Source of the DNA: Faecousia sp.
GTDB lineage: Bacteria > Bacillota > Clostridia > Oscillospirales > Oscillospiraceae
Direction: 5' to 3'
DNA length: 64,000 nt
Assembly (NCBI GenBank): GCA_045532855.1
Contig: JAZSGS010000013.1
Coordinates: 15,480 to 79,479 of the forward strand
Under the pieces are notes generated by a model that saw only the letters and a program-made list of their open reading frames with translations, did not search any database and was not told the DNA's origin. This document shows, one piece after another, positions 1 through 64,000 of the stretch. Numbering within the stretch: position 1 is the stretch's first letter; every line of letters starts with the position of its first letter. The position numbers and the translations under genes are program-made.

Positions 1-753
1 CTTGATCTTATCCTCGGTGGACTTGTTAGAGCCCAGCAGACCGAACTTTTCGTTGTAGCCGCTGCCGTCAACGCTTTCGTTCAGAATATCGTCCAGACCG
101 CAGACCACCTCGGCACCGGCGTCCTTCAGGATCCGCTTGGTGCGCACACGGGTGTGAATGTCGCAGGTCAGCACATTCTTGGTGTAGTTCAGGATCACCT
201 TGGGGTTGTTGGCGAAGATGATCTCTGCCTCTGCGCCGCATTCCCGGATCAGATCGCCGTAATACTGCACATAGTCCACCAGAGTGAAGGGGTGCAGGTT
301 CTGACCGAACAGCTCACGGTACTTTGCTTCGGTCAGCACATCGCTGTAGGGATTGACGCCGGCTTCGTCCAGCTTGTCCAGGGACACCAGTTCATTACCT
401 ACCTCGTCGGAGGGGTAGCTGAGCATCAGCACGATCTTCTTCGCGCCCATAGCGATGCCACGCAGGCAAATTGCGAAACGGTTACGGGACAAAATGGGGA
501 AAATGACACCGATGGTTCCGCCGCCCAGCTTGGCGCGGACATCCTTAGCGATGGCATCAACGGATGCATAGTTACCCTGTGCCCGGGCGACTATGGATTC
601 GGTGATACCCACCACATCCCGGTCGTTCAGACCGAAGCCTTCACTCTCAGCGGCTTCAATGACGCTGGTAACAACAATATCAGCAAGGTCATCGCCCTCA
701 CGGATGATGGGGCAGCGAATACCTCTGGAGGTAGTACCGACTTTTCTTTCCAT
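1..753 (-). CDS. Coenzyme F420-0:L-glutamate ligase (CofE)-family protein, runs off window edge
   Basis: Not in ORF track. Manual minus-strand translation from ATG at 753 (GAGGT RBS upstream) gives MERKVGTTSRGIRCPIIREGDDLADIVV...DRDVVGITESIVARAQG, a CofE-like N-terminus; the frame is open to position 1. Confidence 0.7.
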   Translation of the reverse strand, partial: MERKVGTTSRGIRCPIIREGDDLADIVVTSVIEAAESEGFGLNDRDVVGITESIVARAQGNYASVDAIAKDVRAKLGGGTIGVIFPILSRNRFAICLRGIAMGAKKIVLMLSYPSDEVGNELVSLDKLDEAGVNPYSDVLTEAKYRELFGQNLHPFTLVDYVQYYGDLIRECGAEAEIIFANNPKVILNYTKNVLTCDIHTRVRTKRILKDAGAEVVCGLDDILNESVDGSGYNEKFGLLGSNKSTEDKIK

Positions 754-969
754 TCAAAAGACCTCATTTCCTGGGGATGACCCAAGCATCCCCGACTAAA
801 TAAAAACAACACCATTGTTATACAGCAAAACGCAGAATTTTTCAATATTTTTTTGAAAAAAATTATGATTGGCTGCAAAGATTGGACATTTACACAATCT
901 TGCGCCGTAATGCGGCGGAATATTCGTGAACGGAAAAACAAGGGACTGCAAAAGCAGTCCCTTAAAATA

Positions 970-1845
970 TTAGAATGTGCAGCGGATGGACCAGCGGTTT
1001 TCGTAGGTCTTGCCGGGTGCCAGACGGAGCAGATCTTCCCGTTCTTCAAAAATGGCAGGCACATCCTGGAACGATGCCAAAGAGCACCAGGGCTCAATGC
1101 AAACATAAGGCGCATCACTGTGGGGCTTGTGCCAGAAGCCGATGTAACGCATACCGGGGTATGTAACGGTAACGCTGTGGCTGTCGCCCGCGGTCTCCAG
1201 AGTAACTTCCCGGGCGGCGTTACGCAGGACGATAGCATCGTCATTGAACAGGGAATGCTCCAGCGGAATGATCTGATCGTCCTTCAGAGGGTAAGGGGCG
1301 GTTTCGCCGCTGAACAGATACTGGGGTGTAACCAGATACATTTCCGGCTCGCACTTTTCCGAGAAACGAAGCTGATAATCTTCAAATTTCTTGCCCGCAG
1401 CCAGCGGCACATTGAAGCCGGGATGTCCGCCCAGACCGAAGGGAAGCTCTTTGCTGTCCTTATTTTCAATCTTAAAGAGAATATCCAGCTTGTTGCCCTC
1501 CAGGGAGTAAGCTACGGTAAAGGCAAACTTTCTGGGGTAGATTTTAAGGGTTTCCTCGCTGTCGGTCAGCAGAAGCTCCAAATAGGTGGTCTCTGCTTTG
1601 ACAACCTCAAAATTGCTCAGCCAGGCGAAGCCGTGGCAGCCCAATTCATACCAGTTGCCGTCCAATCTGTACTTGCCATTGGTCAGACGACCAACGCTGG
1701 GGAAGATGTTGGGAGAGCGGTCTGCCCAATACTTGGGATCGCCCTGCCATACATACTCAGTGCCGTCTGCGGCAACGATGCGCATCAGCTCTGCGCCCTT
1801 GGCAGATACGGTAACGGTCAAAAATTCATTTTGAATGGTATACAT
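970..1845 (-). CDS. Aldose 1-epimerase family protein (LacX-like)
   Basis: GAEL, YVWQGD, HGFA, GGHPGF and YVCIEPW motifs; start MYTIQNE follows an RBS. Confidence 0.88.
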   Translation of the reverse strand: MYTIQNEFLTVTVSAKGAELMRIVAADGTEYVWQGDPKYWADRSPNIFPSVGRLTNGKYRLDGNWYELGCHGFAWLSNFEVVKAETTYLELLLTDSEETLKIYPRKFAFTVAYSLEGNKLDILFKIENKDSKELPFGLGGHPGFNVPLAAGKKFEDYQLRFSEKCEPEMYLVTPQYLFSGETAPYPLKDDQIIPLEHSLFNDDAIVLRNAAREVTLETAGDSHSVTVTYPGMRYIGFWHKPHSDAPYVCIEPWCSLASFQDVPAIFEEREDLLRLAPGKTYENRWSIRCTF

Positions 1846-1859
1846 AGCGGTATTTCCTT

Positions 1860-3326
1860 TCATCCTTGATAGCGGGGCTCGCAGGTCAGATTAATGCCCA
1901 GCCGCTTAAAGGTACGCTCGTCCACGCTGGATAAAATCACAGAGGAGTGGACATCGCAGCCCCGCAGCTTGCTCAGCTGCTCCATCGCCAGCTCTGCCGT
2001 AGGATTGGTGGCGGCACTGATGGACAGAGCGATCAGTGTTTCGTCGGTATGCAGTCTGGGGTTGCGGTTGCCCAGATGATCCACCTTCAGATGCTGAATG
2101 GGATCAATGGCGATGGGGGAAATTAAGTGCAGATCGTCGGGCATATTGCCCAGCGCCTTCAATGCGTTCAGCAGCAGCGCAGAGGATGCACCCAGCAGAT
2201 TGGAGGTCTTGCCGGTGATGATCCGACCGTCGGGCAGCTCCATAGCAGCGGCAGGCAGATCGGTTTCGTCTGCCCGTGCCAAAGCGGCGGTTACCACACG
2301 GCGGCTGGAAATATCCACGCCTGCCTTTTTCATCAGCAGCTCCAGCTTGGAAACGGTCTCGGCAGTGCCTCTGCCCTTTTTCTCAGCGCAAAGAGCATCG
2401 TAATACCGGCGAATGATCTCCTGCCGGGAGGCCTCCTTCACGGCGGCATCGTCGGTGATGCAGTTACCCACCATATTGACGCCCATATCCGTGGGGGATT
2501 TGTAGGGACATTCGCCCAAAATCTTTTCAAACATAGCAACCAGGACGGGGAATGCTTCCACATCCCGATTGTAGTTGACGGAGATCTTATTGTAGGCATC
2601 CAAATGGAACGGATCGATCATATTCACATCGCTGAGGTCGGCGGTGGCGGCCTCATAGGCCAGATTTACCGGGTGATTCAGCGGCAGATTCCAAACCGGG
2701 AAGGTCTCGAACTTGGCATAGCCGGCCTGAACGCCCCGCTTATGCTCGTGGTACAGCTGGCTCATACAGGTGGCCAGCTTGCCGCTGCCGGGGCCCGGCG
2801 CGGTAACCACCACCAATTCCCGGGTGGTTTCGATGTATTCGTTGCGGCCATAACCGTCGTCGCTGACGATGTGAGAGATGTTGGCGGGATAACCCTCAAT
2901 GGCGTAGTGGCGATAGACCTTAACGCCCATACCCTCCAGCCGCGCCTGAAATGCCTCTGTACCGGCCTGCTTGTTAAAGCGGGTTAGCACCACGCTGGAC
3001 ACATACAGACCAAGCTCCCGAAACAGACCGATCAGCCGGATCACGTCCAGATCGTAGGTGATGCCCAGATCGCCGCGAACCTTATTCTTTTCAATATCGC
3101 CGGCGTTGATGGCGATGACCATTTCCACCTGATCCTTCAGCTGCAGCAGCATTTTCAGCTTACTGTCGGGCTGGAAGCCGGGCAACACCCGGGAGGCGTG
3201 GTAATCGTCATACAGCTTGCCGCCGAACTCCAGATACAGCTTGCCGCCAAAGGCGCTGAGCCGCTCCCGGATATGGGCAGACTGTGTCTGCAGATATTGT
3301 TCATTGTCAAATCCAATGCATCGCAT
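1860..3326 (-). CDS. DUF1846 family protein
   Basis: GGKLYLEFGGKL..DYHASRVLPGF, GPGSGK P-loop, YAKFETFPVWNLPL. Confidence 0.88.
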   Translation of the reverse strand: MRCIGFDNEQYLQTQSAHIRERLSAFGGKLYLEFGGKLYDDYHASRVLPGFQPDSKLKMLLQLKDQVEMVIAINAGDIEKNKVRGDLGITYDLDVIRLIGLFRELGLYVSSVVLTRFNKQAGTEAFQARLEGMGVKVYRHYAIEGYPANISHIVSDDGYGRNEYIETTRELVVVTAPGPGSGKLATCMSQLYHEHKRGVQAGYAKFETFPVWNLPLNHPVNLAYEAATADLSDVNMIDPFHLDAYNKISVNYNRDVEAFPVLVAMFEKILGECPYKSPTDMGVNMVGNCITDDAAVKEASRQEIIRRYYDALCAEKKGRGTAETVSKLELLMKKAGVDISSRRVVTAALARADETDLPAAAMELPDGRIITGKTSNLLGASSALLLNALKALGNMPDDLHLISPIAIDPIQHLKVDHLGNRNPRLHTDETLIALSISAATNPTAELAMEQLSKLRGCDVHSSVILSSVDERTFKRLGINLTCEPRYQG

Positions 3327-3426
3327 ATCGGCACCTCAGTTCAAAAAATACTACCTATATATTGTAATCCATTCGACAGAAAATAGCAAGGGATTTTCCG
3401 TTCAAAAATAATTTATAAATGAAGGC

Positions 3427-3455
3427 TTGACATTTTTAGCACTCTAGTGTATAGT
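3427..3455 (+). promoter_or_regulatory. Sigma-A promoter of the hrcA operon
   Basis: TTGACA (3427-3432), 17 bp, TATAGT (3450-3455). Confidence 0.85.
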
Positions 3456-3486
3456 GTGCTTAGCACTCAAACGCAAAGAGTGCTAA
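3436..3486 (+). promoter_or_regulatory. Tandem CIRCE operators (HrcA sites)
   Basis: Perfect TTAGCACTC-N9-GAGTGCTAA at 3460-3486; degenerate TTAGCACTC-N9-GTGTGCTTA at 3436-3462. Confidence 0.95.
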
Positions 3487-3508
3487 CACCACTGCAAGGA
3501 GGGACGGT

Positions 3509-4564
3509 ATGGAACTGACCGAACGGAAAAAGAAGGTGCTGCGCTCCATCGTAGACCTGTATATCCGTAGTGCGGAACCGGTGGGCTCTAAGGCCATCGC
3601 CCAGCTGCCGGATATGAACTATTCTCCTGCCACGATCCGCAACGAAATGGCGGATCTGACCAGTATGGGCTATCTGGAACAGCCTCATACCAGCGCAGGC
3701 CGCGTCCCCTCTGCTGCCGGCTATCGGCTGTATGTGGATGAGCTGATGGCGGACTACCGCCTGAGTATGGATGAGACCCAGTCCATCAATGTTGCCATCG
3801 AGGAGAAGATGCAGCGGGTGGATAAGCTGATGGAAAAAGTGGCAAAATTGGTGTCGCAAGCAACCGATCTGCCGGCAATTTCCGTTGCATCCCGCAGCTG
3901 TGGCGTTACTGTGAAGCGGTTTGACCTGATCATGGCTGGGGCGGGCAGCATTATTTTGGTTGTGATGCTCAGCACCGACGAGGTGGTCAACAAGCTGATC
4001 AAGCTGCCGGTGAATGTGGAAGAGGCTGACCTGAAGCTGCTGAGCGCCGTGCTGAACGCTACGATGACCGAGCTTCCTGCTGAGGAATTTACCCCCGCCC
4101 TTATGGATCGGGTGCTGAATTCTGCCGGAATGGCGGCAAGCTTAGTTCCGGTGGTGGTGGAGTTCGTGATGGACACCCTCCGTCGGCAGGAAAGCACCAA
4201 TATGACGGTGGCAGGACACGTTCGGCTGCTGGAACAGCCGGAATACCGCAGCATCGACAAGGCGCAGCGGGTGCTGTCCTCCATTGATGACGGTGCGCTG
4301 AGCAATCTGCCGGCAGTGATGCAAAACGCCAGCGGCACAAAGGTGCTGGTGGGACCGGAAAACATCACCGAAGAGCTGAAGGATACCTCCGTTGTTATGA
4401 CGAAATTCGACATCGGCGACGGTCTGCAGGGTATGATCGGCGTGGTTGGTCCTACCCGTATGGATTACGCCAAGGTTACTGCCCGACTGAGTTATTTTGC
4501 AGAAAGCTTGAGTAAGATGTTTAACAAGCCGGAGCAGGAGCAGCTCCCCCCGGCGCAGGAATGA
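3509..4564 (+). CDS. hrcA: Heat-inducible transcription repressor
   Basis: EPVGSK, SPATIRNEMADL, QPHTSAGRVP, GVVGPTRMDY; CIRCE upstream. Confidence 0.97.
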   Translation: MELTERKKKVLRSIVDLYIRSAEPVGSKAIAQLPDMNYSPATIRNEMADLTSMGYLEQPHTSAGRVPSAAGYRLYVDELMADYRLSMDETQSINVAIEEKMQRVDKLMEKVAKLVSQATDLPAISVASRSCGVTVKRFDLIMAGAGSIILVVMLSTDEVVNKLIKLPVNVEEADLKLLSAVLNATMTELPAEEFTPALMDRVLNSAGMAASLVPVVVEFVMDTLRRQESTNMTVAGHVRLLEQPEYRSIDKAQRVLSSIDDGALSNLPAVMQNASGTKVLVGPENITEELKDTSVVMTKFDIGDGLQGMIGVVGPTRMDYAKVTARLSYFAESLSKMFNKPEQEQLPPAQE

Positions 4565-4585
4565 AAGCCGCATTAGGAGGCAAAA

Positions 4586-5101
4586 ATGGCAAAGAAAAGC
4601 AAGGAAAAGAAGGACCTGGAGGAACAGCTGGAGCAGACTCCCGTAGAAGAAACGGTAGAGGAAGCGCCGGTGGATCCCTGGGAGGAAAAATACAATGCCG
4701 AGCGGGATTCTCACCTGCGGCTGGCGGCGGAATTCGATAATTTCCGCAAGCGCACCTTAAAGGAAAAGGAAAGCTCCTACGCAAACGGCAAGGCCGATGC
4801 GGTGGAAAAGCTTTTGCCGGTGTACGACAATCTGGAGCGGGCGCTGAATCAGCCCACCGAGGACGAGGCGTATAAAAAGGGCGTAGAAATGACAATGACC
4901 GAGCTGGTTAAGATCTTTACCTCTCTGGGTGTTGAGATCTTCGGCGAGGTTGGGGAGACCTTTGACCCCAATATGCACAATGCTGTGATGCACACGGAGG
5001 ATGAGAATCTGGGTGAAAACACCATTTCCCTGGTGTTCCAGAAGGGCTTCCGTATGGGCGAAAAAACCGTAAGATTCGCCATGGTGCAGGTGGCAAACTA
5101 A
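4586..5101 (+). CDS. grpE: Nucleotide exchange factor GrpE
   Basis: LRLAAEFDNFRKR, FDPNMHNAV, QKGF; operon context. Confidence 0.97.
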   Translation: MAKKSKEKKDLEEQLEQTPVEETVEEAPVDPWEEKYNAERDSHLRLAAEFDNFRKRTLKEKESSYANGKADAVEKLLPVYDNLERALNQPTEDEAYKKGVEMTMTELVKIFTSLGVEIFGEVGETFDPNMHNAVMHTEDENLGENTISLVFQKGFRMGEKTVRFAMVQVAN

Positions 5102-5141
5102 ATCTGTTAACAATTTAAGTTTTATATAGGAGGAAATTATT

Positions 5142-6947
5142 ATGGGTAAGATTATTGGTATTGATTTGGGCACCACCAATTCCTGCGTGGCTGTTCTGGA
5201 AGGCGGCGAGCCTGTTGTTATCGCCAATGCTGAGGGTGGTCGTACCACTCCCTCTGTTGTGGCATTCTCCAAGACCGGTGAGCGTATGGTCGGTCAGGTG
5301 GCAAAGCGCCAGGCTGTTACCAACGCAGACCGCACCGTTGCCTCTATCAAGCGGCATATGGGTGAAAACTACAAGGTAACCATCGACGGCAAGAACTACA
5401 CTCCCCAGGAGATCAGTGCAATGACGCTGGCAAAGCTGAAGGCGGATGCCGAGGCTTATTTGGGACAGCCGGTTACTGAGGCAGTTATCACCGTGCCTGC
5501 TTACTTCTCCGATGCGCAGCGTCAGGCTACCAAGGACGCCGGTAAGATCGCCGGTCTGGATGTCAAGCGCATCATCAACGAGCCCACCGCAGCTGCGCTG
5601 GCTTACGGCCTGGACAAGGAAAATGAGCAGAAGATCATGGTCTACGACCTGGGCGGCGGTACTTTCGACGTTTCCATTCTGGAGATCGGCGACGGTGTTG
5701 TGGAAGTTAAGGCTACCTCCGGCGACACTCGTCTGGGCGGCGACGACTTCGACCAGAGAGTTATGGACTATCTGGTTGCTGAGTTCAAGAAGGCTGAGGG
5801 CATTGATCTTTCCAAGGATCGCGTTGCTATGCAGCGTCTGAAGGAAGCTGCTGAGAAGGCAAAGATCGAGCTGTCCGGTATGACCAGCACTGCAGTTAAC
5901 CTGCCTTATATCACCGCTGACGCTACCGGTCCTAAGCACCTGGATGTTACGCTGACTCGCGCAAAGTTCAACGAGCTGACCGCCGATCTGGTGGAGCGTA
6001 CCCTGAAGCCCGTCAATCAGTCCCTGGCAGATGCCGGCCTGAAGCCCAGCGACCTGGATAAGGTTCTGCTGGTAGGCGGCTCCACCCGTATTCCTGCTGT
6101 GCAGGAAGCTGTTAAGAAGATCACCGGCAAGGAAGGCTTCAAGGGCATCAACCCCGATGAGTGTGTTGCTGTTGGCGCAGCGATCCAGGGCGGCGTTCTG
6201 ACCGGCGATGTGCAGGATATTCTGCTGCTGGACGTTACCCCCCTGTCCCTGGGCATCGAGACCATGGGCGGCGTATTTACCCGTCTGATCGAGCGTAACT
6301 CCACCATTCCCACCCGTAAGAGCCAGATCTTCTCCACCGCTGCTGACGGTCAGACCTCCGTTGAGGTTCACGTGCTGCAGGGTGAGCGTGAGATGGCTGC
6401 CTACAATAAGACCTTGGGCCGCTTCCAGCTGAGTGGTATTGCTCCGGCTCCCCGTGGCGTTCCTCAGATCGAGGTTACCTTTGACATCGACGCCAACGGC
6501 ATCGTAAAGGTTTCCGCTAAGGATCTGGGTACCGGCAAGGAGCAGAACATTTCCATCACCGCATCCACCAATCTGAGCCAGGAGGACATCGATAAGGCTG
6601 TCCGCGAGGCTGAGCAGTATGCCGCTGAGGATAAGGCTCGCAAGGAAGAGGTGGACACCCACAATATGGCTGATCAGACCATCTATCAGACCGAAAAGAC
6701 TCTGAACGAGCTGGGCGACAAGATCAGTGAAGAGGAGAAGAACTCTATTCAGACTGCGGTCGACAACCTGAAGGAAGCCAACAAGGGCACCGATATTGCC
6801 GCTATCAAGGCTGCAACGGAAGAAGTTCAGAAGGCGTTCTATGCAGTATCTGAAAAGCTGTATCAGCAGGCAGGCGCACAGGGACAGCCCGGCGCGCAGC
6901 CCGGTGATGACGGCGTTGTAGATGCAGACTACGAAACTGTTGACTAA
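5142..6947 (+). CDS. dnaK: Chaperone DnaK
   Basis: [29 protein letters not shown]. Confidence 0.99.
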
Positions 6948-7009
6948 AATAATCAGCCCTCAAGGGACGGCCTCCGCCGCCCCTTGTTGTGGCGTATAAA
7001 GAAAGAAGC

Positions 7010-7118
7010 CTTGCCTCCCTCTTTGAGGGAGGTGTCAGCCCGTATGGGCCGACGGAGGGAGTTTAACTCCCCCAGTCGCACTGCCCGTGCGACAGCCCCC
7101 TCAGGGAGGGGGCCGAGG
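7010..7118 (+). repeat. Dispersed palindromic repeat family A, copy 1
   Basis: CTTGCCTCCCTCTTTGAGGGAGGTG...GGAGGGAGTTTAACTCCCCCAGTC...GACAGCCCCCTCAGGGAGGGGGCCGAGG; matches four other copies. Confidence 0.9.
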
Positions 7119-7146
7119 CGCTACCCATCTATTGAGGTGAATCCAT

Positions 7147-8292
7147 ATGGCAGAAAATAAACGCGATTATTATGAGGTGCTGGGGCTTCAAAAGGGCGCC
7201 AGCACCGATGATATAAAGAAAGCCTACCGGAAACTGGCGATGAAATACCATCCCGACCGGAATCCGGACAACAAAGAGGCGGAAGAAAAGTTCAAAGAGG
7301 CGGCAGAGGCTTATGAGGTGCTGTCCGACGATGACAAGCGAGCCCGTTACGATCAGTTCGGCTTTGCCGGCGTGGATCCCAACTACGGCGCAGGTCAGGG
7401 CGGCAGCGGCTTTGGCGGTTTCGGCGGTTTCGGCGATTTTGGCGATCTGGGAGACATCTTTGGCTCATTCTTTGGCGGCGGTGCATCCCGCCGTTCCAAT
7501 GCCAACGCGCCCCGTCGGGGTGAAAATGTAGGCGCAAGACTGGAGCTGACCTTTGAAGAGGCGGCATTCGGCTGCGAAAAGGAAGTTTCCGTCCCCAGAA
7601 TTGAAAATTGCGCCGCCTGCTCCGGCACCGGCTCGGCTGACGGCAAGACGGAAACCTGCTCTATGTGCCGCGGCTCGGGACAGATCCGCACCACCCAGAA
7701 TTTTATGGGTATGGCAATGCAATCAACTTCTACTTGCCCTCAGTGCTCCGGACGTGGTAAAATAATCAAAACACCCTGCAACACCTGCCGCGGCAAGGGC
7801 AAAGTCCGTCGCACACAGAGAATCAAGGTGAAAGTTCCCGCCGGTGTGGATGACGGACAGAGCATCCGCGTTCGCGGTGAAGGCTGTGTGGGCATCAACG
7901 GCGGACCAAATGGCGATCTTTTGGCAGAGGTGCGCATCAAGCGGCATCCCATTTTTACCCGCCAGGACTATACCGTGCTTTGCGAAGTGCCCATTTCCTT
8001 TGCGCAGGCGGCCTTGGGCGCGGAGATCCAAGTGCCTACCCTGGACGGCCGCGTTCCCTTTGAGATTCCCGAGGGCACCCAGACCGGCAGCGTATTCACA
8101 CTTAGCGGCAAGGGAATTCCCGTGGTGGGAAATGCCCGCCGTCGGGGCGATCAGAAATTCACGGTGGTGGTAGAAACCCCCACCAAGCTCTCCAAGGAGC
8201 AGAAGGAGCTGCTGCGGCAGCTGGATGACTCCATAGAGGAAACCCCCAAGCGCAAGAAATTCTTTAACGCGATCAAAGACTTATTCGATTAA
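7147..8292 (+). CDS. dnaJ: Chaperone DnaJ
   Basis: J domain with HPD, G/F-rich region, four CxxCxGxG repeats. Confidence 0.98.
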
Positions 8293-8316
8293 GAAAGAAC
8301 ATACGGAGGATAGAAT

Positions 8317-8808
8317 ATGAAGCGTACAGACTATATCAGCTGGGACGAATACTTTATGGGTATCGCCATCCTGGCAGCCAAGCGCAGCAAAGATCCCAAC
8401 ACCCAGGTAGGCGCCTGCATCGTATCTCAGGATAACATTATCATTTCCACCGGCTATAACGGTATGCCCAAGGGCTGCAGCGATGATGAATTTCCCTGGA
8501 ACCGCACCGGCGACCAGACCAAGTACCCCTTTGTTGTCCACGCAGAACTGAACGCTATCCTCAACGCCAGCGGCCGTGATCTGCGGGGCAGCCGGATTTA
8601 TGTGGCGCTGTTCCCCTGCAACGAGTGCGCCAAGGCCATCATTCAGAGCGGCATCAAGGAAGTGTACTATCTGTCCGATAAGTACAAGGACACGATGGGC
8701 AACATCGCCTCCAAGCGGATGATGGATGCCGCCGGTGTCAAGTACACCCAGCTGCATACCAATATCCAGTCCCTTACGCTGGACTTTATCCCCGAGGAAG
8801 AACGGTAA
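8317..8808 (+). CDS. dCMP deaminase family protein
   Basis: RSKDP, GYNG, HAE and PCNEC zinc motifs. Confidence 0.93.
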   Translation: MKRTDYISWDEYFMGIAILAAKRSKDPNTQVGACIVSQDNIIISTGYNGMPKGCSDDEFPWNRTGDQTKYPFVVHAELNAILNASGRDLRGSRIYVALFPCNECAKAIIQSGIKEVYYLSDKYKDTMGNIASKRMMDAAGVKYTQLHTNIQSLTLDFIPEEER

Positions 8809-8818
8809 ATAACAGAGC

Positions 8819-8911
8819 TGTCATTCCGAGTGAAGCGAAGCGGAACCGAGGAATCTACGCACACACAAAGTGCCAGGATCCTTCGACTCGCTACGCTCGC
8901 TCAGGATGACA
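8819..8911. repeat. Dispersed palindromic repeat family B, copy 1
   Basis: TGTCATTCCGAG...GAGGAATCT...GATCCTTCGACT...CGCTCAGGATGACA; second copy at 30382. Confidence 0.85.
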
Positions 8912-9025
8912 ACTTTTTTGCATTTTGAGGCGGAATAATTTGGATTGCATTTCTGGTATTGGTATGTTACAATAAAAGGTGGTATAAGGGTTTTTACGCC
9001 TTAAAACGACCAAATATGAAAAGGG

Positions 9026-10114
9026 GTGCTCGAAATGCAAATTGAAAAGGCAGCATATGCGTTTCAAATTGACGGCAATCCTGTTTCCTGCGTGGAGTTA
9101 AGTCAGGGACATATCAACCAAACCCTGAAGATCACTACGGACACCGGAGCAGAGTATGTTCTGCAGATGATCAATAAATATGTTTTCCAAAATCCCATTC
9201 GCTTGATGGCAAATGTCAGCTCCGTTACGGATTATCTGCATCAGCGGGTGGAAGACCCCCGGCATGCCTTGCACTTTATCCCCACCCACAAGGGTACATA
9301 TTATCACAGAGACCGGGACGGCGAATTTTGGCGGATGTACGACTTTGTTGGCGGCTTCTGTCTGGACGCGCCGGAAAGTCCGGAGGATTTTTACCAGAGT
9401 GCGTTGGCGTTTGGCCGTTTCCAGCAGCTTCTGGCGGATTTCCCGGTGGAAAAGCTGTATGAGACAATTCCGGAATTTCACAATACCATTGACCGATACC
9501 GTCAGTTTAAGGAATCTGTGGAGCTGGACCCCTGCGATCGGGTGTCCCAGGCACAGGCAGAGATCAAGTATCTGCTGAAGGTGGAGGGGATTGCCGGAAC
9601 TTTGCAGAAAATGCGGGAAGACGGCACACTTCCGCTGCGGGTAACCCACAATGACACCAAGCTGAACAATGTTCTGCTGGATCGCAAGACACGGAAAGCT
9701 CTGTGCGTTTTGGATTTGGATACGGTTATGCCCGGCTTGAGCCTGTACGATTTCGGCGATGCCATTCGGTTCGGCGCTGCCACAGCGGCAGAGGACGAAA
9801 CGGATGTTGAGAAGATGGAGCTGGATCTGGAGCTGTTCCGGGTATATACCGAGGGTTATTTGACCGCCGCTCCGTCTTTGACGGACAAGGAAGTGGAAAT
9901 GCTGCCCACCGGCGCGTTGATTATGACCTTGGAGGTGGCCGTTCGATTCCTGAAGGACTATATCGACGGCGACCTGTATTTTAAGACGCATTATCCCGAG
10001 CACAATTTGATCCGCGCCCGTACCCAGATCAAGTTGGCAATGGATATGCAGAAAAAATGGGAAGAAATGAATCAAATCGTGGCAGAGGCTGCCGCAAAGA
10101 TTCGTAAGAATTGA
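9026..10114 (+). CDS. APH-fold phosphotransferase, N-acetylhexosamine 1-kinase (NahK)-like
   Basis: GHINQT, ETIPEFHNT, RVTHNDTKLNN, LDLDTVMPG, DFGDAIR. Confidence 0.8.
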   Translation: MLEMQIEKAAYAFQIDGNPVSCVELSQGHINQTLKITTDTGAEYVLQMINKYVFQNPIRLMANVSSVTDYLHQRVEDPRHALHFIPTHKGTYYHRDRDGEFWRMYDFVGGFCLDAPESPEDFYQSALAFGRFQQLLADFPVEKLYETIPEFHNTIDRYRQFKESVELDPCDRVSQAQAEIKYLLKVEGIAGTLQKMREDGTLPLRVTHNDTKLNNVLLDRKTRKALCVLDLDTVMPGLSLYDFGDAIRFGAATAAEDETDVEKMELDLELFRVYTEGYLTAAPSLTDKEVEMLPTGALIMTLEVAVRFLKDYIDGDLYFKTHYPEHNLIRARTQIKLAMDMQKKWEEMNQIVAEAAAKIRKN

Positions 10115-10125
10115 GGAGGACCACT

Positions 10126-11505
10126 ATGAATTATCTTGGCGTAAATTACAATTACAAGCACGTTCCCAAGCTGGACCCGGAGTTTATCCCCTTCGGCGTG
10201 TGGATGGATGCTTATCAGAAGGATGCGACTGTTCCTGTCGCCATCGCAGTAGAGCGCAACGAAGGCTTTATTTCCGTGCGCAATGCAAAGATCCACGGCA
10301 CTGCCGAGATGGCGGCTGCGGACTATCGCTTTATTGAGCGTTATATGAAGTTCCTGCTGTGGTCCATCGGCGGTTTCCGTGTCTATATCTGCGGCTGCAG
10401 CGACATCGCAAAGAAGCTGCAGAAGGCGTACACCCCTGCCGGTGAGCGGGCTTTTGACTACGATTTCTTCCAGAAGCTGTATGAGCAGCCTCTGCAGATT
10501 TTGGATCTGCCGCTTTCTGAGTGCCCCGCTGCCAATGAGGCGCCCCGTCCCATCGGCGGTCATGTCAACGGCTGCCGTATCGGCTTTGATGCCGGCGGCT
10601 CTGACCGCAAAGTTTCCGCTGTCATCGACGGCGAAGTGGTCTACTCCGAAGAGGTGGTTTGGCTGCCTAAGGTCAATCCCGATCCCAACTATCAGTATGA
10701 GGGTATTCTGGATTCCTTCCGTACCGCTGCATCCAAGATGCCCCGGGTGGACGGCATTGGCGTTTCCTCTGCCGGCGTGTTTATCGGCAATGCGCCTATG
10801 ATCTCCAGCATCTTCTATTGCGTTCCCAGAGAGCGTTGGGACGAGGTCAAGACCGTATTTGACCGGGCTGCTGCTGAGATCGGTAATGTGCCCATCGTCG
10901 TTGCCAACGACGGCGACGTTTCCGCCCTGGCTGGCGCTATGGGTATGGATTGCGGCTGCATTATGGGCCTGGCTATGGGCACCAGTGAAGCTGTTGGCTA
11001 TGTGGACAAGGACAAGAATGTGCTGGGCTGGATCAGCGAGCTGGCATTCGCTCCCGTTGACCTGAACGAGAACGCTCTGGTGGACGAGTGGTCTACCGAC
11101 CTGGGCGTTGGCTGTAAGTATTTCAGCCAGGACGCCGTTATCAAGCTGGCTCCCAGAGCCGGTATCGAGATCGATCCCAGCCTGACTCCTGCTGAAAAGC
11201 TGAAGGTTGTCCAGGCTCTGATGGAGAAGGACGATCCTCGGGCACAGGCAGTGTTCTATGACATCGGCGTGTATTTGGCTTATGCTGTTCAGCAGTACGC
11301 CAAGTTCTATGACCTGAAGCGGATGATGGTGCTGGGCCGCGTGATGTCCGGTAAGGGCGGCGATACCATCCTGGCCACCTGTCAGAAGGTTTTGGCGGAC
11401 GAGTATCCCGAGCTGGCAAAGCAGATTACCGTTATGCTGCCCGATGAGAACACCCGTCGTGTTGGTCAGTCCGTTGCGGCTGCCAGCCTGCCGGATATTG
11501 GCTAA
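10126..11505 (+). CDS. ROK family protein (sugar kinase-like) with N-terminal extension
   Basis: IGFDAGGSDRK, GIGVSSAG, VANDGDVSALAG, GTSEAVG; RBS GAGGAGG before ATG at 10126. Confidence 0.78.
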   Translation: MNYLGVNYNYKHVPKLDPEFIPFGVWMDAYQKDATVPVAIAVERNEGFISVRNAKIHGTAEMAAADYRFIERYMKFLLWSIGGFRVYICGCSDIAKKLQKAYTPAGERAFDYDFFQKLYEQPLQILDLPLSECPAANEAPRPIGGHVNGCRIGFDAGGSDRKVSAVIDGEVVYSEEVVWLPKVNPDPNYQYEGILDSFRTAASKMPRVDGIGVSSAGVFIGNAPMISSIFYCVPRERWDEVKTVFDRAAAEIGNVPIVVANDGDVSALAGAMGMDCGCIMGLAMGTSEAVGYVDKDKNVLGWISELAFAPVDLNENALVDEWSTDLGVGCKYFSQDAVIKLAPRAGIEIDPSLTPAEKLKVVQALMEKDDPRAQAVFYDIGVYLAYAVQQYAKFYDLKRMMVLGRVMSGKGGDTILATCQKVLADEYPELAKQITVMLPDENTRRVGQSVAAASLPDIG

Positions 11506-11521
11506 GATAAAGGAGAAAGCT

Positions 11522-12652
11522 ATGTTTTTTAAGAATGCAAGAATCTTTTGCTCGGATTTCCGGTTTCATATTGGCGCATTTGAGGTAAAAGACGGCGTAT
11601 TTGGTAAAATTCTGCCCCAGGAAGTGCCGGAGGATGCCATTGACCTGCACGGCGCAACGGTAATTCCCGGCTTGGTGGACGCCCATATCCACGGCGCTGC
11701 CGGCGCAGACTTTTCTGACGGCGATTACGAAGGCCTGCAGAAGATGGCAAAGCATTTGGCCACCTGCGGCGTTACCTCCTTCGCGCCTACCTCTATGACA
11801 CTGCCCTACGATGTGCTGGCAAAGGCTTACGCAACTGCGCAGAAAATCGTAGAGGAAGCACCCGAGGGCTGTGCCCGGGTGCTGGGCATCCATATGGAAG
11901 GCCCCTACTTCTCTGAGAAGAAGAAGGGCGCGCAGAATGGCGCATATCTGAAAACCCCGGACTTTGCGGGTTTCAAGAAGCTGTATGACGGCTGCAATGG
12001 CTTGATCCGCATTGCGGATGTGGCTCCGGAGCTGCCCGGCGCTGCAGAATTTGTGGAGCAGGCAAGTAAGCTGTGCACCGTATCCGTTGCCCACACCGAT
12101 TCTGATTACGATCACGCCAAGACCGCTTTTGGCTTGGGCGCAACCCATATGACACATATGTACAACGGTATGCCCGGCATCCACCACAGAAACCCCGGTG
12201 TGATTCCTGCTGCAGCAGAAAATCCCCACGTTCGGGCGGAGCTGATCTGCGACGGCCTGCATATCCATCCTGCGGCTGTACGGCTGGCATTCCAGATCTT
12301 CGGCGGCGCAAGAATGGTGCTGATCTCCGATGCGCTGCGCTGCTGCGGTATGCCGGAGGGCGAGCTGGAGCTGGGCGGACAGATGGCTTACTTAAAGGGC
12401 GGCGTTGCCCGCTTGGCTGACGGCACCATTGCCGGCGCAGCTACCAATCTGTTTGACGGTATGCGCAATGCGATCCTGTTCGGTATTCCGGAAGAGGATG
12501 CTGTTCGCGCTGCAACTGCAAACCCCGCTGCTGCATTGGGTGCAACTGACCGGGTTGGCTCTATTGCCACCGGTAAGCAGGCAGACTTCATCATCTGCCG
12601 CGGTGATTACACCGGCAAGCGCGTCTTCCTTGGCGGCAAGGAAATTCAGTAA
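11522..12652 (+). CDS. nagA: N-acetylglucosamine-6-phosphate deacetylase
   Basis: PGLVDAHIHG, HMEGPY, THMYNGM, ICDGLH, ISDA. Confidence 0.92.
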   Translation: MFFKNARIFCSDFRFHIGAFEVKDGVFGKILPQEVPEDAIDLHGATVIPGLVDAHIHGAAGADFSDGDYEGLQKMAKHLATCGVTSFAPTSMTLPYDVLAKAYATAQKIVEEAPEGCARVLGIHMEGPYFSEKKKGAQNGAYLKTPDFAGFKKLYDGCNGLIRIADVAPELPGAAEFVEQASKLCTVSVAHTDSDYDHAKTAFGLGATHMTHMYNGMPGIHHRNPGVIPAAAENPHVRAELICDGLHIHPAAVRLAFQIFGGARMVLISDALRCCGMPEGELELGGQMAYLKGGVARLADGTIAGAATNLFDGMRNAILFGIPEEDAVRAATANPAAALGATDRVGSIATGKQADFIICRGDYTGKRVFLGGKEIQ

Positions 12653-12656
12653 ATGT

Positions 12657-12687
12657 GAACCCCGGGATGTGAAAACATCCCGGGGTT
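12657..12687. terminator. Hairpin after nagA
   Basis: AACCCCGGGATGT-GAAA-ACATCCCGGGGTT. Confidence 0.7.
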
Positions 12688-12696
12688 ATGCGTATT

Positions 12697-12807
12697 CTTG
12701 GCCCTTTCTTTGAGGGGGCAGTCAGAAATCTTTGATTTCTGACTGGGGGAGTAAACTCCCTCCGACTTCGCTGTCGCTCAGCCACCTCCCTCAAGGAGGG
12801 AGGCAAG
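12697..12807 (-). repeat. Repeat family A, copy 2
   Basis: CTTGGCCCTTTCTTTGAGGGGGC...CACCTCCCTCAAGGAGGGAGGCAAG, between convergent genes. Confidence 0.9.
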
Positions 12808-12822
12808 GGCTAGCGGCTTTTA

Positions 12823-13830
12823 TTACTTCCCAAATGCTTTTGCAGCTCGTTTCAGCATTTGGCGAATGGGCAGATTATAGGGGCAGCGGGTTTCGCAAAC
12901 GCCACAACCGGTGCAATCAGCGGCGGTTTTTGCAAAACCGGCATACCGTGTTCGCGCCCAATCCTCCAAGCCATAGCGGGACAGGTAGCCCTCCATCAGG
13001 AAAACGCCGCTGATGGGAATTCCGGCGGTGCAGGGAGCGCAGTAATTGCAACGGCGGCAGAATTGAGTACCCAAGCTGTGGCGAATGGATTGGATTTTTT
13101 GAAGCTCATCATCTCGCAGCGGTGAATCATCGTTGACCGCGGCGATGTTCTGCGCCAGCTCCGCTTCCTCTGCCATACCGGGGATCACCACAGAAATATG
13201 GGGATTTTGCATCACAAAGCGCAGCGCCAGCGTAGCATCGTCGATGGCGCCGCCGGCCAACGGCTTCATACAAATAAAACCGATGTTTTTCTCCGTACAG
13301 CGACGAATCAAGTCTTCGCCCTGAGTTTCCACAATGTTGTAGGGGAACATAATGGTTTCCACCCAATCCAATTCCAGAGCCGCCTGGAAAACCTCCAATG
13401 TATGCACAGTTACGCCCAAATGTCCGATTTTGCCGGCAGCTTTTGCTTTCTGCAATGCTTCTACTGCGCCACCGGGAGTGCATACTTTCTCCAAATCCCC
13501 GAGGTTGGGATTGTGGATCTGATAGAGGTCGATATGATCGGTGCGAAGATTATGTAAACTAATATCAATATCCCGCGCCATATTTTCCCGATCCCGGGAC
13601 ATACTCTTGGTGGCGAGGACGAAATGCTCCCGGATCCCCTCCAGAGCGAAGCCCAAATATTCTTCGCTGACAGTATAGCCCCGGGCGGTGTCGATATAGT
13701 TGATGCCGGCGTCCAAAAGCTTTTGCATCAGCTTTTTTGTGCCTTGGGCATCAATTTTCTGAATGGGAATACCGCCAAAGCCCATACGGGAGATATTCAG
13801 CCCGGTTTTGCCCAAAATATTATATTCCAT
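12823..13830 (-). CDS. Aldo/keto reductase with C-terminal 4Fe-4S dicluster domain
   Basis: IDTARGY, IDLYQIH, MKPLAGG; CRRCNYCAPC and CTGCGVCETRCP. Confidence 0.9.
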   Translation of the reverse strand: MEYNILGKTGLNISRMGFGGIPIQKIDAQGTKKLMQKLLDAGINYIDTARGYTVSEEYLGFALEGIREHFVLATKSMSRDRENMARDIDISLHNLRTDHIDLYQIHNPNLGDLEKVCTPGGAVEALQKAKAAGKIGHLGVTVHTLEVFQAALELDWVETIMFPYNIVETQGEDLIRRCTEKNIGFICMKPLAGGAIDDATLALRFVMQNPHISVVIPGMAEEAELAQNIAAVNDDSPLRDDELQKIQSIRHSLGTQFCRRCNYCAPCTAGIPISGVFLMEGYLSRYGLEDWARTRYAGFAKTAADCTGCGVCETRCPYNLPIRQMLKRAAKAFGK

Positions 13831-13878
13831 AGTTGTTCCTCCAAAAACGCTCCTGCTGTAGCAGGTGCGTTTTTTGTA

Positions 13879-15165
13879 TTATACCTTGGCCAGAGCCTGT
13901 TCCAGGTCGGCAATCAGGTCTTCGGCATTTTCCAAGCCGCAGCTGAAGCGGATCAGGTCGGGGCTGACACCGGCAGCCTCCAGCTCCGCATCGGTCATCT
14001 GACGGTGAGTAGCGGAAGCGGGGTGCAGGCAGCAGGTGCGGGAATCTGCCACGTGGGTTTCGATAGAGCCCAGCTCCAAATGCTTCATAAAGGTTTCCGC
14101 AGCCTTTCTGCCACCCTTCAAACCGAAGGAGATGACGCCGCAGGAGCCGTTGGGCAAATACTTCTGCGCCAGGGCATAATCCTTGTCGCCTTCAAGACCG
14201 CAGTACTTGATCCAAGCCACCTTTTCGTGGCCTGCCAGATACTGGGCAATGGTCTGGGCGTTGGAGCAGTGCTGCTTCATACGGAAAGGCAGGCTTTCCA
14301 ATCCCAAATTCAGATAGTATGCGCTCTGAGGAGATTGGACAGAGCCCAAATCCCGCATCAGCTGGGCGGTACACTTGGTGATGAATGCGCCCTCGATGCC
14401 AAACCGCTCCGTGTAGGTTACGCCGTGATAGCTGTCGTCCGGAGTGCAAAGACCGGGGAATTTGTCCGGATACTTGGTCCAGTCAAACTTGCCGCTGTCT
14501 ACGATACAGCCGCCGACGGCGCTGGCATGGCCGTCCATATACTTGGTGGTGGAGTGAATGACGATGTCTGCACCCCACTCAATGGGACGGCAGTTAATGG
14601 GTGTGGCAAAGGTGTTGTCCACAACCAAAGGAACGCCGTGGGCGTGAGCGGCAGCGGCAAACTTTTCGATGTCCAGCACTGCCAGTGCTGGATTGGCGAT
14701 GGTTTCGCCGAATACGGCCTTGGTGTTGGGCTTGAATGCGGCATTCAGATCTTCTTCCGTGCAGTCGGGGCTGACGAAGGTGGTTTCGATGCCCATACGC
14801 TTCATCGTAACTGCCAGCAGGTTGTAGCTGCCGCCGTAAATGGCAGAGCTGGCAACGATATGATCACCGCAGGAGGCGATGTTGAACAGAGTGAAGAAAG
14901 TGGCAGCCTGACCGGAGCCGGTGAGCATAGCGGCAGTGCCGCCCTCCAAAGCAGCGATTCTTGCAGCAACAAGATCGCAGGTGGGATTCGCCAAACGGGA
15001 ATAGAAGTAACCGGAAGCCTCCAGGTCAAACAGCTTACCCATATCCTCAGAGGTGGCATATTTGAATGTGGTGCTCTGATAAATGGGGATCTGCCGGGGC
15101 TCGCCGTTCTTGGGGCTATAGCCAGCCTGGATACACAAGGTTTCCAGATGTAATTTCTTGTCCAT
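13879..15165 (-). CDS. metY: O-acetylhomoserine sulfhydrylase (O-acetylhomoserine aminocarboxypropyltransferase/cysteine synthase)
   Basis: PIYQST, YSRLANPT, VDNTFATP, HSTTKY (PLP Lys), HPASATH. Confidence 0.88.
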   Translation of the reverse strand: MDKKLHLETLCIQAGYSPKNGEPRQIPIYQSTTFKYATSEDMGKLFDLEASGYFYSRLANPTCDLVAARIAALEGGTAAMLTGSGQAATFFTLFNIASCGDHIVASSAIYGGSYNLLAVTMKRMGIETTFVSPDCTEEDLNAAFKPNTKAVFGETIANPALAVLDIEKFAAAAHAHGVPLVVDNTFATPINCRPIEWGADIVIHSTTKYMDGHASAVGGCIVDSGKFDWTKYPDKFPGLCTPDDSYHGVTYTERFGIEGAFITKCTAQLMRDLGSVQSPQSAYYLNLGLESLPFRMKQHCSNAQTIAQYLAGHEKVAWIKYCGLEGDKDYALAQKYLPNGSCGVISFGLKGGRKAAETFMKHLELGSIETHVADSRTCCLHPASATHRQMTDAELEAAGVSPDLIRFSCGLENAEDLIADLEQALAKV

Positions 15166-15195
15166 AGGGATCACCTCAAAAGTAGAATTAGGGAT

Positions 15196-15224
15196 ATTGT
15201 ACGCCTTTCGGTGAAAAATGTCAA
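15196..15224 (-). promoter_or_regulatory. Sigma-A promoter for metY
   Basis: Minus strand TTGACA-17 bp-TACAAT. Confidence 0.7.
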
Positions 15225-15234
15225 CCGCGGCGGC

Positions 15235-16800
15235 TTATTTCATTTCGGCTGCGCACTTTTGCGCCTCCAGCGCGGCTTTATAGCGTACCATATAGTTTTC
15301 AAAACCGGCAACACCCTTAGGATCGGGATCGATACGGCTGCCCTTGGCATTGGAGAAGACCTTGTTTTGCAGGTAATCTTCCAGGGCTTCACCAGCCTGG
15401 TGCTTTTGCATATAGGCTGCCAGCAGCGCCATACCCCAAGGACCGCCCTCGCCGGCGGTTTCCATTGTGGTAATGGGCACATTCAGCGCGTCAGCCAGGA
15501 TCTGCTGACCGACCACCGGGGTTTTGAAGAAGCCGCCGTGTCCCATCAGCCGGTCGGTTTCCACCTGCTCCTTTTCAGCCAGCATATCCATACCCAGCTT
15601 CAAGGTGGCGATTGCGCCATAGAGCTGAGAACGCATAAAGTTTGCGATGCTCAGCTTGCTTTCCGGCAGACGAACCACCATAGGACGGCCGGTTTCCGTG
15701 CCGGACATAGGCTCGCCTGCAAAATAGTTGAAGGAAATGATACCGTCGCAGTCGGGATCCCCCTCCAGCGCCTTTTGGAAGAGGGTGGCATACAGGGTGT
15801 TCATATCCACCGGCCAGCCCATGGTATGGGCGGCGTCGGCGATCAGCTTTACCCAGGCGTCGATCTCCGAGGTGCAGGTGTTGGTGTGGGCCATAGCAAC
15901 GGTCTTGCCGGCAGGGGTGCAGGCTACATCAATTTCGGTGTAGTAGCCCTTCATGGGCTTGTCCAGCACCAAAAGGGAAAAGGAGGAGGTGCCGGCGGAA
16001 ACGCTGCCGGTACGGGGCGCAACGGCATTGGTAGCAACCATACCGGTGCCGGCATCGCCCTCAGGCGGACACATAGGAATTCCGGCTTCCAGGATGCCGG
16101 TTTCGTCCAGCAAAGCCGCGCCGGCTGCCGTCAGACAGCCTGCCTGGGTGTCTGCCTGATAGATGGTAGGCAGAATTTGCTCCAAGGTCCAGGGCAGATC
16201 CCGGATCAGTTCATTAAACTGGGCAACCCGGACGGGATCAAAATTCTTCGTTTCCTCGTCATAGGGGAACATTCCGGAGGCTTCGCATACACCGGTTGCC
16301 CACACGCCGGTAAGCAAGTAGTGGATATAGCCACTGAGGGTGGTCAGCCGGGCGATGTCCTTAATATGGGCTTCTTGATTCAGAATCGCCTGATACAGAT
16401 GGGCGATGCTCCAGCGCTGGGGGATATTGAATTTGAAAAGCTCTGTCAGCTTTTCGGCGGCAGGACCGGTGATGGTGTTACGCCATGTGCGGAAGGGAGC
16501 AAGCTGCTTACCGTCCTTGTCAAAGACCAGGTAGCCGTGCATCATACCGGAAATGCCGATGGCGGCAACCCGGCGCAGCTTCTCGCCGAATTTCGCCTCC
16601 ACCTGATCCCGCAGCTCTGCATAGCAGGCCCGGATACCTTCCACGGCGGATTCCAGGGGATACACCCAAACGCCGTTTTCCAAACTGTTTTGCCAGGAAT
16701 AGGCGCCGGACGCCAGAACTTGATGGTTTTCGTCGATCAAAACGGCTTTGATCCGGGTAGAGCCCAGCTCAATGCCGATCACAGCAGATTGTAGATCCAT
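15235..16800 (-). CDS. FGGY-family pentulose kinase (AraB-like/xylulokinase-like)
   Basis: GIELGSTRIKA, GISGMMHG, PFRTWRN, PPEGDAGTG, HGGFFK. Confidence 0.85.
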   Translation of the reverse strand: MDLQSAVIGIELGSTRIKAVLIDENHQVLASGAYSWQNSLENGVWVYPLESAVEGIRACYAELRDQVEAKFGEKLRRVAAIGISGMMHGYLVFDKDGKQLAPFRTWRNTITGPAAEKLTELFKFNIPQRWSIAHLYQAILNQEAHIKDIARLTTLSGYIHYLLTGVWATGVCEASGMFPYDEETKNFDPVRVAQFNELIRDLPWTLEQILPTIYQADTQAGCLTAAGAALLDETGILEAGIPMCPPEGDAGTGMVATNAVAPRTGSVSAGTSSFSLLVLDKPMKGYYTEIDVACTPAGKTVAMAHTNTCTSEIDAWVKLIADAAHTMGWPVDMNTLYATLFQKALEGDPDCDGIISFNYFAGEPMSGTETGRPMVVRLPESKLSIANFMRSQLYGAIATLKLGMDMLAEKEQVETDRLMGHGGFFKTPVVGQQILADALNVPITTMETAGEGGPWGMALLAAYMQKHQAGEALEDYLQNKVFSNAKGSRIDPDPKGVAGFENYMVRYKAALEAQKCAAEMK

Positions 16801-16858
16801 AATAAAATCTCCTTAAAAAATTATGAGCCGATGGGAACACCGGCTCATAATGAAAGTG

Positions 16859-18118
16859 TTAGATCTTCTTGGCGTTTGCCAGCAGGTACTTTTCTGCTTC
16901 GGGGTTCCACAGATTGTTGTTCGCCTTGCACAGACGGTCCAGCTCAGCGAACATAGGATCAGTCTTGCCCTTCTCCTCAAACTCGGAGATAGCGGTCAGA
17001 GGCAGATCCAGGTGGTTGTAGATCAGCTTCTTGCCACCGGGGATACTGGGCAGGTTCAGAACGGTATCAACAACAGCATTCAGGCCGCCGATATGGGTAA
17101 CCAGAGCAGAGGGGTTCAGCTTGCCGGCGTTCATCATAGCGATGGCTTCCTGCATATCGTGGGTGTTACCGCCGGAGGTGCCAACTACGTGGGTGTACAG
17201 ATAGTGGACATTGTACCAGTTGAAGGGGGCCTTGAACTGAGGGTCGGTAGGACCGGCAAAGAAGTTCAGGCAGCCGTCGAAGCCCAGAATGTCGTCAGCC
17301 TGCTCGATAACGGGCTTAACGGGGGCGAAGCAGACAACGTCATCGTAACCGGTGCCGCCAGTCAGGCTGCGCAGGTACTCGGTGGCGTTCTCCATACGGG
17401 TGTTGACGTAGTGCAGCTCGATGCCGTACTTGGCAGCCTCTTCTACGGTGTAGATGGAAGCAGCGCGCTCCAGTCTGGCGTCATCGATGTCGGTAATAAC
17501 CAGCAGAGAGGGACGGCGATCGCAGTGGATAGCGTAGTCGATAGCAGCCAGGCCCATAGGACCGACGGATGCCAGCAGAGCCATCTTACCACCCTCCTTA
17601 ATGCCCATTTCGTGGACATAGGAACCGGCCTTGGTGTGGTACATTGCGTGGAAAGTACCGATAACGCAGCTCAGAGGCTCAGCCAGAGAGCCGTAGTAGT
17701 AAGTGTCGGAATCGTAGGGCAGCAGGCAGTTTTCCAGCAGAGTTTCGATGGGGATGTTAGCATACTGGGTATTGCCGCCGCAGTAGCTGTAGGAATAGCC
17801 GGGAGCCATCTGGCTGCCATTGTGGAAGTGAGCGGGCTGGATGGAGAACTTGTCGCCAACCTTATATTTGTGTGCCCAGTTTTCGCCTACGGCAACGATA
17901 TCACCGCAGAATTCGTGGCCAACGATGGTGGGATTCTCAGCAACATCATTGGGGATACGCTTGTGATCCTCGCCTTCCAGTGCTGCCTTGTAGGTAGACA
18001 TACAAGCGGAGTCACAGATAACACGGACCTGAACATCGTCAGGACCAACCTGGGGCAGAGTAATCTCGTCCAGACGCAGGTCGTTCTTACCGTGGATTCT
18101 TACTGCTTTTGTATTCAT
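16859..18118 (-). CDS. Zinc-binding dehydrogenase, L-sorbose-1-phosphate reductase (SorE)-like
   Basis: CDSACMSTYK, GHEF, PGYSY, SLAEPLSCVIG, GPMGL, GTSGG, THIGGL. Confidence 0.8.
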   Translation of the reverse strand: MNTKAVRIHGKNDLRLDEITLPQVGPDDVQVRVICDSACMSTYKAALEGEDHKRIPNDVAENPTIVGHEFCGDIVAVGENWAHKYKVGDKFSIQPAHFHNGSQMAPGYSYSYCGGNTQYANIPIETLLENCLLPYDSDTYYYGSLAEPLSCVIGTFHAMYHTKAGSYVHEMGIKEGGKMALLASVGPMGLAAIDYAIHCDRRPSLLVITDIDDARLERAASIYTVEEAAKYGIELHYVNTRMENATEYLRSLTGGTGYDDVVCFAPVKPVIEQADDILGFDGCLNFFAGPTDPQFKAPFNWYNVHYLYTHVVGTSGGNTHDMQEAIAMMNAGKLNPSALVTHIGGLNAVVDTVLNLPSIPGGKKLIYNHLDLPLTAISEFEEKGKTDPMFAELDRLCKANNNLWNPEAEKYLLANAKKI

Positions 18119-18134
18119 AAAAACATTCCTCCTG

Positions 18135-19289
18135 TTACTTTGTTTCGTGTTCAATGAGTTTCCAGGTTGCGTCGATCAGGTTCTTGAACATGGGGTTCTC
18201 CATAGCCTTGATCACGAAGCTCTGGCGGGGAGAATTGATATCCTCGCCGGAGATCTGGAACATACCGTACTGATCGCAAAGACCTCTCAGCCGTTCCAGC
18301 TGTGCCTGGGTGTTACGGGTGGGCATATAGGTAACAGCTTTAACGCCCTCTTCCTTCAGACATTCAAAAACGTCGTCCAGATAGTCGTCCTCAAACTTCT
18401 GCGCCTTCTTGTCGCCGGTAACGCTGTCGCCAACGTCGCCCAAGTAGGCGTAGCACAGAAAAGCGTCTACATCAGCGCAAAGCTTGACCATATCGGGCAG
18501 CTTGGGGCACTCGTCGGTGGCATCGATGAAGATCTGAGGCACGAACGCGCCCTTGAGAATGCCCAGCAGGTCATACTCGTAGAAGGGATACGCGGTGTCC
18601 ATCATCTGATCGACCTGCTTGGAAGACAGACTCAGACCCATATCAGAAAGTTTCTTGACCATTGCTTCGCCCTTGCCCACCTGAGCCACCAGCTTCTTCG
18701 CCAGGGCGTACATCAGATGGCGCTCGGTTACGCCGCCATTGTCAGCCGCTTCGGAAAGGGGCAGAACATCACGATCGTAATCAAGCGCGATGCCGGGCAG
18801 CAGTGCGTTGATCTTTTCGATCATCTTGCGATTGCGCTGATGGCGGGCTGCCTGGTAGGGACGGAAGAACTCGGTCAGAGTTGCGATCTTATCGTGGGGA
18901 ACGGACTGGATGGTCATATAGCTGACGCCCACCTGGTCGGGGTTATTGGTGCGGCGACCTTCCAGACGGGTGCCATCCATAGAAACGCGGCACTCCATAC
19001 CGATGGTTACGGGCATATCCACCAGCTTTGCAGCTTCCAGAAACTCCTCAGCGCCGGAAATGGAATCGTGGTCGATAATACCGGCGGTGCAAAGGCCCTC
19101 CATCCGGGCGGCATAGACCGCAGCGGTGGGAGAATAGGGGGAGAAGGAGTAGGTGGTGTGAATGTGGTTATTGATGTACTCCGGTACGGCAGGGGGGAAA
19201 GTGGTGGTTTTCAGCACTTCGGCAAGGTTTGCCAGCCGCGCTGCCTTGGTAGGAGCATTCAGCTTGTTCAGAATGTCAATATTGATCAT
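18135..19289 (-). CDS. PHP-domain metallo-phosphoesterase-like protein
   Basis: NNHIHTTYS, GIIDHD, GME motifs. Confidence 0.75.
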   Translation of the reverse strand: MINIDILNKLNAPTKAARLANLAEVLKTTTFPPAVPEYINNHIHTTYSFSPYSPTAAVYAARMEGLCTAGIIDHDSISGAEEFLEAAKLVDMPVTIGMECRVSMDGTRLEGRRTNNPDQVGVSYMTIQSVPHDKIATLTEFFRPYQAARHQRNRKMIEKINALLPGIALDYDRDVLPLSEAADNGGVTERHLMYALAKKLVAQVGKGEAMVKKLSDMGLSLSSKQVDQMMDTAYPFYEYDLLGILKGAFVPQIFIDATDECPKLPDMVKLCADVDAFLCYAYLGDVGDSVTGDKKAQKFEDDYLDDVFECLKEEGVKAVTYMPTRNTQAQLERLRGLCDQYGMFQISGEDINSPRQSFVIKAMENPMFKNLIDATWKLIEHETK

Positions 19290-19300
19290 AGCGCGTTACC

Positions 19301-20179
19301 TCAGCTGAGCATGATCTGACCGCCGGTTACGGGGATCGCCTGGCCGGTTTCGTACTTCTGCTCGCAGCAGTACATAACGGCACGGGCAACGTCAATGGGC
19401 AGGCAGCCGCGGTTCATAGGAACCAGGGACTCGTAGTAGCGGCGAACATCTTCTACCGTCTTTGCGCCGGGAACCTTGCCGGCCTGCAGGTACTGAACGA
19501 ACAGACCTCTCTCGGGATCGCTCCACAGAGGACCGTCCAGATAGTTGCCGGGGCAAACTGCGTTAACCTTGATGTTGTAAACGCACAGTTCCTTTGCCCA
19601 GCTCTGCACCAGACCGATGCCGCCGAACTTGGAGCCTGCGTAAGCAAAATTCTTGTTAGAGCCCTCCAGGCCGGACTTGGAGGAGATGGTTACGATGTCG
19701 AAGGTAGCCTGGGGATCTGCCTCGTGCTGAGCCTCCATAATGATGGCGGCGTACTTGCAGGTCAGGAACAGACCGGTGTAGTTGATGGCGGTAACGAACT
19801 CAAAGTCCTTCTTCTCGAACTCCGCGATAGGACCGCTGCGGACAACGCCGGCGTTGGCCACCATCAGATCCAGACCGCCGAACTTCTCAACTGTCTGCGC
19901 CACCAGATTGGCAACGCTGTCCTCGTCGGAAACATTGACGGAGATGGCGCAGGCGCGATCGCCCATTTCAGCAGCGACCTGCTCAGCCAGAGTCTGGTTC
20001 ATATCGGCGATGATGATGGTTGCACCTTCCTTGTACAGCTCTTCAGCGATGCCCTTGCCGAAGCCCTGAGCAGCGCCGGTAACAATGGTGATCTTACCTG
20101 CCAGACGGCCTTGGCCTGCGGGACGGTTATGGATGTTCTGCTTGGCAAGTTCCTGCCACTTTGTCATATCTACGCTCAT
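19301..20179 (-). CDS. SDR oxidoreductase, sorbitol-6-phosphate 2-dehydrogenase (SrlD/SorD)-like
   Basis: TGAAQGFG, NAG, SKSG..GSNKNFAYAGSKFGG, CPGN. Confidence 0.82.
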   Translation of the reverse strand: MSVDMTKWQELAKQNIHNRPAGQGRLAGKITIVTGAAQGFGKGIAEELYKEGATIIIADMNQTLAEQVAAEMGDRACAISVNVSDEDSVANLVAQTVEKFGGLDLMVANAGVVRSGPIAEFEKKDFEFVTAINYTGLFLTCKYAAIIMEAQHEADPQATFDIVTISSKSGLEGSNKNFAYAGSKFGGIGLVQSWAKELCVYNIKVNAVCPGNYLDGPLWSDPERGLFVQYLQAGKVPGAKTVEDVRRYYESLVPMNRGCLPIDVARAVMYCCEQKYETGQAIPVTGGQIMLS

Positions 20180-20191
20180 AATGATCTCTCC

Positions 20192-21667
20192 TTATTTCAG
20201 TAAATTCAATAATTTGTTATAAGCATCTTCCCAAGCCTGGGTGTGGTTCGGCGTCCAGGTTTCAACGGACTCGGAATTGCGCACCACCTGCCGCAGCTGG
20301 GCAAGATCGGCAATGTCGCCCAGCGCCATCGCCTGGGTTAGCAGGTTGCCGATGGCAGCGCCCTCCACGGGACCGGTGATCACATTCCGGTCAAGGGAAT
20401 CGGCGATCAGCTGGTTCAGGAAGCGGTTGTTGATGGGTCCGCCCACAATGTTCAGCGAGTCGATCCGCTGACCCTTCATCTTTTCCAGGCCCTCCAGCGC
20501 GTGGCGGTACTTCAGAGCCAGAGATTCGTATACGCACCGGGCAACCTGTCCCACGGTTTCGGGAACGGGCTGGTTGGTAGCGCGGCAGAAGTCCTGGATC
20601 TTCTTTTCCATATTGCCGCCGGCGTAGAACTCGGGGGAGTCGGGGTTGATAATGGAGCGCAGAGGCTCAGCAGCCTTGGCTTGGTTCACAACCTCGTCCC
20701 AGCTGATGTCCATACCGCTCTTGAGCCAGTCGCGGCGGCATTCCTGGATGATCCACATACCGATGATGGTGTTCAAGGGACGGAAACCGCCCTGAATCGT
20801 ACCTTCATTGGAGAAATGGGCGGCTGCAGCCTCGGGAGAAAGATCCGGCTTGTCCATTTCTGCGCCGAACAGCGACCAGGTACCGGAGGAGCAGAATGCA
20901 AAACTGCCCGTACCGGGAATGGCGGCAACGGCAGATGCGGTATCGTGGCTGCCGACAGCTACAAATGCGGCGGCGTTCAAACCCAATTCCTCGCAAAGCT
21001 CGGGACGGAGATAGCCGCGAATGGTGCCGGTTTTGTCGATTTTTGTAAAGATATGCTCCGGCAGTCCCAGCTGTCTGATGGTTTCCCAATCCCAATCCTT
21101 GGTGGTGGGGTTGTATAGTTGGGTAGTGGTGGCGATGGTGTACTCCGTACCCTTGGCTCCGGTGAGGAAATAGCCCAGCAGGTCAGGTGTCAGCAGCATA
21201 GTATCTGCGATCTCCAGCGCCGGATCATTTTCTCTTTTTCTGCGGTAGAGCTGATAAAGCGTATTAAAAGTCAAGGTGGTGTCAATGCCGCTGCGCGCAT
21301 ACAGCTTGTCAGCGGGAATGACAGCCTTAACAGCGTCAATATCCTCCTGAGTTCCCAATCGGTAAGAACGGGGGACGCCGGCAAGCTGGCCGTTTTTGTC
21401 CAACAGACCGTAGTCTACGCCCCAGGTGTCGATACCGAAGGAATCCAGCTCACCGTAGCCGCCCTGCTTGAATTTCAGCAGGCCCTGCTTCAGCTGGTTG
21501 TACAGATAGGGGGTGTCCCAGTAGTAGACGCCGTTCATTTCTATGTAGTTATTTTCAAAGCGGTGCAATTCGCGCATGGTGATCTTCTCGCCGTCGAATT
21601 GACCTAAGATGGCGCGGCCGTTGCTGGCGCCCAGATCAAAGGCGATCATATTACGAACTTTTGCCAT
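20192..21667 (-). CDS. Rhamnulokinase/fuculokinase family (ketose-1-kinase)
   Basis: DLGASNGR, GIDTWGVDY, GSHDTASA, SSGTWSL, NIVGG, GPVEG. Confidence 0.9.
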   Translation of the reverse strand: MAKVRNMIAFDLGASNGRAILGQFDGEKITMRELHRFENNYIEMNGVYYWDTPYLYNQLKQGLLKFKQGGYGELDSFGIDTWGVDYGLLDKNGQLAGVPRSYRLGTQEDIDAVKAVIPADKLYARSGIDTTLTFNTLYQLYRRKRENDPALEIADTMLLTPDLLGYFLTGAKGTEYTIATTTQLYNPTTKDWDWETIRQLGLPEHIFTKIDKTGTIRGYLRPELCEELGLNAAAFVAVGSHDTASAVAAIPGTGSFAFCSSGTWSLFGAEMDKPDLSPEAAAAHFSNEGTIQGGFRPLNTIIGMWIIQECRRDWLKSGMDISWDEVVNQAKAAEPLRSIINPDSPEFYAGGNMEKKIQDFCRATNQPVPETVGQVARCVYESLALKYRHALEGLEKMKGQRIDSLNIVGGPINNRFLNQLIADSLDRNVITGPVEGAAIGNLLTQAMALGDIADLAQLRQVVRNSESVETWTPNHTQAWEDAYNKLLNLLK

Positions 21668-21736
21668 TGCGTTACCTCCTGTATCACTGCTCAGCGCTGA
21701 AGACGGAATGTCATCTGCAGCGATCAACTTTGATAC

Positions 21737-21845
21737 CCTCGGCCCCTTCTCTGAGGGGGCTGTCGCGGTGCAAACCGCGACTGGGGGAGTTAACTCCCTC
21801 CGTCCTCACGTTCGTTCGGACACCTCCCTCAAAGAGGGAGGCAAG
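21737..21845 (-). repeat. Repeat family A, copy 3
   Basis: CCTCGGCCCCTTCTCTGAGGGGGCTGTC...CACCTCCCTCAAAGAGGGAGGCAAG. Confidence 0.9.
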
Positions 21846-21997
21846 TGGGTGCTTTGTTCCACCCAACATTATATCACATCTATCTGTAAAAGGGAATGAA
21901 AAAATGCGAAATTTTCCATATTTTTATTAAGAAAACCGGCACCACCGAAGTGGTGCCGGTCGGTGTTAATTAACCGTTAATTCGATTCACTTACAGA

Positions 21998-23071
21998 TTA
22001 GTCGTATACCAGCAGAGCGATGTCTTCGTTGTCGATGTTGGAAGCATCATACCACTGAGCGCCGGTATCCTTGTCGGCAACGGTTTCGCCCTTAGCAGCC
22101 TGAACAGCCATCTCAACAGCGTAGTAACCGATGTGGTAGGGATCCTGAGTGACGGAGCCGTAGAACCAGCCGTTGCGAACAGCAGCCTTCTGAGCAGCAC
22201 CGGCGTCGAAGCCAGCAACTACCAGGTCAGCGTACTTGCCGCCGTCTGCCAGGTCCTCACCGTCGCTGGTAGCAGCCAGGAAGCCGGTAACAGTGCCTTC
22301 GTTGGAGCAGAACAGAGCAGCCAGATCCTTCTTAGCCAGCAGAGTGTTAGCAGCGTTCTGAACGTCGCCAGCCTCAGTGGTAGCAGAGATAGCAACCTCG
22401 ATGATGATGGAAGCAGCAGAAGCCTTGCCGTCCTTCCACTTGTCGTGGCCGATAACAGCAACAGTGCCGTACTCGGAAGCGATTTCCTTCATCTTGTTAA
22501 CGAAGCCGGTGGTACGGCCGGTAACAGAAGCGGAAACTGCGTCCTGAGACAGAACAGCGATACGAACGGGGTTCTCAGTGGTAGCAGCCTTCATAGCAGC
22601 AACCAGGCCCTCGTGCTCACCGAACTTGGTGGCAGCGATAGCAGCAGCGTTCTCGTTGTTGGTGGAAGCGGTAGCCTTAACAGCGCCGGAGGTGTCGCCG
22701 GGAACACCGGAGTCGAAGCCGATGATGGGGATGTTCTTATCAGCGCACTCAGCCAGGATATCACCGACAGCCTCGGTGTCCAGTGCAGCCAGAGCCATAG
22801 CCTTGGGGTTCTTAGCCAGCTCCTTGTTGATCATATCAACCTGGGACTGGATCTCGGTTTCGGAAGCGGGGCCGTCAAAGTAGATCTCGACGCCGTACTC
22901 AGCAGCAGCGTCCTGTGCACCCTTGGCAACAGCCTGCCAGAACTGATGCTGGAAGCCCTTAGCCATAACGGGAATGTACAGCTTGCCGTCGTCTGTTTTG
23001 CTGGTGTTGCCACAAGCGACCATAGCGGTAACCATAACAAGGACCAAAAGTAATGCGATAAGTTTCTTCAT
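21998..23071 (-). CDS. Sugar ABC transporter substrate-binding lipoprotein (RbsB-type)
   Basis: Lipobox MVAC, KGFQHQFW, IGFDS, GFDAG, TQDPY. Confidence 0.92.
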   Translation of the reverse strand: MKKLIALLLVLVMVTAMVACGNTSKTDDGKLYIPVMAKGFQHQFWQAVAKGAQDAAAEYGVEIYFDGPASETEIQSQVDMINKELAKNPKAMALAALDTEAVGDILAECADKNIPIIGFDSGVPGDTSGAVKATASTNNENAAAIAATKFGEHEGLVAAMKAATTENPVRIAVLSQDAVSASVTGRTTGFVNKMKEIASEYGTVAVIGHDKWKDGKASAASIIIEVAISATTEAGDVQNAANTLLAKKDLAALFCSNEGTVTGFLAATSDGEDLADGGKYADLVVAGFDAGAAQKAAVRNGWFYGSVTQDPYHIGYYAVEMAVQAAKGETVADKDTGAQWYDASNIDNEDIALLVYD

Positions 23072-23127
23072 TGAGTTTTCCTCCTTAATATTTATTCTAA
23101 GCGCACATTGTGCGCGCTTATACGGGG

Positions 23128-24138
23128 TTAAGATTTCTTGACCTTAGATGCGGCCTTAGTCCGGTAGATATCCAGCAGAACAGCGCCGATAACGACCAGA
23201 CCGGTGAAGAAGGTCTGCCACTGCGCCTGCAGGCCACAGGCAGACAGGCCGGTCTTCAGAGTGGACATAATGAAAACGCCGATCAGAGAGCCGACCATAG
23301 TACCGGAGCCGCCGGCCATAGATGTGCCGCCGATGATAACACCGGTAATGCCGTGCATTTCCTGGCCCTGACCAACACCGGGGGTGATGGTGGAGTAAAC
23401 AGCGGCATAGAACAGAGCGGCCATACCTACGAAGAAGCCGGACAGCGTGTAGGCTGCGATCTTCCAGTTGTCAACATTGATACCGGACAGGCGGGCAGCT
23501 TCCTCGTTGGAGCCAATGGCGTAGAAATAACGTCCCAGCTTGGTTTTGTGCAGGATCACTGCGGCGATGACGAAGAATACCAGCAGCCACACAGCGCCAA
23601 TGGGCAGGAAGTCAAACAGCTTGGTGCGGACAAAGATCTTCTTGAACCAACCGCCGGTAGGATCGGTAACCGGGGGCCAGGTCTGCGCCTGAACCTTGGT
23701 CAGGATGGAGCCAAGACCTGCAGACATCATCTGCGTACCCAGGGTAGCGATGAAAGGAGGCAGCTTCAGCTTGGCGATGAGGATGCCGTTGATGAGACCG
23801 AAAGCAGTAGCGGTGAAAACCGTTACCAGAAGGCTGACATACATAGGCAGGTGCAGAGCCTTGAAGCAGTAGCCGCCCAGCAGTGCAGAGCACATCATAA
23901 CGGTACCCAAAGACAAGTCGATGCCGCCGGTGATAATGATAAAGGTAACACCGAAAGCCATAAAGCCGATATAGTAGGAAGCCTGCAGAATGTTTTCTGC
24001 GGTATCCCAGGTGAAGAAGTTTTCACCGATGACAGAGAAAAGAATATACAGGATTACCAGCGCCATAGGTGCCAGCAGCTTCTGCATATCCAGTTTTTTA
24101 GCACCCAAACGGGCACCGTTGGTTGTTGAGTTTCTCAT
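23128..24138 (-). CDS. Sugar ABC transporter permease (RbsC-type)
   Basis: GGIDLS, PPFIATLG, AIGSNEEAARLSG, GGTS. Confidence 0.93.
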   Translation of the reverse strand: MRNSTTNGARLGAKKLDMQKLLAPMALVILYILFSVIGENFFTWDTAENILQASYYIGFMAFGVTFIIITGGIDLSLGTVMMCSALLGGYCFKALHLPMYVSLLVTVFTATAFGLINGILIAKLKLPPFIATLGTQMMSAGLGSILTKVQAQTWPPVTDPTGGWFKKIFVRTKLFDFLPIGAVWLLVFFVIAAVILHKTKLGRYFYAIGSNEEAARLSGINVDNWKIAAYTLSGFFVGMAALFYAAVYSTITPGVGQGQEMHGITGVIIGGTSMAGGSGTMVGSLIGVFIMSTLKTGLSACGLQAQWQTFFTGLVVIGAVLLDIYRTKAASKVKKS

Positions 24139-24154
24139 AATTAAATTCCCCCAC

Positions 24155-25645
24155 TTATCTATTGGTTGCATAAGTCATAATTTTTTCCTGCGTAGCCTCG
24201 GAAATGTCCAGCTCGCCGGTCTTGCGACCTTCGCACATAACGACGATACGGTCGGACATACGCAGCAGCTCGGGCATATCAGAGGAGATCATAATAATAG
24301 ATTTGCCTTCGGAAGCAAGCTGATTCATCAGCTTGTAGATCTCGCTCTTGGCGCCCACATCGATGCCGCGAGTAGGCTCGTCAAAGATCAGGATGTCGCA
24401 ATCCCGCAGCAGCCACTTGGAAATAACCACCTTCTGCTGATTGCCGCCGGAAAGACTGCCAACCCGGGTTTTGGTAGAAGGCGTCTTGGTCTTGATCTTG
24501 TCGATGTATTCCTCGGAATGCTTGTCAGCGGCGTGGTCGTTGACGAACGGGCCCTTGAACAGGGTGCTCAGGCTGGGCATTACGGTATTATCGGTAATGC
24601 TCAGGTTCAGGCACAGACCAAAACGCTTCCGGTCCTCACTGAGGTAGCCGATACCGTACTTGACTGCGTCCTGGGGGGTTCTGATCTTGACGGGCTTGCC
24701 GTTGAGCTTGATCACGCCGGAGGTCATCCGGTCAGCGCCGCACAGCAACCGCATAGTTTCGGTACGGCCGGCACCCATCAGGCCGGAGAAACCCAAAATC
24801 TCACCCTTCTTCAAATTGAAGGAAACATCCTTAACATCAAGGGAGTTCAGATGCTCACATTCGAGAATTACGGGAGCGTCGGCAGGAACAGCAGACTCCG
24901 TCTTGGGATCTTCGTAAATGGTACGACCGACCATCATACGCACGACCTCGGGGATCTCGGTCTCAGCTGTTTCCAGAACGCCAACATATTGACCGTCACG
25001 CATAACGGTTATGCGGTCGGTAATGCGCTTAAGCTCATCCATTCTGTGGGAGATATAGATGATACCAACGCCGGTGGCCTTCAGCTGCTCGACAAACTGG
25101 AACAGATCGTCGATCTCTGTGTCTGTCAGAACCGCGGAGGGCTCGTCCAGGATCAGCAGCTTGGTATTATTGTAGGAAAGCGCTTTTGCGATTTCCACCA
25201 TCTGCTGCTTCGCCACAGAAAGTGTACGAACAACTGCCTTGGGATCGATAGACAGGTGGAGCTTATCCAAAAGTTCCTGAGTTCGTTTGTTCTGATCTGC
25301 CTGCTTCAAAAACAGACCGCAGGAAGATTCGCGTCCAATAAAAATATTGTCCGCAACGGTCAGGTGCTGCATCAGGTTCAATTCCTGGTGAACGATGCAA
25401 ATACCTCTGCTTTGCGCATCCTTAGGACCGTTGAGCTCGATCTGTTCGCCGAAGTACTCAATGGTGCCGCCGTCCTTGGGGTAGATACCGGTTAGGATCT
25501 TCATCAGTGTGGATTTACCGGCACCGTTCTCGCCAACCAGCGCCATAACTTCGCCGGCACGTACTTCAAGCTGTGCGTTGTTCAGCGCGTGAACGCCGGG
25601 GAAGTATTTTTCGATGCCTTGCATCTTTAAAATTGTTTCGCCCAT
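24155..25645 (-). CDS. Sugar ABC transporter ATP-binding protein (RbsA-type)
   Basis: GENGAGKST, tandem NBDs, LSGGNQQK, DEPTRGIDVGAK. Confidence 0.95.
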   Translation of the reverse strand: MGETILKMQGIEKYFPGVHALNNAQLEVRAGEVMALVGENGAGKSTLMKILTGIYPKDGGTIEYFGEQIELNGPKDAQSRGICIVHQELNLMQHLTVADNIFIGRESSCGLFLKQADQNKRTQELLDKLHLSIDPKAVVRTLSVAKQQMVEIAKALSYNNTKLLILDEPSAVLTDTEIDDLFQFVEQLKATGVGIIYISHRMDELKRITDRITVMRDGQYVGVLETAETEIPEVVRMMVGRTIYEDPKTESAVPADAPVILECEHLNSLDVKDVSFNLKKGEILGFSGLMGAGRTETMRLLCGADRMTSGVIKLNGKPVKIRTPQDAVKYGIGYLSEDRKRFGLCLNLSITDNTVMPSLSTLFKGPFVNDHAADKHSEEYIDKIKTKTPSTKTRVGSLSGGNQQKVVISKWLLRDCDILIFDEPTRGIDVGAKSEIYKLMNQLASEGKSIIMISSDMPELLRMSDRIVVMCEGRKTGELDISEATQEKIMTYATNR

Positions 25646-25748
25646 TCAAAAATCACCTTTCTGTAAGTTGTTTTTGCTGCGCTGCCGCCATAGGGGAGCG
25701 CATAGGATAAAGGTAAGATTTTTCCCTTCGCGAAACATTTAACAAAAA

Positions 25749-25760
25749 CGAAACGATTCG
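25749..25760. promoter_or_regulatory. Putative LacI-family operator 1
   Basis: CGAAACGATTCG, near-palindrome with central CG; repeated in inverted form at 25979-25990. Confidence 0.65.
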
Positions 25761-25912
25761 TTTGTGCGGGGTGTACAAAGGGGGAAAAATATCACCAAAT
25801 TAGACATGACTTTTTTGTGAAAGATAACATCAACCTATGAAAATGTTCATGACCTTTTCTATAATATAATAAACTTTACTAAAAAAATCAAGAACTTTTT
25901 TCAAAATTTGTA

Positions 25913-25941
25913 TTGACAGCACAAATTTGTTTTTATATTAT
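25913..25941 (+). promoter_or_regulatory. Sigma-A promoter for the lacI-family gene
   Basis: TTGACA-17 bp-TATTAT. Confidence 0.6.
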
Positions 25942-25978
25942 ATAAATAGTAAACGGGACAGGATTTCGCGAAAAAGCG

Positions 25979-25990
25979 CGAATCGTTTCG
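25979..25990. promoter_or_regulatory. Putative LacI-family operator 2
   Basis: CGAATCGTTTCG, exact reverse complement of operator 1. Confidence 0.65.
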
Positions 25991-26014
25991 CTTTTTTACC
26001 GGAAGGAGCACCCT

Positions 26015-26995
26015 ATGGCCACCATTAAGGACGTTGCCCGTATGGCGGGCGTGTCGATTTCCACCATTTCTAAATATATGAACGGCGGAAATGTACGGCC
26101 GGAGAACGCCCAGGCCATTAAAGATGCCATTTCGGCATTGGATTACCGTACAAATCCTTTCGCCCGGAATCTGAAGATCCAGCGCAGCCGCTCTATTGGC
26201 ATTTTGCTACCGGATATGACAGCCCCCTTCTACGGAACGGTGGTTATGTCCCTGGACAAGACTTTGCGGGAGCACGGCTACCATACTTTGATCTCCGTTT
26301 ACGGCTCTTATTACGGCCTGGAGCGGGACAACCTCCGCTTCCTCATCACCAACGGCATCGACGGGCTGGTTTACATCCCGGAGGATATTACCGGCGAGGA
26401 GTTTTACGAGCTGACCGCCAGTATCGGTATTCCCACTGTGCAGGTGGATCGGGTCATTTCCGGTGTGGAAGCCGATGCGGTGCTGGTGGATAACAGTGAT
26501 GCTGTGTATCAGGCAGTTTCCCGACTCGTTGAAAAGGGGCACAGCAGGATCGCGATCATCACCGGACCGAAATCCGTCTTTACTGCCAAGGAGCGTCTTG
26601 GCGGATACCTTCGGGCGCTGTCGGACCACGGTATTCTGTTTGATGATGAATTGGTCATCAGCGATCAGAATACATTTGCTACCGGCTATCGGGGCTGCGA
26701 AATGCTGCTGGGCTTGGCAGAGCCTCCTACAGCGGTGGTTACTACCAACTATGATATTACCATCGGGCTGGTTACGGCCGTCCGGGAACGGGGCATTCGT
26801 ATTCCCGAGGATGTGGACATATTCGGCTTTGACTGCGTGGAGATCTGTACTATGATGAAGCCGCCGCTGCCGGTGGTGCATCAGCCGGAGATCGAGATCG
26901 GTCAGACCGCCGCCAATTATTTGATCGAGCGGCTGAGCGGCTATGACGGTCCGCCCCGGACAACAAGGCTCAAATGCCGTCTTGCGCCGGAGTAA
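26015..26995 (+). CDS. LacI family transcriptional regulator
   Basis: ATIKDVARMAGVSISTIS HTH; IPEDVDIFGFD. Confidence 0.95.
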   Translation: MATIKDVARMAGVSISTISKYMNGGNVRPENAQAIKDAISALDYRTNPFARNLKIQRSRSIGILLPDMTAPFYGTVVMSLDKTLREHGYHTLISVYGSYYGLERDNLRFLITNGIDGLVYIPEDITGEEFYELTASIGIPTVQVDRVISGVEADAVLVDNSDAVYQAVSRLVEKGHSRIAIITGPKSVFTAKERLGGYLRALSDHGILFDDELVISDQNTFATGYRGCEMLLGLAEPPTAVVTTNYDITIGLVTAVRERGIRIPEDVDIFGFDCVEICTMMKPPLPVVHQPEIEIGQTAANYLIERLSGYDGPPRTTRLKCRLAPE

Positions 26996-27083
26996 TATAT
27001 TTATATTGTATAAAGACGCCTTGCGTTTTTTATAAAAAGTAAATTTGCCGCGGTTTTCGTGGCTAGAATCAGGAGGAAATATT

Positions 27084-28892
27084 ATGGCAAAGAACAGATA
27101 CATCGGCGAATATCCCGTAATCGGTATTCGTCCCACCATCGACGGCCGCCGTGGACCGCTGAAGGTCCGTGAATCTCTGGAAGACCAGACTATGGCTATG
27201 GCTCAGGCCGCTAAGAAGCTGTTTGAGGAGAATATTCAGTATTCCAACGGTGATCCCGTCAAGGTCATCATCGCTGACACCACCATCGGCCGTGTTGCCG
27301 AGGCTGCCGCTTGCGCAGAAAAGTTTAAGAAGAACGGCGTTGACATCACCCTGACCGTTACTCCCTGCTGGTGCTACGGCTCTGAAACGATGGATATGGA
27401 TCCGCAGACCATCAAGGGCGTTTGGGGCTTCAACGGTACGGAGCGTCCCGGCGCTGTTTACCTGGCTTCCGTTCTGGCAAGCCACGCACAGAAGGGCCTG
27501 CCTGCATTCGGTATCTACGGCCACGATGTTCAGAATCTGGACGAGGTTACCAACATTCCTGCTGATGTGCAGGAGAAGCTGCTGCGCTTCGGCCGCGCTG
27601 CAGTGGCTGTGGCTTCTATGCGGGGTAAGAGCTATCTGCAGATCGGCTCTATCTGTATGGGTATCGGCGGCTCCATCATCGACTCCGCTTTCATCGAGAG
27701 CTATCTGGGTATGCGCGTTGAGTCCGTTGACGAGGTGGAGATCATCCGTCGAATGACCGAAGGCGTTTATGACGCTGAGGAAGTTGCAAGAGCAAAGGCC
27801 TGGATCGCTGAGAACTGTAAGGAAGGCTGGGACAAGAACCCCGACTTCGTTAAGACCTCCGACGAGAAGAAGGCTGAGCAGTGGGACTTCCTGGCAAAGA
27901 TGTACTGCATCATCAAGGATATGTTCAACGGCAATCCCAACCTGCCTGCAGGCTGTGAGGAAGAGATGGTTGGTCATAACGCCATCGCCGGCGGCTTCCA
28001 GGGCCAGCGTCAGTGGACCGACTTCTATCCCAACTGCGACTTCCCCGAGGCTCTGCTGAACTCCAGCTTTGACCACAACGGCGCCCGTGAGCCCTACATC
28101 CTGGCCACCGAGAACGACGTTCTGAACGGTCTGGGTATGCTGTTTATGAAGCTTCTGACCAACCGGGCTCAGATGTTCTCCGATGTCCGTACCTATTGGT
28201 CTCCCGAGGCTTGCCAGCGTGCTTCCGGCTACAAGGTCGAAGGCAAGGCTCTGGAAAACGGCGGCTTCATTCACCTGATCAACTCCGGCGCTACCGCTCT
28301 GGATGCCTGCGGCGAATGCAAGGACGAGAACGGCAACGGCATTATGAAGAAGTGGTGGGAGGTTACCGACGAGGACATCAAGAAGATGTGCGACGCTACC
28401 ACCTGGCCTGCAGCGGATAACGGCTACTTCCGTGGCGGCGGATTCTCCTCCTCCTTCACTACCCGTGCCGAGATGCCCGCTACTATGATCCGTCTGAATC
28501 TGGTTAAGGGCCTGGGCCCCGTGCTGCAGATCGCAGAAGGCTGGACTGTACAGCTGCCCGATGATGTAACCAAGACGCTGATGATGCGCACCGATCCCAC
28601 CTGGCCCTGCACCTGGTTTGCGCCTCGCTGCGACGGCAAGGAGGGCTCTCCCTTCAAGACCGCTTACGATGTGATGAACAACTGGGGTGCTAACCACGGC
28701 GCTATCTCCTATGGCCACATCGGCGCGGATCTGATCACCATGTGCTCTATGCTCCGTATTCCCGTCTGTATGCACAATGTTCCCGAGGAGGATATCTTCC
28801 GTCCTGCTGCCTGGAATGCATTTGGTATGGACAAGGAAGGCGCAGACTACCGCGCTTGCGCTGCCTACGGTCCTATGTACAAGGCTTACTAA
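27084..28892 (+). CDS. fucI: L-fucose/D-arabinose isomerase
   Basis: [52 protein letters not shown]. Confidence 0.96.
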
Positions 28893-28906
28893 TTCGCAAT
28901 AATCAA

Positions 28907-28938
28907 AAAAAGTGGCGGTCCAAAAGACCGCCACTTTT
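28907..28938. terminator. Hairpin after fucI
   Basis: AAAAGTGGCGGTC-CAAAA-GACCGCCACTTTT. Confidence 0.7.
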
Positions 28939-28963
28939 CAAAAACCGACCTGGAGGTAAAATT

Positions 28964-29410
28964 ATGCTGAAAAATATTCCTTCCATTCTTTCTCCCGAGC
29001 TGCTGAAGGTTCTTTGCGAAATGGGACACAGCGACCGCATCTGCATCGGCGATGGCAATTTCCCCGGCGCCTCTATGGCAAAGGCGAAGAACGCCATCTT
29101 CCTGCGGGCGGACGGCCACGGTGTACCGGAGCTGCTGGATGCCATTTTGCAGGTGTTCCCGCTGGATACTTATGTGGAGCAGCCCGCCATTTTGATGGAA
29201 AAGATGGACTGCGACAAGGATCTGGTGATCCCCGTTTGGGACGAGTACAAGTCTATCATCGCCAAGTACGATGACCGGGGTGCAGCAGCTGTAGGCAATA
29301 TCGACCGCTTCAAGTTCTATGACGAGGCTAAGGATTGCTACTGCATCCTGCAGACCGGTGAAACTGCCATTTACGCCAATATTATCCTGCAAAAGGGTGT
29401 TATTAAGTAA
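28964..29410 (+). CDS. fucU: RbsD/FucU family mutarotase
   Basis: MLKNIP..LSPELL..L.EMGHSD....DGNFP, TGE...YANIILQKG. Confidence 0.88.
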   Translation: MLKNIPSILSPELLKVLCEMGHSDRICIGDGNFPGASMAKAKNAIFLRADGHGVPELLDAILQVFPLDTYVEQPAILMEKMDCDKDLVIPVWDEYKSIIAKYDDRGAAAVGNIDRFKFYDEAKDCYCILQTGETAIYANIILQKGVIK

Positions 29411-30336
29411 TGGATAAAGTGATTTCTATTATCCAGACGGCGTTGCCGGTTTTCCTGACATTGGCGTTGGGTATGCTGTGCCGTAGCCGGAATTTTCTTA
29501 CTCGCAGCGGCGTGGACACCTTAAAAAAGGTGGTCATCAACATCACCCTGCCTGCGGTGCTGCTGAACGCCTTTGCTACAGCCGAGTATTCTATGGCGGC
29601 GCTGATTTTGCCGGCGGTGATGTTTGGGCTGTGCTGTGTGGCGTTGGTGCTGGGCAAGCTGATCATTCGCCTGAGTGGTATGAAAAGCCGGCTTGCGCCT
29701 TTCCTTGCCACCGGCTTCGAGGCGGGAATGTTGGGCTATGCCCTGTTTAGCCTGCTGTTTCCCGGCGAAAGCCTTTCTGCCTTTGCCCTGCCGGATATTG
29801 GACAGACCTTGTTTGTCTTTACCCTGTTCAAGATCCTGATTTCCGGCAAGACGGATCTGAAGGCCATTGGCAAGGATATGGTTACCACCCCCATTTTGTG
29901 GGCGGTGTTTGCCGGCGTGCTGATCGGCGCGACCGGATTGTATGGCAAGCTGCAGGATTGGGGCGTTGCGGGAGTTTTGAATTCCGCTACGGATTTTGTG
30001 TCCGCCCCCACCGGAATGATCATTTTACTGACCGTTGGCTACGATCTGGTGATTCGGGAAATTCCCTGGCGCAAGACCGCAGGACTTATGGTTATGCGAT
30101 TGGTGGTTGCGGCGATCCTGTTTGGCATCGTAGCGCTGCTGAACCGGACGGTGCTTGCCGGAATGTTCTTTGAAGGCGCGGCGATTTTGATGTTTATTTT
30201 GCCGCCGCCCTATGTGATCCCCGTCTTTGCCGACGAACCGGAGGAGCGGGTGCAGATCTCTGCCGCCCTGTCTGCTATGACACTGATGACGGTCATTCTC
30301 TTCGCCGTGCTGACGGTAATTGTAGGAATGAGATAA
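29410..30336 (+). CDS. AEC (auxin efflux carrier)-family transporter
   Basis: Multiple TM segments; LPVFL..ALG, NITLPA, two-repeat architecture. Confidence 0.7.
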   Translation: MDKVISIIQTALPVFLTLALGMLCRSRNFLTRSGVDTLKKVVINITLPAVLLNAFATAEYSMAALILPAVMFGLCCVALVLGKLIIRLSGMKSRLAPFLATGFEAGMLGYALFSLLFPGESLSAFALPDIGQTLFVFTLFKILISGKTDLKAIGKDMVTTPILWAVFAGVLIGATGLYGKLQDWGVAGVLNSATDFVSAPTGMIILLTVGYDLVIREIPWRKTAGLMVMRLVVAAILFGIVALLNRTVLAGMFFEGAAILMFILPPPYVIPVFADEPEERVQISAALSAMTLMTVILFAVLTVIVGMR

Positions 30337-30339
30337 AGT

Positions 30340-30369
30340 AAAACCCGATGGATTTTCCATCGGGTTTTT
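30340..30369. terminator. Bidirectional terminator
   Basis: AAAACCCGATGG-ATTTT-CCATCGGGTTTTT. Confidence 0.75.
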
Positions 30370-30381
30370 ATTTGTAAGAAT

Positions 30382-30478
30382 TGTCATTCCGACCAAGCGT
30401 GTTTCACGCGCGCGGAGGAATCCTCGCAGCGGAAAGATCCTTCGACTTCGGGCGTTCCGCCCTTCGCTCAGGATGACA
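30382..30478. repeat. Repeat family B, copy 2
   Basis: TGTCATTCCGAC...GAGGAATCC...GATCCTTCGACT...CGCTCAGGATGACA. Confidence 0.85.
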
Positions 30479-30483
30479 TATGT

Positions 30484-30882
30484 TTATTTCGCTGTATCCA
30501 AACTCTTGCCAAAAACATAGTAACGCTGGTAGAGGTACTCCGTAACGAAATTCAGCGCCATAGAGATTGCCAGCACCAAATATTCATTCCAGCCTATGGC
30601 TTCCAGCGCTGCGCCGCCCCAGGTGGACAGCGGGGTAAACACCAGATAGAATGCCGCAACCTTCAGCATCGCAACGGGAATGTTGGCGGCAGAATGGAAG
30701 GTAACCTTGCGGTTCAGCGTGAAATTCCACAGCACGGAAAGCACCAGCGCCGTTAGATAGCAGACCCAGTAATTCCAGCGAAACACCTCGTTCATCAGGG
30801 TGAACGAACCAATTTGAATGATGCCGGCGCTGATGGAGAACAGGGTGAATTTGATCGCCCGGATCAGTTCCTTATTTTTCAT
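30484..30882 (-). CDS. GtrA family membrane protein
   Basis: Small hydrophobic protein with KF, NFTLNRKVTF. Confidence 0.8.
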   Translation of the reverse strand: MKNKELIRAIKFTLFSISAGIIQIGSFTLMNEVFRWNYWVCYLTALVLSVLWNFTLNRKVTFHSAANIPVAMLKVAAFYLVFTPLSTWGGAALEAIGWNEYLVLAISMALNFVTEYLYQRYYVFGKSLDTAK

Positions 30883-32026
30883 AGGAAAACTCCTTTGCCA
30901 ATTTTAGTAGACGCAGAGCCTGCTCCGCGGTGTCTGCCATATTGGGGTAGGCGTTTTCTACAGCCATAGCATATTCCAGAGTGCAAGCGCCTTTGACGAT
31001 GGGGAAGAATGCGTCAATGCCGTGGTGGTTGCACACGCCGGTTTCGGGGGTGGTGCAGCCGGAAAATGCAATGACCGGCTTATTGTATTTTTTGGCAATT
31101 CTTGCGATGCCGATGGGGGCTTTGCCCATAACGGTCTGGGCATCCAGCCGACCTTCGCCGGTAATCACCAGATCAGCGTCCCGAATAGCGCTTTCGATGG
31201 GCATTTCGCCCAGGATCAGATCAATACCGCTGTAGGGTTTGCCATTTAAGAACGAGAAAAAGGCAAAACCGATGCCACCTGCTGCGCCAGCGCCGGGCAT
31301 ATTTTTGTCGGAATTGGGGAAAACAGTCTTAACCGTGTCGGCATACCGATTCAGCCAGCCGTCCATTTTCTCGATCTGCGCAGGGGTTGCGCCCTTTTGC
31401 GGACCGTAAATGGCGCTGCAGCCAGATTTGCCGCAGAGGGGATTGGTAACATCGCAGGCGATGCGGAAGGTACATTCAGCAAGCTCCGGCAGGGCGTTTT
31501 CTGCGGTAATAGAGGCGATTTTCTCCAAACCTGCGCCGCCGAGGGCAACCTGCGCGCCGTTTTCGTCCAAAATGCCAAAGCCCAAAGCTTGCAGCATACC
31601 GATGCCGCCGTCGTTGGTGGCGCTGCCGCCGATACCGACGATGAAATCCCGGCAGCCCTTAGAGATGGCGTCAGCGATGACCTGTCCGACACCATAGGTG
31701 GTGGTGTTCATCGGGTTTCTCTCTTCAGCGGTCAGCAGCGTGATGCCTGCGGCGCAGGACATCTCGATAACTGCGGTCTGCCCCGGCAAAATGCCGTATT
31801 CGCAGGTGATGGGACGCCCTAAGGGATCAAGCGCATCAACGCTTTGGAGTGTTCCGTTTAATGCAGTGGTCAAGGCGATGACCGTACCCTCTCCGCCGTC
31901 GGCGATGGGGAAGATCTCGGTCTGCGCCTGGGGATATACACGGGAAATGCCCTCCGCAGCGGCAGAGCCTGCCTGCAAAGAGGTCAAACTACCCTTAAAA
32001 GAGTCGATTGCAATTACAATTTTCAT
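30872..32026 (-). CDS. Glycerate kinase (GlxK/GarK family)
   Basis: DSFKGSL, ADGGEGT, GGSATNDGG, YGPQKGA, TGEGRLD. Confidence 0.93.
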   Translation of the reverse strand: MKIVIAIDSFKGSLTSLQAGSAAAEGISRVYPQAQTEIFPIADGGEGTVIALTTALNGTLQSVDALDPLGRPITCEYGILPGQTAVIEMSCAAGITLLTAEERNPMNTTTYGVGQVIADAISKGCRDFIVGIGGSATNDGGIGMLQALGFGILDENGAQVALGGAGLEKIASITAENALPELAECTFRIACDVTNPLCGKSGCSAIYGPQKGATPAQIEKMDGWLNRYADTVKTVFPNSDKNMPGAGAAGGIGFAFFSFLNGKPYSGIDLILGEMPIESAIRDADLVITGEGRLDAQTVMGKAPIGIARIAKKYNKPVIAFSGCTTPETGVCNHHGIDAFFPIVKGACTLEYAMAVENAYPNMADTAEQALRLLKLAKEFSYEK

Positions 32027-32157
32027 AAAAACACCTCATTTTCAGAAGTATCGTGTAGAAAAAGTATACCAAATTTTGCAAACCTTGTAAAGGGATTCTT
32101 GTAATCTGTAGTAGCCGTGGTATAATAAGGGAAAATCTACCAAAGAGGCGAAAAACA

Positions 32158-32943
32158 ATGAAACTCATCGACATTCATACCCATATTTATCCCACCGCCA
32201 TTGCCCAAAAAGCGGCGGCCAGCATTCGGGATTTTTATGAGCTGGAAACCCGGGAAATGGACGGAACAGCGGCGACATTGCTGGAGCTGGGAACAAAAGC
32301 CGGCGTTGACCGGTTTGTGATCCTGCCGGTGGCAATGCGCCCCGACAGAACCCGGCATATCAACGACTTTATCCTGGAGCAGGTGGCGCAGCAGCCCCGT
32401 TTTATCGGCTTTGGCACGGTCCACGCCGGTATGGAGAACATTACCGACGAGGTGGAGTATATTTTGGCGCAAGGTCTGCGGGGCATTAAGATGCATCCGG
32501 ATTTTCAGACCTTTGGCATTGACGATCCCCGGCTGTTCCCGATGTATGAGGCGGTGTCCGGTAAGATTCCGGTGATGCTGCATATGGGCGACAAGCGGTA
32601 TGACTACTCTCACCCCCAGCGGCTGAAGCGGGTGCTGGAGTTGTTCCCCCGGCTGCAGGCCGTCGCAGCCCATTTCGGCGGCTACAGTATGTATGAAACT
32701 GCCTTTGAACTGCTTAGTAAGACGGACTGCGTGTTTGATGTGTCCAGCTCTCTGATGTTTATGGACGAGGGCGTGGCGGAAAAGTATATCCGCTCTTACG
32801 GCGTGGAGCGGATGGCATTCGGTACGGACTATCCGCTGTGGGATCCCATTGTGGAGACCAAGCGATTCCAGCAACTGAAGCTGACGGACGAAGAATTCGA
32901 CCAGATCGGGCATAAAACTGCGGAGCGGATCTTGAAATTGTAA
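32158..32943 (+). CDS. Amidohydrolase family 2 protein
   Basis: IDIHTH, GIKMHP, AHFGG, FGTDYP. Confidence 0.88.
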   Translation: MKLIDIHTHIYPTAIAQKAAASIRDFYELETREMDGTAATLLELGTKAGVDRFVILPVAMRPDRTRHINDFILEQVAQQPRFIGFGTVHAGMENITDEVEYILAQGLRGIKMHPDFQTFGIDDPRLFPMYEAVSGKIPVMLHMGDKRYDYSHPQRLKRVLELFPRLQAVAAHFGGYSMYETAFELLSKTDCVFDVSSSLMFMDEGVAEKYIRSYGVERMAFGTDYPLWDPIVETKRFQQLKLTDEEFDQIGHKTAERILKL

Positions 32944-32953
32944 ATACGCTAAT

Positions 32954-33065
32954 CTTGGCCCCCTCTTTGAGGGGGCTGTCTTTTTGCTTTGCAAAAAGAC
33001 TGGGGGAGTTAACTCCCTCCGGCTTCGCCGCAGACGAAGCCACCTCCCTCAGCGAGGGAGGCAAG
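32954..33065 (-). repeat. Repeat family A, copy 4
   Basis: CTTGGCCCCCTCTTTGAGGGGGCTGTC...CACCTCCCTCAGCGAGGGAGGCAAG. Confidence 0.9.
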
Positions 33066-33096
33066 AAAAGCTCCCTTCGTGAGAAGGGAGCTTTTT
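33066..33096 (-). terminator. Terminator of the ligase-vor-dehydrogenase operon
   Basis: AAAAGCTCCCTTC-GTGA-GAAGGGAGCTTTT, just past the dehydrogenase stop. Confidence 0.75.
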
Positions 33097-33106
33097 GTCT
33101 TATAAA

Positions 33107-34138
33107 TTAGCCGTAGATCAGGGACTCGGCGTAACGGGTGGCGATGACGCCCTCGGGCTCGCCGGTCTGCTTGGACTCGGACAGGATCCGCTCGATGGAG
33201 TTGTAGATGTTATCTACCTTCTCCAGAACGGCAGCCTCGTTATAAGGACCGTCTACCTCAGCTGCAGCATTGATAACGCCGCCGCCGTTGATAACGAAGT
33301 CGGGAGCGTAGTAGATGCCGCGAGCCTTCAGTGCCAGACCGGAAGCATCGTCCAGGATCTGGTTGTTAGCAGCACCGGCGACAGCCTTACACTTCAGCTG
33401 GGGAATGGTGGTGGGATTCAGGATAGCGCCCATAGCGTTGGGGGAGAAAATGTCGCACTCCTGGGAGAAGATAGCCTCGGTGGGAACGATGGTTGCACCG
33501 AACTCTTCAACAGCGCGATCAGCAGCAGCCTTATTGCTGCGGTTGGCGATGATCAGCTTTGCGCCGTCATTGTGCAGCAGACGGCACAGATCGTAGCCGA
33601 CCTTGCCCAGGCCCTGGACAGCGATGGTCAGACCTTCCAGGGAGTCCCGGCCCAGCGCAACCTTAGCGGTGGCCTTGATGCCCTGCCAGGTGCCGCGAGC
33701 GGTGAAGGGAGAGGGATCGCCGCTGTTCTGAGGCAGACCGCAGATGTAATTGGTCTTGCGCAGCATAACCAGCGCATCGTCGCAGTCGGTGTTCACATCC
33801 TCAGCGGTGATGTAGTCGCCGCCCAGGTTGTTAACAGCCTCGCCGAAGGCCTCGAACATAGCCTCGGTCTTCATAGAGGGGTCAGCGATGATGACGCCCT
33901 TGCCGCCGCCGTGGGGCAGACCGGCAACTGCGTTCTTGTGGGACATACCTCTGGATAGACGCAGAACATCAAACAGCGCGTCGTCAAAGGATGCGTAGGG
34001 GAACAGCCGGCAGCCGCCGATAGCGGGGCCCAGGTTGGTGTTGTGGACAGCGATGATAGCCTTCAGACCGGCCTTTTCATTGTTGACAAACAGCACTTTC
34101 TCGTGGCGGTATTTGCTCATTTCGGTCATTGCATTCAT
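33107..34138 (-). CDS. Leucine/valine dehydrogenase (Glu/Leu/Phe/Val dehydrogenase family)
   Basis: GPAIGGCR, LRLSRGMSHK, GGGKGVI, YITAEDV, SGDPSPFTA, QGLGKVG, GAANNQ, PDFVINGGG. Confidence 0.9.
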   Translation of the reverse strand: MNAMTEMSKYRHEKVLFVNNEKAGLKAIIAVHNTNLGPAIGGCRLFPYASFDDALFDVLRLSRGMSHKNAVAGLPHGGGKGVIIADPSMKTEAMFEAFGEAVNNLGGDYITAEDVNTDCDDALVMLRKTNYICGLPQNSGDPSPFTARGTWQGIKATAKVALGRDSLEGLTIAVQGLGKVGYDLCRLLHNDGAKLIIANRSNKAAADRAVEEFGATIVPTEAIFSQECDIFSPNAMGAILNPTTIPQLKCKAVAGAANNQILDDASGLALKARGIYYAPDFVINGGGVINAAAEVDGPYNEAAVLEKVDNIYNSIERILSESKQTGEPEGVIATRYAESLIYG

Positions 34139-34169
34139 AAAATTTTCCTCCTTAATTTTTGCAGATGGT

Positions 34170-34709
34170 TTACGCGGTGTATTGTTTGCCCAATGTGAGA
34201 GCCTTCATATTCAGCTCCACAAGGGCGGCTTTGGTGGGAGGCACCAGCTTTTCTACTACGGTGTCTGTGCCATCAAAGGAAAGCTCGGGATGATTCTGCA
34301 GCAGATGACCCATAATGATCATATTTGCCAGCGTGGGGATATGCTGCTCTCTTGCCATAGCGGTGGCGGGAATGTAGAACACCTCCACATCGGTACGTTC
34401 TACCTGGACACCGATCAGGGAAGAATCCACATAGATCTGTCCCCCGGGAACGACGGTATCCACATATTTCTGCAGGGACGGCAGATTCATCGCGATCAGC
34501 ACATCGGGGCTGGTTACGATGGGAGAGCCTACGGGCTGCTCGGATATGATCACATTGCAGTTTGCTGTGCCGCCACGCATTTCCGGGCCGTAGGAAGGCA
34601 GCCAGGAAACCTGCAGCTCTTCCATAAGTCCCTTATACGCCAGGAACTTGCCGGCGAAAAGAATGCCCTGTCCGCCGAAGCCGGCGATCAAAATTTGTGT
34701 CGTTTTCAT
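34170..34709 (-). CDS. 2-oxoacid:ferredoxin oxidoreductase gamma subunit
   Basis: [19 protein letters not shown]. Confidence 0.92.
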
Positions 34710-35464
34710 TTGGCATCCTCCTTTGCAGCGGAGCGATCCTTATAAACGCCGATGGGATAGTAGGGCAGCATATCGCTTTCCACCCATTCCAGCGCTTTCT
34801 GCGGTGTCATACCCCAGTTGGTGGGGCAGGCGGAAACCACCTCAACCAAACTGAAGCCCTTACCCTCGATCTGATTGGTGAAAGCCTTCTTGATCGCCTT
34901 CTTGGCGGCGTTGACGTTCTTCACATTGTTAACGGCAACACGGGCCAAATACTCGGGGCCCTCCAAGCTGGACAGCATTTCGCAGACCTTGATGGGCCAG
35001 CCGCAGTGATTGACATCACGGCCGTAGGGGCTGGTCTGGGTAACCTGACCGGGCAGGCTGGTGGGAGCCATCTGACCGCCGGTCATACCGTAAATGGCGT
35101 TGTTGACGAAGATAACGGTGATGTTTTCGTTTCTGGCAGCGGCGTGGACCGTTTCTGCCATACCGATGGAGGCCAGGTCGCCGTCGCCCTGATAGGTAAA
35201 GACCACATTCTCGGGACGGCAACGCTTGATGCCGGTGGCAACTGCAGGTGCGCGACCGTGAGGGGCTTCGATCATATCGCAGGCGAAATAATCGTATGCC
35301 ATAACGGCACAGCCAACGGGAGCGACACCGATAGCCTTGCCCTCGATGCCCAGTTCGTCCATAACCTCAGCCACCAACCGGTGGATGATGCCGTGGGGAC
35401 AGCCGGGACAGTAGTGGAAGGGGAGGTCGGTCAGGGAGTTCGGTTTCTTAAATACAACTGCCAT
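34706..35464 (-). CDS. 2-oxoacid:ferredoxin oxidoreductase beta (TPP-binding) subunit, Vor type
   Basis: [38 protein letters not shown]. Confidence 0.93.
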
Positions 35465-35466
35465 GA

Positions 35467-36528
35467 TCAGAACACTCCTTTCTCAGCATTGCGAATGCTT
35501 TCCAGCACCTCGTCGGGGCTGGGTATCATACCGCCGCAGCGGTTGCACAGCCCCACAGGTCGTTTGCACTGGGTATACAGGCGGACATCCTCGATCATCT
35601 GACCCATACTCAGCTCCACGCTGATGAAACCCTTGACCTTGTCGGCAGCCTTCAGCAGGGCGTCCTTGGGGAAGGGCCACAGGGTAATGGGACGGATCAG
35701 ACCTACCTTAATGCCCTCCTGCCGGGCGGCAACGATGGCATTCTTGGCAACACGGGAAGCGATACCGAAGGCGACGACACAGATCTCGGCGTCCTCCATC
35801 ATATACTCTTCCCACATAGCTTCGGTTTCTTCGATAGCCTTGTACTTTTCGTACCGCTCGAAATTGGTCTTTTCCAGCGCCTCGGGCTTTAAGTACAGGG
35901 AGTTGACGATGTTATGCTTGCGCTCACAGTTAGTGCCGGTCAACGCCCAGGGTTTTTCGTAATTTTCGATCTCGGCATCTTCAAAAGAGATGGGCTCCAT
36001 CATCTGTCCGATGGTGCCGTCTGCCAGGATCATAGAGGTCATCCGGTATTTGTCTGCCAGGTTGAAGCCCTTAATGGTCAGGCTTGCCATTTCCTGTACA
36101 GAAGCAGGGGCAAGGACGATCATTCTGTAGTCGCCGTGTCCGCCGCCCTTGGTGGCCTGGAAATAGTCGGACTGAGGGGGCTGAATACCGCCCAAGCCGG
36201 GACCGCCACGCTGGACATTGACCACCAGCGCAGGTACATCAGAGCCGGCGATGTAGCTCAAGCCCTCAGCCTTCAGGGAGATTCCGGGGCTACTGGAGGA
36301 GGTCATAACACGCATACCGGCAGCGGCTGCGCCGTAGACCATATTGATGGAAGCGACTTCACTTTCTGCCTGCAGGAAAACGCCGCCGATCTTGGGCATT
36401 TTCTTCGCCATATAGGCAGCAATTTCTGTCTGGGGGGTGATGGGGTATCCGAAGTAATGGCGGCAGCCGGCACGGATGGCGGCTTCAGCGATGGCTTCGT
36501 TGCCCTTCATAAGAATTCTCTGCGCCAT
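35467..36528 (-). CDS. vorB: 2-oxoacid:ferredoxin oxidoreductase alpha subunit (3-methyl-2-oxobutanoate dehydrogenase VorB-type)
   Basis: [43 protein letters not shown]. Confidence 0.88.
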
Positions 36529-36538
36529 CTTTGCCTCC

Positions 36539-36745
36539 TTATTTCTCTCCGGTGATGATGCAGCCCGGGCACATAGTGGCGCAGAATGCACAGCCGATAC
36601 ATTTTTCCATATCGGTCATCACGGCAGGTGAATAGCCTTTGTTGTTGATCTGATCCTCGGCAATGACCAGAAGCTTCTTGGGGCAGGCGGATACACACAG
36701 ACCGCAGCCCTTGCAAAGGTCCGTATTGAATGTAACTTTTGCCAT
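36539..36745 (-). CDS. 2x[4Fe-4S] ferredoxin-like delta subunit
   Basis: CKGCGLCVSACP and CIGCAFCATMCP. Confidence 0.92.
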   Translation of the reverse strand: MAKVTFNTDLCKGCGLCVSACPKKLLVIAEDQINNKGYSPAVMTDMEKCIGCAFCATMCPGCIITGEK

Positions 36746-36779
36746 TTGGATTCCTCCTTTTGGTTATGCGATCAGGAGC

Positions 36780-37463
36780 TTACCGCTTCTGGTCGGGTAG
36801 ATCAAAGTATTTCTCCTGCAAATGCAGGGGGAAAACATTGGGGATATGATCGCTGACTTGGGTTGCAAGGTCAGCGCGAACAGTAGTCATATACAAATTC
36901 AGACCGGAAAGTTCTTTTAGCTTTTCTATATAGGGCACGCTGTCCAAAACCGTCTGTACATCGGTTAGCGGACCTAAATGGGAGTTGTTTACGATGTCCG
37001 TAAAGGCAAGACCGCAGGCATTTTCGATCTCCCGCATCACTTCCAACGCATCCTCCGGCGTTTGTGTCAGGGGACGGTAGCAGTTGGCAACGAAGATCAT
37101 TCGATAGTTGCCTTCCTTGCGGATAAAGGGGACGTACCGACCTAAGGCGTATGCGCCCCGGTCATCGCCGCCGATGTCCATCACGCCAAAGCTGCTGCGA
37201 TCCTCCACCAGCCGGTAGGCTTCTGCCGGCAGGGCAGGCAGGTCAACATTGGAGTTGGCAAACTGGGGGGAGATCAGCTCTACGCCGGCATTTTTCAGCT
37301 GAACAGCGCTGTCAGCGGTGCGAAAGTAGGGATTTACGATGTCCAGGTCTGCAATACAGACCTTTTTGCCCTCGCTTGCCAAATGCAGCGCATAATTTAC
37401 GGCAATATTGGTCTTGCCGCTGCCGTAATGGCCGGCAAACAAAGTAAGGCGTTTGTGGTTCAT
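36780..37463 (-). CDS. Uncharacterised P-loop NTPase in the vor operon
   Basis: GHYGSGKTN Walker A, DLDIVNPYFR, DIGGDDRG. Confidence 0.75.
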   Translation of the reverse strand: MNHKRLTLFAGHYGSGKTNIAVNYALHLASEGKKVCIADLDIVNPYFRTADSAVQLKNAGVELISPQFANSNVDLPALPAEAYRLVEDRSSFGVMDIGGDDRGAYALGRYVPFIRKEGNYRMIFVANCYRPLTQTPEDALEVMREIENACGLAFTDIVNNSHLGPLTDVQTVLDSVPYIEKLKELSGLNLYMTTVRADLATQVSDHIPNVFPLHLQEKYFDLPDQKR

Positions 37464-37466
37464 AAA

Positions 37467-39752
37467 TTACAACTGCTTTCTGATGATCTTGCCGCTGATG
37501 GTCTTGGGAAGGGATTCCTTGAATTCCACGATACGGGGGTATTTGTAGGGAGCGGTTCTGCTCTTGACATATTCCTGGATCTCCTTACGCAGCTCGTCGG
37601 TGCCTTCGGTGCCCTTTACCAGCACGATGCTGGCCTTGACCACCTGACCGCGAACCTCGTCGGGAGCGGCGGAAACGCCACATTCCAAAACATAGGGCAG
37701 CTCCATAATCACATTTTCGATCTCGAAAGGTCCGATCCGGTAGCCGGAGGACTTGATCACATCGTCTACACGGCCAACATACCAGAAGAAGCCGTCCTCA
37801 TCCTTCCACGCCAGATCACCGGTGTGGTAGAAGCCGTCCCGCCAGGTTTCTGCGGTGATCTCGTCGTTGCCCTCATAGCAATAGGCAAGACCGCAGGGCA
37901 GCCCCTTGGAAATATCGATACAGATCTCGCCGGTCTCACCGGACTCCACTTCATTGCCGTCGGCATTCAGCAGCTTAACATTATACAGCGGCACGGGCTT
38001 ACCCATAGCGCCGAATTTGTGGCTGTCGCCGGCCAGGTTGCCGATAATGAGGGTGCTTTCGGACTGACCGAAGCCCTCCATGATCTTCAGACCGGTGGAA
38101 AGCTCAAACTGACGGAACACCTCGGGATTCAGCGCTTCGCCGGCGGTGGATGCGTGCTGGATAGAGGAAAGATCATACTTGCTCAGATCCTGCTTGATCA
38201 GCATCCGGTACATAGTCGGCGGTGCGCAGAAGGTGGTGATGTTGTATTTTGCAAACATAGGCAGGATCTTCTCACCATCGAAGCGGTCAAAGTCGTAGAC
38301 GAAGATACCTGCTTCACACAGCCACTGACCGTAAAGCTTGCCCCAGGAGGACTTTGCCCAACCGGTGTCGGAAATGGTCAGGTGCAGACCGTCGGGGTTG
38401 ACACGGTGCCAGTATTTGGCGGTGATGAAATGTCCCAGAGGATACTTGTAGTTATGGGCAGTCAGCTTGGGATAGCCGGAGGTGCCGGAGGTGAAGAACA
38501 TCAGCATAGGATCGTTGCCGCAGGGGGCATCTTCTGCTCTTGCAAAGTGGGAGCTGAAGAGGGCGTATTCTTCGTTAAAGTCGTGCCAGCCTTCCCGGCT
38601 GCCGTTTACCAAGATCTTATGCTTCAGTCCCGGGCACTTTGCAGCGGCCTCGTCCACTGCGTCGGCGACATTGCCGTCGGCAGTGCAGAGGATGGCGCTG
38701 ACATTACCGGCCTGGAAGCGGTAAGTAAAGTCTTTTTCAAGGAGCTGGTTGGTGGCGGGAATTGCCACAGCGCCCAGTTTGTGCAGAGCCAGAATGGCAA
38801 ACCAGAACTGGTAGTGCCGCTTCAGCACCAGCATCACCCGGTCGCCCCGCTTGATGCCCAGGGACTTAAAGTAGTTTGCTGCTCTTGCAGATTCTTTCTT
38901 CATATCCTGGAAGGTGAAGCGCCGCTCGGTCATATCCTCGGAGATGTGGAGCATAGCCAGCTTTTCCGGCTTGCTGCGACCCAGCGCATCCACCACATCG
39001 AAGGCAAAGTTGAACTTATCCTGGTTCTGGAATGCGATCTGCTCCAGCTTGCCGTCCACCACCGTGGGGGTGATGAAATTGCGGTAGACCCGGGGCTTTT
39101 TGTCCGGAGTCAGGCTCTTGCCGGGGGTTGCCACGGCGGCAGCCTGCTCACCGTCCCGGGCTGCAGAATTGCTCAGAACAAAGGCATAGAATGCGCAGTC
39201 CTCGCCATCCACGGCGATCATACCGTGGGGCGTGGCAGAATCGTAGTAAATACAGTCGCCGGGGTGGAGGATCTCGGTCTTGCTGCCGATCTGGATCCGC
39301 ATCGTACCGGAAATGACGATGTCGCACTCCTGACCTTCGTGGGTAACCAGCTCGATGTCCTCGTATTCCGCGCCGTCCCGGTACTTCAGCTCCATATACA
39401 GGGGCAGACCGATACGGTTGCGGAAGCCGGCTGCCAGGTTGTAGCCGATCATATGGTGCGCTTCCTCGATACGCTGACCGTCGCCCTTGCGGGTGAGGGC
39501 ATAGCTGCGCAGCTTGGGGCTGCTGCCCTCCAGCAGGTCGCCCATATCCACGCCCAGACTCAAGGTGCAGCGGTACAGGAAAGCAATGCTTAAGTTGCGG
39601 TTGCCCGCTTCACATTGCAGATATTCTTCTACGGACACGCCGGTACGGGAAGCCATTTCCTCCGCTGTGAAGCCGTTGACTTCACGCAGCTCCTGGATAC
39701 GCTTGGCGACTTCCTGAATCTTAAAGTCCGTGCCGGTAAATTTCTGTTCCAT
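37467..39752 (-). CDS. XRE-HTH/cupin-acyl-CoA synthetase fusion (Val T-box controlled)
   Basis: N-terminal IQELR..G.T.EEMA HTH, THEGQE...PHGM cupin; AMP-binding FTSGTSGYPK, GFGQSE, YHTGD, PKTISGK. Confidence 0.9.
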   Translation of the reverse strand: MEQKFTGTDFKIQEVAKRIQELREVNGFTAEEMASRTGVSVEEYLQCEAGNRNLSIAFLYRCTLSLGVDMGDLLEGSSPKLRSYALTRKGDGQRIEEAHHMIGYNLAAGFRNRIGLPLYMELKYRDGAEYEDIELVTHEGQECDIVISGTMRIQIGSKTEILHPGDCIYYDSATPHGMIAVDGEDCAFYAFVLSNSAARDGEQAAAVATPGKSLTPDKKPRVYRNFITPTVVDGKLEQIAFQNQDKFNFAFDVVDALGRSKPEKLAMLHISEDMTERRFTFQDMKKESARAANYFKSLGIKRGDRVMLVLKRHYQFWFAILALHKLGAVAIPATNQLLEKDFTYRFQAGNVSAILCTADGNVADAVDEAAAKCPGLKHKILVNGSREGWHDFNEEYALFSSHFARAEDAPCGNDPMLMFFTSGTSGYPKLTAHNYKYPLGHFITAKYWHRVNPDGLHLTISDTGWAKSSWGKLYGQWLCEAGIFVYDFDRFDGEKILPMFAKYNITTFCAPPTMYRMLIKQDLSKYDLSSIQHASTAGEALNPEVFRQFELSTGLKIMEGFGQSESTLIIGNLAGDSHKFGAMGKPVPLYNVKLLNADGNEVESGETGEICIDISKGLPCGLAYCYEGNDEITAETWRDGFYHTGDLAWKDEDGFFWYVGRVDDVIKSSGYRIGPFEIENVIMELPYVLECGVSAAPDEVRGQVVKASIVLVKGTEGTDELRKEIQEYVKSRTAPYKYPRIVEFKESLPKTISGKIIRKQL

Positions 39753-39777
39753 TAGTGAAACCTCCAAGATTGAGACA

Positions 39778-40056
39778 AAAAAGCAAAACAGCCCGTCTCA
39801 AAGATAGATTCCTTGAGACGAGCTGCGAATCACAACCCGCGGTACCACTCAAATTGCACCTGCCTTGGGGGCAGATACCACTCATTGGGTGCCAACACAC
39901 CCTAAGCACTGACGCAGCTGACACGGGGAGGCTCTACTTGCGTTCGCGTTCTTCCTCCCAGCTCAGGAGGGACAAGCAATCATTCCCGCCATGGCTTGCA
40001 CCGACCGCCATTTCTCTGCAGGCGCAGGATTTGAAAGCTTTTCTCCATCATAGCCT
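39778..40056 (-). ncRNA. T-box riboswitch, Val (GUC) specifier
   Basis: Minus strand: GCTATGA GA-motif, AGAGA, GGTGCAA, GTC-C-CTCC-T-GAGC (codon 39971-39973), TTGAGTGGTACCGCG, terminator CGTCTCAA...TTGAGACG plus U tract. Confidence 0.9.
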
Positions 40057-40067
40057 TTATGTATGGA

Positions 40068-40096
40068 ATCATACCATTGCTGTCTTAATTTGTCAA
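40068..40096 (-). promoter_or_regulatory. Sigma-A promoter for the Val T-box leader
   Basis: TTGACA-17 bp-TATGAT with extended TG. Confidence 0.75.
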
Positions 40097-40108
40097 TAAA
40101 TTTGTGGA

Positions 40109-42376
40109 TTAAAGTTTGTTACGCTGGATCTTGCCGGAGATGGTCTTGGGCAATTCGTCCCGGAATACCACGATCCGGGGATACTTGTAAGGTGCGGTGT
40201 GCTGTTTGACATAGTTCTGGATCTCTTTTTTCAGCTCCTCTGTGCCTTCCACGCCGGGAACAAGCACGATGCTGGCCTTGACCACCTGACCGCGGACCTC
40301 GTCGGGGGCAGCGGAAACGCCGCACTCCAGAACATAGGGCAGCTCCATAATGGTGGACTCGATCTCGAAGGGTCCGATCCGGTAGCCGGAGGACTTGATA
40401 ACATCGTCAGCACGACCCACATACCAGTAGTAGCCATCCTCGTCTCGCCAGGCAACATCGCCGGTGTGATACATACCGTCGTGCCATACGCTGTCGGTGG
40501 CTTCCTGGTTGCGGTAGTAGCCCAGGAATACACCGCAGGTGGGCTTGGGATCGGTGCGGATGACGATCTCGCCGTTGACACCGTCTTCCACGCTCTTGCC
40601 GTCGGAATCCACGATGTCGATGCCGTAGCCGGGAACAGGTTTGCCCATTGCGCCGGGCTTGATGTTGGCGCCGTACAGGTTGGCGATGCCCAGGGTCATC
40701 TCGGTCTGACCGAAGCCCTCGTGGATGCGAAGACCCGTAGCCTTTTCAAACTGATAGAACACCTCCGGATTCAGCGCCTCGCCGGCGGTGGTGGCATGAT
40801 GGATGGAGGAAAGGTCATACTTGCTCAGATCCTGCTTGATCAGCATCCGGTACATCGTGGGAGGTGCGCAGAAGGTAGTAATATTGTACTTGGCAAACAT
40901 AGGCAGGATCTTTTCTGCATCAAAGCGGTCAAAATCGTAGGTAAAGACCGCGCCCTCGCACAGCCACTGACCGTAGAGCTTACCCCAGAGAGCTTTGCCC
41001 CAGCCGGTTTCAGAAATGGTAAAGTGCAATCCGTCCCGCTCACATAGATGCCAGTATTTGGCGGTAACATAATGACCCAGAGCATACTTGTAGGAATGGG
41101 TAGCCATTTTGGGATAGCCGGTGGTGCCGGAGGTGAACAGCATCAGCATCGGATCGCTGCCGCAGGGAGCGTCCTCGCCACGGGTATAGCGGCGGCTGAA
41201 GAGCTTATATTCTTCGTTATAGTCGTGCCAGCCCTCCCGGCTGCCGCCGACCAGAATTTTGGTCAGATTGATGTTTGCGGTCTTCTCAGCCAGCTCGACC
41301 TGCTCGGCGGTGTTGCCGTCGGCGGTACACAGTACGGCACTGACATCGGCAGCCTGGAAGCGGTAAACAAAGTCGTGCTCCATCAGCTGATTGGTAGCGG
41401 GGATGGCGATAGCGCCCAGCTTGTGCAGACCGAGGATGGCAAACCAGAACTGGTAGTGCCGTTTCAGCACCAGCATGACCCGGTCGCCCCGTTTGATGCC
41501 CAGAGATTTGAAATAGTTTGCACTCTGAGAGGAGGCATCCTTCATATCCTTAAAGGTGAAGCGCCGTTCGGTCATATCGCCCCCAATGTGGACCATAGCC
41601 AGCTTATCCGGCTCTCTTCTTGCGATGGCATCAACGGTGTCGAACGCGAAGTTATAATTTTCTTCATCAGAGAAGGTCATACCCTGGAATACGCCGTTTT
41701 CATCCTCCTGGGCGTTGACAAAACGGTTGCACAGCAGATTCTGTTCCCGCTTGCCCTTTTGGACCTCGCTGATGTACATAGGCTGATCGGTAGCATCAGA
41801 TGCCATGATCATAGACAGGAATACGCAGTCCTCGCCGTCCACAGCGATCATACCGTGGGGGGTGGAGGATCTGTAGAAGATGGAGTCGCCCTCCCGGAGC
41901 ACTTCCTCGTGGTCGCCGATCTTGATGCGCATAGCACCCTTGACCACCAGATCAAATTCCTGACCGGTGTGGGTGGTGGTGTGGATGGGCTTATTCTGCA
42001 GCTCCTCAGAATACTGGTAGGTTACCCAGTAGGGGGTAGCCAGCTTCTTGCGGAACATAGGCGCCATATCCTGAATGGTGATGCCGTCCTCGCTGGCAGT
42101 TACCAGACCTTTGCCCCGGCGGGTAACGGTGTAGCCGCTGAGCTTTGCGCTGCGGCCTTCCAGCAGAACGGTGATCTCAATGCCAAATACCTTGGCACAT
42201 TTATGCAGGAAAGAAAAGGGAAGATCCACGGTGCCGGATTCATACTGGCGGTAAATTTCTTCCGCTACCTCCGTCTGCTCGGCCATTTTCTGTGTGCTGT
42301 AGCCCAGAATTTCCCGCATACCTCTGATACGAGTTGCGATGTCCATTAGTTGGGTAGAGGTATTTGTGTTGCTCAT
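40109..42376 (-). CDS. Second XRE-HTH/cupin-acyl-CoA synthetase fusion (Ile T-box controlled)
   Basis: Paralog of 37467-39752: HTH, THTGQE...PHGM, FTSGTTGYPK, GFGQTE, YHTGD, PKTISGK. Confidence 0.9.
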   Translation of the reverse strand: MSNTNTSTQLMDIATRIRGMREILGYSTQKMAEQTEVAEEIYRQYESGTVDLPFSFLHKCAKVFGIEITVLLEGRSAKLSGYTVTRRGKGLVTASEDGITIQDMAPMFRKKLATPYWVTYQYSEELQNKPIHTTTHTGQEFDLVVKGAMRIKIGDHEEVLREGDSIFYRSSTPHGMIAVDGEDCVFLSMIMASDATDQPMYISEVQKGKREQNLLCNRFVNAQEDENGVFQGMTFSDEENYNFAFDTVDAIARREPDKLAMVHIGGDMTERRFTFKDMKDASSQSANYFKSLGIKRGDRVMLVLKRHYQFWFAILGLHKLGAIAIPATNQLMEHDFVYRFQAADVSAVLCTADGNTAEQVELAEKTANINLTKILVGGSREGWHDYNEEYKLFSRRYTRGEDAPCGSDPMLMLFTSGTTGYPKMATHSYKYALGHYVTAKYWHLCERDGLHFTISETGWGKALWGKLYGQWLCEGAVFTYDFDRFDAEKILPMFAKYNITTFCAPPTMYRMLIKQDLSKYDLSSIHHATTAGEALNPEVFYQFEKATGLRIHEGFGQTEMTLGIANLYGANIKPGAMGKPVPGYGIDIVDSDGKSVEDGVNGEIVIRTDPKPTCGVFLGYYRNQEATDSVWHDGMYHTGDVAWRDEDGYYWYVGRADDVIKSSGYRIGPFEIESTIMELPYVLECGVSAAPDEVRGQVVKASIVLVPGVEGTEELKKEIQNYVKQHTAPYKYPRIVVFRDELPKTISGKIQRNKL

Positions 42377-42407
42377 AGGGGATCTCCTTTCTGAAACAAA
42401 TGAAAAT

Positions 42408-42656
42408 AAAAAACGCCTCAAGCCAAAGCTTGAGACGAGAATAAACCCGCGGTACCACTCAAATTGCGGCTTGCGCCGCCACTCATCAGACTCTAACAAG
42501 TCCTATCCTTTAACGCAGGCATACGGGAGAACTTACTGAAAAACCGTTCAGCTCTCCGGCTCGGAAGGGATTGGTACTTAGATCAGGCACTACCGGCTCA
42601 CACCAATCGCCGGCTCTCTGAAAGATGCTTTGATCTGACCGTCTTCGTCAAAGCTT
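42408..42656 (-). ncRNA. T-box riboswitch, Ile (AUC) specifier
   Basis: Minus strand: GCTTTGA, AGAGA, GGTGTGA, ATC-C-CTTC-C-GAGC (codon 42569-42571), TTGAGTGGTACCGCG, terminator CGTCTCAAGC...GCTTGAGGCG plus U tract. Confidence 0.92.
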
Positions 42657-42671
42657 TTTGCTATTGCACAT

Positions 42672-42700
42672 ACTATAGCATGTCCGCGAGAAAAAGTCAA
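42672..42700 (-). promoter_or_regulatory. Sigma-A promoter for the Ile T-box leader
   Basis: TTGACT-17 bp-TATAGT with extended TG. Confidence 0.7.
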
Positions 42701-42768
42701 ATGTATTTGTGCACAAAACAAAAATATTTTTCGCGCCGTTTTTTGTCTATGTTTTTCATAAAAAAATA

Positions 42769-42797
42769 TTGACAAACGGAAAGGGATATGCTTAAAT
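42769..42797 (+). promoter_or_regulatory. Sigma-A promoter for the Leu T-box leader
   Basis: TTGACA-17 bp-TTAAAT with extended TG. Confidence 0.55.
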
Positions 42798-42818
42798 GAC
42801 TACATTATAATAATAAAA

Positions 42819-43081
42819 GACGCTGAAGGAAAATCTGCCCTTTCGTATACTGCTCCAGAGAGCCGGCGGTTGGTGTGAGCCGGTGCAAAAGGAATTGGCA
42901 GTCTGATTCCCGAGTTGATCTTGTGAACGCCGTTGGCTGGTAATGAGATACGGGCGCTCCCGTTACAGAGCTAGGGCTTGCTGGAGCCCGATGAGTGATT
43001 CTCCCCTTGGGAGAATAAGCAGGGTGGTACCGCGAATTTATCAATTCGTCCCTGAGATCAGATGATCTCAGGGATTTTTTT
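42819..43081 (+). ncRNA. T-box riboswitch, Leu (CUG) specifier
   Basis: GCTGA, AGAGA, GGTGTGA, CTG-A-TTCC-C-GAG (codon 42903-42905), AGGGTGGTACCGCG (43021-43034), terminator TCCCTGAGATC...GATCTCAGGGA plus U tract. Confidence 0.9.
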
Positions 43082-43098
43082 ATGAAGGAGTGCTTATT

Positions 43099-44511
43099 AT
43101 GAGACAGATCCGAATCAGTGATATGACGATGAAGCAGGCAGCAGAAGGCTTCAGCCTGTCTTTTAAGGAAAAGATCGAGCTGGCAAAGCTGTTGGATAAG
43201 TTAGGTGTGACTGTGATCGAGTTGGAGGGCATTGAGAACCCCCGGATCGACGCGCTGCGGATCAAGTCTATTGCGGCAGCCGTAAACGGCAGTGTGGTTG
43301 CTGTTCCGGTGCAGCTGAATGCAGACAGCATTACCCAGACCTGGAACGCGCTGAAAGAGGCGAAAAAGCCCCGTCTGCAGGTCTGCGCGCCTGTCAGCTC
43401 TGTGCAGATGGAGTATCTGTTCCATAAAAAGCCGGATGCTATGCTTGCCGCCATTTCCCAAACGGTGGCGGACTGCCGTAAGGTTTGTGAAAATGTGGAA
43501 TTTATTGCCGACGATGCTACCCGCAGTGATGGCGCATTCTTGAATCAGGCCATCGCCGCTGCTGTGGAAGCCGGCGCCACCACCGTTACCCTGTGCGACA
43601 CCGCCGGCACCATGATGCCCGACGAGTTTGCTGCGTTTGTAGGCCAGGTTTGCAAGGATAATACTTGCCTGGCAAATATCAATGTGGGCGTTGCCTGTGT
43701 CGATAGCCTGGCAATGGCTGATTCCTGCGCCATCGCAGCTGTCCGGCAGGGCGCTGTGGAGGTCAAGGCGGCGGCTTACCCCATCAACACCGCAGCGTTG
43801 GCCAATGTTGCCCGCGTTATCAGCACCCGGGGCGAAAGCTTTGGCGCGACTTGCTCCGTCAATAGCACCCAGCTGAGCCGCACCGTAGAGCAGATCGCCT
43901 GGATGTGCCAGACCGGTCGGAAGAAGACCTCCCCCTTTGATAACGGCGTCCAGGACGAGGACTCCGGCGTGTATTTGACGGTTCACGATGATATTGGCGG
44001 CGTGATCAAGGCTGTGGAGCGTTTGGGTTATGACCTTTCTGAGGACGATGCTCAGAAGGTTTTCGAGGCATTTCAGAGCATCGCTGCCAAGAAGGAACGG
44101 GTGAGCGCCAAGGAGCTGGATGCCATCGTGGCGTCCGCTGCTATGCAGGTGCCCCCTACCTTTGTGCTGAAAACCTATGTGATCACCGCCGGCAACACCG
44201 TTTCTGCCACCGCTCACCTTACATTAAATAAGGATGGCGCGGCATTGGAGGGCGTCAGCATCGGCGACGGTCCTATCGACGCGGCATTTTTGGCCATTGA
44301 GCAGATCACCGGCTGCCATTACGAGCTGGACGATTTCCAGATCCAGGCGGTTACCGAAGGACGGGAGGCTATGGGCCAGACGGTGGTAAAGCTGCGTTCC
44401 GGCGGCAAGGTCTACTCCGGCAGAGGCATCTCCACCGACATTGTGGGCGCAAGTATCCACGCCTATATCAGCGCGCTGAATAAAATCGTCTACGAGGAGG
44501 AAGCGGTATGA
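43099..44511 (+). CDS. LeuA (2-isopropylmalate synthase)-like protein with degenerate active site and intact C-terminal regulatory domain
   Basis: DATRSD, CDTAG, GDGPIDA, AVTEG, GISTDIV..S..AY..ALN are LeuA-like; DTTLRDGEQ and HCHND are absent. Confidence 0.8.
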   Translation: MRQIRISDMTMKQAAEGFSLSFKEKIELAKLLDKLGVTVIELEGIENPRIDALRIKSIAAAVNGSVVAVPVQLNADSITQTWNALKEAKKPRLQVCAPVSSVQMEYLFHKKPDAMLAAISQTVADCRKVCENVEFIADDATRSDGAFLNQAIAAAVEAGATTVTLCDTAGTMMPDEFAAFVGQVCKDNTCLANINVGVACVDSLAMADSCAIAAVRQGAVEVKAAAYPINTAALANVARVISTRGESFGATCSVNSTQLSRTVEQIAWMCQTGRKKTSPFDNGVQDEDSGVYLTVHDDIGGVIKAVERLGYDLSEDDAQKVFEAFQSIAAKKERVSAKELDAIVASAAMQVPPTFVLKTYVITAGNTVSATAHLTLNKDGAALEGVSIGDGPIDAAFLAIEQITGCHYELDDFQIQAVTEGREAMGQTVVKLRSGGKVYSGRGISTDIVGASIHAYISALNKIVYEEEAV

Positions 44512-47021
44512 GACTTTCCTTTTCTACCCGGGGCTGGACAGATCTTTCCTGGGATGAAATGATGCAGACCGCCCTGGAAATGGGCTTTACCGGCATCGAG
44601 GTCTATAATCTGCCCAAATTCGATCCTATGCTGGATCGGAGCGGTCCTTTCCATAAATATCAGGCTGCGGCTACTGTGCGGCAGCTGCGGGAGAAGAAGC
44701 TGCAGATCCCTTGCTTTGACACCTCCTATGACCTTTCTCAGGACGATAGCTGCGCGCCTTACCTGCAGTCCCTGCTGGAGGTGGCCCACAACACCCAAGT
44801 GCCCTATGTGGCGGCTGTTGCGCTGAGCGATAACGAGCCCCAGGTGAATGAGAATCTGCAGAAGCTGCTGCCCCAGGCAGAAAAGCTGGGGGTAACACTG
44901 CTGCTGAAAACCAGCGGTATTTACGCCGATACCGGCAGATTGCGCAATCTTTTGAACAATTTTGCCAGCGACAATTTGGGCGCGCTGTGGGATGTACACC
45001 ACACCTACCGGGATTTCGGCGAAAGCGGCGATACCACCATTAAAAATTTGGGCAGTTATGTCTGCCACGTCCATTTGCGGGATTCTGACGATCAGGGCGC
45101 ATACCAGGTGATCGGCGAGGGAACGATGCCCATTGCCGATGTGATGCGGGCGCTGTCCTCGGTCAATTATGACGGATTCCTCTCTCTAGAGTGGAAGCCG
45201 GATTGGATGGAGGAGCTGCAGGATCGGGACATCATCTTTCCGTATTATGTAAACTATATGAGCCGGTTTGAAAGCCCCAGAAGCCAGAAGAAATCGCTGT
45301 ATTTCAACCACGATGGCTCCGGTCAGTATATCTGGAAAAAGGACGAGCTCATCGACCTGACCTTCTCTCAGGTGCTGGATCGGGTAACGGAGGAGTTCCC
45401 GGATCAGTACGCTTTCAAGTACACCACGCTGGACTATACCCGCACCTATCGGGAGTTTAAGAAGGATGTGGACGATTTTGCCCGGGCGCTGGTGTCTATG
45501 GGCATTAAGGCAGGCAGCAAGGTTGCCATCTGGGCTACCAATGTACCGGCCTGGTATATCACTTTTTGGGCCACCACCAAGATCGGCGCAGTGCTGGTAA
45601 CGGTGAATACCGCCTACAAGATCCACGAGGCGGAGTACCTGCTGCGCCAGTCCGATACCCATACTTTGGTGATGATCGAAAGCTGTCTGGACTCTGATTA
45701 CCGTGGCATTATCAACGAGCTTTGCCCTGAATTGGCAACCACCAAGGCAGGCGAGCCGCTGCACTGCAAGCGGCTGCCCTTCCTGCGCAATGTTATTACC
45801 GTGGGCTTCAAGCAGCCGGGCAGCCTGACCTTCGACGAGGCGATGGCACGCAAGGAGCTGATCAGCTCCGAGCAGGTGGCGAGAATGGCCGCTGCAGTGC
45901 GTCCCAACGACGTTTGCAATATGCAGTACACCTCCGGCACGACCGGTTTCCCGAAAGGTGTTATGTTAACCCACTACAACGTGGTCAACAACGGCAAATG
46001 TATCGGCGACCGAATGGGCTTGTCTACCGCAGACCGTATGATGATCCAGGTGCCGATGTTCCATTGCTTCGGTATGGTGCTGTCTATGACCTCGTCTATG
46101 ACCCACGGCGCAACGCTGTGTCCGCTGCCTTATTTCTCTGCCAAGTCCTCTTTGGCTTGTATCAATCAGGAGCGGATCACCTGCTTCAACGGCGTACCCA
46201 CGATGTTTATCGCTATGTTCAATCATCCGGATTACCGGAAGACGGATTTTTCCTATATGCGCACCGGCATTATGGCGGGCGCAGGCTGTCCTCCGGAGCT
46301 GATGCGCCGGGCTGCGCAGCCGGATGAGATGAATATGACCGGCATCGTCAGCGTTTACGGTCAGACGGAATCTGCCCCCGGTTCGACTATGTCCGCCTGG
46401 ACAGATCCGCTGGATGTGCGCACCGATACTGTCGGTTATGCCTTCCCCCACGTGCAGTGTAAGATCATCGATCCGGAAACCGGTCTTGAGGTTGCCGACG
46501 GCGTGAACGGCGAGTTCTGCTCTCGCGGCTATAACACGATGAAGGGCTACTATAAGATGCCCCAGGCCACCAAGGATACGGTGGATGCAGAGGGTTGGCT
46601 CCACTCCGGCGATCTGGCTTGCCGGGATAGCGCAGGAAACTACCGCATTACCGGACGGCTGAAGGATATGATCATTCGTGGCGGTGAGAACATTTACCCC
46701 AAGGAGATCGAGGAATTCATCTACACCCACCCCCAGACCAAGGATGTTCAGGTCATCGGCGTGCCGGATAAGAAGTACGGCGAGGAGATTATGGCCTGCA
46801 TCGTGCTGAAAGAGCCAGGCAGCGTAACGGTGGAGGAGATGACCGACTACATCAAGGGCAGTATGGCGCGGCATAAGGTGCCGAAGTATATTGAGTTTGT
46901 AGATGCCTTCCCCATGAATGCGGCAGGCAAGGTGCTCAAGTACAAGATGCGCGAGGATGCCGCCAAGCGGCTGGGCTTAGTCGGCGACGGCGCCGACACC
47001 GCCGGCAACCCGGGAAAGTAA
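44508..47021 (+). CDS. Xylose-isomerase-like TIM barrel fused to acyl-CoA synthetase
   Basis: N-terminal GFTGIE, LWDVHH, HVHLRD, GEG, SLEW; C-terminal YTSGTTGFPKG, FHCFG, YGQTE, LHSGD, IIRGGENIYP, GKVLK; ATGA overlap with the upstream gene. Confidence 0.88.
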   Translation: MRLSFSTRGWTDLSWDEMMQTALEMGFTGIEVYNLPKFDPMLDRSGPFHKYQAAATVRQLREKKLQIPCFDTSYDLSQDDSCAPYLQSLLEVAHNTQVPYVAAVALSDNEPQVNENLQKLLPQAEKLGVTLLLKTSGIYADTGRLRNLLNNFASDNLGALWDVHHTYRDFGESGDTTIKNLGSYVCHVHLRDSDDQGAYQVIGEGTMPIADVMRALSSVNYDGFLSLEWKPDWMEELQDRDIIFPYYVNYMSRFESPRSQKKSLYFNHDGSGQYIWKKDELIDLTFSQVLDRVTEEFPDQYAFKYTTLDYTRTYREFKKDVDDFARALVSMGIKAGSKVAIWATNVPAWYITFWATTKIGAVLVTVNTAYKIHEAEYLLRQSDTHTLVMIESCLDSDYRGIINELCPELATTKAGEPLHCKRLPFLRNVITVGFKQPGSLTFDEAMARKELISSEQVARMAAAVRPNDVCNMQYTSGTTGFPKGVMLTHYNVVNNGKCIGDRMGLSTADRMMIQVPMFHCFGMVLSMTSSMTHGATLCPLPYFSAKSSLACINQERITCFNGVPTMFIAMFNHPDYRKTDFSYMRTGIMAGAGCPPELMRRAAQPDEMNMTGIVSVYGQTESAPGSTMSAWTDPLDVRTDTVGYAFPHVQCKIIDPETGLEVADGVNGEFCSRGYNTMKGYYKMPQATKDTVDAEGWLHSGDLACRDSAGNYRITGRLKDMIIRGGENIYPKEIEEFIYTHPQTKDVQVIGVPDKKYGEEIMACIVLKEPGSVTVEEMTDYIKGSMARHKVPKYIEFVDAFPMNAAGKVLKYKMREDAAKRLGLVGDGADTAGNPGK

Positions 47022-47023
47022 AT

Positions 47024-47055
47024 AAAAAAAGGATGCGCCTAGCGCATCCTTTTTT
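47024..47055. terminator. Bidirectional terminator
   Basis: AAAAAAAGGATGCGC-CTA-GCGCATCCTTTTTT. Confidence 0.8.
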
Positions 47056-47171
47056 CTTGCCTCCCTCTTTGAGGGAGGTGGCAAAAATCTTTGATTTTTG
47101 ACGGAGGGAGTTAAACTCCCCCAGTCTTTTTGCGTTGCAAAAAGACAGCCCCCTCAAAGAGGGGGCCGAGG
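47056..47171 (+). repeat. Repeat family A, copy 5
   Basis: CTTGCCTCCCTCTTTGAGGGAGGTGG...GACAGCCCCCTCAAAGAGGGGGCCGAGG. Confidence 0.9.
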
Positions 47172-47185
47172 TGTGTCCTGTGATT

Positions 47186-48403
47186 TTACCGAATTCCGTA
47201 CTTTTCGATGATATAGTCCATATCCTTATCGCCTCTGCCGGAGAGGTTGATGAGGACAGAGCCCTTGCCCAGCTTCTTGGCAAGCTTCATACCGTAGGCG
47301 ACGGCGTGGGCGCTTTCGATGGCGGGGATGATACCCTCCAGACGAGCCAGTTCATAGAAAGCGTCGATGGTCTCGTCGTCGTTGATCACATCATACTTGA
47401 CCCGGCCGCAATCCCGCAGGAATGCGTGCTCCGGACCGGAGGAGGGGTAGTCAAGACCGCTGGCAACGGAGTAAACGGGCGCAGGATCGCCGTTTTCGTC
47501 CTTCAGCATCACGCTGTTAAAGCCGTGCATAACACCCTCGGTGCCGTACTGCAGGCTGGCGGCGTGGTCGCCCAAAGCTGTGCCGCGTCCCAGAGGCTCA
47601 ATGCCGTAAATATCCACAGGATCGTTCAGGAAACCGGAGAAGAAGCCGGCGGCATTGGAGCCACCGCCAACACAGGCCACGATGGCATCCGGCAGATGAC
47701 CGGTCATATCCAGGAATTGTGCCCGAGCCTCTTCGCCCACCACATGCTGGAAGTCCCGAACCATCATGGGGAAGGGGTGAGGGCCGACTACAGATCCGAT
47801 GCAGTAAATGCAGTCCTTATATTCCTTGGCATAGGCGGCGAAGGCGGCATCCACAGCTTCCTTCAGGGTCTGCTGTCCCTCGGTAACCTCTACCACATTG
47901 GCACCCAGGATCTTCATTCGCGCCACATTGGGGGCTTGCTTTTTGATGTCCTCTGCACCCATATAGATATCGCATTCCAGACCGAAATAGGCGGCAGCGG
48001 TTGCCATTGCAACACCGTGCTGACCTGCGCCGGTCTCGGCGATGACCTTCTTTTTACCCATGTATTTCGCCAGCAGAACTTCGCCCATACAGTGATTCAG
48101 CTTGTGGGCGCCGGTATGGTTTAAGTCCTCCCGCTTGACATACAGCTGCACATTGCCCAGCTTGTTGGACAGCCGCTCCAGATGGGATACCGGGGTAGGA
48201 CGGCCCTGGAACTCCTTGCGGATACGGCGCAGCTCGGCGATGAATTTCCGGGATTGAGCGATGGTAAAATATGCCTCGCTGATTTCCGCCATAGCGGCCT
48301 TCAGCTCGTCGCTGACATATACGCCGCCGTAACGGCCGAAATAGCCCTTATCATCGGGATAATGGCGGAAATAGGTTTCAAAATCCACATTGTTCAGAAT
48401 CAT
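47186..48403 (-). CDS. trpB: Tryptophan synthase beta chain (stand-alone)
   Basis: [40 protein letters not shown]. Confidence 0.95.
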
Positions 48404-48423
48404 AATATGTACCTCCTAAAAAT

Positions 48424-48685
48424 GAAAAGCCCTTGACAGAATACTGTCAAGGGCGAATTTATATCCGCGGTGCCACCTTGATTCATAGGAAGATCCTATG
48501 CGCTTGACGGGATACCGATATATCCCCGGCAACTGACGCATGCCCACGCGTTGCAGAATACTCTGTGAAGATTCACATTTGACTGCACCCTCAGCGGCCC
48601 ATTTGACAACTTGTTTCCTGCCTGACTCTCAGCACCACAGACTCTCTGTATGGGCATCATTGCCTTTATCCCCGCCTCAACGGTT
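48424..48685 (-). ncRNA. T-box riboswitch, Trp (UGG) specifier
   Basis: Minus strand: AGAGA, GCTGAGA, TGG-G-CCGC-T-GAGG (codon 48599-48601), AAGGTGGCACCGCG (C suits a G discriminator), terminator GCCCTTGACAG...CTGTCAAGGGC. Confidence 0.92.
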
Positions 48686-48703
48686 TGCTATGAAATTAAA
48701 TGT

Positions 48704-48732
48704 ATTATAGTATACGGACACTTGTTTGTCAA
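48704..48732 (-). promoter_or_regulatory. Sigma-A promoter for the trpB leader
   Basis: TTGACA-17 bp-TATAAT. Confidence 0.85.
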
Positions 48733-48783
48733 GTGCTTACAAAAGAAACATTTTGTGCGTTTTTTACAATGCCGGAGGGGGTT

Positions 48784-48867
48784 ATGAATAGAAAACCATA
48801 AAATATACAAAAAAGATGAATATTTATGAAAATATCTATTGACAACCATAATTAATAGATGTATAAT
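48784..48867 (+). promoter_or_regulatory. argG promoter with possible ARG boxes
   Basis: TTGACA (48839-48844)-17 bp-TATAAT (48862-48867); ATGAATAGAAAACCAT and ATGAATATTTATGAA upstream resemble ArgR boxes. Confidence 0.65.
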
Positions 48868-48900
48868 CCGGGTAAACCAATGAATACACGGAGGCATACC

Positions 48901-50121
48901 ATGAATAAAGAAAACATTAAGAAGGTCGTTCTGGCCTATTCCGGCGGCCTGGACACATCTATTATTATCCCCTGGCTGAAGGAAAATTACAATAACTGCG
49001 AAGTCATCGCCGTTGCCGGCAACGTCGGTCAGGCTGACGAGCTGGAGGGTCTGGAAGCCAAGGCTATCGCCACCGGCGCATCCAAGCTGATCGTTGCCGA
49101 CCTGGTGGACGAGATGGTAGACGAGATCATCATTCCCGCTATGAAGATGGATGCCAAGTACGAGACCTATCTGCTGGGCACTGCATTTGCCCGTCCCGTC
49201 ATCGGCAAAAGATTAGCGGAGATCGCTCTGGCTGAGGGCGCTGATGCCATTTGCCACGGCGCAACCGGCAAGGGCAACGACCAGGTTCGTTTCGAGCTGG
49301 CTATCAAGCGTTTCGCTCCCGAGATGAAGATCATCGCTCCATGGCGTGAGTGGGATATCAAGTCCCGTGAAGAGGAGATCGAGTATGCGGAGGCACGGAA
49401 CATCCCCCTGAAGATCAGCCGTGAGACCAACTACTCCAAGGATAAGAACCTGTGGCACCTGAGCCACGAGGGTCTGGATCTGGAAGATCCCGCCAACGAG
49501 CCTCAGTACGACAAGCCCGGTTTCCTGGAGATGGGTGTTTCCCCCATGCAGGCACCCGATGTTCCTACATATGTTACCATCGACTTTGAGGCTGGCGCAC
49601 CCGTTGCTCTGAACGGTGAGAAGATGAAGGCCTCCAAGATCATTGAGAAGCTGAACGAAGTTGGCGGCGCCAACGGCATCGGCATCATCGACATCGTGGA
49701 AAACCGTCTGGTGGGTATGAAGGACCGCGGCGTATACGAGACCCCCGGCGGCACCATTTTGTACTTTGCCCACAATCAGCTGGAAATGCTGACCGTGGAT
49801 AAGGATACTCTGCACGTTAAGCAGAAGCTGGCTGTGGACTACGCTGACCTGATCTACAACGGCAAGTGGTACTCTCCTCTGCAGGAGGCTCTGACCGCTT
49901 TTGCCAACGAGTCCAACAAGTTCGTTACCGGCTCTGTAAAGCTGAAGCTGTACAAGGGCAACATCATCCCCGCCGGTACTACCTCTCCCTACTCTCTGTA
50001 CTCCGAGAGCCTGGTTACCTTCGACGAAAGCGATTACGACCAGAAGCAGGCTGAGGGCTTCATCAATCTGTGGGGCCTGCCCACCCAGGTGCAGGCACTG
50101 CGGGAGCAGGGTAAGCTGTAA
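48901..50121 (+). CDS. argG: Argininosuccinate synthase
   Basis: [39 protein letters not shown]. Confidence 0.98.
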
Positions 50122-50122
50122 T

Positions 50123-51496
50123 ATGGCAAAGATGTGGGCCGGTGTAACTGCCGGCGTAACCGACAGCATTGCGGATGATTTCAATTCTTCCATCCACTTT
50201 GACTGTAAAATGTATAAAGAGGATATCACCGGCTCTATGGCCCACGCGGCTATGCTGGCAGGCAAGGGGATCATCTCCCAGAAGGATGCCGACCTGCTGA
50301 TCGACGGTTTGCAGGGGATTTTAGAGGATCTGGAGTCCGGCAAGCTGGAATTTGATCTAAGCTGCGAGGATATACATATGTTTGTAGAGCAGGTGCTGAC
50401 CGAGCGCATCGGCGACACCGGCAAGAAGCTGCATACCGCCCGAAGCCGAAACGATCAGGTGGCGCTGGACCTGAGAATGTTCCTGCGAAACCGGACAGAC
50501 GAGGTCATCGCCCTTACGAAGGACGCGGTTGCCGCCATCTATGAGCAGGCAAACGCCAACAAGAGCGTGATCATGCCGGGCTACACTCACCTGCAAAGGG
50601 CGCAGCCGATCCTGTTCAGCCATCATATTTTAGCCTATGCGATGATGCTGCTGCGGGATATTGACAGACTTGCCGATTGCCGACGACGAATGAATGTTTC
50701 GCCCATCGGCAGCTGCGCGCTGGCTGGCACTACTTACGATACTGACCGGGAATTTGAAGCAAAGCAGCTTGGCTTTGACAGCATTTGCCTCAACTCCATC
50801 GACGGCGTTTCCGACCGGGACTTCTGCCTGGAGCTGATGAGCGACTTGGCCATTTTAATGATGCACCTGAGCCGCTTCAGCGAGGAGATCATCCTCTGGG
50901 CAAGCTGGGAGTTCAAGTTTATTGCCCTCAGCGATTCCTACACCACCGGCTCGTCCATTATGCCCCAGAAGAAGAATCCGGATATGGCGGAGCTGATCCG
51001 CGGCAAGACCGGCCGTGTTTACGGCGATCTGATGGGACTGCTGACCACTATGAAGGGCTTGCCCCTTGCATACAACAAGGATATGCAGGAGGATAAGGAA
51101 GCAGTATTTGATGCGGTTGACACTGTGGTGCAATGCCTGCAGGTGTTTGCTCCGATGCTGCGAACCTTAAAGACCATTCCGGAGAATATGAAGAAGGCGG
51201 CGCAGGGCGGCTTTATCAATGCCACCGACCTTGCCGACTATCTGGTGAAGAAGGGCCTGCCCTTCCGCAGCGCCTATAAGATCTCCGGACAGCTGGTAGC
51301 CAAGTGCATCCAGGACGGCTGTGTGCTGGAAGACCTGCCCTTGGAAACCTATAAGACCTTCAGCGAACTGTTTGAAGAAGATCTGTATTGTGAAATTGAT
51401 CTGCTTACCTGCGTGCAGAAGCGGATCAGTCAGGGGGGAACCTGCATCTCCTCTGTGGAGCAGCAGCTCCAATATGTGCAGGAAAAACTACAGTAA
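50123..51496 (+). CDS. argH: Argininosuccinate lyase
   Basis: HTARSRNDQ, PGYTHLQ, GSSIMPQKKNPD, YNKDMQEDKE. Confidence 0.98.
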   Translation: MAKMWAGVTAGVTDSIADDFNSSIHFDCKMYKEDITGSMAHAAMLAGKGIISQKDADLLIDGLQGILEDLESGKLEFDLSCEDIHMFVEQVLTERIGDTGKKLHTARSRNDQVALDLRMFLRNRTDEVIALTKDAVAAIYEQANANKSVIMPGYTHLQRAQPILFSHHILAYAMMLLRDIDRLADCRRRMNVSPIGSCALAGTTYDTDREFEAKQLGFDSICLNSIDGVSDRDFCLELMSDLAILMMHLSRFSEEIILWASWEFKFIALSDSYTTGSSIMPQKKNPDMAELIRGKTGRVYGDLMGLLTTMKGLPLAYNKDMQEDKEAVFDAVDTVVQCLQVFAPMLRTLKTIPENMKKAAQGGFINATDLADYLVKKGLPFRSAYKISGQLVAKCIQDGCVLEDLPLETYKTFSELFEEDLYCEIDLLTCVQKRISQGGTCISSVEQQLQYVQEKLQ

Positions 51497-51518
51497 TTTA
51501 TTTTAGGAGGAAACTATT

Positions 51519-52346
51519 ATGTTGAAAAAGATTATTGCACTGACTTTGGCCATTCTGATGGTCGCCGCTTGTATGACCGCCTGCGCTGGCAACAACAACC
51601 AGACTGCCGGCACTAAGATCGCTGTCCAGAAGGGCACCACAAGCCTGATGTATGCTCAGGTCCTGAAGGGTGCAGAGGCTGTGTCCTACGATACCTTCGC
51701 ACTGGCTGCCAACGATATGAAGAACGGCAATGCTGACTATGTCTTCGTTGATAAGACCACTGCTAAGGCACTGTGCAAGGAAATTTCCGGCATCAAGATG
51801 ATCGACATCGCCCTGTCCAGCGAGAACTACGGCATCGGCATCGACCCCAACCAGGCTGACCTGAAGACCAAGATCGACGGCATTCTGACCGATAAGGCTG
51901 CTGAGATCGACGCCATCAAGGATAAGTATATGAACGGCGACGAGGCAAACTATGTTGGCGTTACATCTGCTACTAAGGATGTCAACCGTGCAGCTGAGCA
52001 GCTGGTAGTTGCTACTAACGCTGAGTTTGCTCCCTGGGAGTACAAGGAAGGCAACCAGTACTTCGGTATCGATATGGAGATCGCACAGCTGATCGCTAAC
52101 GAGCTGGGTCTGGAGCTGGTTATCGACGATATGGACTTTGATATGGTCGTCGGTGCTGTCGGCAAGCAGAGCGTGGATATCGCAATGTCCGGCATCACCA
52201 TCACCGCAGAGCGTATGAATGTTATCAACTTCTCCATTCCTTACTACACCGAGGCTATCGTAGCTGTATGTAAGGCAGACGATACCTCCCTGGATTCTGT
52301 AGGTACCGTTGTTGATATGCTGAATGTTATTTGCACTGCTAACTAA
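51519..52346 (+). CDS. Polar amino-acid ABC substrate-binding lipoprotein (family 3), circularly permuted
   Basis: Lipobox MTAC; KIAVQKGTT/ENYGIG half comes before the VATNAEFAPWEY/GIDME/SGITITAER/FSIPYY half. Confidence 0.85.
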   Translation: MLKKIIALTLAILMVAACMTACAGNNNQTAGTKIAVQKGTTSLMYAQVLKGAEAVSYDTFALAANDMKNGNADYVFVDKTTAKALCKEISGIKMIDIALSSENYGIGIDPNQADLKTKIDGILTDKAAEIDAIKDKYMNGDEANYVGVTSATKDVNRAAEQLVVATNAEFAPWEYKEGNQYFGIDMEIAQLIANELGLELVIDDMDFDMVVGAVGKQSVDIAMSGITITAERMNVINFSIPYYTEAIVAVCKADDTSLDSVGTVVDMLNVICTAN

Positions 52347-52442
52347 AAAAGAAAAGGTGAACACAAAGGCTTAGTCTGTGTGGCTGCGGAGGGGAGACCC
52401 TCCGCAGCCTGCAAGCACTAGGCCTTTGCATTGGTTAAGAAT

Positions 52443-53150
52443 ATGACTAATTTTACTCAAATGTGGAATGAATTTGTCAAGCAATTCATCACCCTGAGAG
52501 GCTATGAGAATGTTCTCAAGGGTCTTTGGGCGACATTGCAGATCGCAGTGATCGGATTGCTGATCGGCATCGCTATCGGCACGCTGATTGCCGTGGTAAG
52601 AGTGATGCCCAAATATAAGCTGCTCCCTAGAATTCTGGACAAGATTTGTGTTTGCTACATTGAATTGTTCCGGGGCACACCTATGGTGGTGCAGCTGCTG
52701 ATCGGCTATTGGGTGCTGCTGCCGCTGATGGGAATCACGGTCAACTCCGGCATTCCTGTAGCGGTGATCGTATTCGGCTTGAACAGTGGCGCCTATGTCA
52801 GCGAAATTATGCGCGGCGGTATCAATTCCGTGGACAAAGGCCAAATGGAGGCCGGCAGAGCTGTGGGTCTGACCTATGCAACTACGATGCTGAAGGTCGT
52901 AGTACCCCAGGCAATTAAAAATATCCTCCCCACTCTTGGCAATGAGTTTATTGTTTTGATCAAGGAAACCTCTATCGTAAGCTTTATTGCGGTAACGGAT
53001 CTGTATAAGTCCTTTAAGCAGCTGGGCGATCCTACCTACAACTATACGATGCCTTATCTGATGCTGGCGCTGACCTATCTGGTTATGGTCCTGTTGATCT
53101 CCTGGGGTGTCAGAGCGTTGGAAACAAGAATGAAGAAGAGTGAGAGATAA
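52443..53150 (+). CDS. Polar amino-acid ABC permease
   Basis: [35 protein letters not shown]. Confidence 0.93.
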
Positions 53151-53151
53151 T

Positions 53152-53991
53152 ATGGAAAAGCAGTTAATTTTATCGGTAAAAAACCTCACCAAGAAATTTG
53201 ATAAAGTCGAGGTCCTCAAGGGTGTAAACCTGGATGTTTACGAGGGAGATGTGGTTGCCATTATCGGCGCTTCCGGTTGTGGTAAGTCCACATTTTTAAG
53301 ATGCGTCAACTGTCTGGAAGATCCTTCCGGCGGTACGATTATGTTCCAGGGCGAGGATCTGGCGGATATGAAGGTGGATATCAATATCCATCGCCAGAAG
53401 ATCGGTATGGTGTTCCAGCAGTTTAACCTGTTTAACAACCTGTCGGTGCTGGACAACATTACCCTGGCACCCCGGGTCGTGGCGAAGAAAAAGAGAAGAA
53501 GCCTGCAGCGCAAGAACCTTGCCATCAGCCTGGGCAACCTGTTTAAGAAGGAAAAGAAGGAACTTTATGACCTGGGCTGCACCGTTGCCGAGGCGAAGGC
53601 GCAATCGGAAAAGAAGGCTATGGAGCTGCTTCGTGCCATTGGTCTGGAGGAGAAGGCTGCCGCCTACCCCTCTCAGCTTTCCGGCGGTCAGAAGCAACGA
53701 GTGGCCATCGTCCGCGCCCTTGCCATGGACCCGGAGGTTATCCTGTTTGACGAGCCTACCTCTGCCCTTGATCCGGAAATGGTGGGCGAGGTGCTGGATG
53801 TTATGAAGGCACTTGCCAAAAAGGGAATGACAATGGTGGTGGTTACCCACGAGATGGGCTTTGCCCGTGAGGTTTCCAACCGCGTGCTGTTTATGGACGA
53901 CGGCGTCATTGCTGAAGAAGGAACACCGGCAGAGGTATTTGACAATCCCAAGTGCGAACGGCTGCAGTCCTTCCTGGCGAAAGTTCTGTAA
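53152..53991 (+). CDS. Polar amino-acid ABC ATP-binding protein (GlnQ-type)
   Basis: [44 protein letters not shown]. Confidence 0.95.
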
Positions 53992-54003
53992 TCGAGGTGT
54001 AAT

Positions 54004-54981
54004 ATGAAGGGCAAACATTTTCTGAAACTGCTGGATTTTACCCCGGCGCAGATCACTGAGCTTTTGGATTCCGCTGCCGACTTTAAGGCAAAGAAAAAGG
54101 CTGGTGCTCCCCATAAGATCCACGAGGGCAAGAACATTGTCCTGCTGTTTGAGAAGGATTCTACCCGTACCCGTTGCGCATTTGAGGTTGCCGGCGCGGA
54201 TCTGGGTATGTCCGTTACCTATCTAGGACCCAGCGGCAGCCAGATGGGCAAAAAAGAGTCCATTGCCGATACCGCCCGGGTGCTGGGCAGAATGTACGAC
54301 GGCATTGAGTATCGCGGCTTTGACCAGACCATCGTGGAGACCTTGGCAGAGTATGCCGGTGTGCCTGTATGGAACGGCTTGACCAACGAGTTCCATCCCA
54401 CCCAGATTCTGGCGGATATGCTGACCATTCGGGAGCATTTCGGCACGCTCAAGGGCAAGAAGCTGGTGTATATGGGCGATGCCCGGTACAATATGGGCAA
54501 TTCTCTGATGGTGGGCTGCGCCAAGCTGGGTATGCACTTCGTGGCTTGCGCCCCGGAGGCCTATTTCCCCGGCAAGGAATTGATCGAAACCTGCCAGGCG
54601 GTTGCCGCTGAGACTGGCGCGACACTGGAGTTCATCACCGACCCGATGGTAGCAACCAAGGGTGCCGATGTGATCTACACCGATGTGTGGGTATCTATGG
54701 GCGAGCCGGACAGCGTTTGGGAGGAGCGGATCCGCTTGATGACTCCCTACCGGGTGACCAAGGAACTGATGGACAATGCAGGACCCCAGTGCCGGTTTAT
54801 GCACTGCTTGCCGGCGTTCCACGATCTGAATACGGTCATCGGTAAGCAGATCTACGATAAGTTCGGCATTGACTGTATGGAGGTTACCGACGAGGTATTT
54901 GAGAGCGAACAGTCTATCGTTTTCGACGAGGCGGAAAACCGGATGCATACCATCAAGGCCGTTATGGCAGCAACGCTGTAA
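54004..54981 (+). CDS. argF: Ornithine carbamoyltransferase
   Basis: STRTR, HPTQ, DVWVSMG, HCLP. Confidence 0.96.
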
Positions 54982-54991
54982 AGAGGATATG

Positions 54992-55023
54992 AAAAAACAC
55001 CGACCGCAAGGTCGGTGTTTTTT
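54992..55023. terminator. Bidirectional terminator
   Basis: AAAAAACACCGACC-GCAA-GGTCGGTGTTTTTT. Confidence 0.8.
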
Positions 55024-55038
55024 GCTTTTACAGGGAGA

Positions 55039-56454
55039 TCACATAAATCTACAGCTTGAATCCAGGCAACATCCAGGATTATCTGCATTGTTACAGTGCA
55101 CGATCGTAAAACTGTCAGACCGTTTTGTGCAGATAGCTCCGTTGCGATAAATACATTCAAGTCGCTTGCCGGATATATTGACAGCAGGTTGTGTTGGCGC
55201 AGACTTAGTTTCGGTTGTGTCATTTTCTAGACTGTCAATAACCTTTACCAAACGGCGGATCAGATCACTACATAGATTTGCATATTCTTCCGAAAGCTGG
55301 TTGCTGGCTTTGGATTTCCGTAAACGATCCAAAGCGGTACGCACTTCCTCTTCCGTTTCAATCTTATCAACTTGAAATGCGGTGAAATAATACAAGAATG
55401 TGCTGTTTGCTGAATAATTGCCGTGATACTCCAAAACTTTTAGCGATTGATATGCCAATTCATAAAAGCCGTGTTGCTCTTTTTGTGTTCTTTCGTCTGA
55501 GGTTGCCTGCAGCAGTGCGTTTTGGGCAATTGCCATAGCGGCATCGTAATGGCCAAGCGCAGCAATTTCAGTCAACTTGGTTAAATCTGTGGTGCCTTCC
55601 TCTAAATACTGCTGATATAGAGCATCGGCCTTTTCACGCTTTTCAGCTAATATCCGGTTGCGTTCCTTTTTTTCTTCTTGCTCTTTTCTTTCTTTCTCCT
55701 CGCGTTCCTGCTGTTCTTTTTCTTTGCGTGCCTGTTCTTCTTGAAACTCGCGCAGTTTCTTTTTGTCCTCTTCCTCTTTTTCCAAACGAGGAATCAATTC
55801 GCTAAATTCATCCGTAATTTCTGCCTTCAGCGCGTAGTTCTCTTTCCAAAAGCCCTGAACCAAAAGAACAAAAATACCTCTAAAAAGGAATAACACTAAG
55901 TAGAAGATTAGAGTATAGCACACACCGGCGAACACACCGGCAAATACATTTCCGCATTGGCAACCCACTGTAATAAAGGTCGCTAAGGAGAGAATAAAGT
56001 ACCAAACAATGTTAGCGATATTTGATACATCATACTCCCTCCTGGTTGCCTCTTCAAAATTCTCTTTCAGGGATTTTGCATAGAGCAGAGTCTGCTTCTT
56101 GCCTTGAACCTTCCAGTTGAACTGCTTTTTGGGTATGGCATAGAGGCATGTTACGAGGGTGGAAAGGATAGAGGAGGCTGCACCAAGAATAAGTAATATA
56201 CCCCATGTGGGCAAGCCAAAATTGGCAAGAAAACTTACAATACAATTCCACAGGAAAGACACGCCGGGAACATTTATGCGCGCCAGCTCCTCCGGGCTGG
56301 CAAACCAAGAAACAGTCATTCCGTAGGCCACCAATATGGAGCCGACAACCGTGAAAAGGGCTGCCTTGCCGCGCGCAAAGCGTTCAATTGATGTGCGACA
56401 GGTTTGGAGAGCATCATATTTTGATATTTTCTCCTCTAATTCAACAAAAGTCAT
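55039..56454 (-). CDS. Hypothetical membrane protein (TM helices, charged coiled coil, helical region, Cys-rich C-terminus)
   Basis: 471-aa ORF with GGAGG RBS; visibly AT-richer than flanks; no family recognised. Confidence 0.7.
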   Translation of the reverse strand: MTFVELEEKISKYDALQTCRTSIERFARGKAALFTVVGSILVAYGMTVSWFASPEELARINVPGVSFLWNCIVSFLANFGLPTWGILLILGAASSILSTLVTCLYAIPKKQFNWKVQGKKQTLLYAKSLKENFEEATRREYDVSNIANIVWYFILSLATFITVGCQCGNVFAGVFAGVCYTLIFYLVLFLFRGIFVLLVQGFWKENYALKAEITDEFSELIPRLEKEEEDKKKLREFQEEQARKEKEQQEREEKERKEQEEKKERNRILAEKREKADALYQQYLEEGTTDLTKLTEIAALGHYDAAMAIAQNALLQATSDERTQKEQHGFYELAYQSLKVLEYHGNYSANSTFLYYFTAFQVDKIETEEEVRTALDRLRKSKASNQLSEEYANLCSDLIRRLVKVIDSLENDTTETKSAPTQPAVNISGKRLECIYRNGAICTKRSDSFTIVHCNNADNPGCCLDSSCRFM

Positions 56455-56496
56455 AACAAAACCTCCCTAAACAGCACAAAATCTAGATATTCCAAT

Positions 56497-56518
56497 TATA
56501 CTTAATATATTAAGTATA
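56497..56518. promoter_or_regulatory. Perfect 22-bp palindrome, probable XRE operator
   Basis: TATACTTAATATATTAAGTATA between divergent genes; extra half-site TTAAGTAT at 56528-56535. Confidence 0.55.
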
Positions 56519-56553
56519 GTCAAGAGGTTAAGTATGGTAAACTAATCTTGGTG

Positions 56554-56760
56554 ATGAAAATGATTAGCTACAAGCCCTTTTATGACACGCTGTTTAGGAA
56601 GGGAATAACCGAGTATAATTTGATCTTTAAGCAAGGCTTTTCTGCCAATACCCTTCACCGCATCAAAAAGGGTGAAGCCATCAGCACGAAAACCTTGGAT
56701 GCACTGTGTTATGCGTTGGATTGCGAAGTTGGCGATATTATTAAGTTTGAAAAAGAATAA
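56554..56760 (+). CDS. Small Cro/C1-type (XRE) HTH regulator
   Basis: MISYKPF..L...GIT.Y.L....FSANTL.RIK.G..IS..TLD.LC..LDCEVGDII. Confidence 0.85.
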   Translation: MKMISYKPFYDTLFRKGITEYNLIFKQGFSANTLHRIKKGEAISTKTLDALCYALDCEVGDIIKFEKE

Positions 56761-56895
56761 CACCTGCTATCGTGCGATGGCAGGTGTTTTTATTAGGTGA
56801 AATCGTGGCTGTCGCCAAGAGCCGCCTTTCGAATCCGTCCTCCAAATACCCATACCAAACCAAAGACACCAGCCGTTAGGCTGGTGTCTTTGGTT

Positions 56896-56980
56896 TGGTG
56901 GGGGAGGACGGATTCGAACCATCGAAGCGATACGCAGCAGATTTACAGTCTGTCCCCTTTGGCCACTCGGGAACTCCCCC
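56896..56980 (-). tRNA. tRNA-Tyr(GTA)
   Basis: GGGGGAGTTCCCGAGTGGCCAAAGGGGACAGACTGTAAATCTG...GGTTCGAATCCGTCCTCCCCCACCA; long variable arm, encoded CCA. Confidence 0.97.
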
Positions 56981-57007
56981 ATATTCAGTTCATTTCAGCA
57001 ACCTGTC

Positions 57008-57083
57008 TGGAGCCGGTAGACGGACTCGAACCCCCGACCTACTGATTACAAATCAGTTGCTCTACCAACTGAGCTATACCGGC
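57008..57083 (-). tRNA. tRNA-Thr(TGT)
   Basis: GCCGGTATAGCTCAGTTGGTAGAGCAACTGATTTGTAATCAG...GTTCGAGTCCGTCTACCGGCTCCA. Confidence 0.97.
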
Positions 57084-57102
57084 AACTGAACAGAACACGC
57101 TT

Positions 57103-57131
57103 ATTATAGCCACGCAGGCGGCTTTTGTCAA
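57103..57131 (-). promoter_or_regulatory. Sigma-A promoter of the tRNA pair
   Basis: TTGACA-17 bp-TATAAT. Confidence 0.85.
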
Positions 57132-57154
57132 GCCCTTTTTCATCTTTTTTGCCG

Positions 57155-57186
57155 AAAAAAACCGGGGTGAATTTCACCCCGGTTTT
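57155..57186 (-). terminator. ileS terminator
   Basis: AAAACCGGGGTGAA-T-TTCACCCCGGTTTT. Confidence 0.8.
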
Positions 57187-57192
57187 GCTTCA

Positions 57193-59982
57193 TTAAAACT
57201 CGATGTCCAGCTTGGAAATCACGCTGGCGCAGCGGTCGCAGAGGTCGTCTGCATTGGTGCTCAGAGAGTGCATCCAGCACCGGGGGCACTTAGCGCCCTT
57301 GGCCTCGCTGACACCGATGGTCAGGTCGGGGAAGTTGACGCCGTTGCCTACCTCGGCGCCCTCTTCAGGGGCGCTCCAGTCGCAGCTGGATACGATGCAG
57401 ATCTCGGAAAGGTTCACATCAGCGCAAGCTGCCTTCAGCTCGTCGCTGCCCTGCAGCGCCACGTGGGCTTCCAGAGCCTTGCCGATGCGCTTGTCTGCAC
57501 GGGCCTTTTCCAGCACACCGTTGACATCCTGGCGCAGCTTCATAACGGTCTCCCACTTTGCCATCACATCGTCGCACAGCGCATAAGCGCTCAGATCGGT
57601 GGGCATCTGGTTCAGCAGGATGTTGCGGTCGTCATCTCCCTGGCGGTGGGGCATTGCCTGCCAAATTTCGTCGCAGGTAAATGCCAAAATGGGAGCAAAC
57701 AGCTTTGCCATAGCATCCACGATCAGGTACAGAGCGGTCTGGGCGGAGCGGCGGCGGTTGCCGTTGGGCTCTTCGCAGTACAGGCGATCCTTGATGATGT
57801 CCAGATAGAAGGAGCTGAGCTCAACCACGCAGAAATCGTTGATGGCGTGGGTGATCACGTGGAACTCGTAGTTCTCGTAAGCCTTGCGGCACAGAGCCAC
57901 CAGCTCATTCAGCTTGGTCAGCGCCCACTTGTCCAGCTCTTCCATATTCTCTACGCCAACCAGATTGTTGGGATCGAAATCGCTGAGGTTACCCAGGCAG
58001 TAACGGGCGGTGTTACGGAACTTCAGATAGTTCTGGGCGATCTGCTTGAAGATCTCCTTGGAGCAGCGGACATCGGCGTGATAGTCGGAGCTTGCAGCCC
58101 ACAGACGAACGATGTCAGCACCGAAATCCTTGATAAGATCGGCAGGATCAACGCCGTTGCCCAGGCTCTTGTGCATTGCACGGCCTTGGCCGTCCACGAC
58201 CCAGCCATGTGTCAGCACCTGCTTGAAGGGCGCGCCCTGATCCAATGCGCCGACAGAGGTCAGCAGGGAAGATTGGAACCAACCGCGGTACTGGTCAGCG
58301 CCCTCCAGATACACATCTGCAGGCCACAGCTCAGGAGTGCGGTGCATCAAAGATGCAAAGTGGGTAGAGCCGGAGTCAAACCAGCAGTCCAGGGTGTCGG
58401 TTTCCTTGGTAAAGGTCTTGCCGCCGCAGTGGGGGCAGGTGAAGCCTTCGGGAACCAGCTCCATCGCGTCCTTCTCGAACCAAATGTTAGAGCCGTGCTC
58501 ATCGAACAGCTTGGAGATCTTGGCAATAGAATCCGGGTTGGAAACCGGCTTGCCGCAATCGGTGCAGTAGAATACGGGAATGGGCAAGCCCCAACGGCGC
58601 TGACGGGAAATACACCAGTCGGCCCGTTCGCGGATCATACTAACCATACGGTCCTCGCCCCAGGCAGGATACCACTGGACATTCTCAATGGCCTTGACCG
58701 CCTGATCCTTAAAGGATTCCACAGAGCAGAACCACTGGGGAGTGGCGCGGAAGATGACCGGCTTCTTGCAGCGGTCGTGGTGGGGGTAGGAGTGGACGAT
58801 CTCTTCAGAAGCGAACAGCGCGCCACTTTCCTTCATATCCGCCAAAATGACGGGGTTAGACTCTTCGGTCTTTAGACCGGCGTACTTGCCGGCATAATCG
58901 GTGTGGCGGCCGTAGTCGTCCACAGGCACCACCAGATCCATACCGTAGCGCATACAGGTCTGATAGTGGTCAGCACCGAAGCCGGGAGCGGTATGGACAC
59001 AGCCCGTACCGGAATCCATAGTAACATACTCAGCGTAGACCAAACGGGAGGTCTTGTCCAGGAAGGGGTGCTGCGCCAGCATATTCTCAAAGAATGCGCC
59101 GGGATAGGTAGCCAATATCTCGTAGCTGGTGTAGCCGCCCATACCCATAACCTTTTCGCACAGAGCCTCTGCTACGATGAAGGTTTCGTCGCTGTAGTCG
59201 GGCTTGACCAGCACATAGTTGTCCCGGGGGTGCAGGCAGACTGCCATATTGCCGGGCAGTGTCCAGATGGTGGTGGTCCAGATGATAAAGAAGGTCTTGC
59301 TCAGATCGAAGCCGGACAGCTTGCCCAGATCGTCCTTGACCGCGAACTTGACATATACAGAGGTACAGGGATCGTCCTGATACTCGATGTCAGCCTCTGC
59401 CACAGCGGTGGCGCAGAAGGGACACCAGGTAACGGGCTTCAAGCCCTTGTAGATAAAGCCCTTGTCGAACATCCGGCCAAAGACCTTAACCTCCTGAGCC
59501 TCGAAATGCTTGTCCATTGTACGATAGGGATGCGCCCAATCGCCAACGACACCCAGTCGCTTAAAGCCGCCCATCTGCTTCTGAATGAAGTCCTCAGCAA
59601 AGTCCTCACAGGCCTTGCGGAACTCGGGAACGGTCATATCCTTGTTCAGCTTGCTCTTGGACTTTTCGATGGCCCGCTCAATGGGTAGACCGTGGTTGTC
59701 CCAGCCGGGGACATAGGGGGTGTAGTAGCCCATCATTGCGTGGCTGCGGACGATAAAGTCCTTCAGCGTCTTATTCAGGGCGTGGCCCATGTGAATATAG
59801 CCGTTAGAGAAGGGAGGGCCGTCGTGGAGAACGAAGGGGGGCAGATTCTTGTTCTTTTCCAGCATTGCGTTGTAAAGATCCTGCTCCTGCCAGCGCTCCA
59901 GCATACCGGGCTCCCGGGCAGGCAGACCGGCTTTCATAGGAAAGTCCGTCTTCGGGGTGATGATGGTGTTTTTATACTCCAT
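57193..59982 (-). CDS. ileS: Isoleucine--tRNA ligase (type 1)
   Basis: LHDGPP, HMGH, PGWD.HGLPIE, WCISRQR.WG, EG.DQYRGWF, AMHKS, C-terminal CPRC..CDRC; Ile T-box upstream. Confidence 0.97.
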   Translation of the reverse strand: MEYKNTIITPKTDFPMKAGLPAREPGMLERWQEQDLYNAMLEKNKNLPPFVLHDGPPFSNGYIHMGHALNKTLKDFIVRSHAMMGYYTPYVPGWDNHGLPIERAIEKSKSKLNKDMTVPEFRKACEDFAEDFIQKQMGGFKRLGVVGDWAHPYRTMDKHFEAQEVKVFGRMFDKGFIYKGLKPVTWCPFCATAVAEADIEYQDDPCTSVYVKFAVKDDLGKLSGFDLSKTFFIIWTTTIWTLPGNMAVCLHPRDNYVLVKPDYSDETFIVAEALCEKVMGMGGYTSYEILATYPGAFFENMLAQHPFLDKTSRLVYAEYVTMDSGTGCVHTAPGFGADHYQTCMRYGMDLVVPVDDYGRHTDYAGKYAGLKTEESNPVILADMKESGALFASEEIVHSYPHHDRCKKPVIFRATPQWFCSVESFKDQAVKAIENVQWYPAWGEDRMVSMIRERADWCISRQRRWGLPIPVFYCTDCGKPVSNPDSIAKISKLFDEHGSNIWFEKDAMELVPEGFTCPHCGGKTFTKETDTLDCWFDSGSTHFASLMHRTPELWPADVYLEGADQYRGWFQSSLLTSVGALDQGAPFKQVLTHGWVVDGQGRAMHKSLGNGVDPADLIKDFGADIVRLWAASSDYHADVRCSKEIFKQIAQNYLKFRNTARYCLGNLSDFDPNNLVGVENMEELDKWALTKLNELVALCRKAYENYEFHVITHAINDFCVVELSSFYLDIIKDRLYCEEPNGNRRRSAQTALYLIVDAMAKLFAPILAFTCDEIWQAMPHRQGDDDRNILLNQMPTDLSAYALCDDVMAKWETVMKLRQDVNGVLEKARADKRIGKALEAHVALQGSDELKAACADVNLSEICIVSSCDWSAPEEGAEVGNGVNFPDLTIGVSEAKGAKCPRCWMHSLSTNADDLCDRCASVISKLDIEF

Positions 59983-60035
59983 TGGAAGATACCTCCATAT
60001 AAGATTCTTACAGTTCTCTGCGGCAAAGCCACAAA

Positions 60036-60206
60036 AGGCTTCCCCCGGGGGGAAGCTGTCAAAAATCTTTGATTTTTGTCTGATGAGGAATGCGGGCGGC
60101 GATCTTGCGTGCTCTGCATTGTAACAGGCTTATTGTCAAACCCGGGATAAGGATTACCCTCATCCGACCTCGCTTTTGCTCGGCCACCTTCCCCCAGGGG
60201 AAGGCT
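60036..60206. repeat. Longer relative of repeat family A inside the ileS 5' leader
   Basis: GGCTTCCCCCGGGGGGAAGCTGTCAAAAATCTTTGATTTTTG...CCACCTTCCCCCAGGGGAAGGCT; shares terminal-hairpin layout and the AAAATCTTTGATTTT module. Confidence 0.7.
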
Positions 60207-60208
60207 AG

Positions 60209-60450
60209 AAAAAAGCCTTTGTCCCTTGCAATAAGAGACAAAGGCATAAATTACCTCTGCGGTACCACTCTTGTTCCGGCTTTCGCCGGCACTCGTGTGC
60301 GCGGTATCGGGCGCGACCGGCGCAGCTTACTGCCCCAAAGGGGTTCAGCGCGCAGCTCGGAGGGGATGAAATTCTGCCGCCGACACTGCCTTGCACCAAC
60401 CGGCAGCTCTCTGTGAAGGGAGGGTAGAATTTTGTGTCCTCGTCATAGCC
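60209..60450 (-). ncRNA. T-box riboswitch of ileS, Ile (AUC) specifier
   Basis: GCTATGA, AGAGA, GGTGCAA, ATC-C-CCTC-C-GAGC (codon 60365-60367), AAGAGTGGTACCGC, terminator GCCTTTGTC...GACAAAGGC plus U tract. Confidence 0.93.
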
Positions 60451-60460
60451 TGAGGATTAT

Positions 60461-61150
60461 TTAGGTGTGGGGATAATTCCGACCGAACTGCAGGTTGTCA
60501 AACTTGCGGCTGGTGGTATCGTTGACGGGGTGCTTGGGCTCTGCCTTGGGAGCAGGCTCCTCAGCGGGGCCCATCATAGCCTCCAAATTGGAGGAGATCT
60601 CGTCGGCCATAGCCTCAGTAGGATCTACAGCAGGGGCGCCGGAGTCCTTATCGAAGTCATACATCTGCGGACCGCCGGCTACCTTTACAGGAGCGGGGCG
60701 GTTGGATTCCCGGATCTGCTCCAGAGATTGCAGGCAAGCCTTCAGCTGCTCCTCGATCTTCAGGATCTTGGCAGAAGCAGCCACCTTGGCTTCTTCAACT
60801 CTGGCGGTTTCCTCTGCGATCAGAGCATCGGAATTTTTAGCGTTCTCGATGGCGGCAGCATTGGCGTCGTTGAGCATCTGGGTGCACTTGGCTTCTGCTT
60901 CCTTGATCATCTTATCGCAGGCCTTCTGAGAATTGACGATGGCATCCTTCATACTGGCTTCGGTCTGGCGGTATTCCTCCAGCTTGCCAACAAGGACACG
61001 CATCTTGTTCTTCAGCAGGGCGTTCTCTTTGTAAAGGGTGATGTAATCTTCGGTCAAAGGCTCCAGGAACTGGTCAACAGCGTCCATATCATAGCCGCCG
61101 AAAGCCTGCTTACCGAAGGAAATTTGCTCAATTTGTTGGGGTGTAAACAT
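60461..61150 (-). CDS. divIVA: DivIVA domain protein
   Basis: FTPQQI....F....GGYD...VD.FL plus coiled coil; next to sepF and ileS. Confidence 0.85.
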   Translation of the reverse strand: MFTPQQIEQISFGKQAFGGYDMDAVDQFLEPLTEDYITLYKENALLKNKMRVLVGKLEEYRQTEASMKDAIVNSQKACDKMIKEAEAKCTQMLNDANAAAIENAKNSDALIAEETARVEEAKVAASAKILKIEEQLKACLQSLEQIRESNRPAPVKVAGGPQMYDFDKDSGAPAVDPTEAMADEISSNLEAMMGPAEEPAPKAEPKHPVNDTTSRKFDNLQFGRNYPHT

Positions 61151-61173
61151 ATGTTATCCTTTCTCAGAAAGCA

Positions 61174-61701
61174 TTAGATGTAGCTTTCGACTTCGCTCTG
61201 CAGATTTTCCAAATCGCCTACCACATCCATATTGTGGGGGCAGAACAGGTAAGTAGACTGGGCCACCTTCTTGACCTTGCCGTCTACCGCGTAAGCGCAG
61301 CCGGACAGGAAGTCCACAACACGGCGAGCCATAGCCTTGTCCACGTTTTCCATATTCAAAATGACAGCCTTCTTATTGCGCAGATCGTCTGCAGCCTTAG
61401 AGGTGTCGTTGAAGGTGGTGGGGTGGAACAGAACAACCTCCTGGCGGTTGCCCAGGCTGACCACCTGACCGCTGAAACCGCTGCGGCCGGTATTGGTAGC
61501 GGCGGGGGCGGCAGGAGCAGCTTTATAATCGGAGTCATCGTTGGAAGCAAAGTTAAAGAAAGAGCCACGACGGCGGGCAGGACGCTCTTCTACCTCGTCC
61601 TCTTCTTCGAAGGTGTCCATACCTTCTTCTTCGTCGTAATCATCGAAATCGTCGTCACCATAGGGCTGGGTAAACTTCTTCAGATTGTCCCATAAACTCA
61701 T
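61174..61701 (-). CDS. sepF: Cell division protein SepF
   Basis: P..FND....AD.L......ILN.E......ARR.VDFLSG..YA.DG. Confidence 0.92.
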   Translation of the reverse strand: MSLWDNLKKFTQPYGDDDFDDYDEEEGMDTFEEEDEVEERPARRRGSFFNFASNDDSDYKAAPAAPAATNTGRSGFSGQVVSLGNRQEVVLFHPTTFNDTSKAADDLRNKKAVILNMENVDKAMARRVVDFLSGCAYAVDGKVKKVAQSTYLFCPHNMDVVGDLENLQSEVESYI

Positions 61702-61729
61702 AATACTTTCCTCCTGTATGTTAGCATCA

Positions 61730-62443
61730 TTACGGATGCGCGATTGCATAGTTTCTTGCACCGAAAATGGCGGTGCCAACGCGGATCATGGTGCTGCCGC
61801 AACGAATGGCGTCGGCAAAATCATCGGACATTCCCATAGACAGAATTTCCATAGATACATTATCACCTTTTTTTGCCGTTATGTCAACAGCAAGGTTATA
61901 CATTTCTTGAAAAAATTTGTCATTGTCCCCGGGATTTTGACAAATTGGGGGGATCGCCATCAGGCCTTTTACCCCAATATTGGGAAAAGATTGAATTTTG
62001 TCCAAAATTTCCCAAACCTCACCGACAGAAAAACCGCTTTTGTTGTCTTCCTGACCGATGTTGATTTCCAGCAGGATGTCCTGGCAAATGTTCTGCTTGG
62101 CAGCTTCCTTCTGGATGGCGTCCAAAAGGCGCAGACTGTCCACGCTTTGGATCAGATCCACCTTGCCCACCACCTGCTTGACCTTATTGGTCTGCAGATG
62201 ACCGATAAAATGCACCGGCTTGCCCCGATAAGCATCCTCAGAAAGCTTTGCGGTCAGTTCCTGCACCCGGTTTTCACCGCAGCAGTCCACACCGCCCCGG
62301 ATCGCCTCCCGGACGGCATCGGCATCGTTCATTTTCGTGGCGGCGCACAGCAGGATCTTTTCGGGATCCCGTCCGGCAGCAATGGCCGCAGCATTCATTT
62401 TTTGGCGAATGGCGGCGATATTTTCCTGAATAGACATAGGCAT
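61730..62443 (-). CDS. yggS: PLP homeostasis protein YggS
   Basis: AATK, GENRVQE, HFIGHLQTNK, LSMGMS.D, IRVGTAIFG. Confidence 0.95.
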   Translation of the reverse strand: MPMSIQENIAAIRQKMNAAAIAAGRDPEKILLCAATKMNDADAVREAIRGGVDCCGENRVQELTAKLSEDAYRGKPVHFIGHLQTNKVKQVVGKVDLIQSVDSLRLLDAIQKEAAKQNICQDILLEINIGQEDNKSGFSVGEVWEILDKIQSFPNIGVKGLMAIPPICQNPGDNDKFFQEMYNLAVDITAKKGDNVSMEILSMGMSDDFADAIRCGSTMIRVGTAIFGARNYAIAHP

Positions 62444-62454
62444 AACCTCGTGGA

Positions 62455-63762
62455 TTACAGTGTTTTGACGGCGGCTAAAAGGGCGTCCTTTTCGTTGGGA
62501 AGCTGTTCCTCCAGCACCTTGTCCAGCAGGGCGTTGAGGGTTGCGCCAATGGCCTTTCCCGTCAGCCCCAGCGCCTGCAGATCATTTCCGTTTACCGCCA
62601 GATCCTTCAGGGACAGACAGCTCTCTTCATCCAAAATTTCTGCGATCAGCCCTTGGATTTGGGCAAATTGGGGCGCATCGCCCGTAACCCCTTTGCTGCA
62701 GAAGTCGGCCTTTTGCAGTTCCAGCAGCTGGGTAAGGGCTTCCTGTCCGTACCGTCCCAGTTGGCGGCGCAGGGTTTTGCGTTCCGGCAGGATCGTATCC
62801 ATATGGTGCTCGATGAGGAATACCACCCGCTCCCGCAAAGCGGTAGGTGCTTTCAGCTGCAGCAGGATCTCATTTGCCCGCTGCGCGCCCAGTTGGGCGT
62901 GTCCGTAAAAATGCCCCCGACCGGTTTCGTCGGTGGTGAAGGCGGCAGGTTTGCCCACATCGTGGAGCAGCGCAGCCCATCGCAGCGGCAGATCGGCTGA
63001 CACAGCCGCTGTTACATAGGCGGTGTGGGTGAAAACGTCATAGGCGTGATGGGGCGAATGTTGCTGGAAGCCCACCGTTTCCCCAAGGAAGGGGATGACC
63101 TGCGTCAAGATGGGGGCATAGCGAAGAAGATCGGTGGCGTTTACCAAAGGGAGCAGTTGACATAACTCCTCAAACACCCGTTCTCTTGCCAAATTTTCCA
63201 TCAAAGGAGCCAGCTGCGTCATAGCGTTTTCGGTTTGCTGCTCCGGTGTCAGAGCAAACCGGACGGCAAAGCGGACACCCCGCAAAATCCGCAGAGAATC
63301 CTCCCGAAACCGCTGCATCGGATCGCCAACAGCCCGCAAAATCCGGTTTTCCAGATCTGCCTGTCCGCCAAAGGGATCAATAAGACCCCGGGTGGGGGAA
63401 AACGCCATTGCGTTGACGGTAAAGTCCCGGCGGGAAAGGTCGGCTTCAATGTCGGAAACAAAGGTTACGGCGTCCGGGTGGCGATTGTCCAAATAGTCGC
63501 CTTCGGTACGGAAAGTGGTGATCTCCACCACGCCCTCCGGGGTGATCACGCCCACAGTACCGTGCTTTTCGCCTGCTAAAATCAGCTTATAGCCGCAGAA
63601 AATCTCTTTGATCTGCGGCGGCGTTGCAGCGGTGCAAAGATCGTAGTCGTGGGGAACTTTCCCCAGCAGAGAATCCCGCACACAGCCACCCACCGCATAG
63701 CAGGGAAAACCTCTGTTTTCCAATGCGTTCAGGCAGGCAAGCACATACTCTGGGATTACCAT
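62455..63762 (-). CDS. cca: CCA tRNA nucleotidyltransferase / poly(A) polymerase family with HD domain
   Basis: VGGCVRD, DYD, EITTFR, RRDFTVNA, EDSLRILR, LLHDVGKP. Confidence 0.88.
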   Translation of the reverse strand: MVIPEYVLACLNALENRGFPCYAVGGCVRDSLLGKVPHDYDLCTAATPPQIKEIFCGYKLILAGEKHGTVGVITPEGVVEITTFRTEGDYLDNRHPDAVTFVSDIEADLSRRDFTVNAMAFSPTRGLIDPFGGQADLENRILRAVGDPMQRFREDSLRILRGVRFAVRFALTPEQQTENAMTQLAPLMENLARERVFEELCQLLPLVNATDLLRYAPILTQVIPFLGETVGFQQHSPHHAYDVFTHTAYVTAAVSADLPLRWAALLHDVGKPAAFTTDETGRGHFYGHAQLGAQRANEILLQLKAPTALRERVVFLIEHHMDTILPERKTLRRQLGRYGQEALTQLLELQKADFCSKGVTGDAPQFAQIQGLIAEILDEESCLSLKDLAVNGNDLQALGLTGKAIGATLNALLDKVLEEQLPNEKDALLAAVKTL

Positions 63763-63998
63763 TGGTAGTCCTCCTCGTCATCTTCGAGAACGGCATTGGA
63801 CGACAAGGGAATCAGATTGCAAATATCTGTGATCTGCCACACCACTACAGACAGGAAGAAGACAATATTGCTCCAGCCCACCATAGACAGACAGCTAAAG
63901 AAAACAGCAGTAAGGCAGAAAAATGCATAGGAACGGCGATTGCCGTTATCAGCGGCGAAGGCTGCCCGCTGGAAGGTGGCCAGCATCAGGCAGGCGGT
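63756..63998 (-). CDS. C-terminal part of a membrane protein, truncated by window edge
   Basis: Frame open to the edge; hydrophobic segments and acidic tail; stop overlaps the cca start. Confidence 0.5.
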   Translation of the reverse strand, partial: TACLMLATFQRAAFAADNGNRRSYAFFCLTAVFFSCLSMVGWSNIVFFLSVVVWQITDICNLIPLSSNAVLEDDEEDYQW

Positions 63999-64000
63999 TG

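Follow-up and report, generated by a model that had tools for sequence, protein, structure and literature searches.

T-box leaders and the proposed salvage of branched short-chain acids into valine, isoleucine, and leucine in Faecousia sp.

Three T-box leaders, specific for Val, Ile, and Leu, lie upstream of three AMP-forming acyl-CoA ligases in DNA from the gut bacterium Faecousia sp. (Oscillospiraceae; assembly GCA_045532855.1, contig JAZSGS010000013.1). All are found within a 14-kb cluster at positions 33107-47021 of the window, by which we mean the whole stretch of 64,000 nt that was analyzed (Table 1). A T-box switches its downstream genes on when the cognate tRNA is uncharged, which suits biosynthesis and is the opposite of what a catabolic pathway needs. 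Why, then, should the activation of acids be tied to a shortage of three amino acids? We consider it likely that the cluster encodes a starvation-gated salvage pathway that converts branched short-chain acids into Val, Ile, and Leu.

Table 1. Features of the cluster, in positions of the 64,000-nt window.
Feature	Position	Strand	Basis
Val T-box leader, specifier GUC	39788..40060	-	RF00230 80.2 bits (match 39811-40060); 17-bp terminator 39826-39788
Lig1, HTH(XRE) + cupin + AMP-forming ligase, Val clade	37467..39752	-	domain families; 3ETC match; Ala in SDTGWAK
SIMIBI-class P-loop NTPase	36780..37463	-	GHYGSGKT, DxGGDDRGA; weak ParA/ApbC matches
VorD, 2x[4Fe-4S] ferredoxin-like delta subunit	36539..36745	-	Fer4 families
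VorB, alpha subunit, 2-oxoisovalerate:ferredoxin oxidoreductase	35467..36528	-	NF005507
VorA, TPP-binding beta subunit	34706..35464	-	PF02775 (TPP_enzyme_C); PorB_KorB subfamily
VorC, gamma subunit	34170..34709	-	PF01558 (POR)
Leucine/valine dehydrogenase (LeuDH), final gene of the Val unit	33107..34138	-	ELFV_dehydrog domains PF02812 + PF00208
Ile T-box leader, specifier AUC	42414..42660	-	RF00230 113.3 bits (match 42428-42660); terminator 42437-42414
Lig2, HTH(XRE) + cupin + AMP-forming ligase, Ile clade	40109..42376	-	MbcS model 428 bits; tree; Gly in SDTGWGK
Leu T-box leader, specifier CUG	42814..43083	+	RF00230 118.7 bits (match 42814-43056); terminator hairpin 43048-43075 + U run
LeuA paralogue, predicted dead, 470 aa	43099..44511	+	Pfam/NCBIfam; alignment to 3ewb, 3rmj; five orthologues
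Lig3, xylose-isomerase-like TIM barrel + AMP-forming acyl-CoA ligase	44508..47021	+	PF01261 + PF00501 + PF13193

T-box leaders and gene order

The three leaders are complete: each has a promoter of its own, a Stem I, a T-box sequence (GGUGGUACCGCG in all three), and a terminator consisting of a hairpin and a U run. In Rfam covariance-model searches, the Leu and Ile leaders exceed the RF00230 gathering score of 93 bits. The Val leader falls below it, yet it spans model positions 1-219 (E 5.7e-17) and scores 84.5 bits with a Stem I model built in this analysis; its orthologues in 15 loci also match. The top two sigma-70-like sites across 32800-47400 are those immediately 5′ of the Val T-box (TTGACA-17-TATGAT, 40096-40068) and the Ile T-box (TTGACT-17-TATAGT, 42700-42672), and a promoter-like TTGACA-17-TTAAAT, read from the sequence, precedes the Leu leader at 42770-42798.

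Covariance-model alignment to RF00230 places the specifiers, with the next base in brackets, at Leu CUG(A), Ile AUC(C), and Val GUC(C), the same three codons that the first-pass annotation had read. In the Val and Ile leaders, the specifier is followed by C rather than the usual purine, and the same C is present in the IleRS leader of this genome. The reading rule yields the cognate codon in seven leaders of the same genome (IleRS, ValRS, PheST, ThrRS, AlaRS, CysRS, and TrpB), and the specifiers of its IleRS and ValRS leaders, AUC and GUC, are identical to those of the cluster. Genes for tRNA-Val(GAC) and tRNA-Leu(CAG) were found in the genome.

The Val unit runs on the minus strand from Lig1 through the P-loop NTPase, VorD, VorB, VorA, and VorC to LeuDH. 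Successive genes are separated by 3 nt (Lig1/P-loop), 34 nt (P-loop/VorD), 10 nt (VorD/VorB), and 2 nt (VorB/VorA), followed by a 4-nt overlap (VorA/VorC) and a 31-nt gap (VorC/LeuDH), and a terminator-like hairpin follows LeuDH at 33017-33004. Gene families and gaps thus agree with the earlier proposal that this unit continues from the ligase into a P-loop ATPase, four Vor subunits, and a Leu/Val dehydrogenase. Each ligase had also been placed directly behind its own T-box, which is correct for the Val and Ile units; in the Leu unit, a LeuA-like open reading frame comes first after the T-box, and its end overlaps the start of Lig3 (ATGA). Likewise, domains and motifs bear out the description of the ligases as AMP-forming, but the ligases are fusions, and their sensor-type domains had been overlooked. 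So had the LeuA-like partner itself and the fact that the Vor and LeuDH genes stand behind the Val T-box only.

Ligases and their partner proteins

All three ligases match PF00501 and PF13193. AMP-forming ligases consume ATP, releasing AMP and PPi, and drive the conversion of acid to acyl-CoA. Lig1 and Lig2 keep the adenylation motif GFGQ[ST]E and carry about 230 extra N-terminal residues with HTH_19 and Cupin_2 domains. The top NCBIfam model for both is MbcS, at 413-428 bits and below its cut-off of 850, and the Lig1 ligase domain can be aligned over its whole length with MacsMa, an acyl-CoA synthetase of Methanosarcina acetivorans (PDB 3ETC; E 4.8e-183). At the position of the acetate-gating Trp, the Val and Ile clades both carry Gly; the alternate Trp seen in MacsMa is retained. 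The sole ligase-domain difference fixed between the clades is SDTGW[A/G]K, with Ala in the Val clade and Gly in the Ile clade and MacsMa; judged from the Acs motif, this position, residue 466, may lie in the acyl pocket. Lig1 is predicted to be an isobutyrate-CoA ligase and Lig2 a 2-methylbutyrate-CoA ligase. MacsMa prefers 2-methylbutyrate (PMC10455477), and MbcS accepts 2-methylbutyrate and isobutyrate, isovalerate poorly, and acetate not at all (PMC10026030). That MbcS is poor with isovalerate fits the fact that the Leu unit has a ligase from another family. Unlike MacsMa and MbcS, Lig1 and Lig2 bear N-terminal HTH and cupin domains and sit behind T-boxes, and Lig1 lies near Vor.

The first protein of the Leu unit is still recognizable as a LeuA relative (3ewb, 3rmj) in both its HMGL-like barrel and its C-terminal LeuA_dimer domain, but judged by its motifs it is catalytically dead. 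RDGEQ has become KQA, and HCH (HxH) has become CVD. The catalytic motifs are likewise gone in four other orthologues, with the Asp and both His metal ligands replaced throughout. The LeuA_dimer regulatory domain (PF08502), in contrast, scores 107.9 bits and is nearly invariant across the five orthologues. A working 2-isopropylmalate synthase (IPMS) is excluded by the loss of RDGEQ and HxH and by the failure of every IPMS model in NCBIfam and Pfam to reach its cut-off. With only its domain of the leucine-binding type kept, this paralogue probably senses leucine on behalf of Lig3. It also differs from LeuA in being always coupled to Lig3 and in that most of its carriers have no LeuB or LeuCD match.

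Lig3 scores 669 bits with PRK12583, under the cut-off of that model, and its adenylation motifs are intact (YTSGTTGFPKG, GQTE, GRxKD, and the C-terminal Lys motif). We found no close relative of Lig3 whose substrate has been characterized, and the protein is predicted to be an isovalerate-CoA ligase. In Lig1 and Lig2, a sensing function similar to that of the dead LeuA probably falls to the HTH-cupin domains.

The alpha subunit VorB scores 547 bits with NF005507, above the cut-off of 399. The four Vor subunits follow the order delta-alpha-beta-gamma, with the Fer4, TPP_enzyme_C, and POR domains in the expected arrangement. Subunits and order are those of the VOR enzymes of anaerobic archaea and Clostridia; what differs here is the proposed synthase direction, the uncharacterized P-loop NTPase gene that always stands upstream, and co-transcription with an acyl-CoA ligase. 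A search of the assembled genome found no second Vor. The best solved relatives of LeuDH are the leucine dehydrogenases 6acf and 1leh, matched over the full length at E 1e-104 to 1e-101. The P-loop NTPase gene immediately precedes VorD in 15 of 20 related loci and is nearby, with no adjacent Vor, in 2 more. Its structure model (pLDDT 84) has a fold resembling those of SRP GTPases and ATPase-type HypB, and its alignment has no conserved Cys. Perhaps this protein has a role in Vor maturation.

Conservation and unmatched ilv/leu genes

The order LeuA-like-Lig3 / Lig2 / Lig1-P-loop-VorDBAC recurs among the 20 related Oscillospiraceae loci compared, which, as related genomes, are non-independent samples. 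T-boxes before Lig1 orthologues specify Val (GUC or GUA) in 15 of 15 cases, those before Lig2 orthologues specify Ile (AUC) in 19 of 19, and those before the dead LeuA specify Leu (CUG or CUC) in 5 of 5. Across about 20 genera, the specifier amino acid is kept despite synonymous codon changes. It also tracks the ligase tree, in which the Val and Ile clades (SH-aLRT 100 each) are separated with one label change. Two genomes (G076 and G116) hold the genes without any T-box.

The cluster had been cast by the first-pass annotation as an alternative to ilv/leu, and gene searches are consistent with this view. The Faecousia genome itself, which is 82% complete, yielded no match for IlvB, IlvC, IlvD, IlvE, LeuB, or LeuCD; the sole aconitase and Iso_dh genes it contains belong to an aconitase/IDH set that also includes a Re-citrate-synthase-like gene. 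Among 25 sampled genomes that encode two fused ligases, LeuB is found in 3 and IlvC in 1, leaving 24 with no IlvC match; IlvC is present in 81 of 126 other sampled genomes. Most two-ligase genomes also have no match for ilvC or ilvD. In one genome (G071), the cluster coexists with ilv/leu. Another (G057), of the same genus and 99% complete, gave no match for the fused ligases, ilvC, ilvD, or leuB, and thus ilv loss does not require the cluster.

Proposed pathway and alternatives

In the proposed pathway, each T-box would permit read-through only with its uncharged tRNA, namely Val-GAC, Ile-GAU, or Leu-CAG. Lig1 would then activate isobutyrate, Lig2 2-methylbutyrate, and Lig3 isovalerate to the acyl-CoA, with ATP converted to AMP and PPi. 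Using CO2 and reduced ferredoxin, the single VorDBAC would carboxylate the acyl-CoA in each case to the 2-oxoacid, which the leucine/valine dehydrogenase would aminate with NH4+ and NAD(P)H. The dead LeuA, as a leucine sensor for Lig3, and similarly the HTH-cupin domains of Lig1 and Lig2 may add a second layer of control. The RNA elements, specifiers, gene families, conservation, and unmatched ilv/leu genes are observed; which way Vor and LeuDH run, which acid each ligase takes, and what acts as a sensor are inferred. Because there is one Vor and it shares the Val T-box with LeuDH, starvation for Ile or Leu alone would need leaky read-through or coincident Val starvation. As far as sequence goes, the biosynthetic salvage first suggested for this DNA holds up: specifiers track ligase clades, ilv/leu genes are unmatched, and the ligases are AMP-forming and near MacsMa and MbcS.

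Foremost among the alternatives, though improbable in our judgment, is that the ligases scavenge branched acids to prime branched-chain fatty acids, with the T-boxes signaling a shortage of branched-chain amino acids as the usual primer source. Precisely this role belongs to MbcS, the model that ranks first for Lig1 and Lig2: in Staphylococcus aureus it provides the branched acyl-CoA from which branched-chain fatty acids are started (PMC10026030). Because acyl-CoA is a common intermediate, both uses could coexist. However, Lig1 shares its transcript, behind a Val T-box, with Vor and an amino-acid dehydrogenase, neither of which is needed for primers, and three amino-acid-specific switches on three ligases suit amino-acid supply better than lipid synthesis. 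Furthermore, the two-ligase genomes need a source of branched-chain amino acids because they mostly have no ilvC or ilvD match, and Phe and Trp modules in the same genome (see below) obey amino-acid logic.

It is very unlikely that the ligases use other acids or function chiefly as regulators, with the HTH-cupin fusions serving as BirA-like, adenylation-signaling transcription factors and producing no net amino-acid flux. The pairing of HTH_19 with Cupin_2 is typical of XRE-type regulators, the HTH-cupin part is a stand-alone gene 5′ of a short ligase in some relatives, and Lig3 offers no characterized close relative as a guide to its substrate. Against this, the ligase domains are the best-conserved regions (67-83% identity within a clade) and keep all adenylation motifs examined, the nearest characterized relative is a genuine 2-methylbutyryl-CoA synthetase, and regulation and catalysis are mutually compatible. 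Least probable of all is a catabolic operon in which LeuDH and Vor oxidize branched-chain amino acids to acyl-CoA for energy (the oxidative Stickland branch) and the ligases do no more than recycle or detoxify acids: both enzymes are reversible and run oxidatively in many Clostridia and archaea, but T-boxes activate genes when the amino acid is scarce, AMP-forming ligases spend ATP in an operon with no phosphotransacylase/kinase or ADP-forming synthetase, and the association with ilv loss is left unexplained.

Salvage to amino acids, the reading we prefer, has physiological precedents. Since the 1960s, a requirement for 'isoacids' has been recognized in rumen and gut bacteria, which carboxylate them into branched-chain amino acids. 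In labeling studies of that decade, Allison and co-workers reportedly traced isobutyrate, 2-methylbutyrate, and isovalerate into Val, Ile, and Leu by carboxylation in rumen bacteria and methanogens. Reductive carboxylation of branched acids to these amino acids is also assumed for Methanobrevibacter ruminantium (PMC2812497). The proposed chemistry is the same, from acid through acyl-CoA and 2-oxoacid to amino acid; the rumen work described physiology without genes for activation or control, whereas this cluster would supply candidate genes and tRNA-based control. Our literature search found no published description of the T-box/ligase/Vor wiring and no gene assignment for isoacid-activating enzymes or their control.

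The leaders share their RNA family, Stem I specifier loop, T-box sequence UGGUACCGCG, and terminator with other Bacillota T-box leaders, such as the Leu T-box of Bacillus subtilis ilv-leu and those of ileS/valS, and the logic by which an uncharged tRNA turns on the supply of its amino acid is common to both. Their targets differ, being acyl-CoA ligases, a ferredoxin oxidoreductase, and a dehydrogenase rather than aminoacyl-tRNA synthetases, ilv/leu genes, or transporters, and three differently coded T-boxes occur within one cluster. The findings bear on the known range of T-box regulons, on isoacid feed supplements for ruminants, and on gut-community models of amino-acid auxotrophy. The cluster provides testable gene candidates (three ligases, each with a substrate prediction from its RNA leader, a Vor, a dehydrogenase, and a putative leucine sensor) and might serve as a genomic marker for organisms that rely on cross-fed branched acids.

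A further speculation, which we hold only tentatively, is that in these small-genome Oscillospiraceae much of the amino-acid supply comes from tRNA-gated 'reverse Stickland' salvage, from branched acids for Val, Ile, and Leu, phenylacetate for Phe, and indole for Trp. Each entry ligase would then carry its own second sensor (dead LeuA or HTH-cupin), Ala466 versus Gly would set isobutyrate versus 2-methylbutyrate, and Vor would depend on a dedicated P-loop NTPase to act as a synthase. In the same genome, a Trp T-box precedes a lone trpB, and on contig C21, outside the window, a Phe T-box precedes a ligase, a symporter, IorAB, a PaaK-like protein, an ACT protein, and an aminotransferase. An arylacetate/IOR route to aromatic amino acids operates in Methanococcus maripaludis; the Phe module resembles it in its ligase, IorAB, and aminotransferase, and its oxidoreductase belongs to a different family from Vor.

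Organization of the cluster and its tRNA-sensing leaders

The branched-chain cluster is divided into Val, Ile and Leu units, each named for the specifier of its T-box leader (see table). Because a promoter, a T-box and a closing hairpin with a U run are found at every leader, each unit has its own promoter, sensor and terminator. The promoters of the Val and Ile leaders are the two top-scoring sigma-70-like sites within positions 32800-47400. The first-pass annotation had placed each AMP-forming ligase directly behind its own T-box. This is true of Lig1 and Lig2, the ligases of the Val and Ile units, but not of Lig3 in the Leu unit, where a LeuA-like ORF intervenes. The ligase family had been recognized, whereas the HTH, cupin and TIM-barrel domains and the LeuA-like gene had gone unmentioned.

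Features of the branched-chain cluster and of related T-box units
Feature	Position	Strand	Remarks
LeuDH (leucine/valine dehydrogenase)	33107-34138	-	Best-matching solved structures: leucine dehydrogenases (E 1e-104)
VorD, VorB, VorA, VorC (2-oxoisovalerate:ferredoxin oxidoreductase)	34170-36745	-	Behind Val leader
P-loop NTPase	36780-37463	-	Behind Val leader, after Lig1
Lig1	37467-39752	-	Behind Val leader; HTH(XRE) + cupin + AMP-binding fusion
Val T-box leader	39811-40060	-	Specifier GUC; Rfam T-box model, 80.2 bits (under the gathering score of 93), E 5.7e-17, model positions 1-219
Val leader promoter	40096-40068	-	TTGACA-17-TATGAT, sigma-70-like, immediately 5' of leader
Lig2	40109-42376	-	Behind Ile leader; HTH(XRE) + cupin + AMP-binding fusion
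Ile T-box leader	42428-42660	-	Specifier AUC; Rfam T-box model, 113.3 bits
Ile leader promoter	42700-42672	-	TTGACT-17-TATAGT, sigma-70-like, immediately 5' of leader
Leu leader promoter	42770-42798	+	TTGACA-17-TTAAAT, found in sequence
Leu T-box leader	42814-43056	+	Specifier CUG; Rfam T-box model, 118.7 bits
LeuA-like ORF	43099-44511	+	First gene behind Leu leader; stop overlaps Lig3 start
Lig3	44508-47021	+	Xylose-isomerase-like TIM barrel + AMP-binding fusion
Trp T-box	48446-48689	-	Specifier UGG; upstream of lone trpB (unit of T-box and trpB, 47186-48689)
IleRS unit	57193-60455	-	929-aa IleRS; T-box 60231-60455, specifier AUC
Phe T-box module	G000 C21:36000-46771 (L002, L059)		Own genome, outside the window; specifier UUC; top-scoring T-box of the genome (140 bits)

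The Val unit had been described as a ligase, a P-loop protein, four oxidoreductase subunits and a dehydrogenase with short or overlapping gaps, and both the gene order and the gaps (from a 4-nt overlap up to 34 nt) agree. Its VorB passes the NCBIfam VorB model with 547 bits (cut-off, 399). Only the Val T-box has Vor and LeuDH behind it, and the assembled genome, which is 82% complete, yielded no second Vor. The Val terminator lies in the path of transcripts starting at the Ile promoter.

Specifiers were taken from the Rfam model alignments as the three bases preceding the last unpaired base of the specifier loop, and this structural check returned the same Val GUC, Ile AUC and Leu CUG codons that had been proposed initially. 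The genome holds 11 T-boxes, whose Stem I regions were aligned and downstream genes identified. There, the same rule gives AUC upstream of IleRS, GUC upstream of ValRS, UUC upstream of PheS/PheT, ACC upstream of ThrRS, GCC upstream of AlaRS, UGC upstream of CysRS and UGG upstream of TrpB. The specifier of the IleRS leader is followed by C instead of a purine, as are those of the Lig1 and Lig2 leaders. The assembly (82% complete genome) contains tRNA-Val(GAC) and tRNA-Leu(CAG) and lacks tRNA-Ile(GAU). When positions 33000-48800 were compared with two metatranscriptome runs and a DNA run, only short contigs of mixed relatives at 90-95% identity were obtained, which carry no information on transcript starts, ends or induction.

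Two GC-rich hairpin elements flank the cluster as inverted copies (32954-33069 and 47052-47170), with 93% complementarity over 57 nt and 94% over 31 nt. We rejected the idea that they bound a mobile cassette because the genome holds about 17-21 copies of their cores; they resemble a REP-like or bidirectional-terminator family instead.

Conservation among relatives and apparent loss of the classical pathway

Of the 150 genomes sampled from the family (Oscillospiraceae going by their names), about 40 encode a full-length fused ligase, and 25 carry two copies, mostly in tandem. Twenty loci drawn from different genera were fetched, among which the order LeuA-like gene-Lig3, Lig2 and Lig1-P-loop-VorDBAC recurs; in two of them LeuDH is joined to it. 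A Stem I covariance model built on the genome's own leaders detects a T-box upstream of nearly every ligase in the related loci. Leaders of Lig1 orthologues read GUC or GUA (15 of 15), those of Lig2 orthologues AUC (19 of 19) and those of the LeuA-like genes CUG or CUC (5 of 5). Such synonymous changes with a constant amino acid are expected from selection on tRNA identity. When 37 ligases are placed in a maximum-likelihood tree, 16 rows form a Val clade and 21 an Ile clade, each with an SH-aLRT of 100, and one change of specifier label suffices.

The wiring nonetheless varies: other genera have Vor after the Ile-coded ligase or transcribe it separately. One relative carries the LeuA-like gene, Lig3, Lig2, Lig1, P-loop, VorDBAC and LeuDH on a single strand (G076:C76; L049 + L058), where 3-52 nt separate the ligase genes. 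Neither the Stem I model nor Rfam finds a T-box before this operon or before the ligase of G116, so in G076 the same genes seem to be under different control. A split form also exists, in which a separate HTH-cupin gene directly precedes a short (~520 aa) ligase (L062:9380-11854, L063:9093-11620, L064:9236-14704); an Ile AUC T-box lies upstream in two of the three cases.

The first-pass annotation had called for a check that ilv/leu genes are absent. In this 82% complete genome, AHAS, IlvC, IlvD and the IlvE family are without a match and no LeuB passed. The only aconitase and Iso_dh genes found code for an aconitate hydratase (975 bits) and an IDH-like protein. They were considered as LeuBCD and rejected because the aconitase passes the aconitate hydratase model and adjoins genes for a GntR regulator and a Re-citrate-synthase-like protein. 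These four genes lie together (G000 C7:19400-24500; L001:5429-10490) and probably constitute the oxidative TCA branch to 2-oxoglutarate.

The following counts come from related genomes rather than independent samples. IlvC is present in 1 of the 25 two-ligase genomes (G071) versus 82 of 151 genomes overall, and LeuB in 3 of 25 versus 82 of 151. A true-type IlvD occurs in 1 of the 25, with weaker IlvD-family matches in 3 more, and 94 of the 151 have an IlvD-family match of any kind. Completeness is 93-99% for many carriers without IlvC, IlvD and LeuB. Genomes with a single Ile-coded ligase (G018, G028, G034, G063, G075, G087, G116, G149) possess ilvC, ilvD and leuB. Fused ligases have no match in about half of the IlvC-less genomes, including a 99% complete genome of the same genus, and thus ilv loss does not require the cluster.

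Ligase substrates and accessory proteins

Over its whole length, the Lig1 ligase domain aligns with PDB 3ETC (E 4.8e-183), which is MacsMa of Methanosarcina acetivorans, an enzyme that favors 2-methylbutyrate (PMC10455477). MacsMa-type enzymes have Gly instead of the Trp that gates acetate in Acs and use an alternate Trp (PMC10455477); Lig1 and Lig2 likewise have Gly at the gate (GFGQ[ST]E) and retain the alternate Trp. The top NCBIfam model for both, with scores below its cut-off, is MbcS, which accepts 2-methylbutyrate and isobutyrate, isovalerate poorly and acetate not at all (PMC10026030). The poor use of isovalerate by MbcS would explain why the Leu unit employs a ligase from another family.

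The Val clade differs from the Ile clade at just three fixed positions, of which two are in the linker ahead of the cupin and one is in the ligase domain. The latter is in the SDTGW[A/G]K motif, where all Val-clade rows have Ala466 and all Ile-clade rows have Gly, as does MacsMa. The smaller residue thus pairs with the larger predicted acid (2-methylbutyrate rather than isobutyrate). Position 466 presumably corresponds to the acyl-pocket residue Val310 of Salmonella Acs.

The most serious rival to amino acid synthesis by reductive carboxylation is that the ligases supply branched-chain lipid primers, as MbcS does. However, this leaves unexplained both the presence of Vor and LeuDH in the operon and the link to ilv loss. 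A catabolic role would be at odds with T-box logic and with the AMP-forming ligases. The strong conservation of the catalytic domains speaks against the HTH-cupin fusions being regulators only. Among solved structures, the HTH-cupin domain gave just a weak match, to 1y9q, an uncharacterized HTH_3/cupin regulator.

Against the solved LeuA barrels 3ewb and 3rmj, RDGEQ is replaced by KQA and HCH by CVD in the LeuA-like protein. The same residues are lost in four orthologues, and the C-terminal LeuA_dimer domain is almost invariant. The protein is therefore no functional isopropylmalate synthase, and most cluster carriers also lack a LeuB match. Its likeliest role would be that of a leucine-sensing partner of Lig3. 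A complex prediction for the full-length protein with the Lig3 TIM barrel (residues 1-285) scored 0.09 against a mark of 0.32 and gave no verdict.

The P-loop protein is encoded 5' of VorD in the window and in 15 of the 20 related loci, and two others have it nearby with no adjoining Vor. It carries the motifs GHYGSGKT and DxGGDDRGA, and its modeled fold is that of a generic SIMIBI NTPase resembling SRP GTPases and ATPase-type HypB. Given this fold and the absence of any conserved cysteine among 12 orthologues, a NifH-like ATP-driven electron donor was rejected. Perhaps the protein serves Vor maturation or assembly, although this is a guess.

Precedents and parallel modules

T-boxes upstream of amino acid supply genes are textbook knowledge. 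Likewise, reductive carboxylation itself is old physiology, and the conversion of isoacids to branched-chain amino acids is taken as given, for example, in PMC2812497. A full-text literature search found no paper that assigns the ligases, their T-box control, the T-box ligase/Vor units or the LeuA-like partner.

Two other T-box units in the genome resemble the cluster in design. In the Phe module, the gene for an acyl-CoA ligase is followed, in this order, by those for a sodium:solute symporter, IorA, IorB, a PaaK-like ligase, an ACT-pair protein, a class I/II aminotransferase and AzlC. Judged by its genes, the module would be a phenylacetate-to-Phe counterpart of the branched-chain cluster. 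The lone trpB (526 bits, above the cut-off) looks like an indole-to-Trp salvage gene gated by tRNA-Trp. With these two modules, the organism appears to rely on tRNA-gated precursor salvage as a general strategy.

Follow-up and report, generated by a model that had tools for sequence, protein, structure and literature searches.

The window, which is the whole stretch of 64,000 nucleotides of Faecousia sp. DNA that was analyzed, encodes at 43099..44511 (+) a 470-aa protein of the LeuA family, here named dLeuA, which by its frame, Pfam matches, motif alignment and AF2 model is a catalytically dead LeuA paralogue. Our favored reading, to which we give slightly less than an even chance, is that dLeuA is a non-catalytic, leucine-sensing partner of an isovalerate-activating ligase; we infer both the sensing and the binding. 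The frame is uninterrupted, its ATG lies 8 nt downstream of an AAGGAG ribosome-binding site (43085-43090), and its stop codon shares the four bases ATGA (44508-44511) with the start of the downstream ligase gene. The intact frame, the good ribosome-binding site and the overlap are as the original prediction had described them.

The protein comprises a degenerate DRE-TIM barrel (residues 1-265), a shortened linker (residues 266-334) and a conserved PF08502 regulatory domain (residues 335-467), in the same order as in short-form LeuA (EC 2.3.3.13; TIGR00973/NF002086; 3ewb, 3rmj and 3eeg, with M. tuberculosis 1sr9/3fig as the full-length form). In Pfam searches, residues 15-225 matched HMGL-like (PF00682, E 5e-27) and residues 335-463 matched LeuA_dimer (PF08502, E 4.6e-31) over profile positions 2-130 of 131. 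The regulatory domain retains the GDGPIDA and GxGxSTDI motifs that are also present in LeuA and, together with the near full-length match, these confirm the preservation of the C-terminal allosteric domain that had been claimed. The AF2 model reached a pLDDT of 92.8, and its barrel superposed on that of 3ewb with an rmsd of 1.7 Å (Foldseek). We then read the catalytic motifs by alignment to the LeuA barrels of 3ewb, 3rmj and 3eeg and to a set of 19 canonical LeuAs from the bacterial family to which the window belongs. The canonical DTTLRDGEQ reads DMTMKQAAEG in dLeuA, without the metal-binding Asp; HCH(N/D)D reads ACVDS, without the HxH pair; and NGIGERAGN reads AAYP-IN, with four residues deleted. 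These three losses had been predicted, and they held against both the solved and the canonical enzymes. In addition, the position of the catalytic Glu of EFSAED is occupied by D and is variable across the dLeuA family. The alignment also revealed a loss absent from the original prediction, the deletion of about 28 residues of accessory subdomain I (AFAHESGIHQHG...TYEI), corresponding to the canonical loop with the catalytic His and Tyr (AFxHESGIHQxG...YE; PF22617). No Pfam match to PF22617 was obtained in dLeuA, and only clusters more distant from dLeuA carry it. Every NCBIfam LeuA model scored dLeuA far under its cut-off, including the best one, NF002086 (295 bits for a cut-off of 532), and TIGR00973 (256 bits for a cut-off of 599). 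Since all the tested catalytic elements are missing in every orthologue inspected, dLeuA, judged from its sequence, cannot work as a canonical synthase of isopropylmalate or citramalate.

The losses of the Asp, the HxH pair, GERAGN and subdomain I were common to 104 cluster representatives, to 20 orthologues of the same family and to 20 orthologues of other families of the class. The metal-ligand positions were variable in these 104 representatives and 40 orthologues, but invariant in the 18-19 canonical LeuAs compared from the bacterial family of the window. Orthologues across the class shared 35-94% identity, and a search among them for close homologues with the motifs retained found none. 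In the phylogeny, dLeuA orthologues formed one clan apart from canonical LeuA (support 100/100; branch length, about 1.36 changes per site), as would be left by one old origin of the family. We detected dLeuA in 78 of the 399 sampled genomes of the class (about 1 in 5), and the pattern is far beyond chance because hundreds of genomes have intact, conserved members of the family. A leuA pseudogene in decay, as a remnant of the lost leucine pathway, would agree with the finding that the carrier genomes lack leuA and mostly also leuC, and with the single in-frame stop present in a few orthologues (G126, G081, G568, G390 and G541). Nevertheless, we give this explanation a negligible probability and consider it effectively refuted by conservation, since the frame of about 470 aa is intact in hundreds of genomes at 35% to 94% identity, the ribosome-binding site, the T-box and the translational coupling are retained, and the regulatory domain is more conserved than that of functional LeuA. 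Recent decay was rejected on the same grounds, the losses being family-wide.

The distribution of constraint along the protein was inverted in comparison with canonical LeuA. Mean pairwise identity in dLeuA was 0.44 for the barrel, 0.38 for the linker and 0.66 for the regulatory domain, versus 0.64, 0.62 and 0.45, respectively, for the set of 19 canonical LeuAs. dLeuA evolves under purifying selection, which is strongest on the regulatory domain. Both helix-N-terminal motifs of this domain, GDGPIDA and GxGxSTDI, are nearly invariant in the dLeuA family; in M. tuberculosis LeuA, the carboxylate of leucine is held between two helix N-termini (PMC11057210). A phmmer search with the dLeuA regulatory domain alone against PDB sequences matched no LeuA or CimA entry. 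Conservation in the barrel bears on another explanation, that the remodelled barrel is an enzyme with new, metal-independent chemistry on isovaleryl-CoA or 2-ketoisocaproate. The fold is predicted with high confidence and D8, T10, F22, P98, S100, E105, Y106, K111, D139, R142, D167 and P174 are near-invariant, as might be expected of such an enzyme. However, of the residues that were compared with canonical LeuA, S100, E105, Y106, K111, D139, R142 and D167 are common to both and look structural, F22 being the exception. Moreover, all the former catalytic positions are variable within the family, there is no new conserved polar cluster, and the salvage route presented below is complete without a further enzyme. 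We therefore regard a new enzymatic activity as improbable.

The downstream gene (44508..47021, +) encodes, according to Pfam, NCBIfam and model comparisons, a fusion of a xylose-isomerase-like TIM barrel (residues ~1-255) and an AMP-forming acyl-CoA ligase (residues ~280-837). Its Pfam matches were AP_endonuc_2, AMP-binding and AMP-binding_C, and its best NCBIfam match, PRK12583, was under the cut-off of that model. The substrate is presumed, most likely, to be isovalerate. The model of the TIM domain (pLDDT 90.6) resembles ketose 3-epimerase, UlaE and AsbF, with a Lys in place of the first metal-ligand Glu. This Glu to Lys change was found in 11 of 20 dLeuA-linked ligases, whereas the full E/D/H/E set was kept in 13/13 ligases without dLeuA. 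Within the family sample, the TIM-ligase was present in all 42 dLeuA carriers and lay directly downstream of dLeuA in 39 of them. The same gene order was found in 20/20 loci from other families of the class, and the 4-bp ATGA overlap was common among loci. These results of the neighbourhood check that accompanied the original prediction indicate that dLeuA is tightly and anciently coupled to the TIM-ligase gene, with translational coupling. A search for longer forms returned no fused dLeuA-ligase protein, which is weak evidence. None of 14 stretches carrying a sister clade of the TIM-ligase contained a dLeuA gene, and one of these ligases (G151) sits behind a Leu (CUC) T-box. The existence of TIM-ligases without dLeuA means that the ligase needs no dLeuA in principle.

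We compared the divergence of dLeuA with that of the two parts of the ligase. The correlation was higher with the TIM domain (r 0.91; partial 0.84 given the AMP part) than with the AMP part (r 0.73; partial 0.39), and the distances of the dLeuA barrel correlated with those of the TIM domain (r 0.86); such mirror-tree correlations may stem simply from a relaxation of constraint common to both, or from the narrow range over which the slow AMP part varies. Prediction of the complex between dLeuA and the ligase TIM domain, a check proposed at the outset, gave a score of 0.32 against 0.01 for the best control, with at least 53% of contacts in agreement between runs and a partner pLDDT of at least 83. 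Of 80 solved complexes, 58 attained this mark, as did 2 of 110 mismatched pairs; however, those that attained it with a score of 0.60 or under comprise just 7 of the 80 solved complexes and both of the passing mismatches, and the support is weak. Taken together, the correlations and the model hint at a contact between dLeuA and the TIM domain. The gene pairing and the shared stop and start codons speak indirectly for a complex. A barrel-only form without regulatory domain that overlaps the ligase start (in genome G142) and a short form of 343 aa (in G113) suggest an independent role for the barrel.

In an alternative explanation, dLeuA is an obligate structural or activating subunit, its dead barrel docking on the degenerate TIM domain of the ligase. 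It would then be needed for folding, oligomerisation or activity, or for hand-over of the acyl-CoA to the oxidoreductase, and the regulatory domain would be conserved mainly for dimer formation. The strict gene pairing with translational coupling, the degeneration of TIM metal ligands in the dLeuA-linked clade only, the barrel-only form and the correlation between barrel and TIM distances would all be explained, with weak support from the complex model. However, no part of dLeuA is nearly as conserved as the ligand-binding regulatory domain, its two helix-N-terminal loops included. Near-invariant Gly-rich loops are rarely needed for dimerisation alone, and the barrel, on which the docking would depend, evolves fast. 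A structural or activating role instead of a sensing one is unlikely in our judgement, although it is the first of the alternatives to consider beside the leucine-sensing reading.

The dLeuA gene is preceded by a Leu T-box leader (42814..43081, +), which we identified with RF00230 and compared among nine leaders. The RF00230 match (42814-43056) scored 118.7 bits for a gathering score of 93, the specifier is CUG, and a terminator hairpin (CCCTGAGATC/GATCTCAGGG, 43050-43073) is followed by a T-run to 43081, upstream of the ribosome-binding site. In the nine orthologous leaders, the CU of the specifier was invariant and its third base was G or C, giving the Leu codons CUG or CUC throughout. The window and 8 of 9 scanned loci have a T-box ahead of dLeuA. 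The control by a Leu T-box, as had been announced for this gene and as found for many leuA genes, places the dLeuA-ligase operon in a Leu T-box regulon. The T-box alone already gives leucine control, and a second sensor is not logically required.

Regarding the ligand, PF08502 domains bind Leu in LeuA and Ile in CimA (PMC13381585), so the ligand of dLeuA could be Ile or another molecule. A further explanation is that dLeuA senses 2-ketoisocaproate, isoleucine, valine or an acyl-CoA, or that it controls the oxidoreductase, the dehydrogenase or a transporter instead of the ligase. In line with the first part, specificity differs between LeuA and CimA, and M. tuberculosis LeuA was crystallised with ketoisocaproate (3hps); in line with the second, oxidoreductase genes frequently lie next to dLeuA. 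Against them, the specifier is Leu in all the leaders read, the metal site by which LeuA holds the keto acid is gone from dLeuA, and the constant neighbour is the ligase, the oxidoreductase being absent from many of the loci fetched. We consider this explanation rather unlikely, and we retained leucine as the ligand and the ligase as the target in the reading that we favor.

In the rumen, branched-chain acids are converted to their acyl-CoA, then by reductive carboxylation to 2-keto acids, and finally to Val, Ile and Leu. The context of dLeuA suggests the same kind of chemistry. One or more divergent operons (33107..42660, -), annotated by profile and T-box matches, carry two T-boxes (42428-42660 and 39811-40060, -) and encode two HTH-cupin-acyl-CoA synthetases (MbcS-like), a P-loop protein, the alpha, beta and gamma subunits of a 2-oxoacid:ferredoxin oxidoreductase and a Leu/Val-type amino-acid dehydrogenase. 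The two neighbouring T-box-controlled ligases had NF047394 (MbcS) as best match, under its cut-off. In contrast to these, the Leu-linked ligase belongs to a PRK12583-like subfamily and has a TIM domain and dLeuA as partner. Oxidoreductase genes often adjoin dLeuA loci, and many loci have none within the stretch fetched. In the literature that we searched on the rumen reductive-carboxylation route, no accessory protein like dLeuA was described.

We also searched the carrier genomes for the genes by which leucine is made de novo. The genome of the window, 82% complete, contained no leuA, leuB or leuCD, and its only Iso_dh and aconitase matches adjoin a citrate-synthase-like gene. Unlike LeuA, dLeuA has no leuBCD partners, and an acyl-CoA ligase stands in their place. 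Canonical LeuA was found in only 1 of 42 carrier genomes. TIGR00170 (leuC) matches were obtained in 9 of these 42, at least three of them in aconitase-length frames, versus 108 of 159 other genomes; these counts are approximate, because TIGR00170 always scored below its cut-off in this bacterial family, owing to the short archaeal-type LeuC of these organisms, and frame length was used to separate LeuC-like proteins from aconitase. The searches indicate that carriers are almost always without leuA and mostly without leuC. A non-canonical isopropylmalate synthase substituting for LeuA was rejected, given that the genome of the window lacks leuB and leuCD and that all catalytic elements are lost. 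The pathway context fits a salvage of leucine, and carriers appear dependent on branched-chain fermentation acids.

In the mechanism that we propose, dLeuA, a non-catalytic descendant of isopropylmalate synthase, would work with the ligase encoded just downstream, whose substrate for activation would be a branched-chain acid, with isovalerate as the most likely one. Reductive carboxylation of the acyl-CoA by the adjacent 2-oxoacid:ferredoxin oxidoreductase would give 2-ketoisocaproate, from which the Leu/Val-type dehydrogenase would form leucine by amination. Uncharged tRNA-Leu would turn the two-gene operon on via the T-box. dLeuA would dimerise through its conserved regulatory domains, where leucine would bind, and its degenerate barrel would relay the leucine signal to the ligase, with the N-terminal TIM domain as the probable receiver; plentiful leucine would thus turn the salvage off. 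Leucine binding, ligase binding, the inhibitory effect and the isovalerate substrate are the steps of this scheme that we infer. The original prediction of a regulatory subunit is partly supported, as regards the lost catalysis, the maintained selection, the ligase pairing and the Leu T-box; for binding to the ligase, the model of the complex gave weak support. The wider proposal, that a LeuA-derived pseudoenzyme acts in trans as a leucine sensor and feedback-inhibits the first enzyme of a widespread isovalerate to leucine salvage in gut and rumen Clostridia, is a tentative one that we place somewhat further below an even chance.

A comparable situation is that of HisZ, a dead histidyl-tRNA-synthetase paralogue that serves as the histidine-sensing regulatory subunit of the ATP phosphoribosyltransferase HisG. 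By analogy only, both are paralogues from the same amino-acid system that have lost catalysis and kept the amino-acid site, and both would confer end-product sensitivity on a different, first-step enzyme, as proposed here for dLeuA. However, the folds are unrelated, the target of dLeuA would be a salvage ligase and not a de novo enzyme, and its complex and allosteric effect are putative. The isolated regulatory (LA) domain of CimA, which has the same PF08502 domain, is a self-standing Ile recognition element (PMC13381585); in CimA, which is an active enzyme, the regulation is in cis, whereas an action in trans is proposed for the dLeuA domain. Should the sensor reading be true, this would be the first time that the allosteric domain of LeuA is seen to regulate another enzyme, and the second HisZ-like dead paralogue recruited as an allosteric subunit, in a salvage route itself undescribed. 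An allosteric enzyme would have been recycled as a regulatory subunit once its pathway was replaced, the point at which cross-feeding of amino acids and branched-chain acids is controlled in the gut would be identified, and the regulatory domain of dLeuA could serve as a leucine recognition module.

No dLeuA-like protein was described in the literature on reductive carboxylation, isovalerate and leucine, on isopropylmalate synthase pseudoenzymes, on T-boxes and isovalerate, or on LiCMS; a Geobacter paper found in this search mentions just a normal leuA T-box. In databases, a mislabelling as leuA had been predicted. It was found at JGI/IMG, where two members of the family are named '2-isopropylmalate synthase', but not at NCBI, where the name is 'hypothetical protein'. 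The carriers represent about one in five of the genomes sampled in the class, and many of them are gut or rumen anaerobes. With the IMG label, metabolic reconstructions would wrongly credit the carriers with the opening step of leucine synthesis de novo.

The reading frame of dLeuA, the degenerate paralogue of isopropylmalate synthase (LeuA), is intact over 470 codons (43099-44511, + strand), begins 8 nt downstream of an AAGGAG ribosome-binding signal and shares the ATGA at 44508-44511 with the start of the following ligase gene, as expected from the original prediction. Pfam assigned residues 15-225 to an HMGL-like barrel and 335-463 to PF08502, the allosteric domain of LeuA, and all the NCBIfam LeuA models matched the protein far under their curated cut-offs (e.g. 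295 vs 532 bits). AF2 models the protein confidently (pLDDT 92.8), disorder being restricted to the shortened linker (275-288), and the modelled barrel superposes on 3ewb at 1.7 Å. We aligned dLeuA to solved LeuA barrels and, from genomes of its own bacterial family, to 19 canonical LeuAs, and compared the motifs that are invariant or nearly so among canonical LeuAs. In dLeuA, DTTLRDGEQ is replaced by DMTMKQAAEG, EFSAED by EFIADD, PDTVGY by CDTAGT and HCH(N/D)D by ACVDS, and the stretch corresponding to NGIGERAGN is four residues shorter. The predicted loss of catalytic motifs is thus stronger than first claimed, since accessory subdomain I additionally carries a deletion of about 28 residues (missing segment AFAHESGIHQHG...TYEI). 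In the M. tuberculosis LeuA, this subdomain contains His379 and Tyr410, and substitutions of these residues disrupt the leucine response (PMC9860122). Judged from these motifs, dLeuA can be taken as unable to perform the LeuA reaction. It belongs to the LeuA superfamily by descent and fold, but it lacks every catalytic hallmark of an isopropylmalate or citramalate synthase and should therefore be filed as neither. No description of this protein was found in the literature. The anticipated automated mislabelling as leuA occurs in JGI/IMG, where two members are called '2-isopropylmalate synthase', but not at NCBI, where the orthologues are 'hypothetical protein'; in the ESM Atlas, the clusters bear domain-based names or are called 'family protein'.

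A search with dLeuA gave thousands of hits in a 90%-identity protein collection, the best 120 being nearly all 470 aa long; in a 50%-identity library, clusters of 455-480 aa number more than 100. Across 104 representatives, the residues at the once-catalytic positions vary, and the regulatory motifs G389-D-G-P-I-D-A and G441-x-G-x-S-T-D-I are invariant or nearly so, as are A459, N461 and K462. Twenty orthologues belonging to other families in the class, with identities down to 35%, show the same pattern. Mean pairwise identity in dLeuA is 0.44 for the barrel, 0.38 for the linker and 0.66 for the regulatory domain, compared to 0.64, 0.62 and 0.45 in canonical LeuA, so that constraint by region is inverted. 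The regulatory domain is well preserved, as predicted, and we take strong selection on dLeuA, centred on its amino-acid-binding domain, as established. A full-length orthologue is present in 42/201 sampled genomes of the bacterial family, the closest named ones being Oscillospiraceae in NCBI naming, and dLeuA occurs in 78 of the 399 genomes sampled from the class, across about 20 families. In a maximum-likelihood tree, one long branch with 100/100 support splits 20 dLeuAs from 18 canonical LeuAs; this is consistent with a single old origin, which the tree, being unrooted, does not prove. Recent decay of leuA is excluded by the conserved length of about 470 aa, the near-invariant regulatory motifs and the class-wide spread, and a decaying pseudogene is likewise excluded. 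Single in-frame stops (TGA, TAG or TAA) in five orthologues (G126, G081, G568, G390 and G541) may stem from sequencing errors or mark the odd pseudogene. The orthologue of genome G011 (L047, 6977-8404, +) is less degenerate than most and reads DTTLRESEQ and HCKDN.

The gene directly after dLeuA (44508-47021, +) encodes the TIM-ligase, a xylose-isomerase-like TIM barrel fused to an AMP-forming acyl-CoA ligase, for which the closest NCBIfam model is PRK12583, with a score under the cut-off. Gene-neighbourhood analysis upheld the pairing: the fusion is present in 42/42 dLeuA carriers of the family sample, lying directly 3' of dLeuA on the same contig in 39 and on a separate contig in the other 3, and in other families of the class all 20 loci examined have the same order, the two genes being a few bases apart; stop/start overlaps are common among the loci. 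The only sampled locus where the ligase does not follow is that of G011, in which an unrelated 245-aa ORF (L047, 8503-9240, +) comes after dLeuA shortly before the contig end and the ligase lies on another contig (L063). The ligase part is by far the best conserved, its identity to the window protein being 68-86%, against 28-73% for the TIM domain and 35-73% for dLeuA. Divergence of dLeuA correlates better with that of the TIM domain (r 0.91; 0.84 as a partial correlation controlling for the ligase part) than with that of the ligase part (r 0.73; partial 0.39), but these values are only descriptive, given the relatedness of the sequences and the narrow dynamic range of the ligase part. A complex model of dLeuA with the TIM domain scored 0.32 versus 0.01 for the best control, with at least 53% of contacts shared between runs and a partner pLDDT of at least 83. 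Its support is weak: it passes a mark reached by 58/80 solved complexes and 2/110 mismatched pairs, and passing scores of 0.60 or less came from only 7 of the 80 solved complexes and from both passing mismatches. According to the tool's calibration, a pass of this kind will be false more often than true unless the hypothesis was probable beforehand.

Upstream of dLeuA, we confirmed the predicted Leu T-box (42814-43056; RF00230, 118.7 bits vs a gathering score of 93), its terminator hairpin and T-run extending to 43081. Of nine related loci scanned, eight have a T-box ahead of dLeuA, and at the aligned specifier position CU is invariant and the third base is G or C, so every specifier is a Leu codon. 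Transcribed away from this operon are a second T-box (42428-42660), two tandem paralogous HTH-cupin-acyl-CoA synthetases (37467-42499, −; best match the methylbutyryl-CoA synthetase MbcS, under cut-off), the alpha, beta and gamma subunits of a 2-oxoacid:ferredoxin oxidoreductase and a Leu/Val-type amino-acid dehydrogenase. The two HTH-cupin-ligase genes are separated by a third T-box (39811-40060, −; E 1e-17), which a default scan misses since its 80.2 bits are under the Rfam gathering score of 93. Together, the genes of the locus give a complete route in which a branched-chain acid becomes an acyl-CoA, then a 2-keto acid and finally an amino acid. Each of the three ligases at the locus bears an N-terminal add-on, which might be a sensor. 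A 227-aa P-loop protein (36780-37463, −; ParA/CbiA-like, weak matches) sits between the ligase and oxidoreductase genes and keeps this position in many related loci. Beside the locus, trpB (47186-48403, −) stands alone, and the T-box once proposed upstream of it was not found in an Rfam gathering-threshold scan of 36000-54000.

We take it as established that dLeuA works with the TIM-ligase within a leucine-starvation regulon, and, as a LeuA-family pseudoenzyme, it probably serves as a regulatory subunit. Loss of LeuA catalysis, preservation of the regulatory domain, the ligase pairing and the Leu T-box all stand from the original prediction, but its core, that dLeuA is the leucine-sensing subunit of the ligase, stays a proposal that we favour tentatively. 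HisZ, a dead histidyl-tRNA-synthetase paralogue, gives HisG its histidine sensitivity. By analogy, the logic suggested for dLeuA and the ligase would be similar. In dLeuA, dimerisation and leucine binding would take place in the regulatory domains, as in LeuA, where the leucine carboxylate lies between two helix N-termini (PMC11057210), presumed to equal the two invariant dLeuA motifs. In LeuA, it is the barrel that receives the allosteric signal; in dLeuA, the degenerate barrel would contact the ligase, probably at the TIM domain. From CimA, PF08502 has been shown to function in isolation as an isoleucine recognition element (PMC13381585), which indicates that such a domain is able to sense alone and that its ligand need not be leucine.

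Several observations complicate this proposal. The TIM-ligase is commoner than dLeuA (61 vs about 42-46 of 201 genomes), and the 14 loci retrieved for a sister clade of ligases (N-termini like MKLAFSTLGCPD) showed no dLeuA gene within the stretch, two of these stretches having less than 1 kb upstream of the ligase. Several genomes with sister-clade ligases carry canonical LeuA, and one such ligase, in G151, lies behind a Leu (CUC) T-box. The E/D/H/E metal-ligand set of the TIM barrel is complete in 13/13 aligned sister-clade ligases; among dLeuA-linked ligases, the first Glu is Lys in 11/20, including the window (LLLKTSG; barrel at 44508-45323), and other metal-ligand positions vary in several. 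With these positions degenerate in one clade and kept in the other, the dLeuA-linked TIM domain seems to have become non-catalytic as well. Structurally, the model of the TIM domain (pLDDT 90.6) is similar to ketose 3-epimerases, UlaE and AsbF at identities of 13-19%, which points to no particular function. Variant dLeuAs were found directly 5' of the TIM-ligase: a barrel-only form without PF08502 that overlaps the ligase start (G142; L061, 8126-9124, −), a 343-aa short form (G113; L066, 6191-7222, +) and one with a shortened linker (G174; L062, 6887-8404, +), the latter feature being seen in G066 as well. All these points keep in play the reading of the dLeuA barrel as a structural or activating partner of the TIM-ligase, which we judge unlikely. 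They also allow for a sensor whose ligand or target is a different one, which appears rather improbable, and for a new catalytic activity, which we hold to be very improbable.

Finally, we examined leucine-synthesis genes in carrier genomes. In the genome that the window comes from (1.45 Mb, 82% complete), no canonical leuA was found; the other HMGL-like genes there are one citrate-synthase-like and one oxaloacetate-decarboxylase-like gene, and the only Iso_dh and aconitase matches adjoin the citrate-synthase-like gene, resembling a TCA branch. Canonical LeuA accompanies full-length dLeuA in just 1/42 genomes of the family sample, and TIGR00170 (leuC) matches occur in 9/42 carriers, at least 3 of them in aconitase-length frames, versus 108/159 other genomes, possibly including some aconitases; these counts are not independent because the genomes are related to one another. 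In G000, contig C7 (about 18800-24400; L001, L024-L026) holds a homocitrate/Re-citrate-synthase-like HMGL protein with intact motifs, clustered with a GntR regulator, a 646-aa aconitase and an isocitrate-dehydrogenase-like gene, and this cluster is probably an oxidative TCA branch to 2-oxoglutarate.
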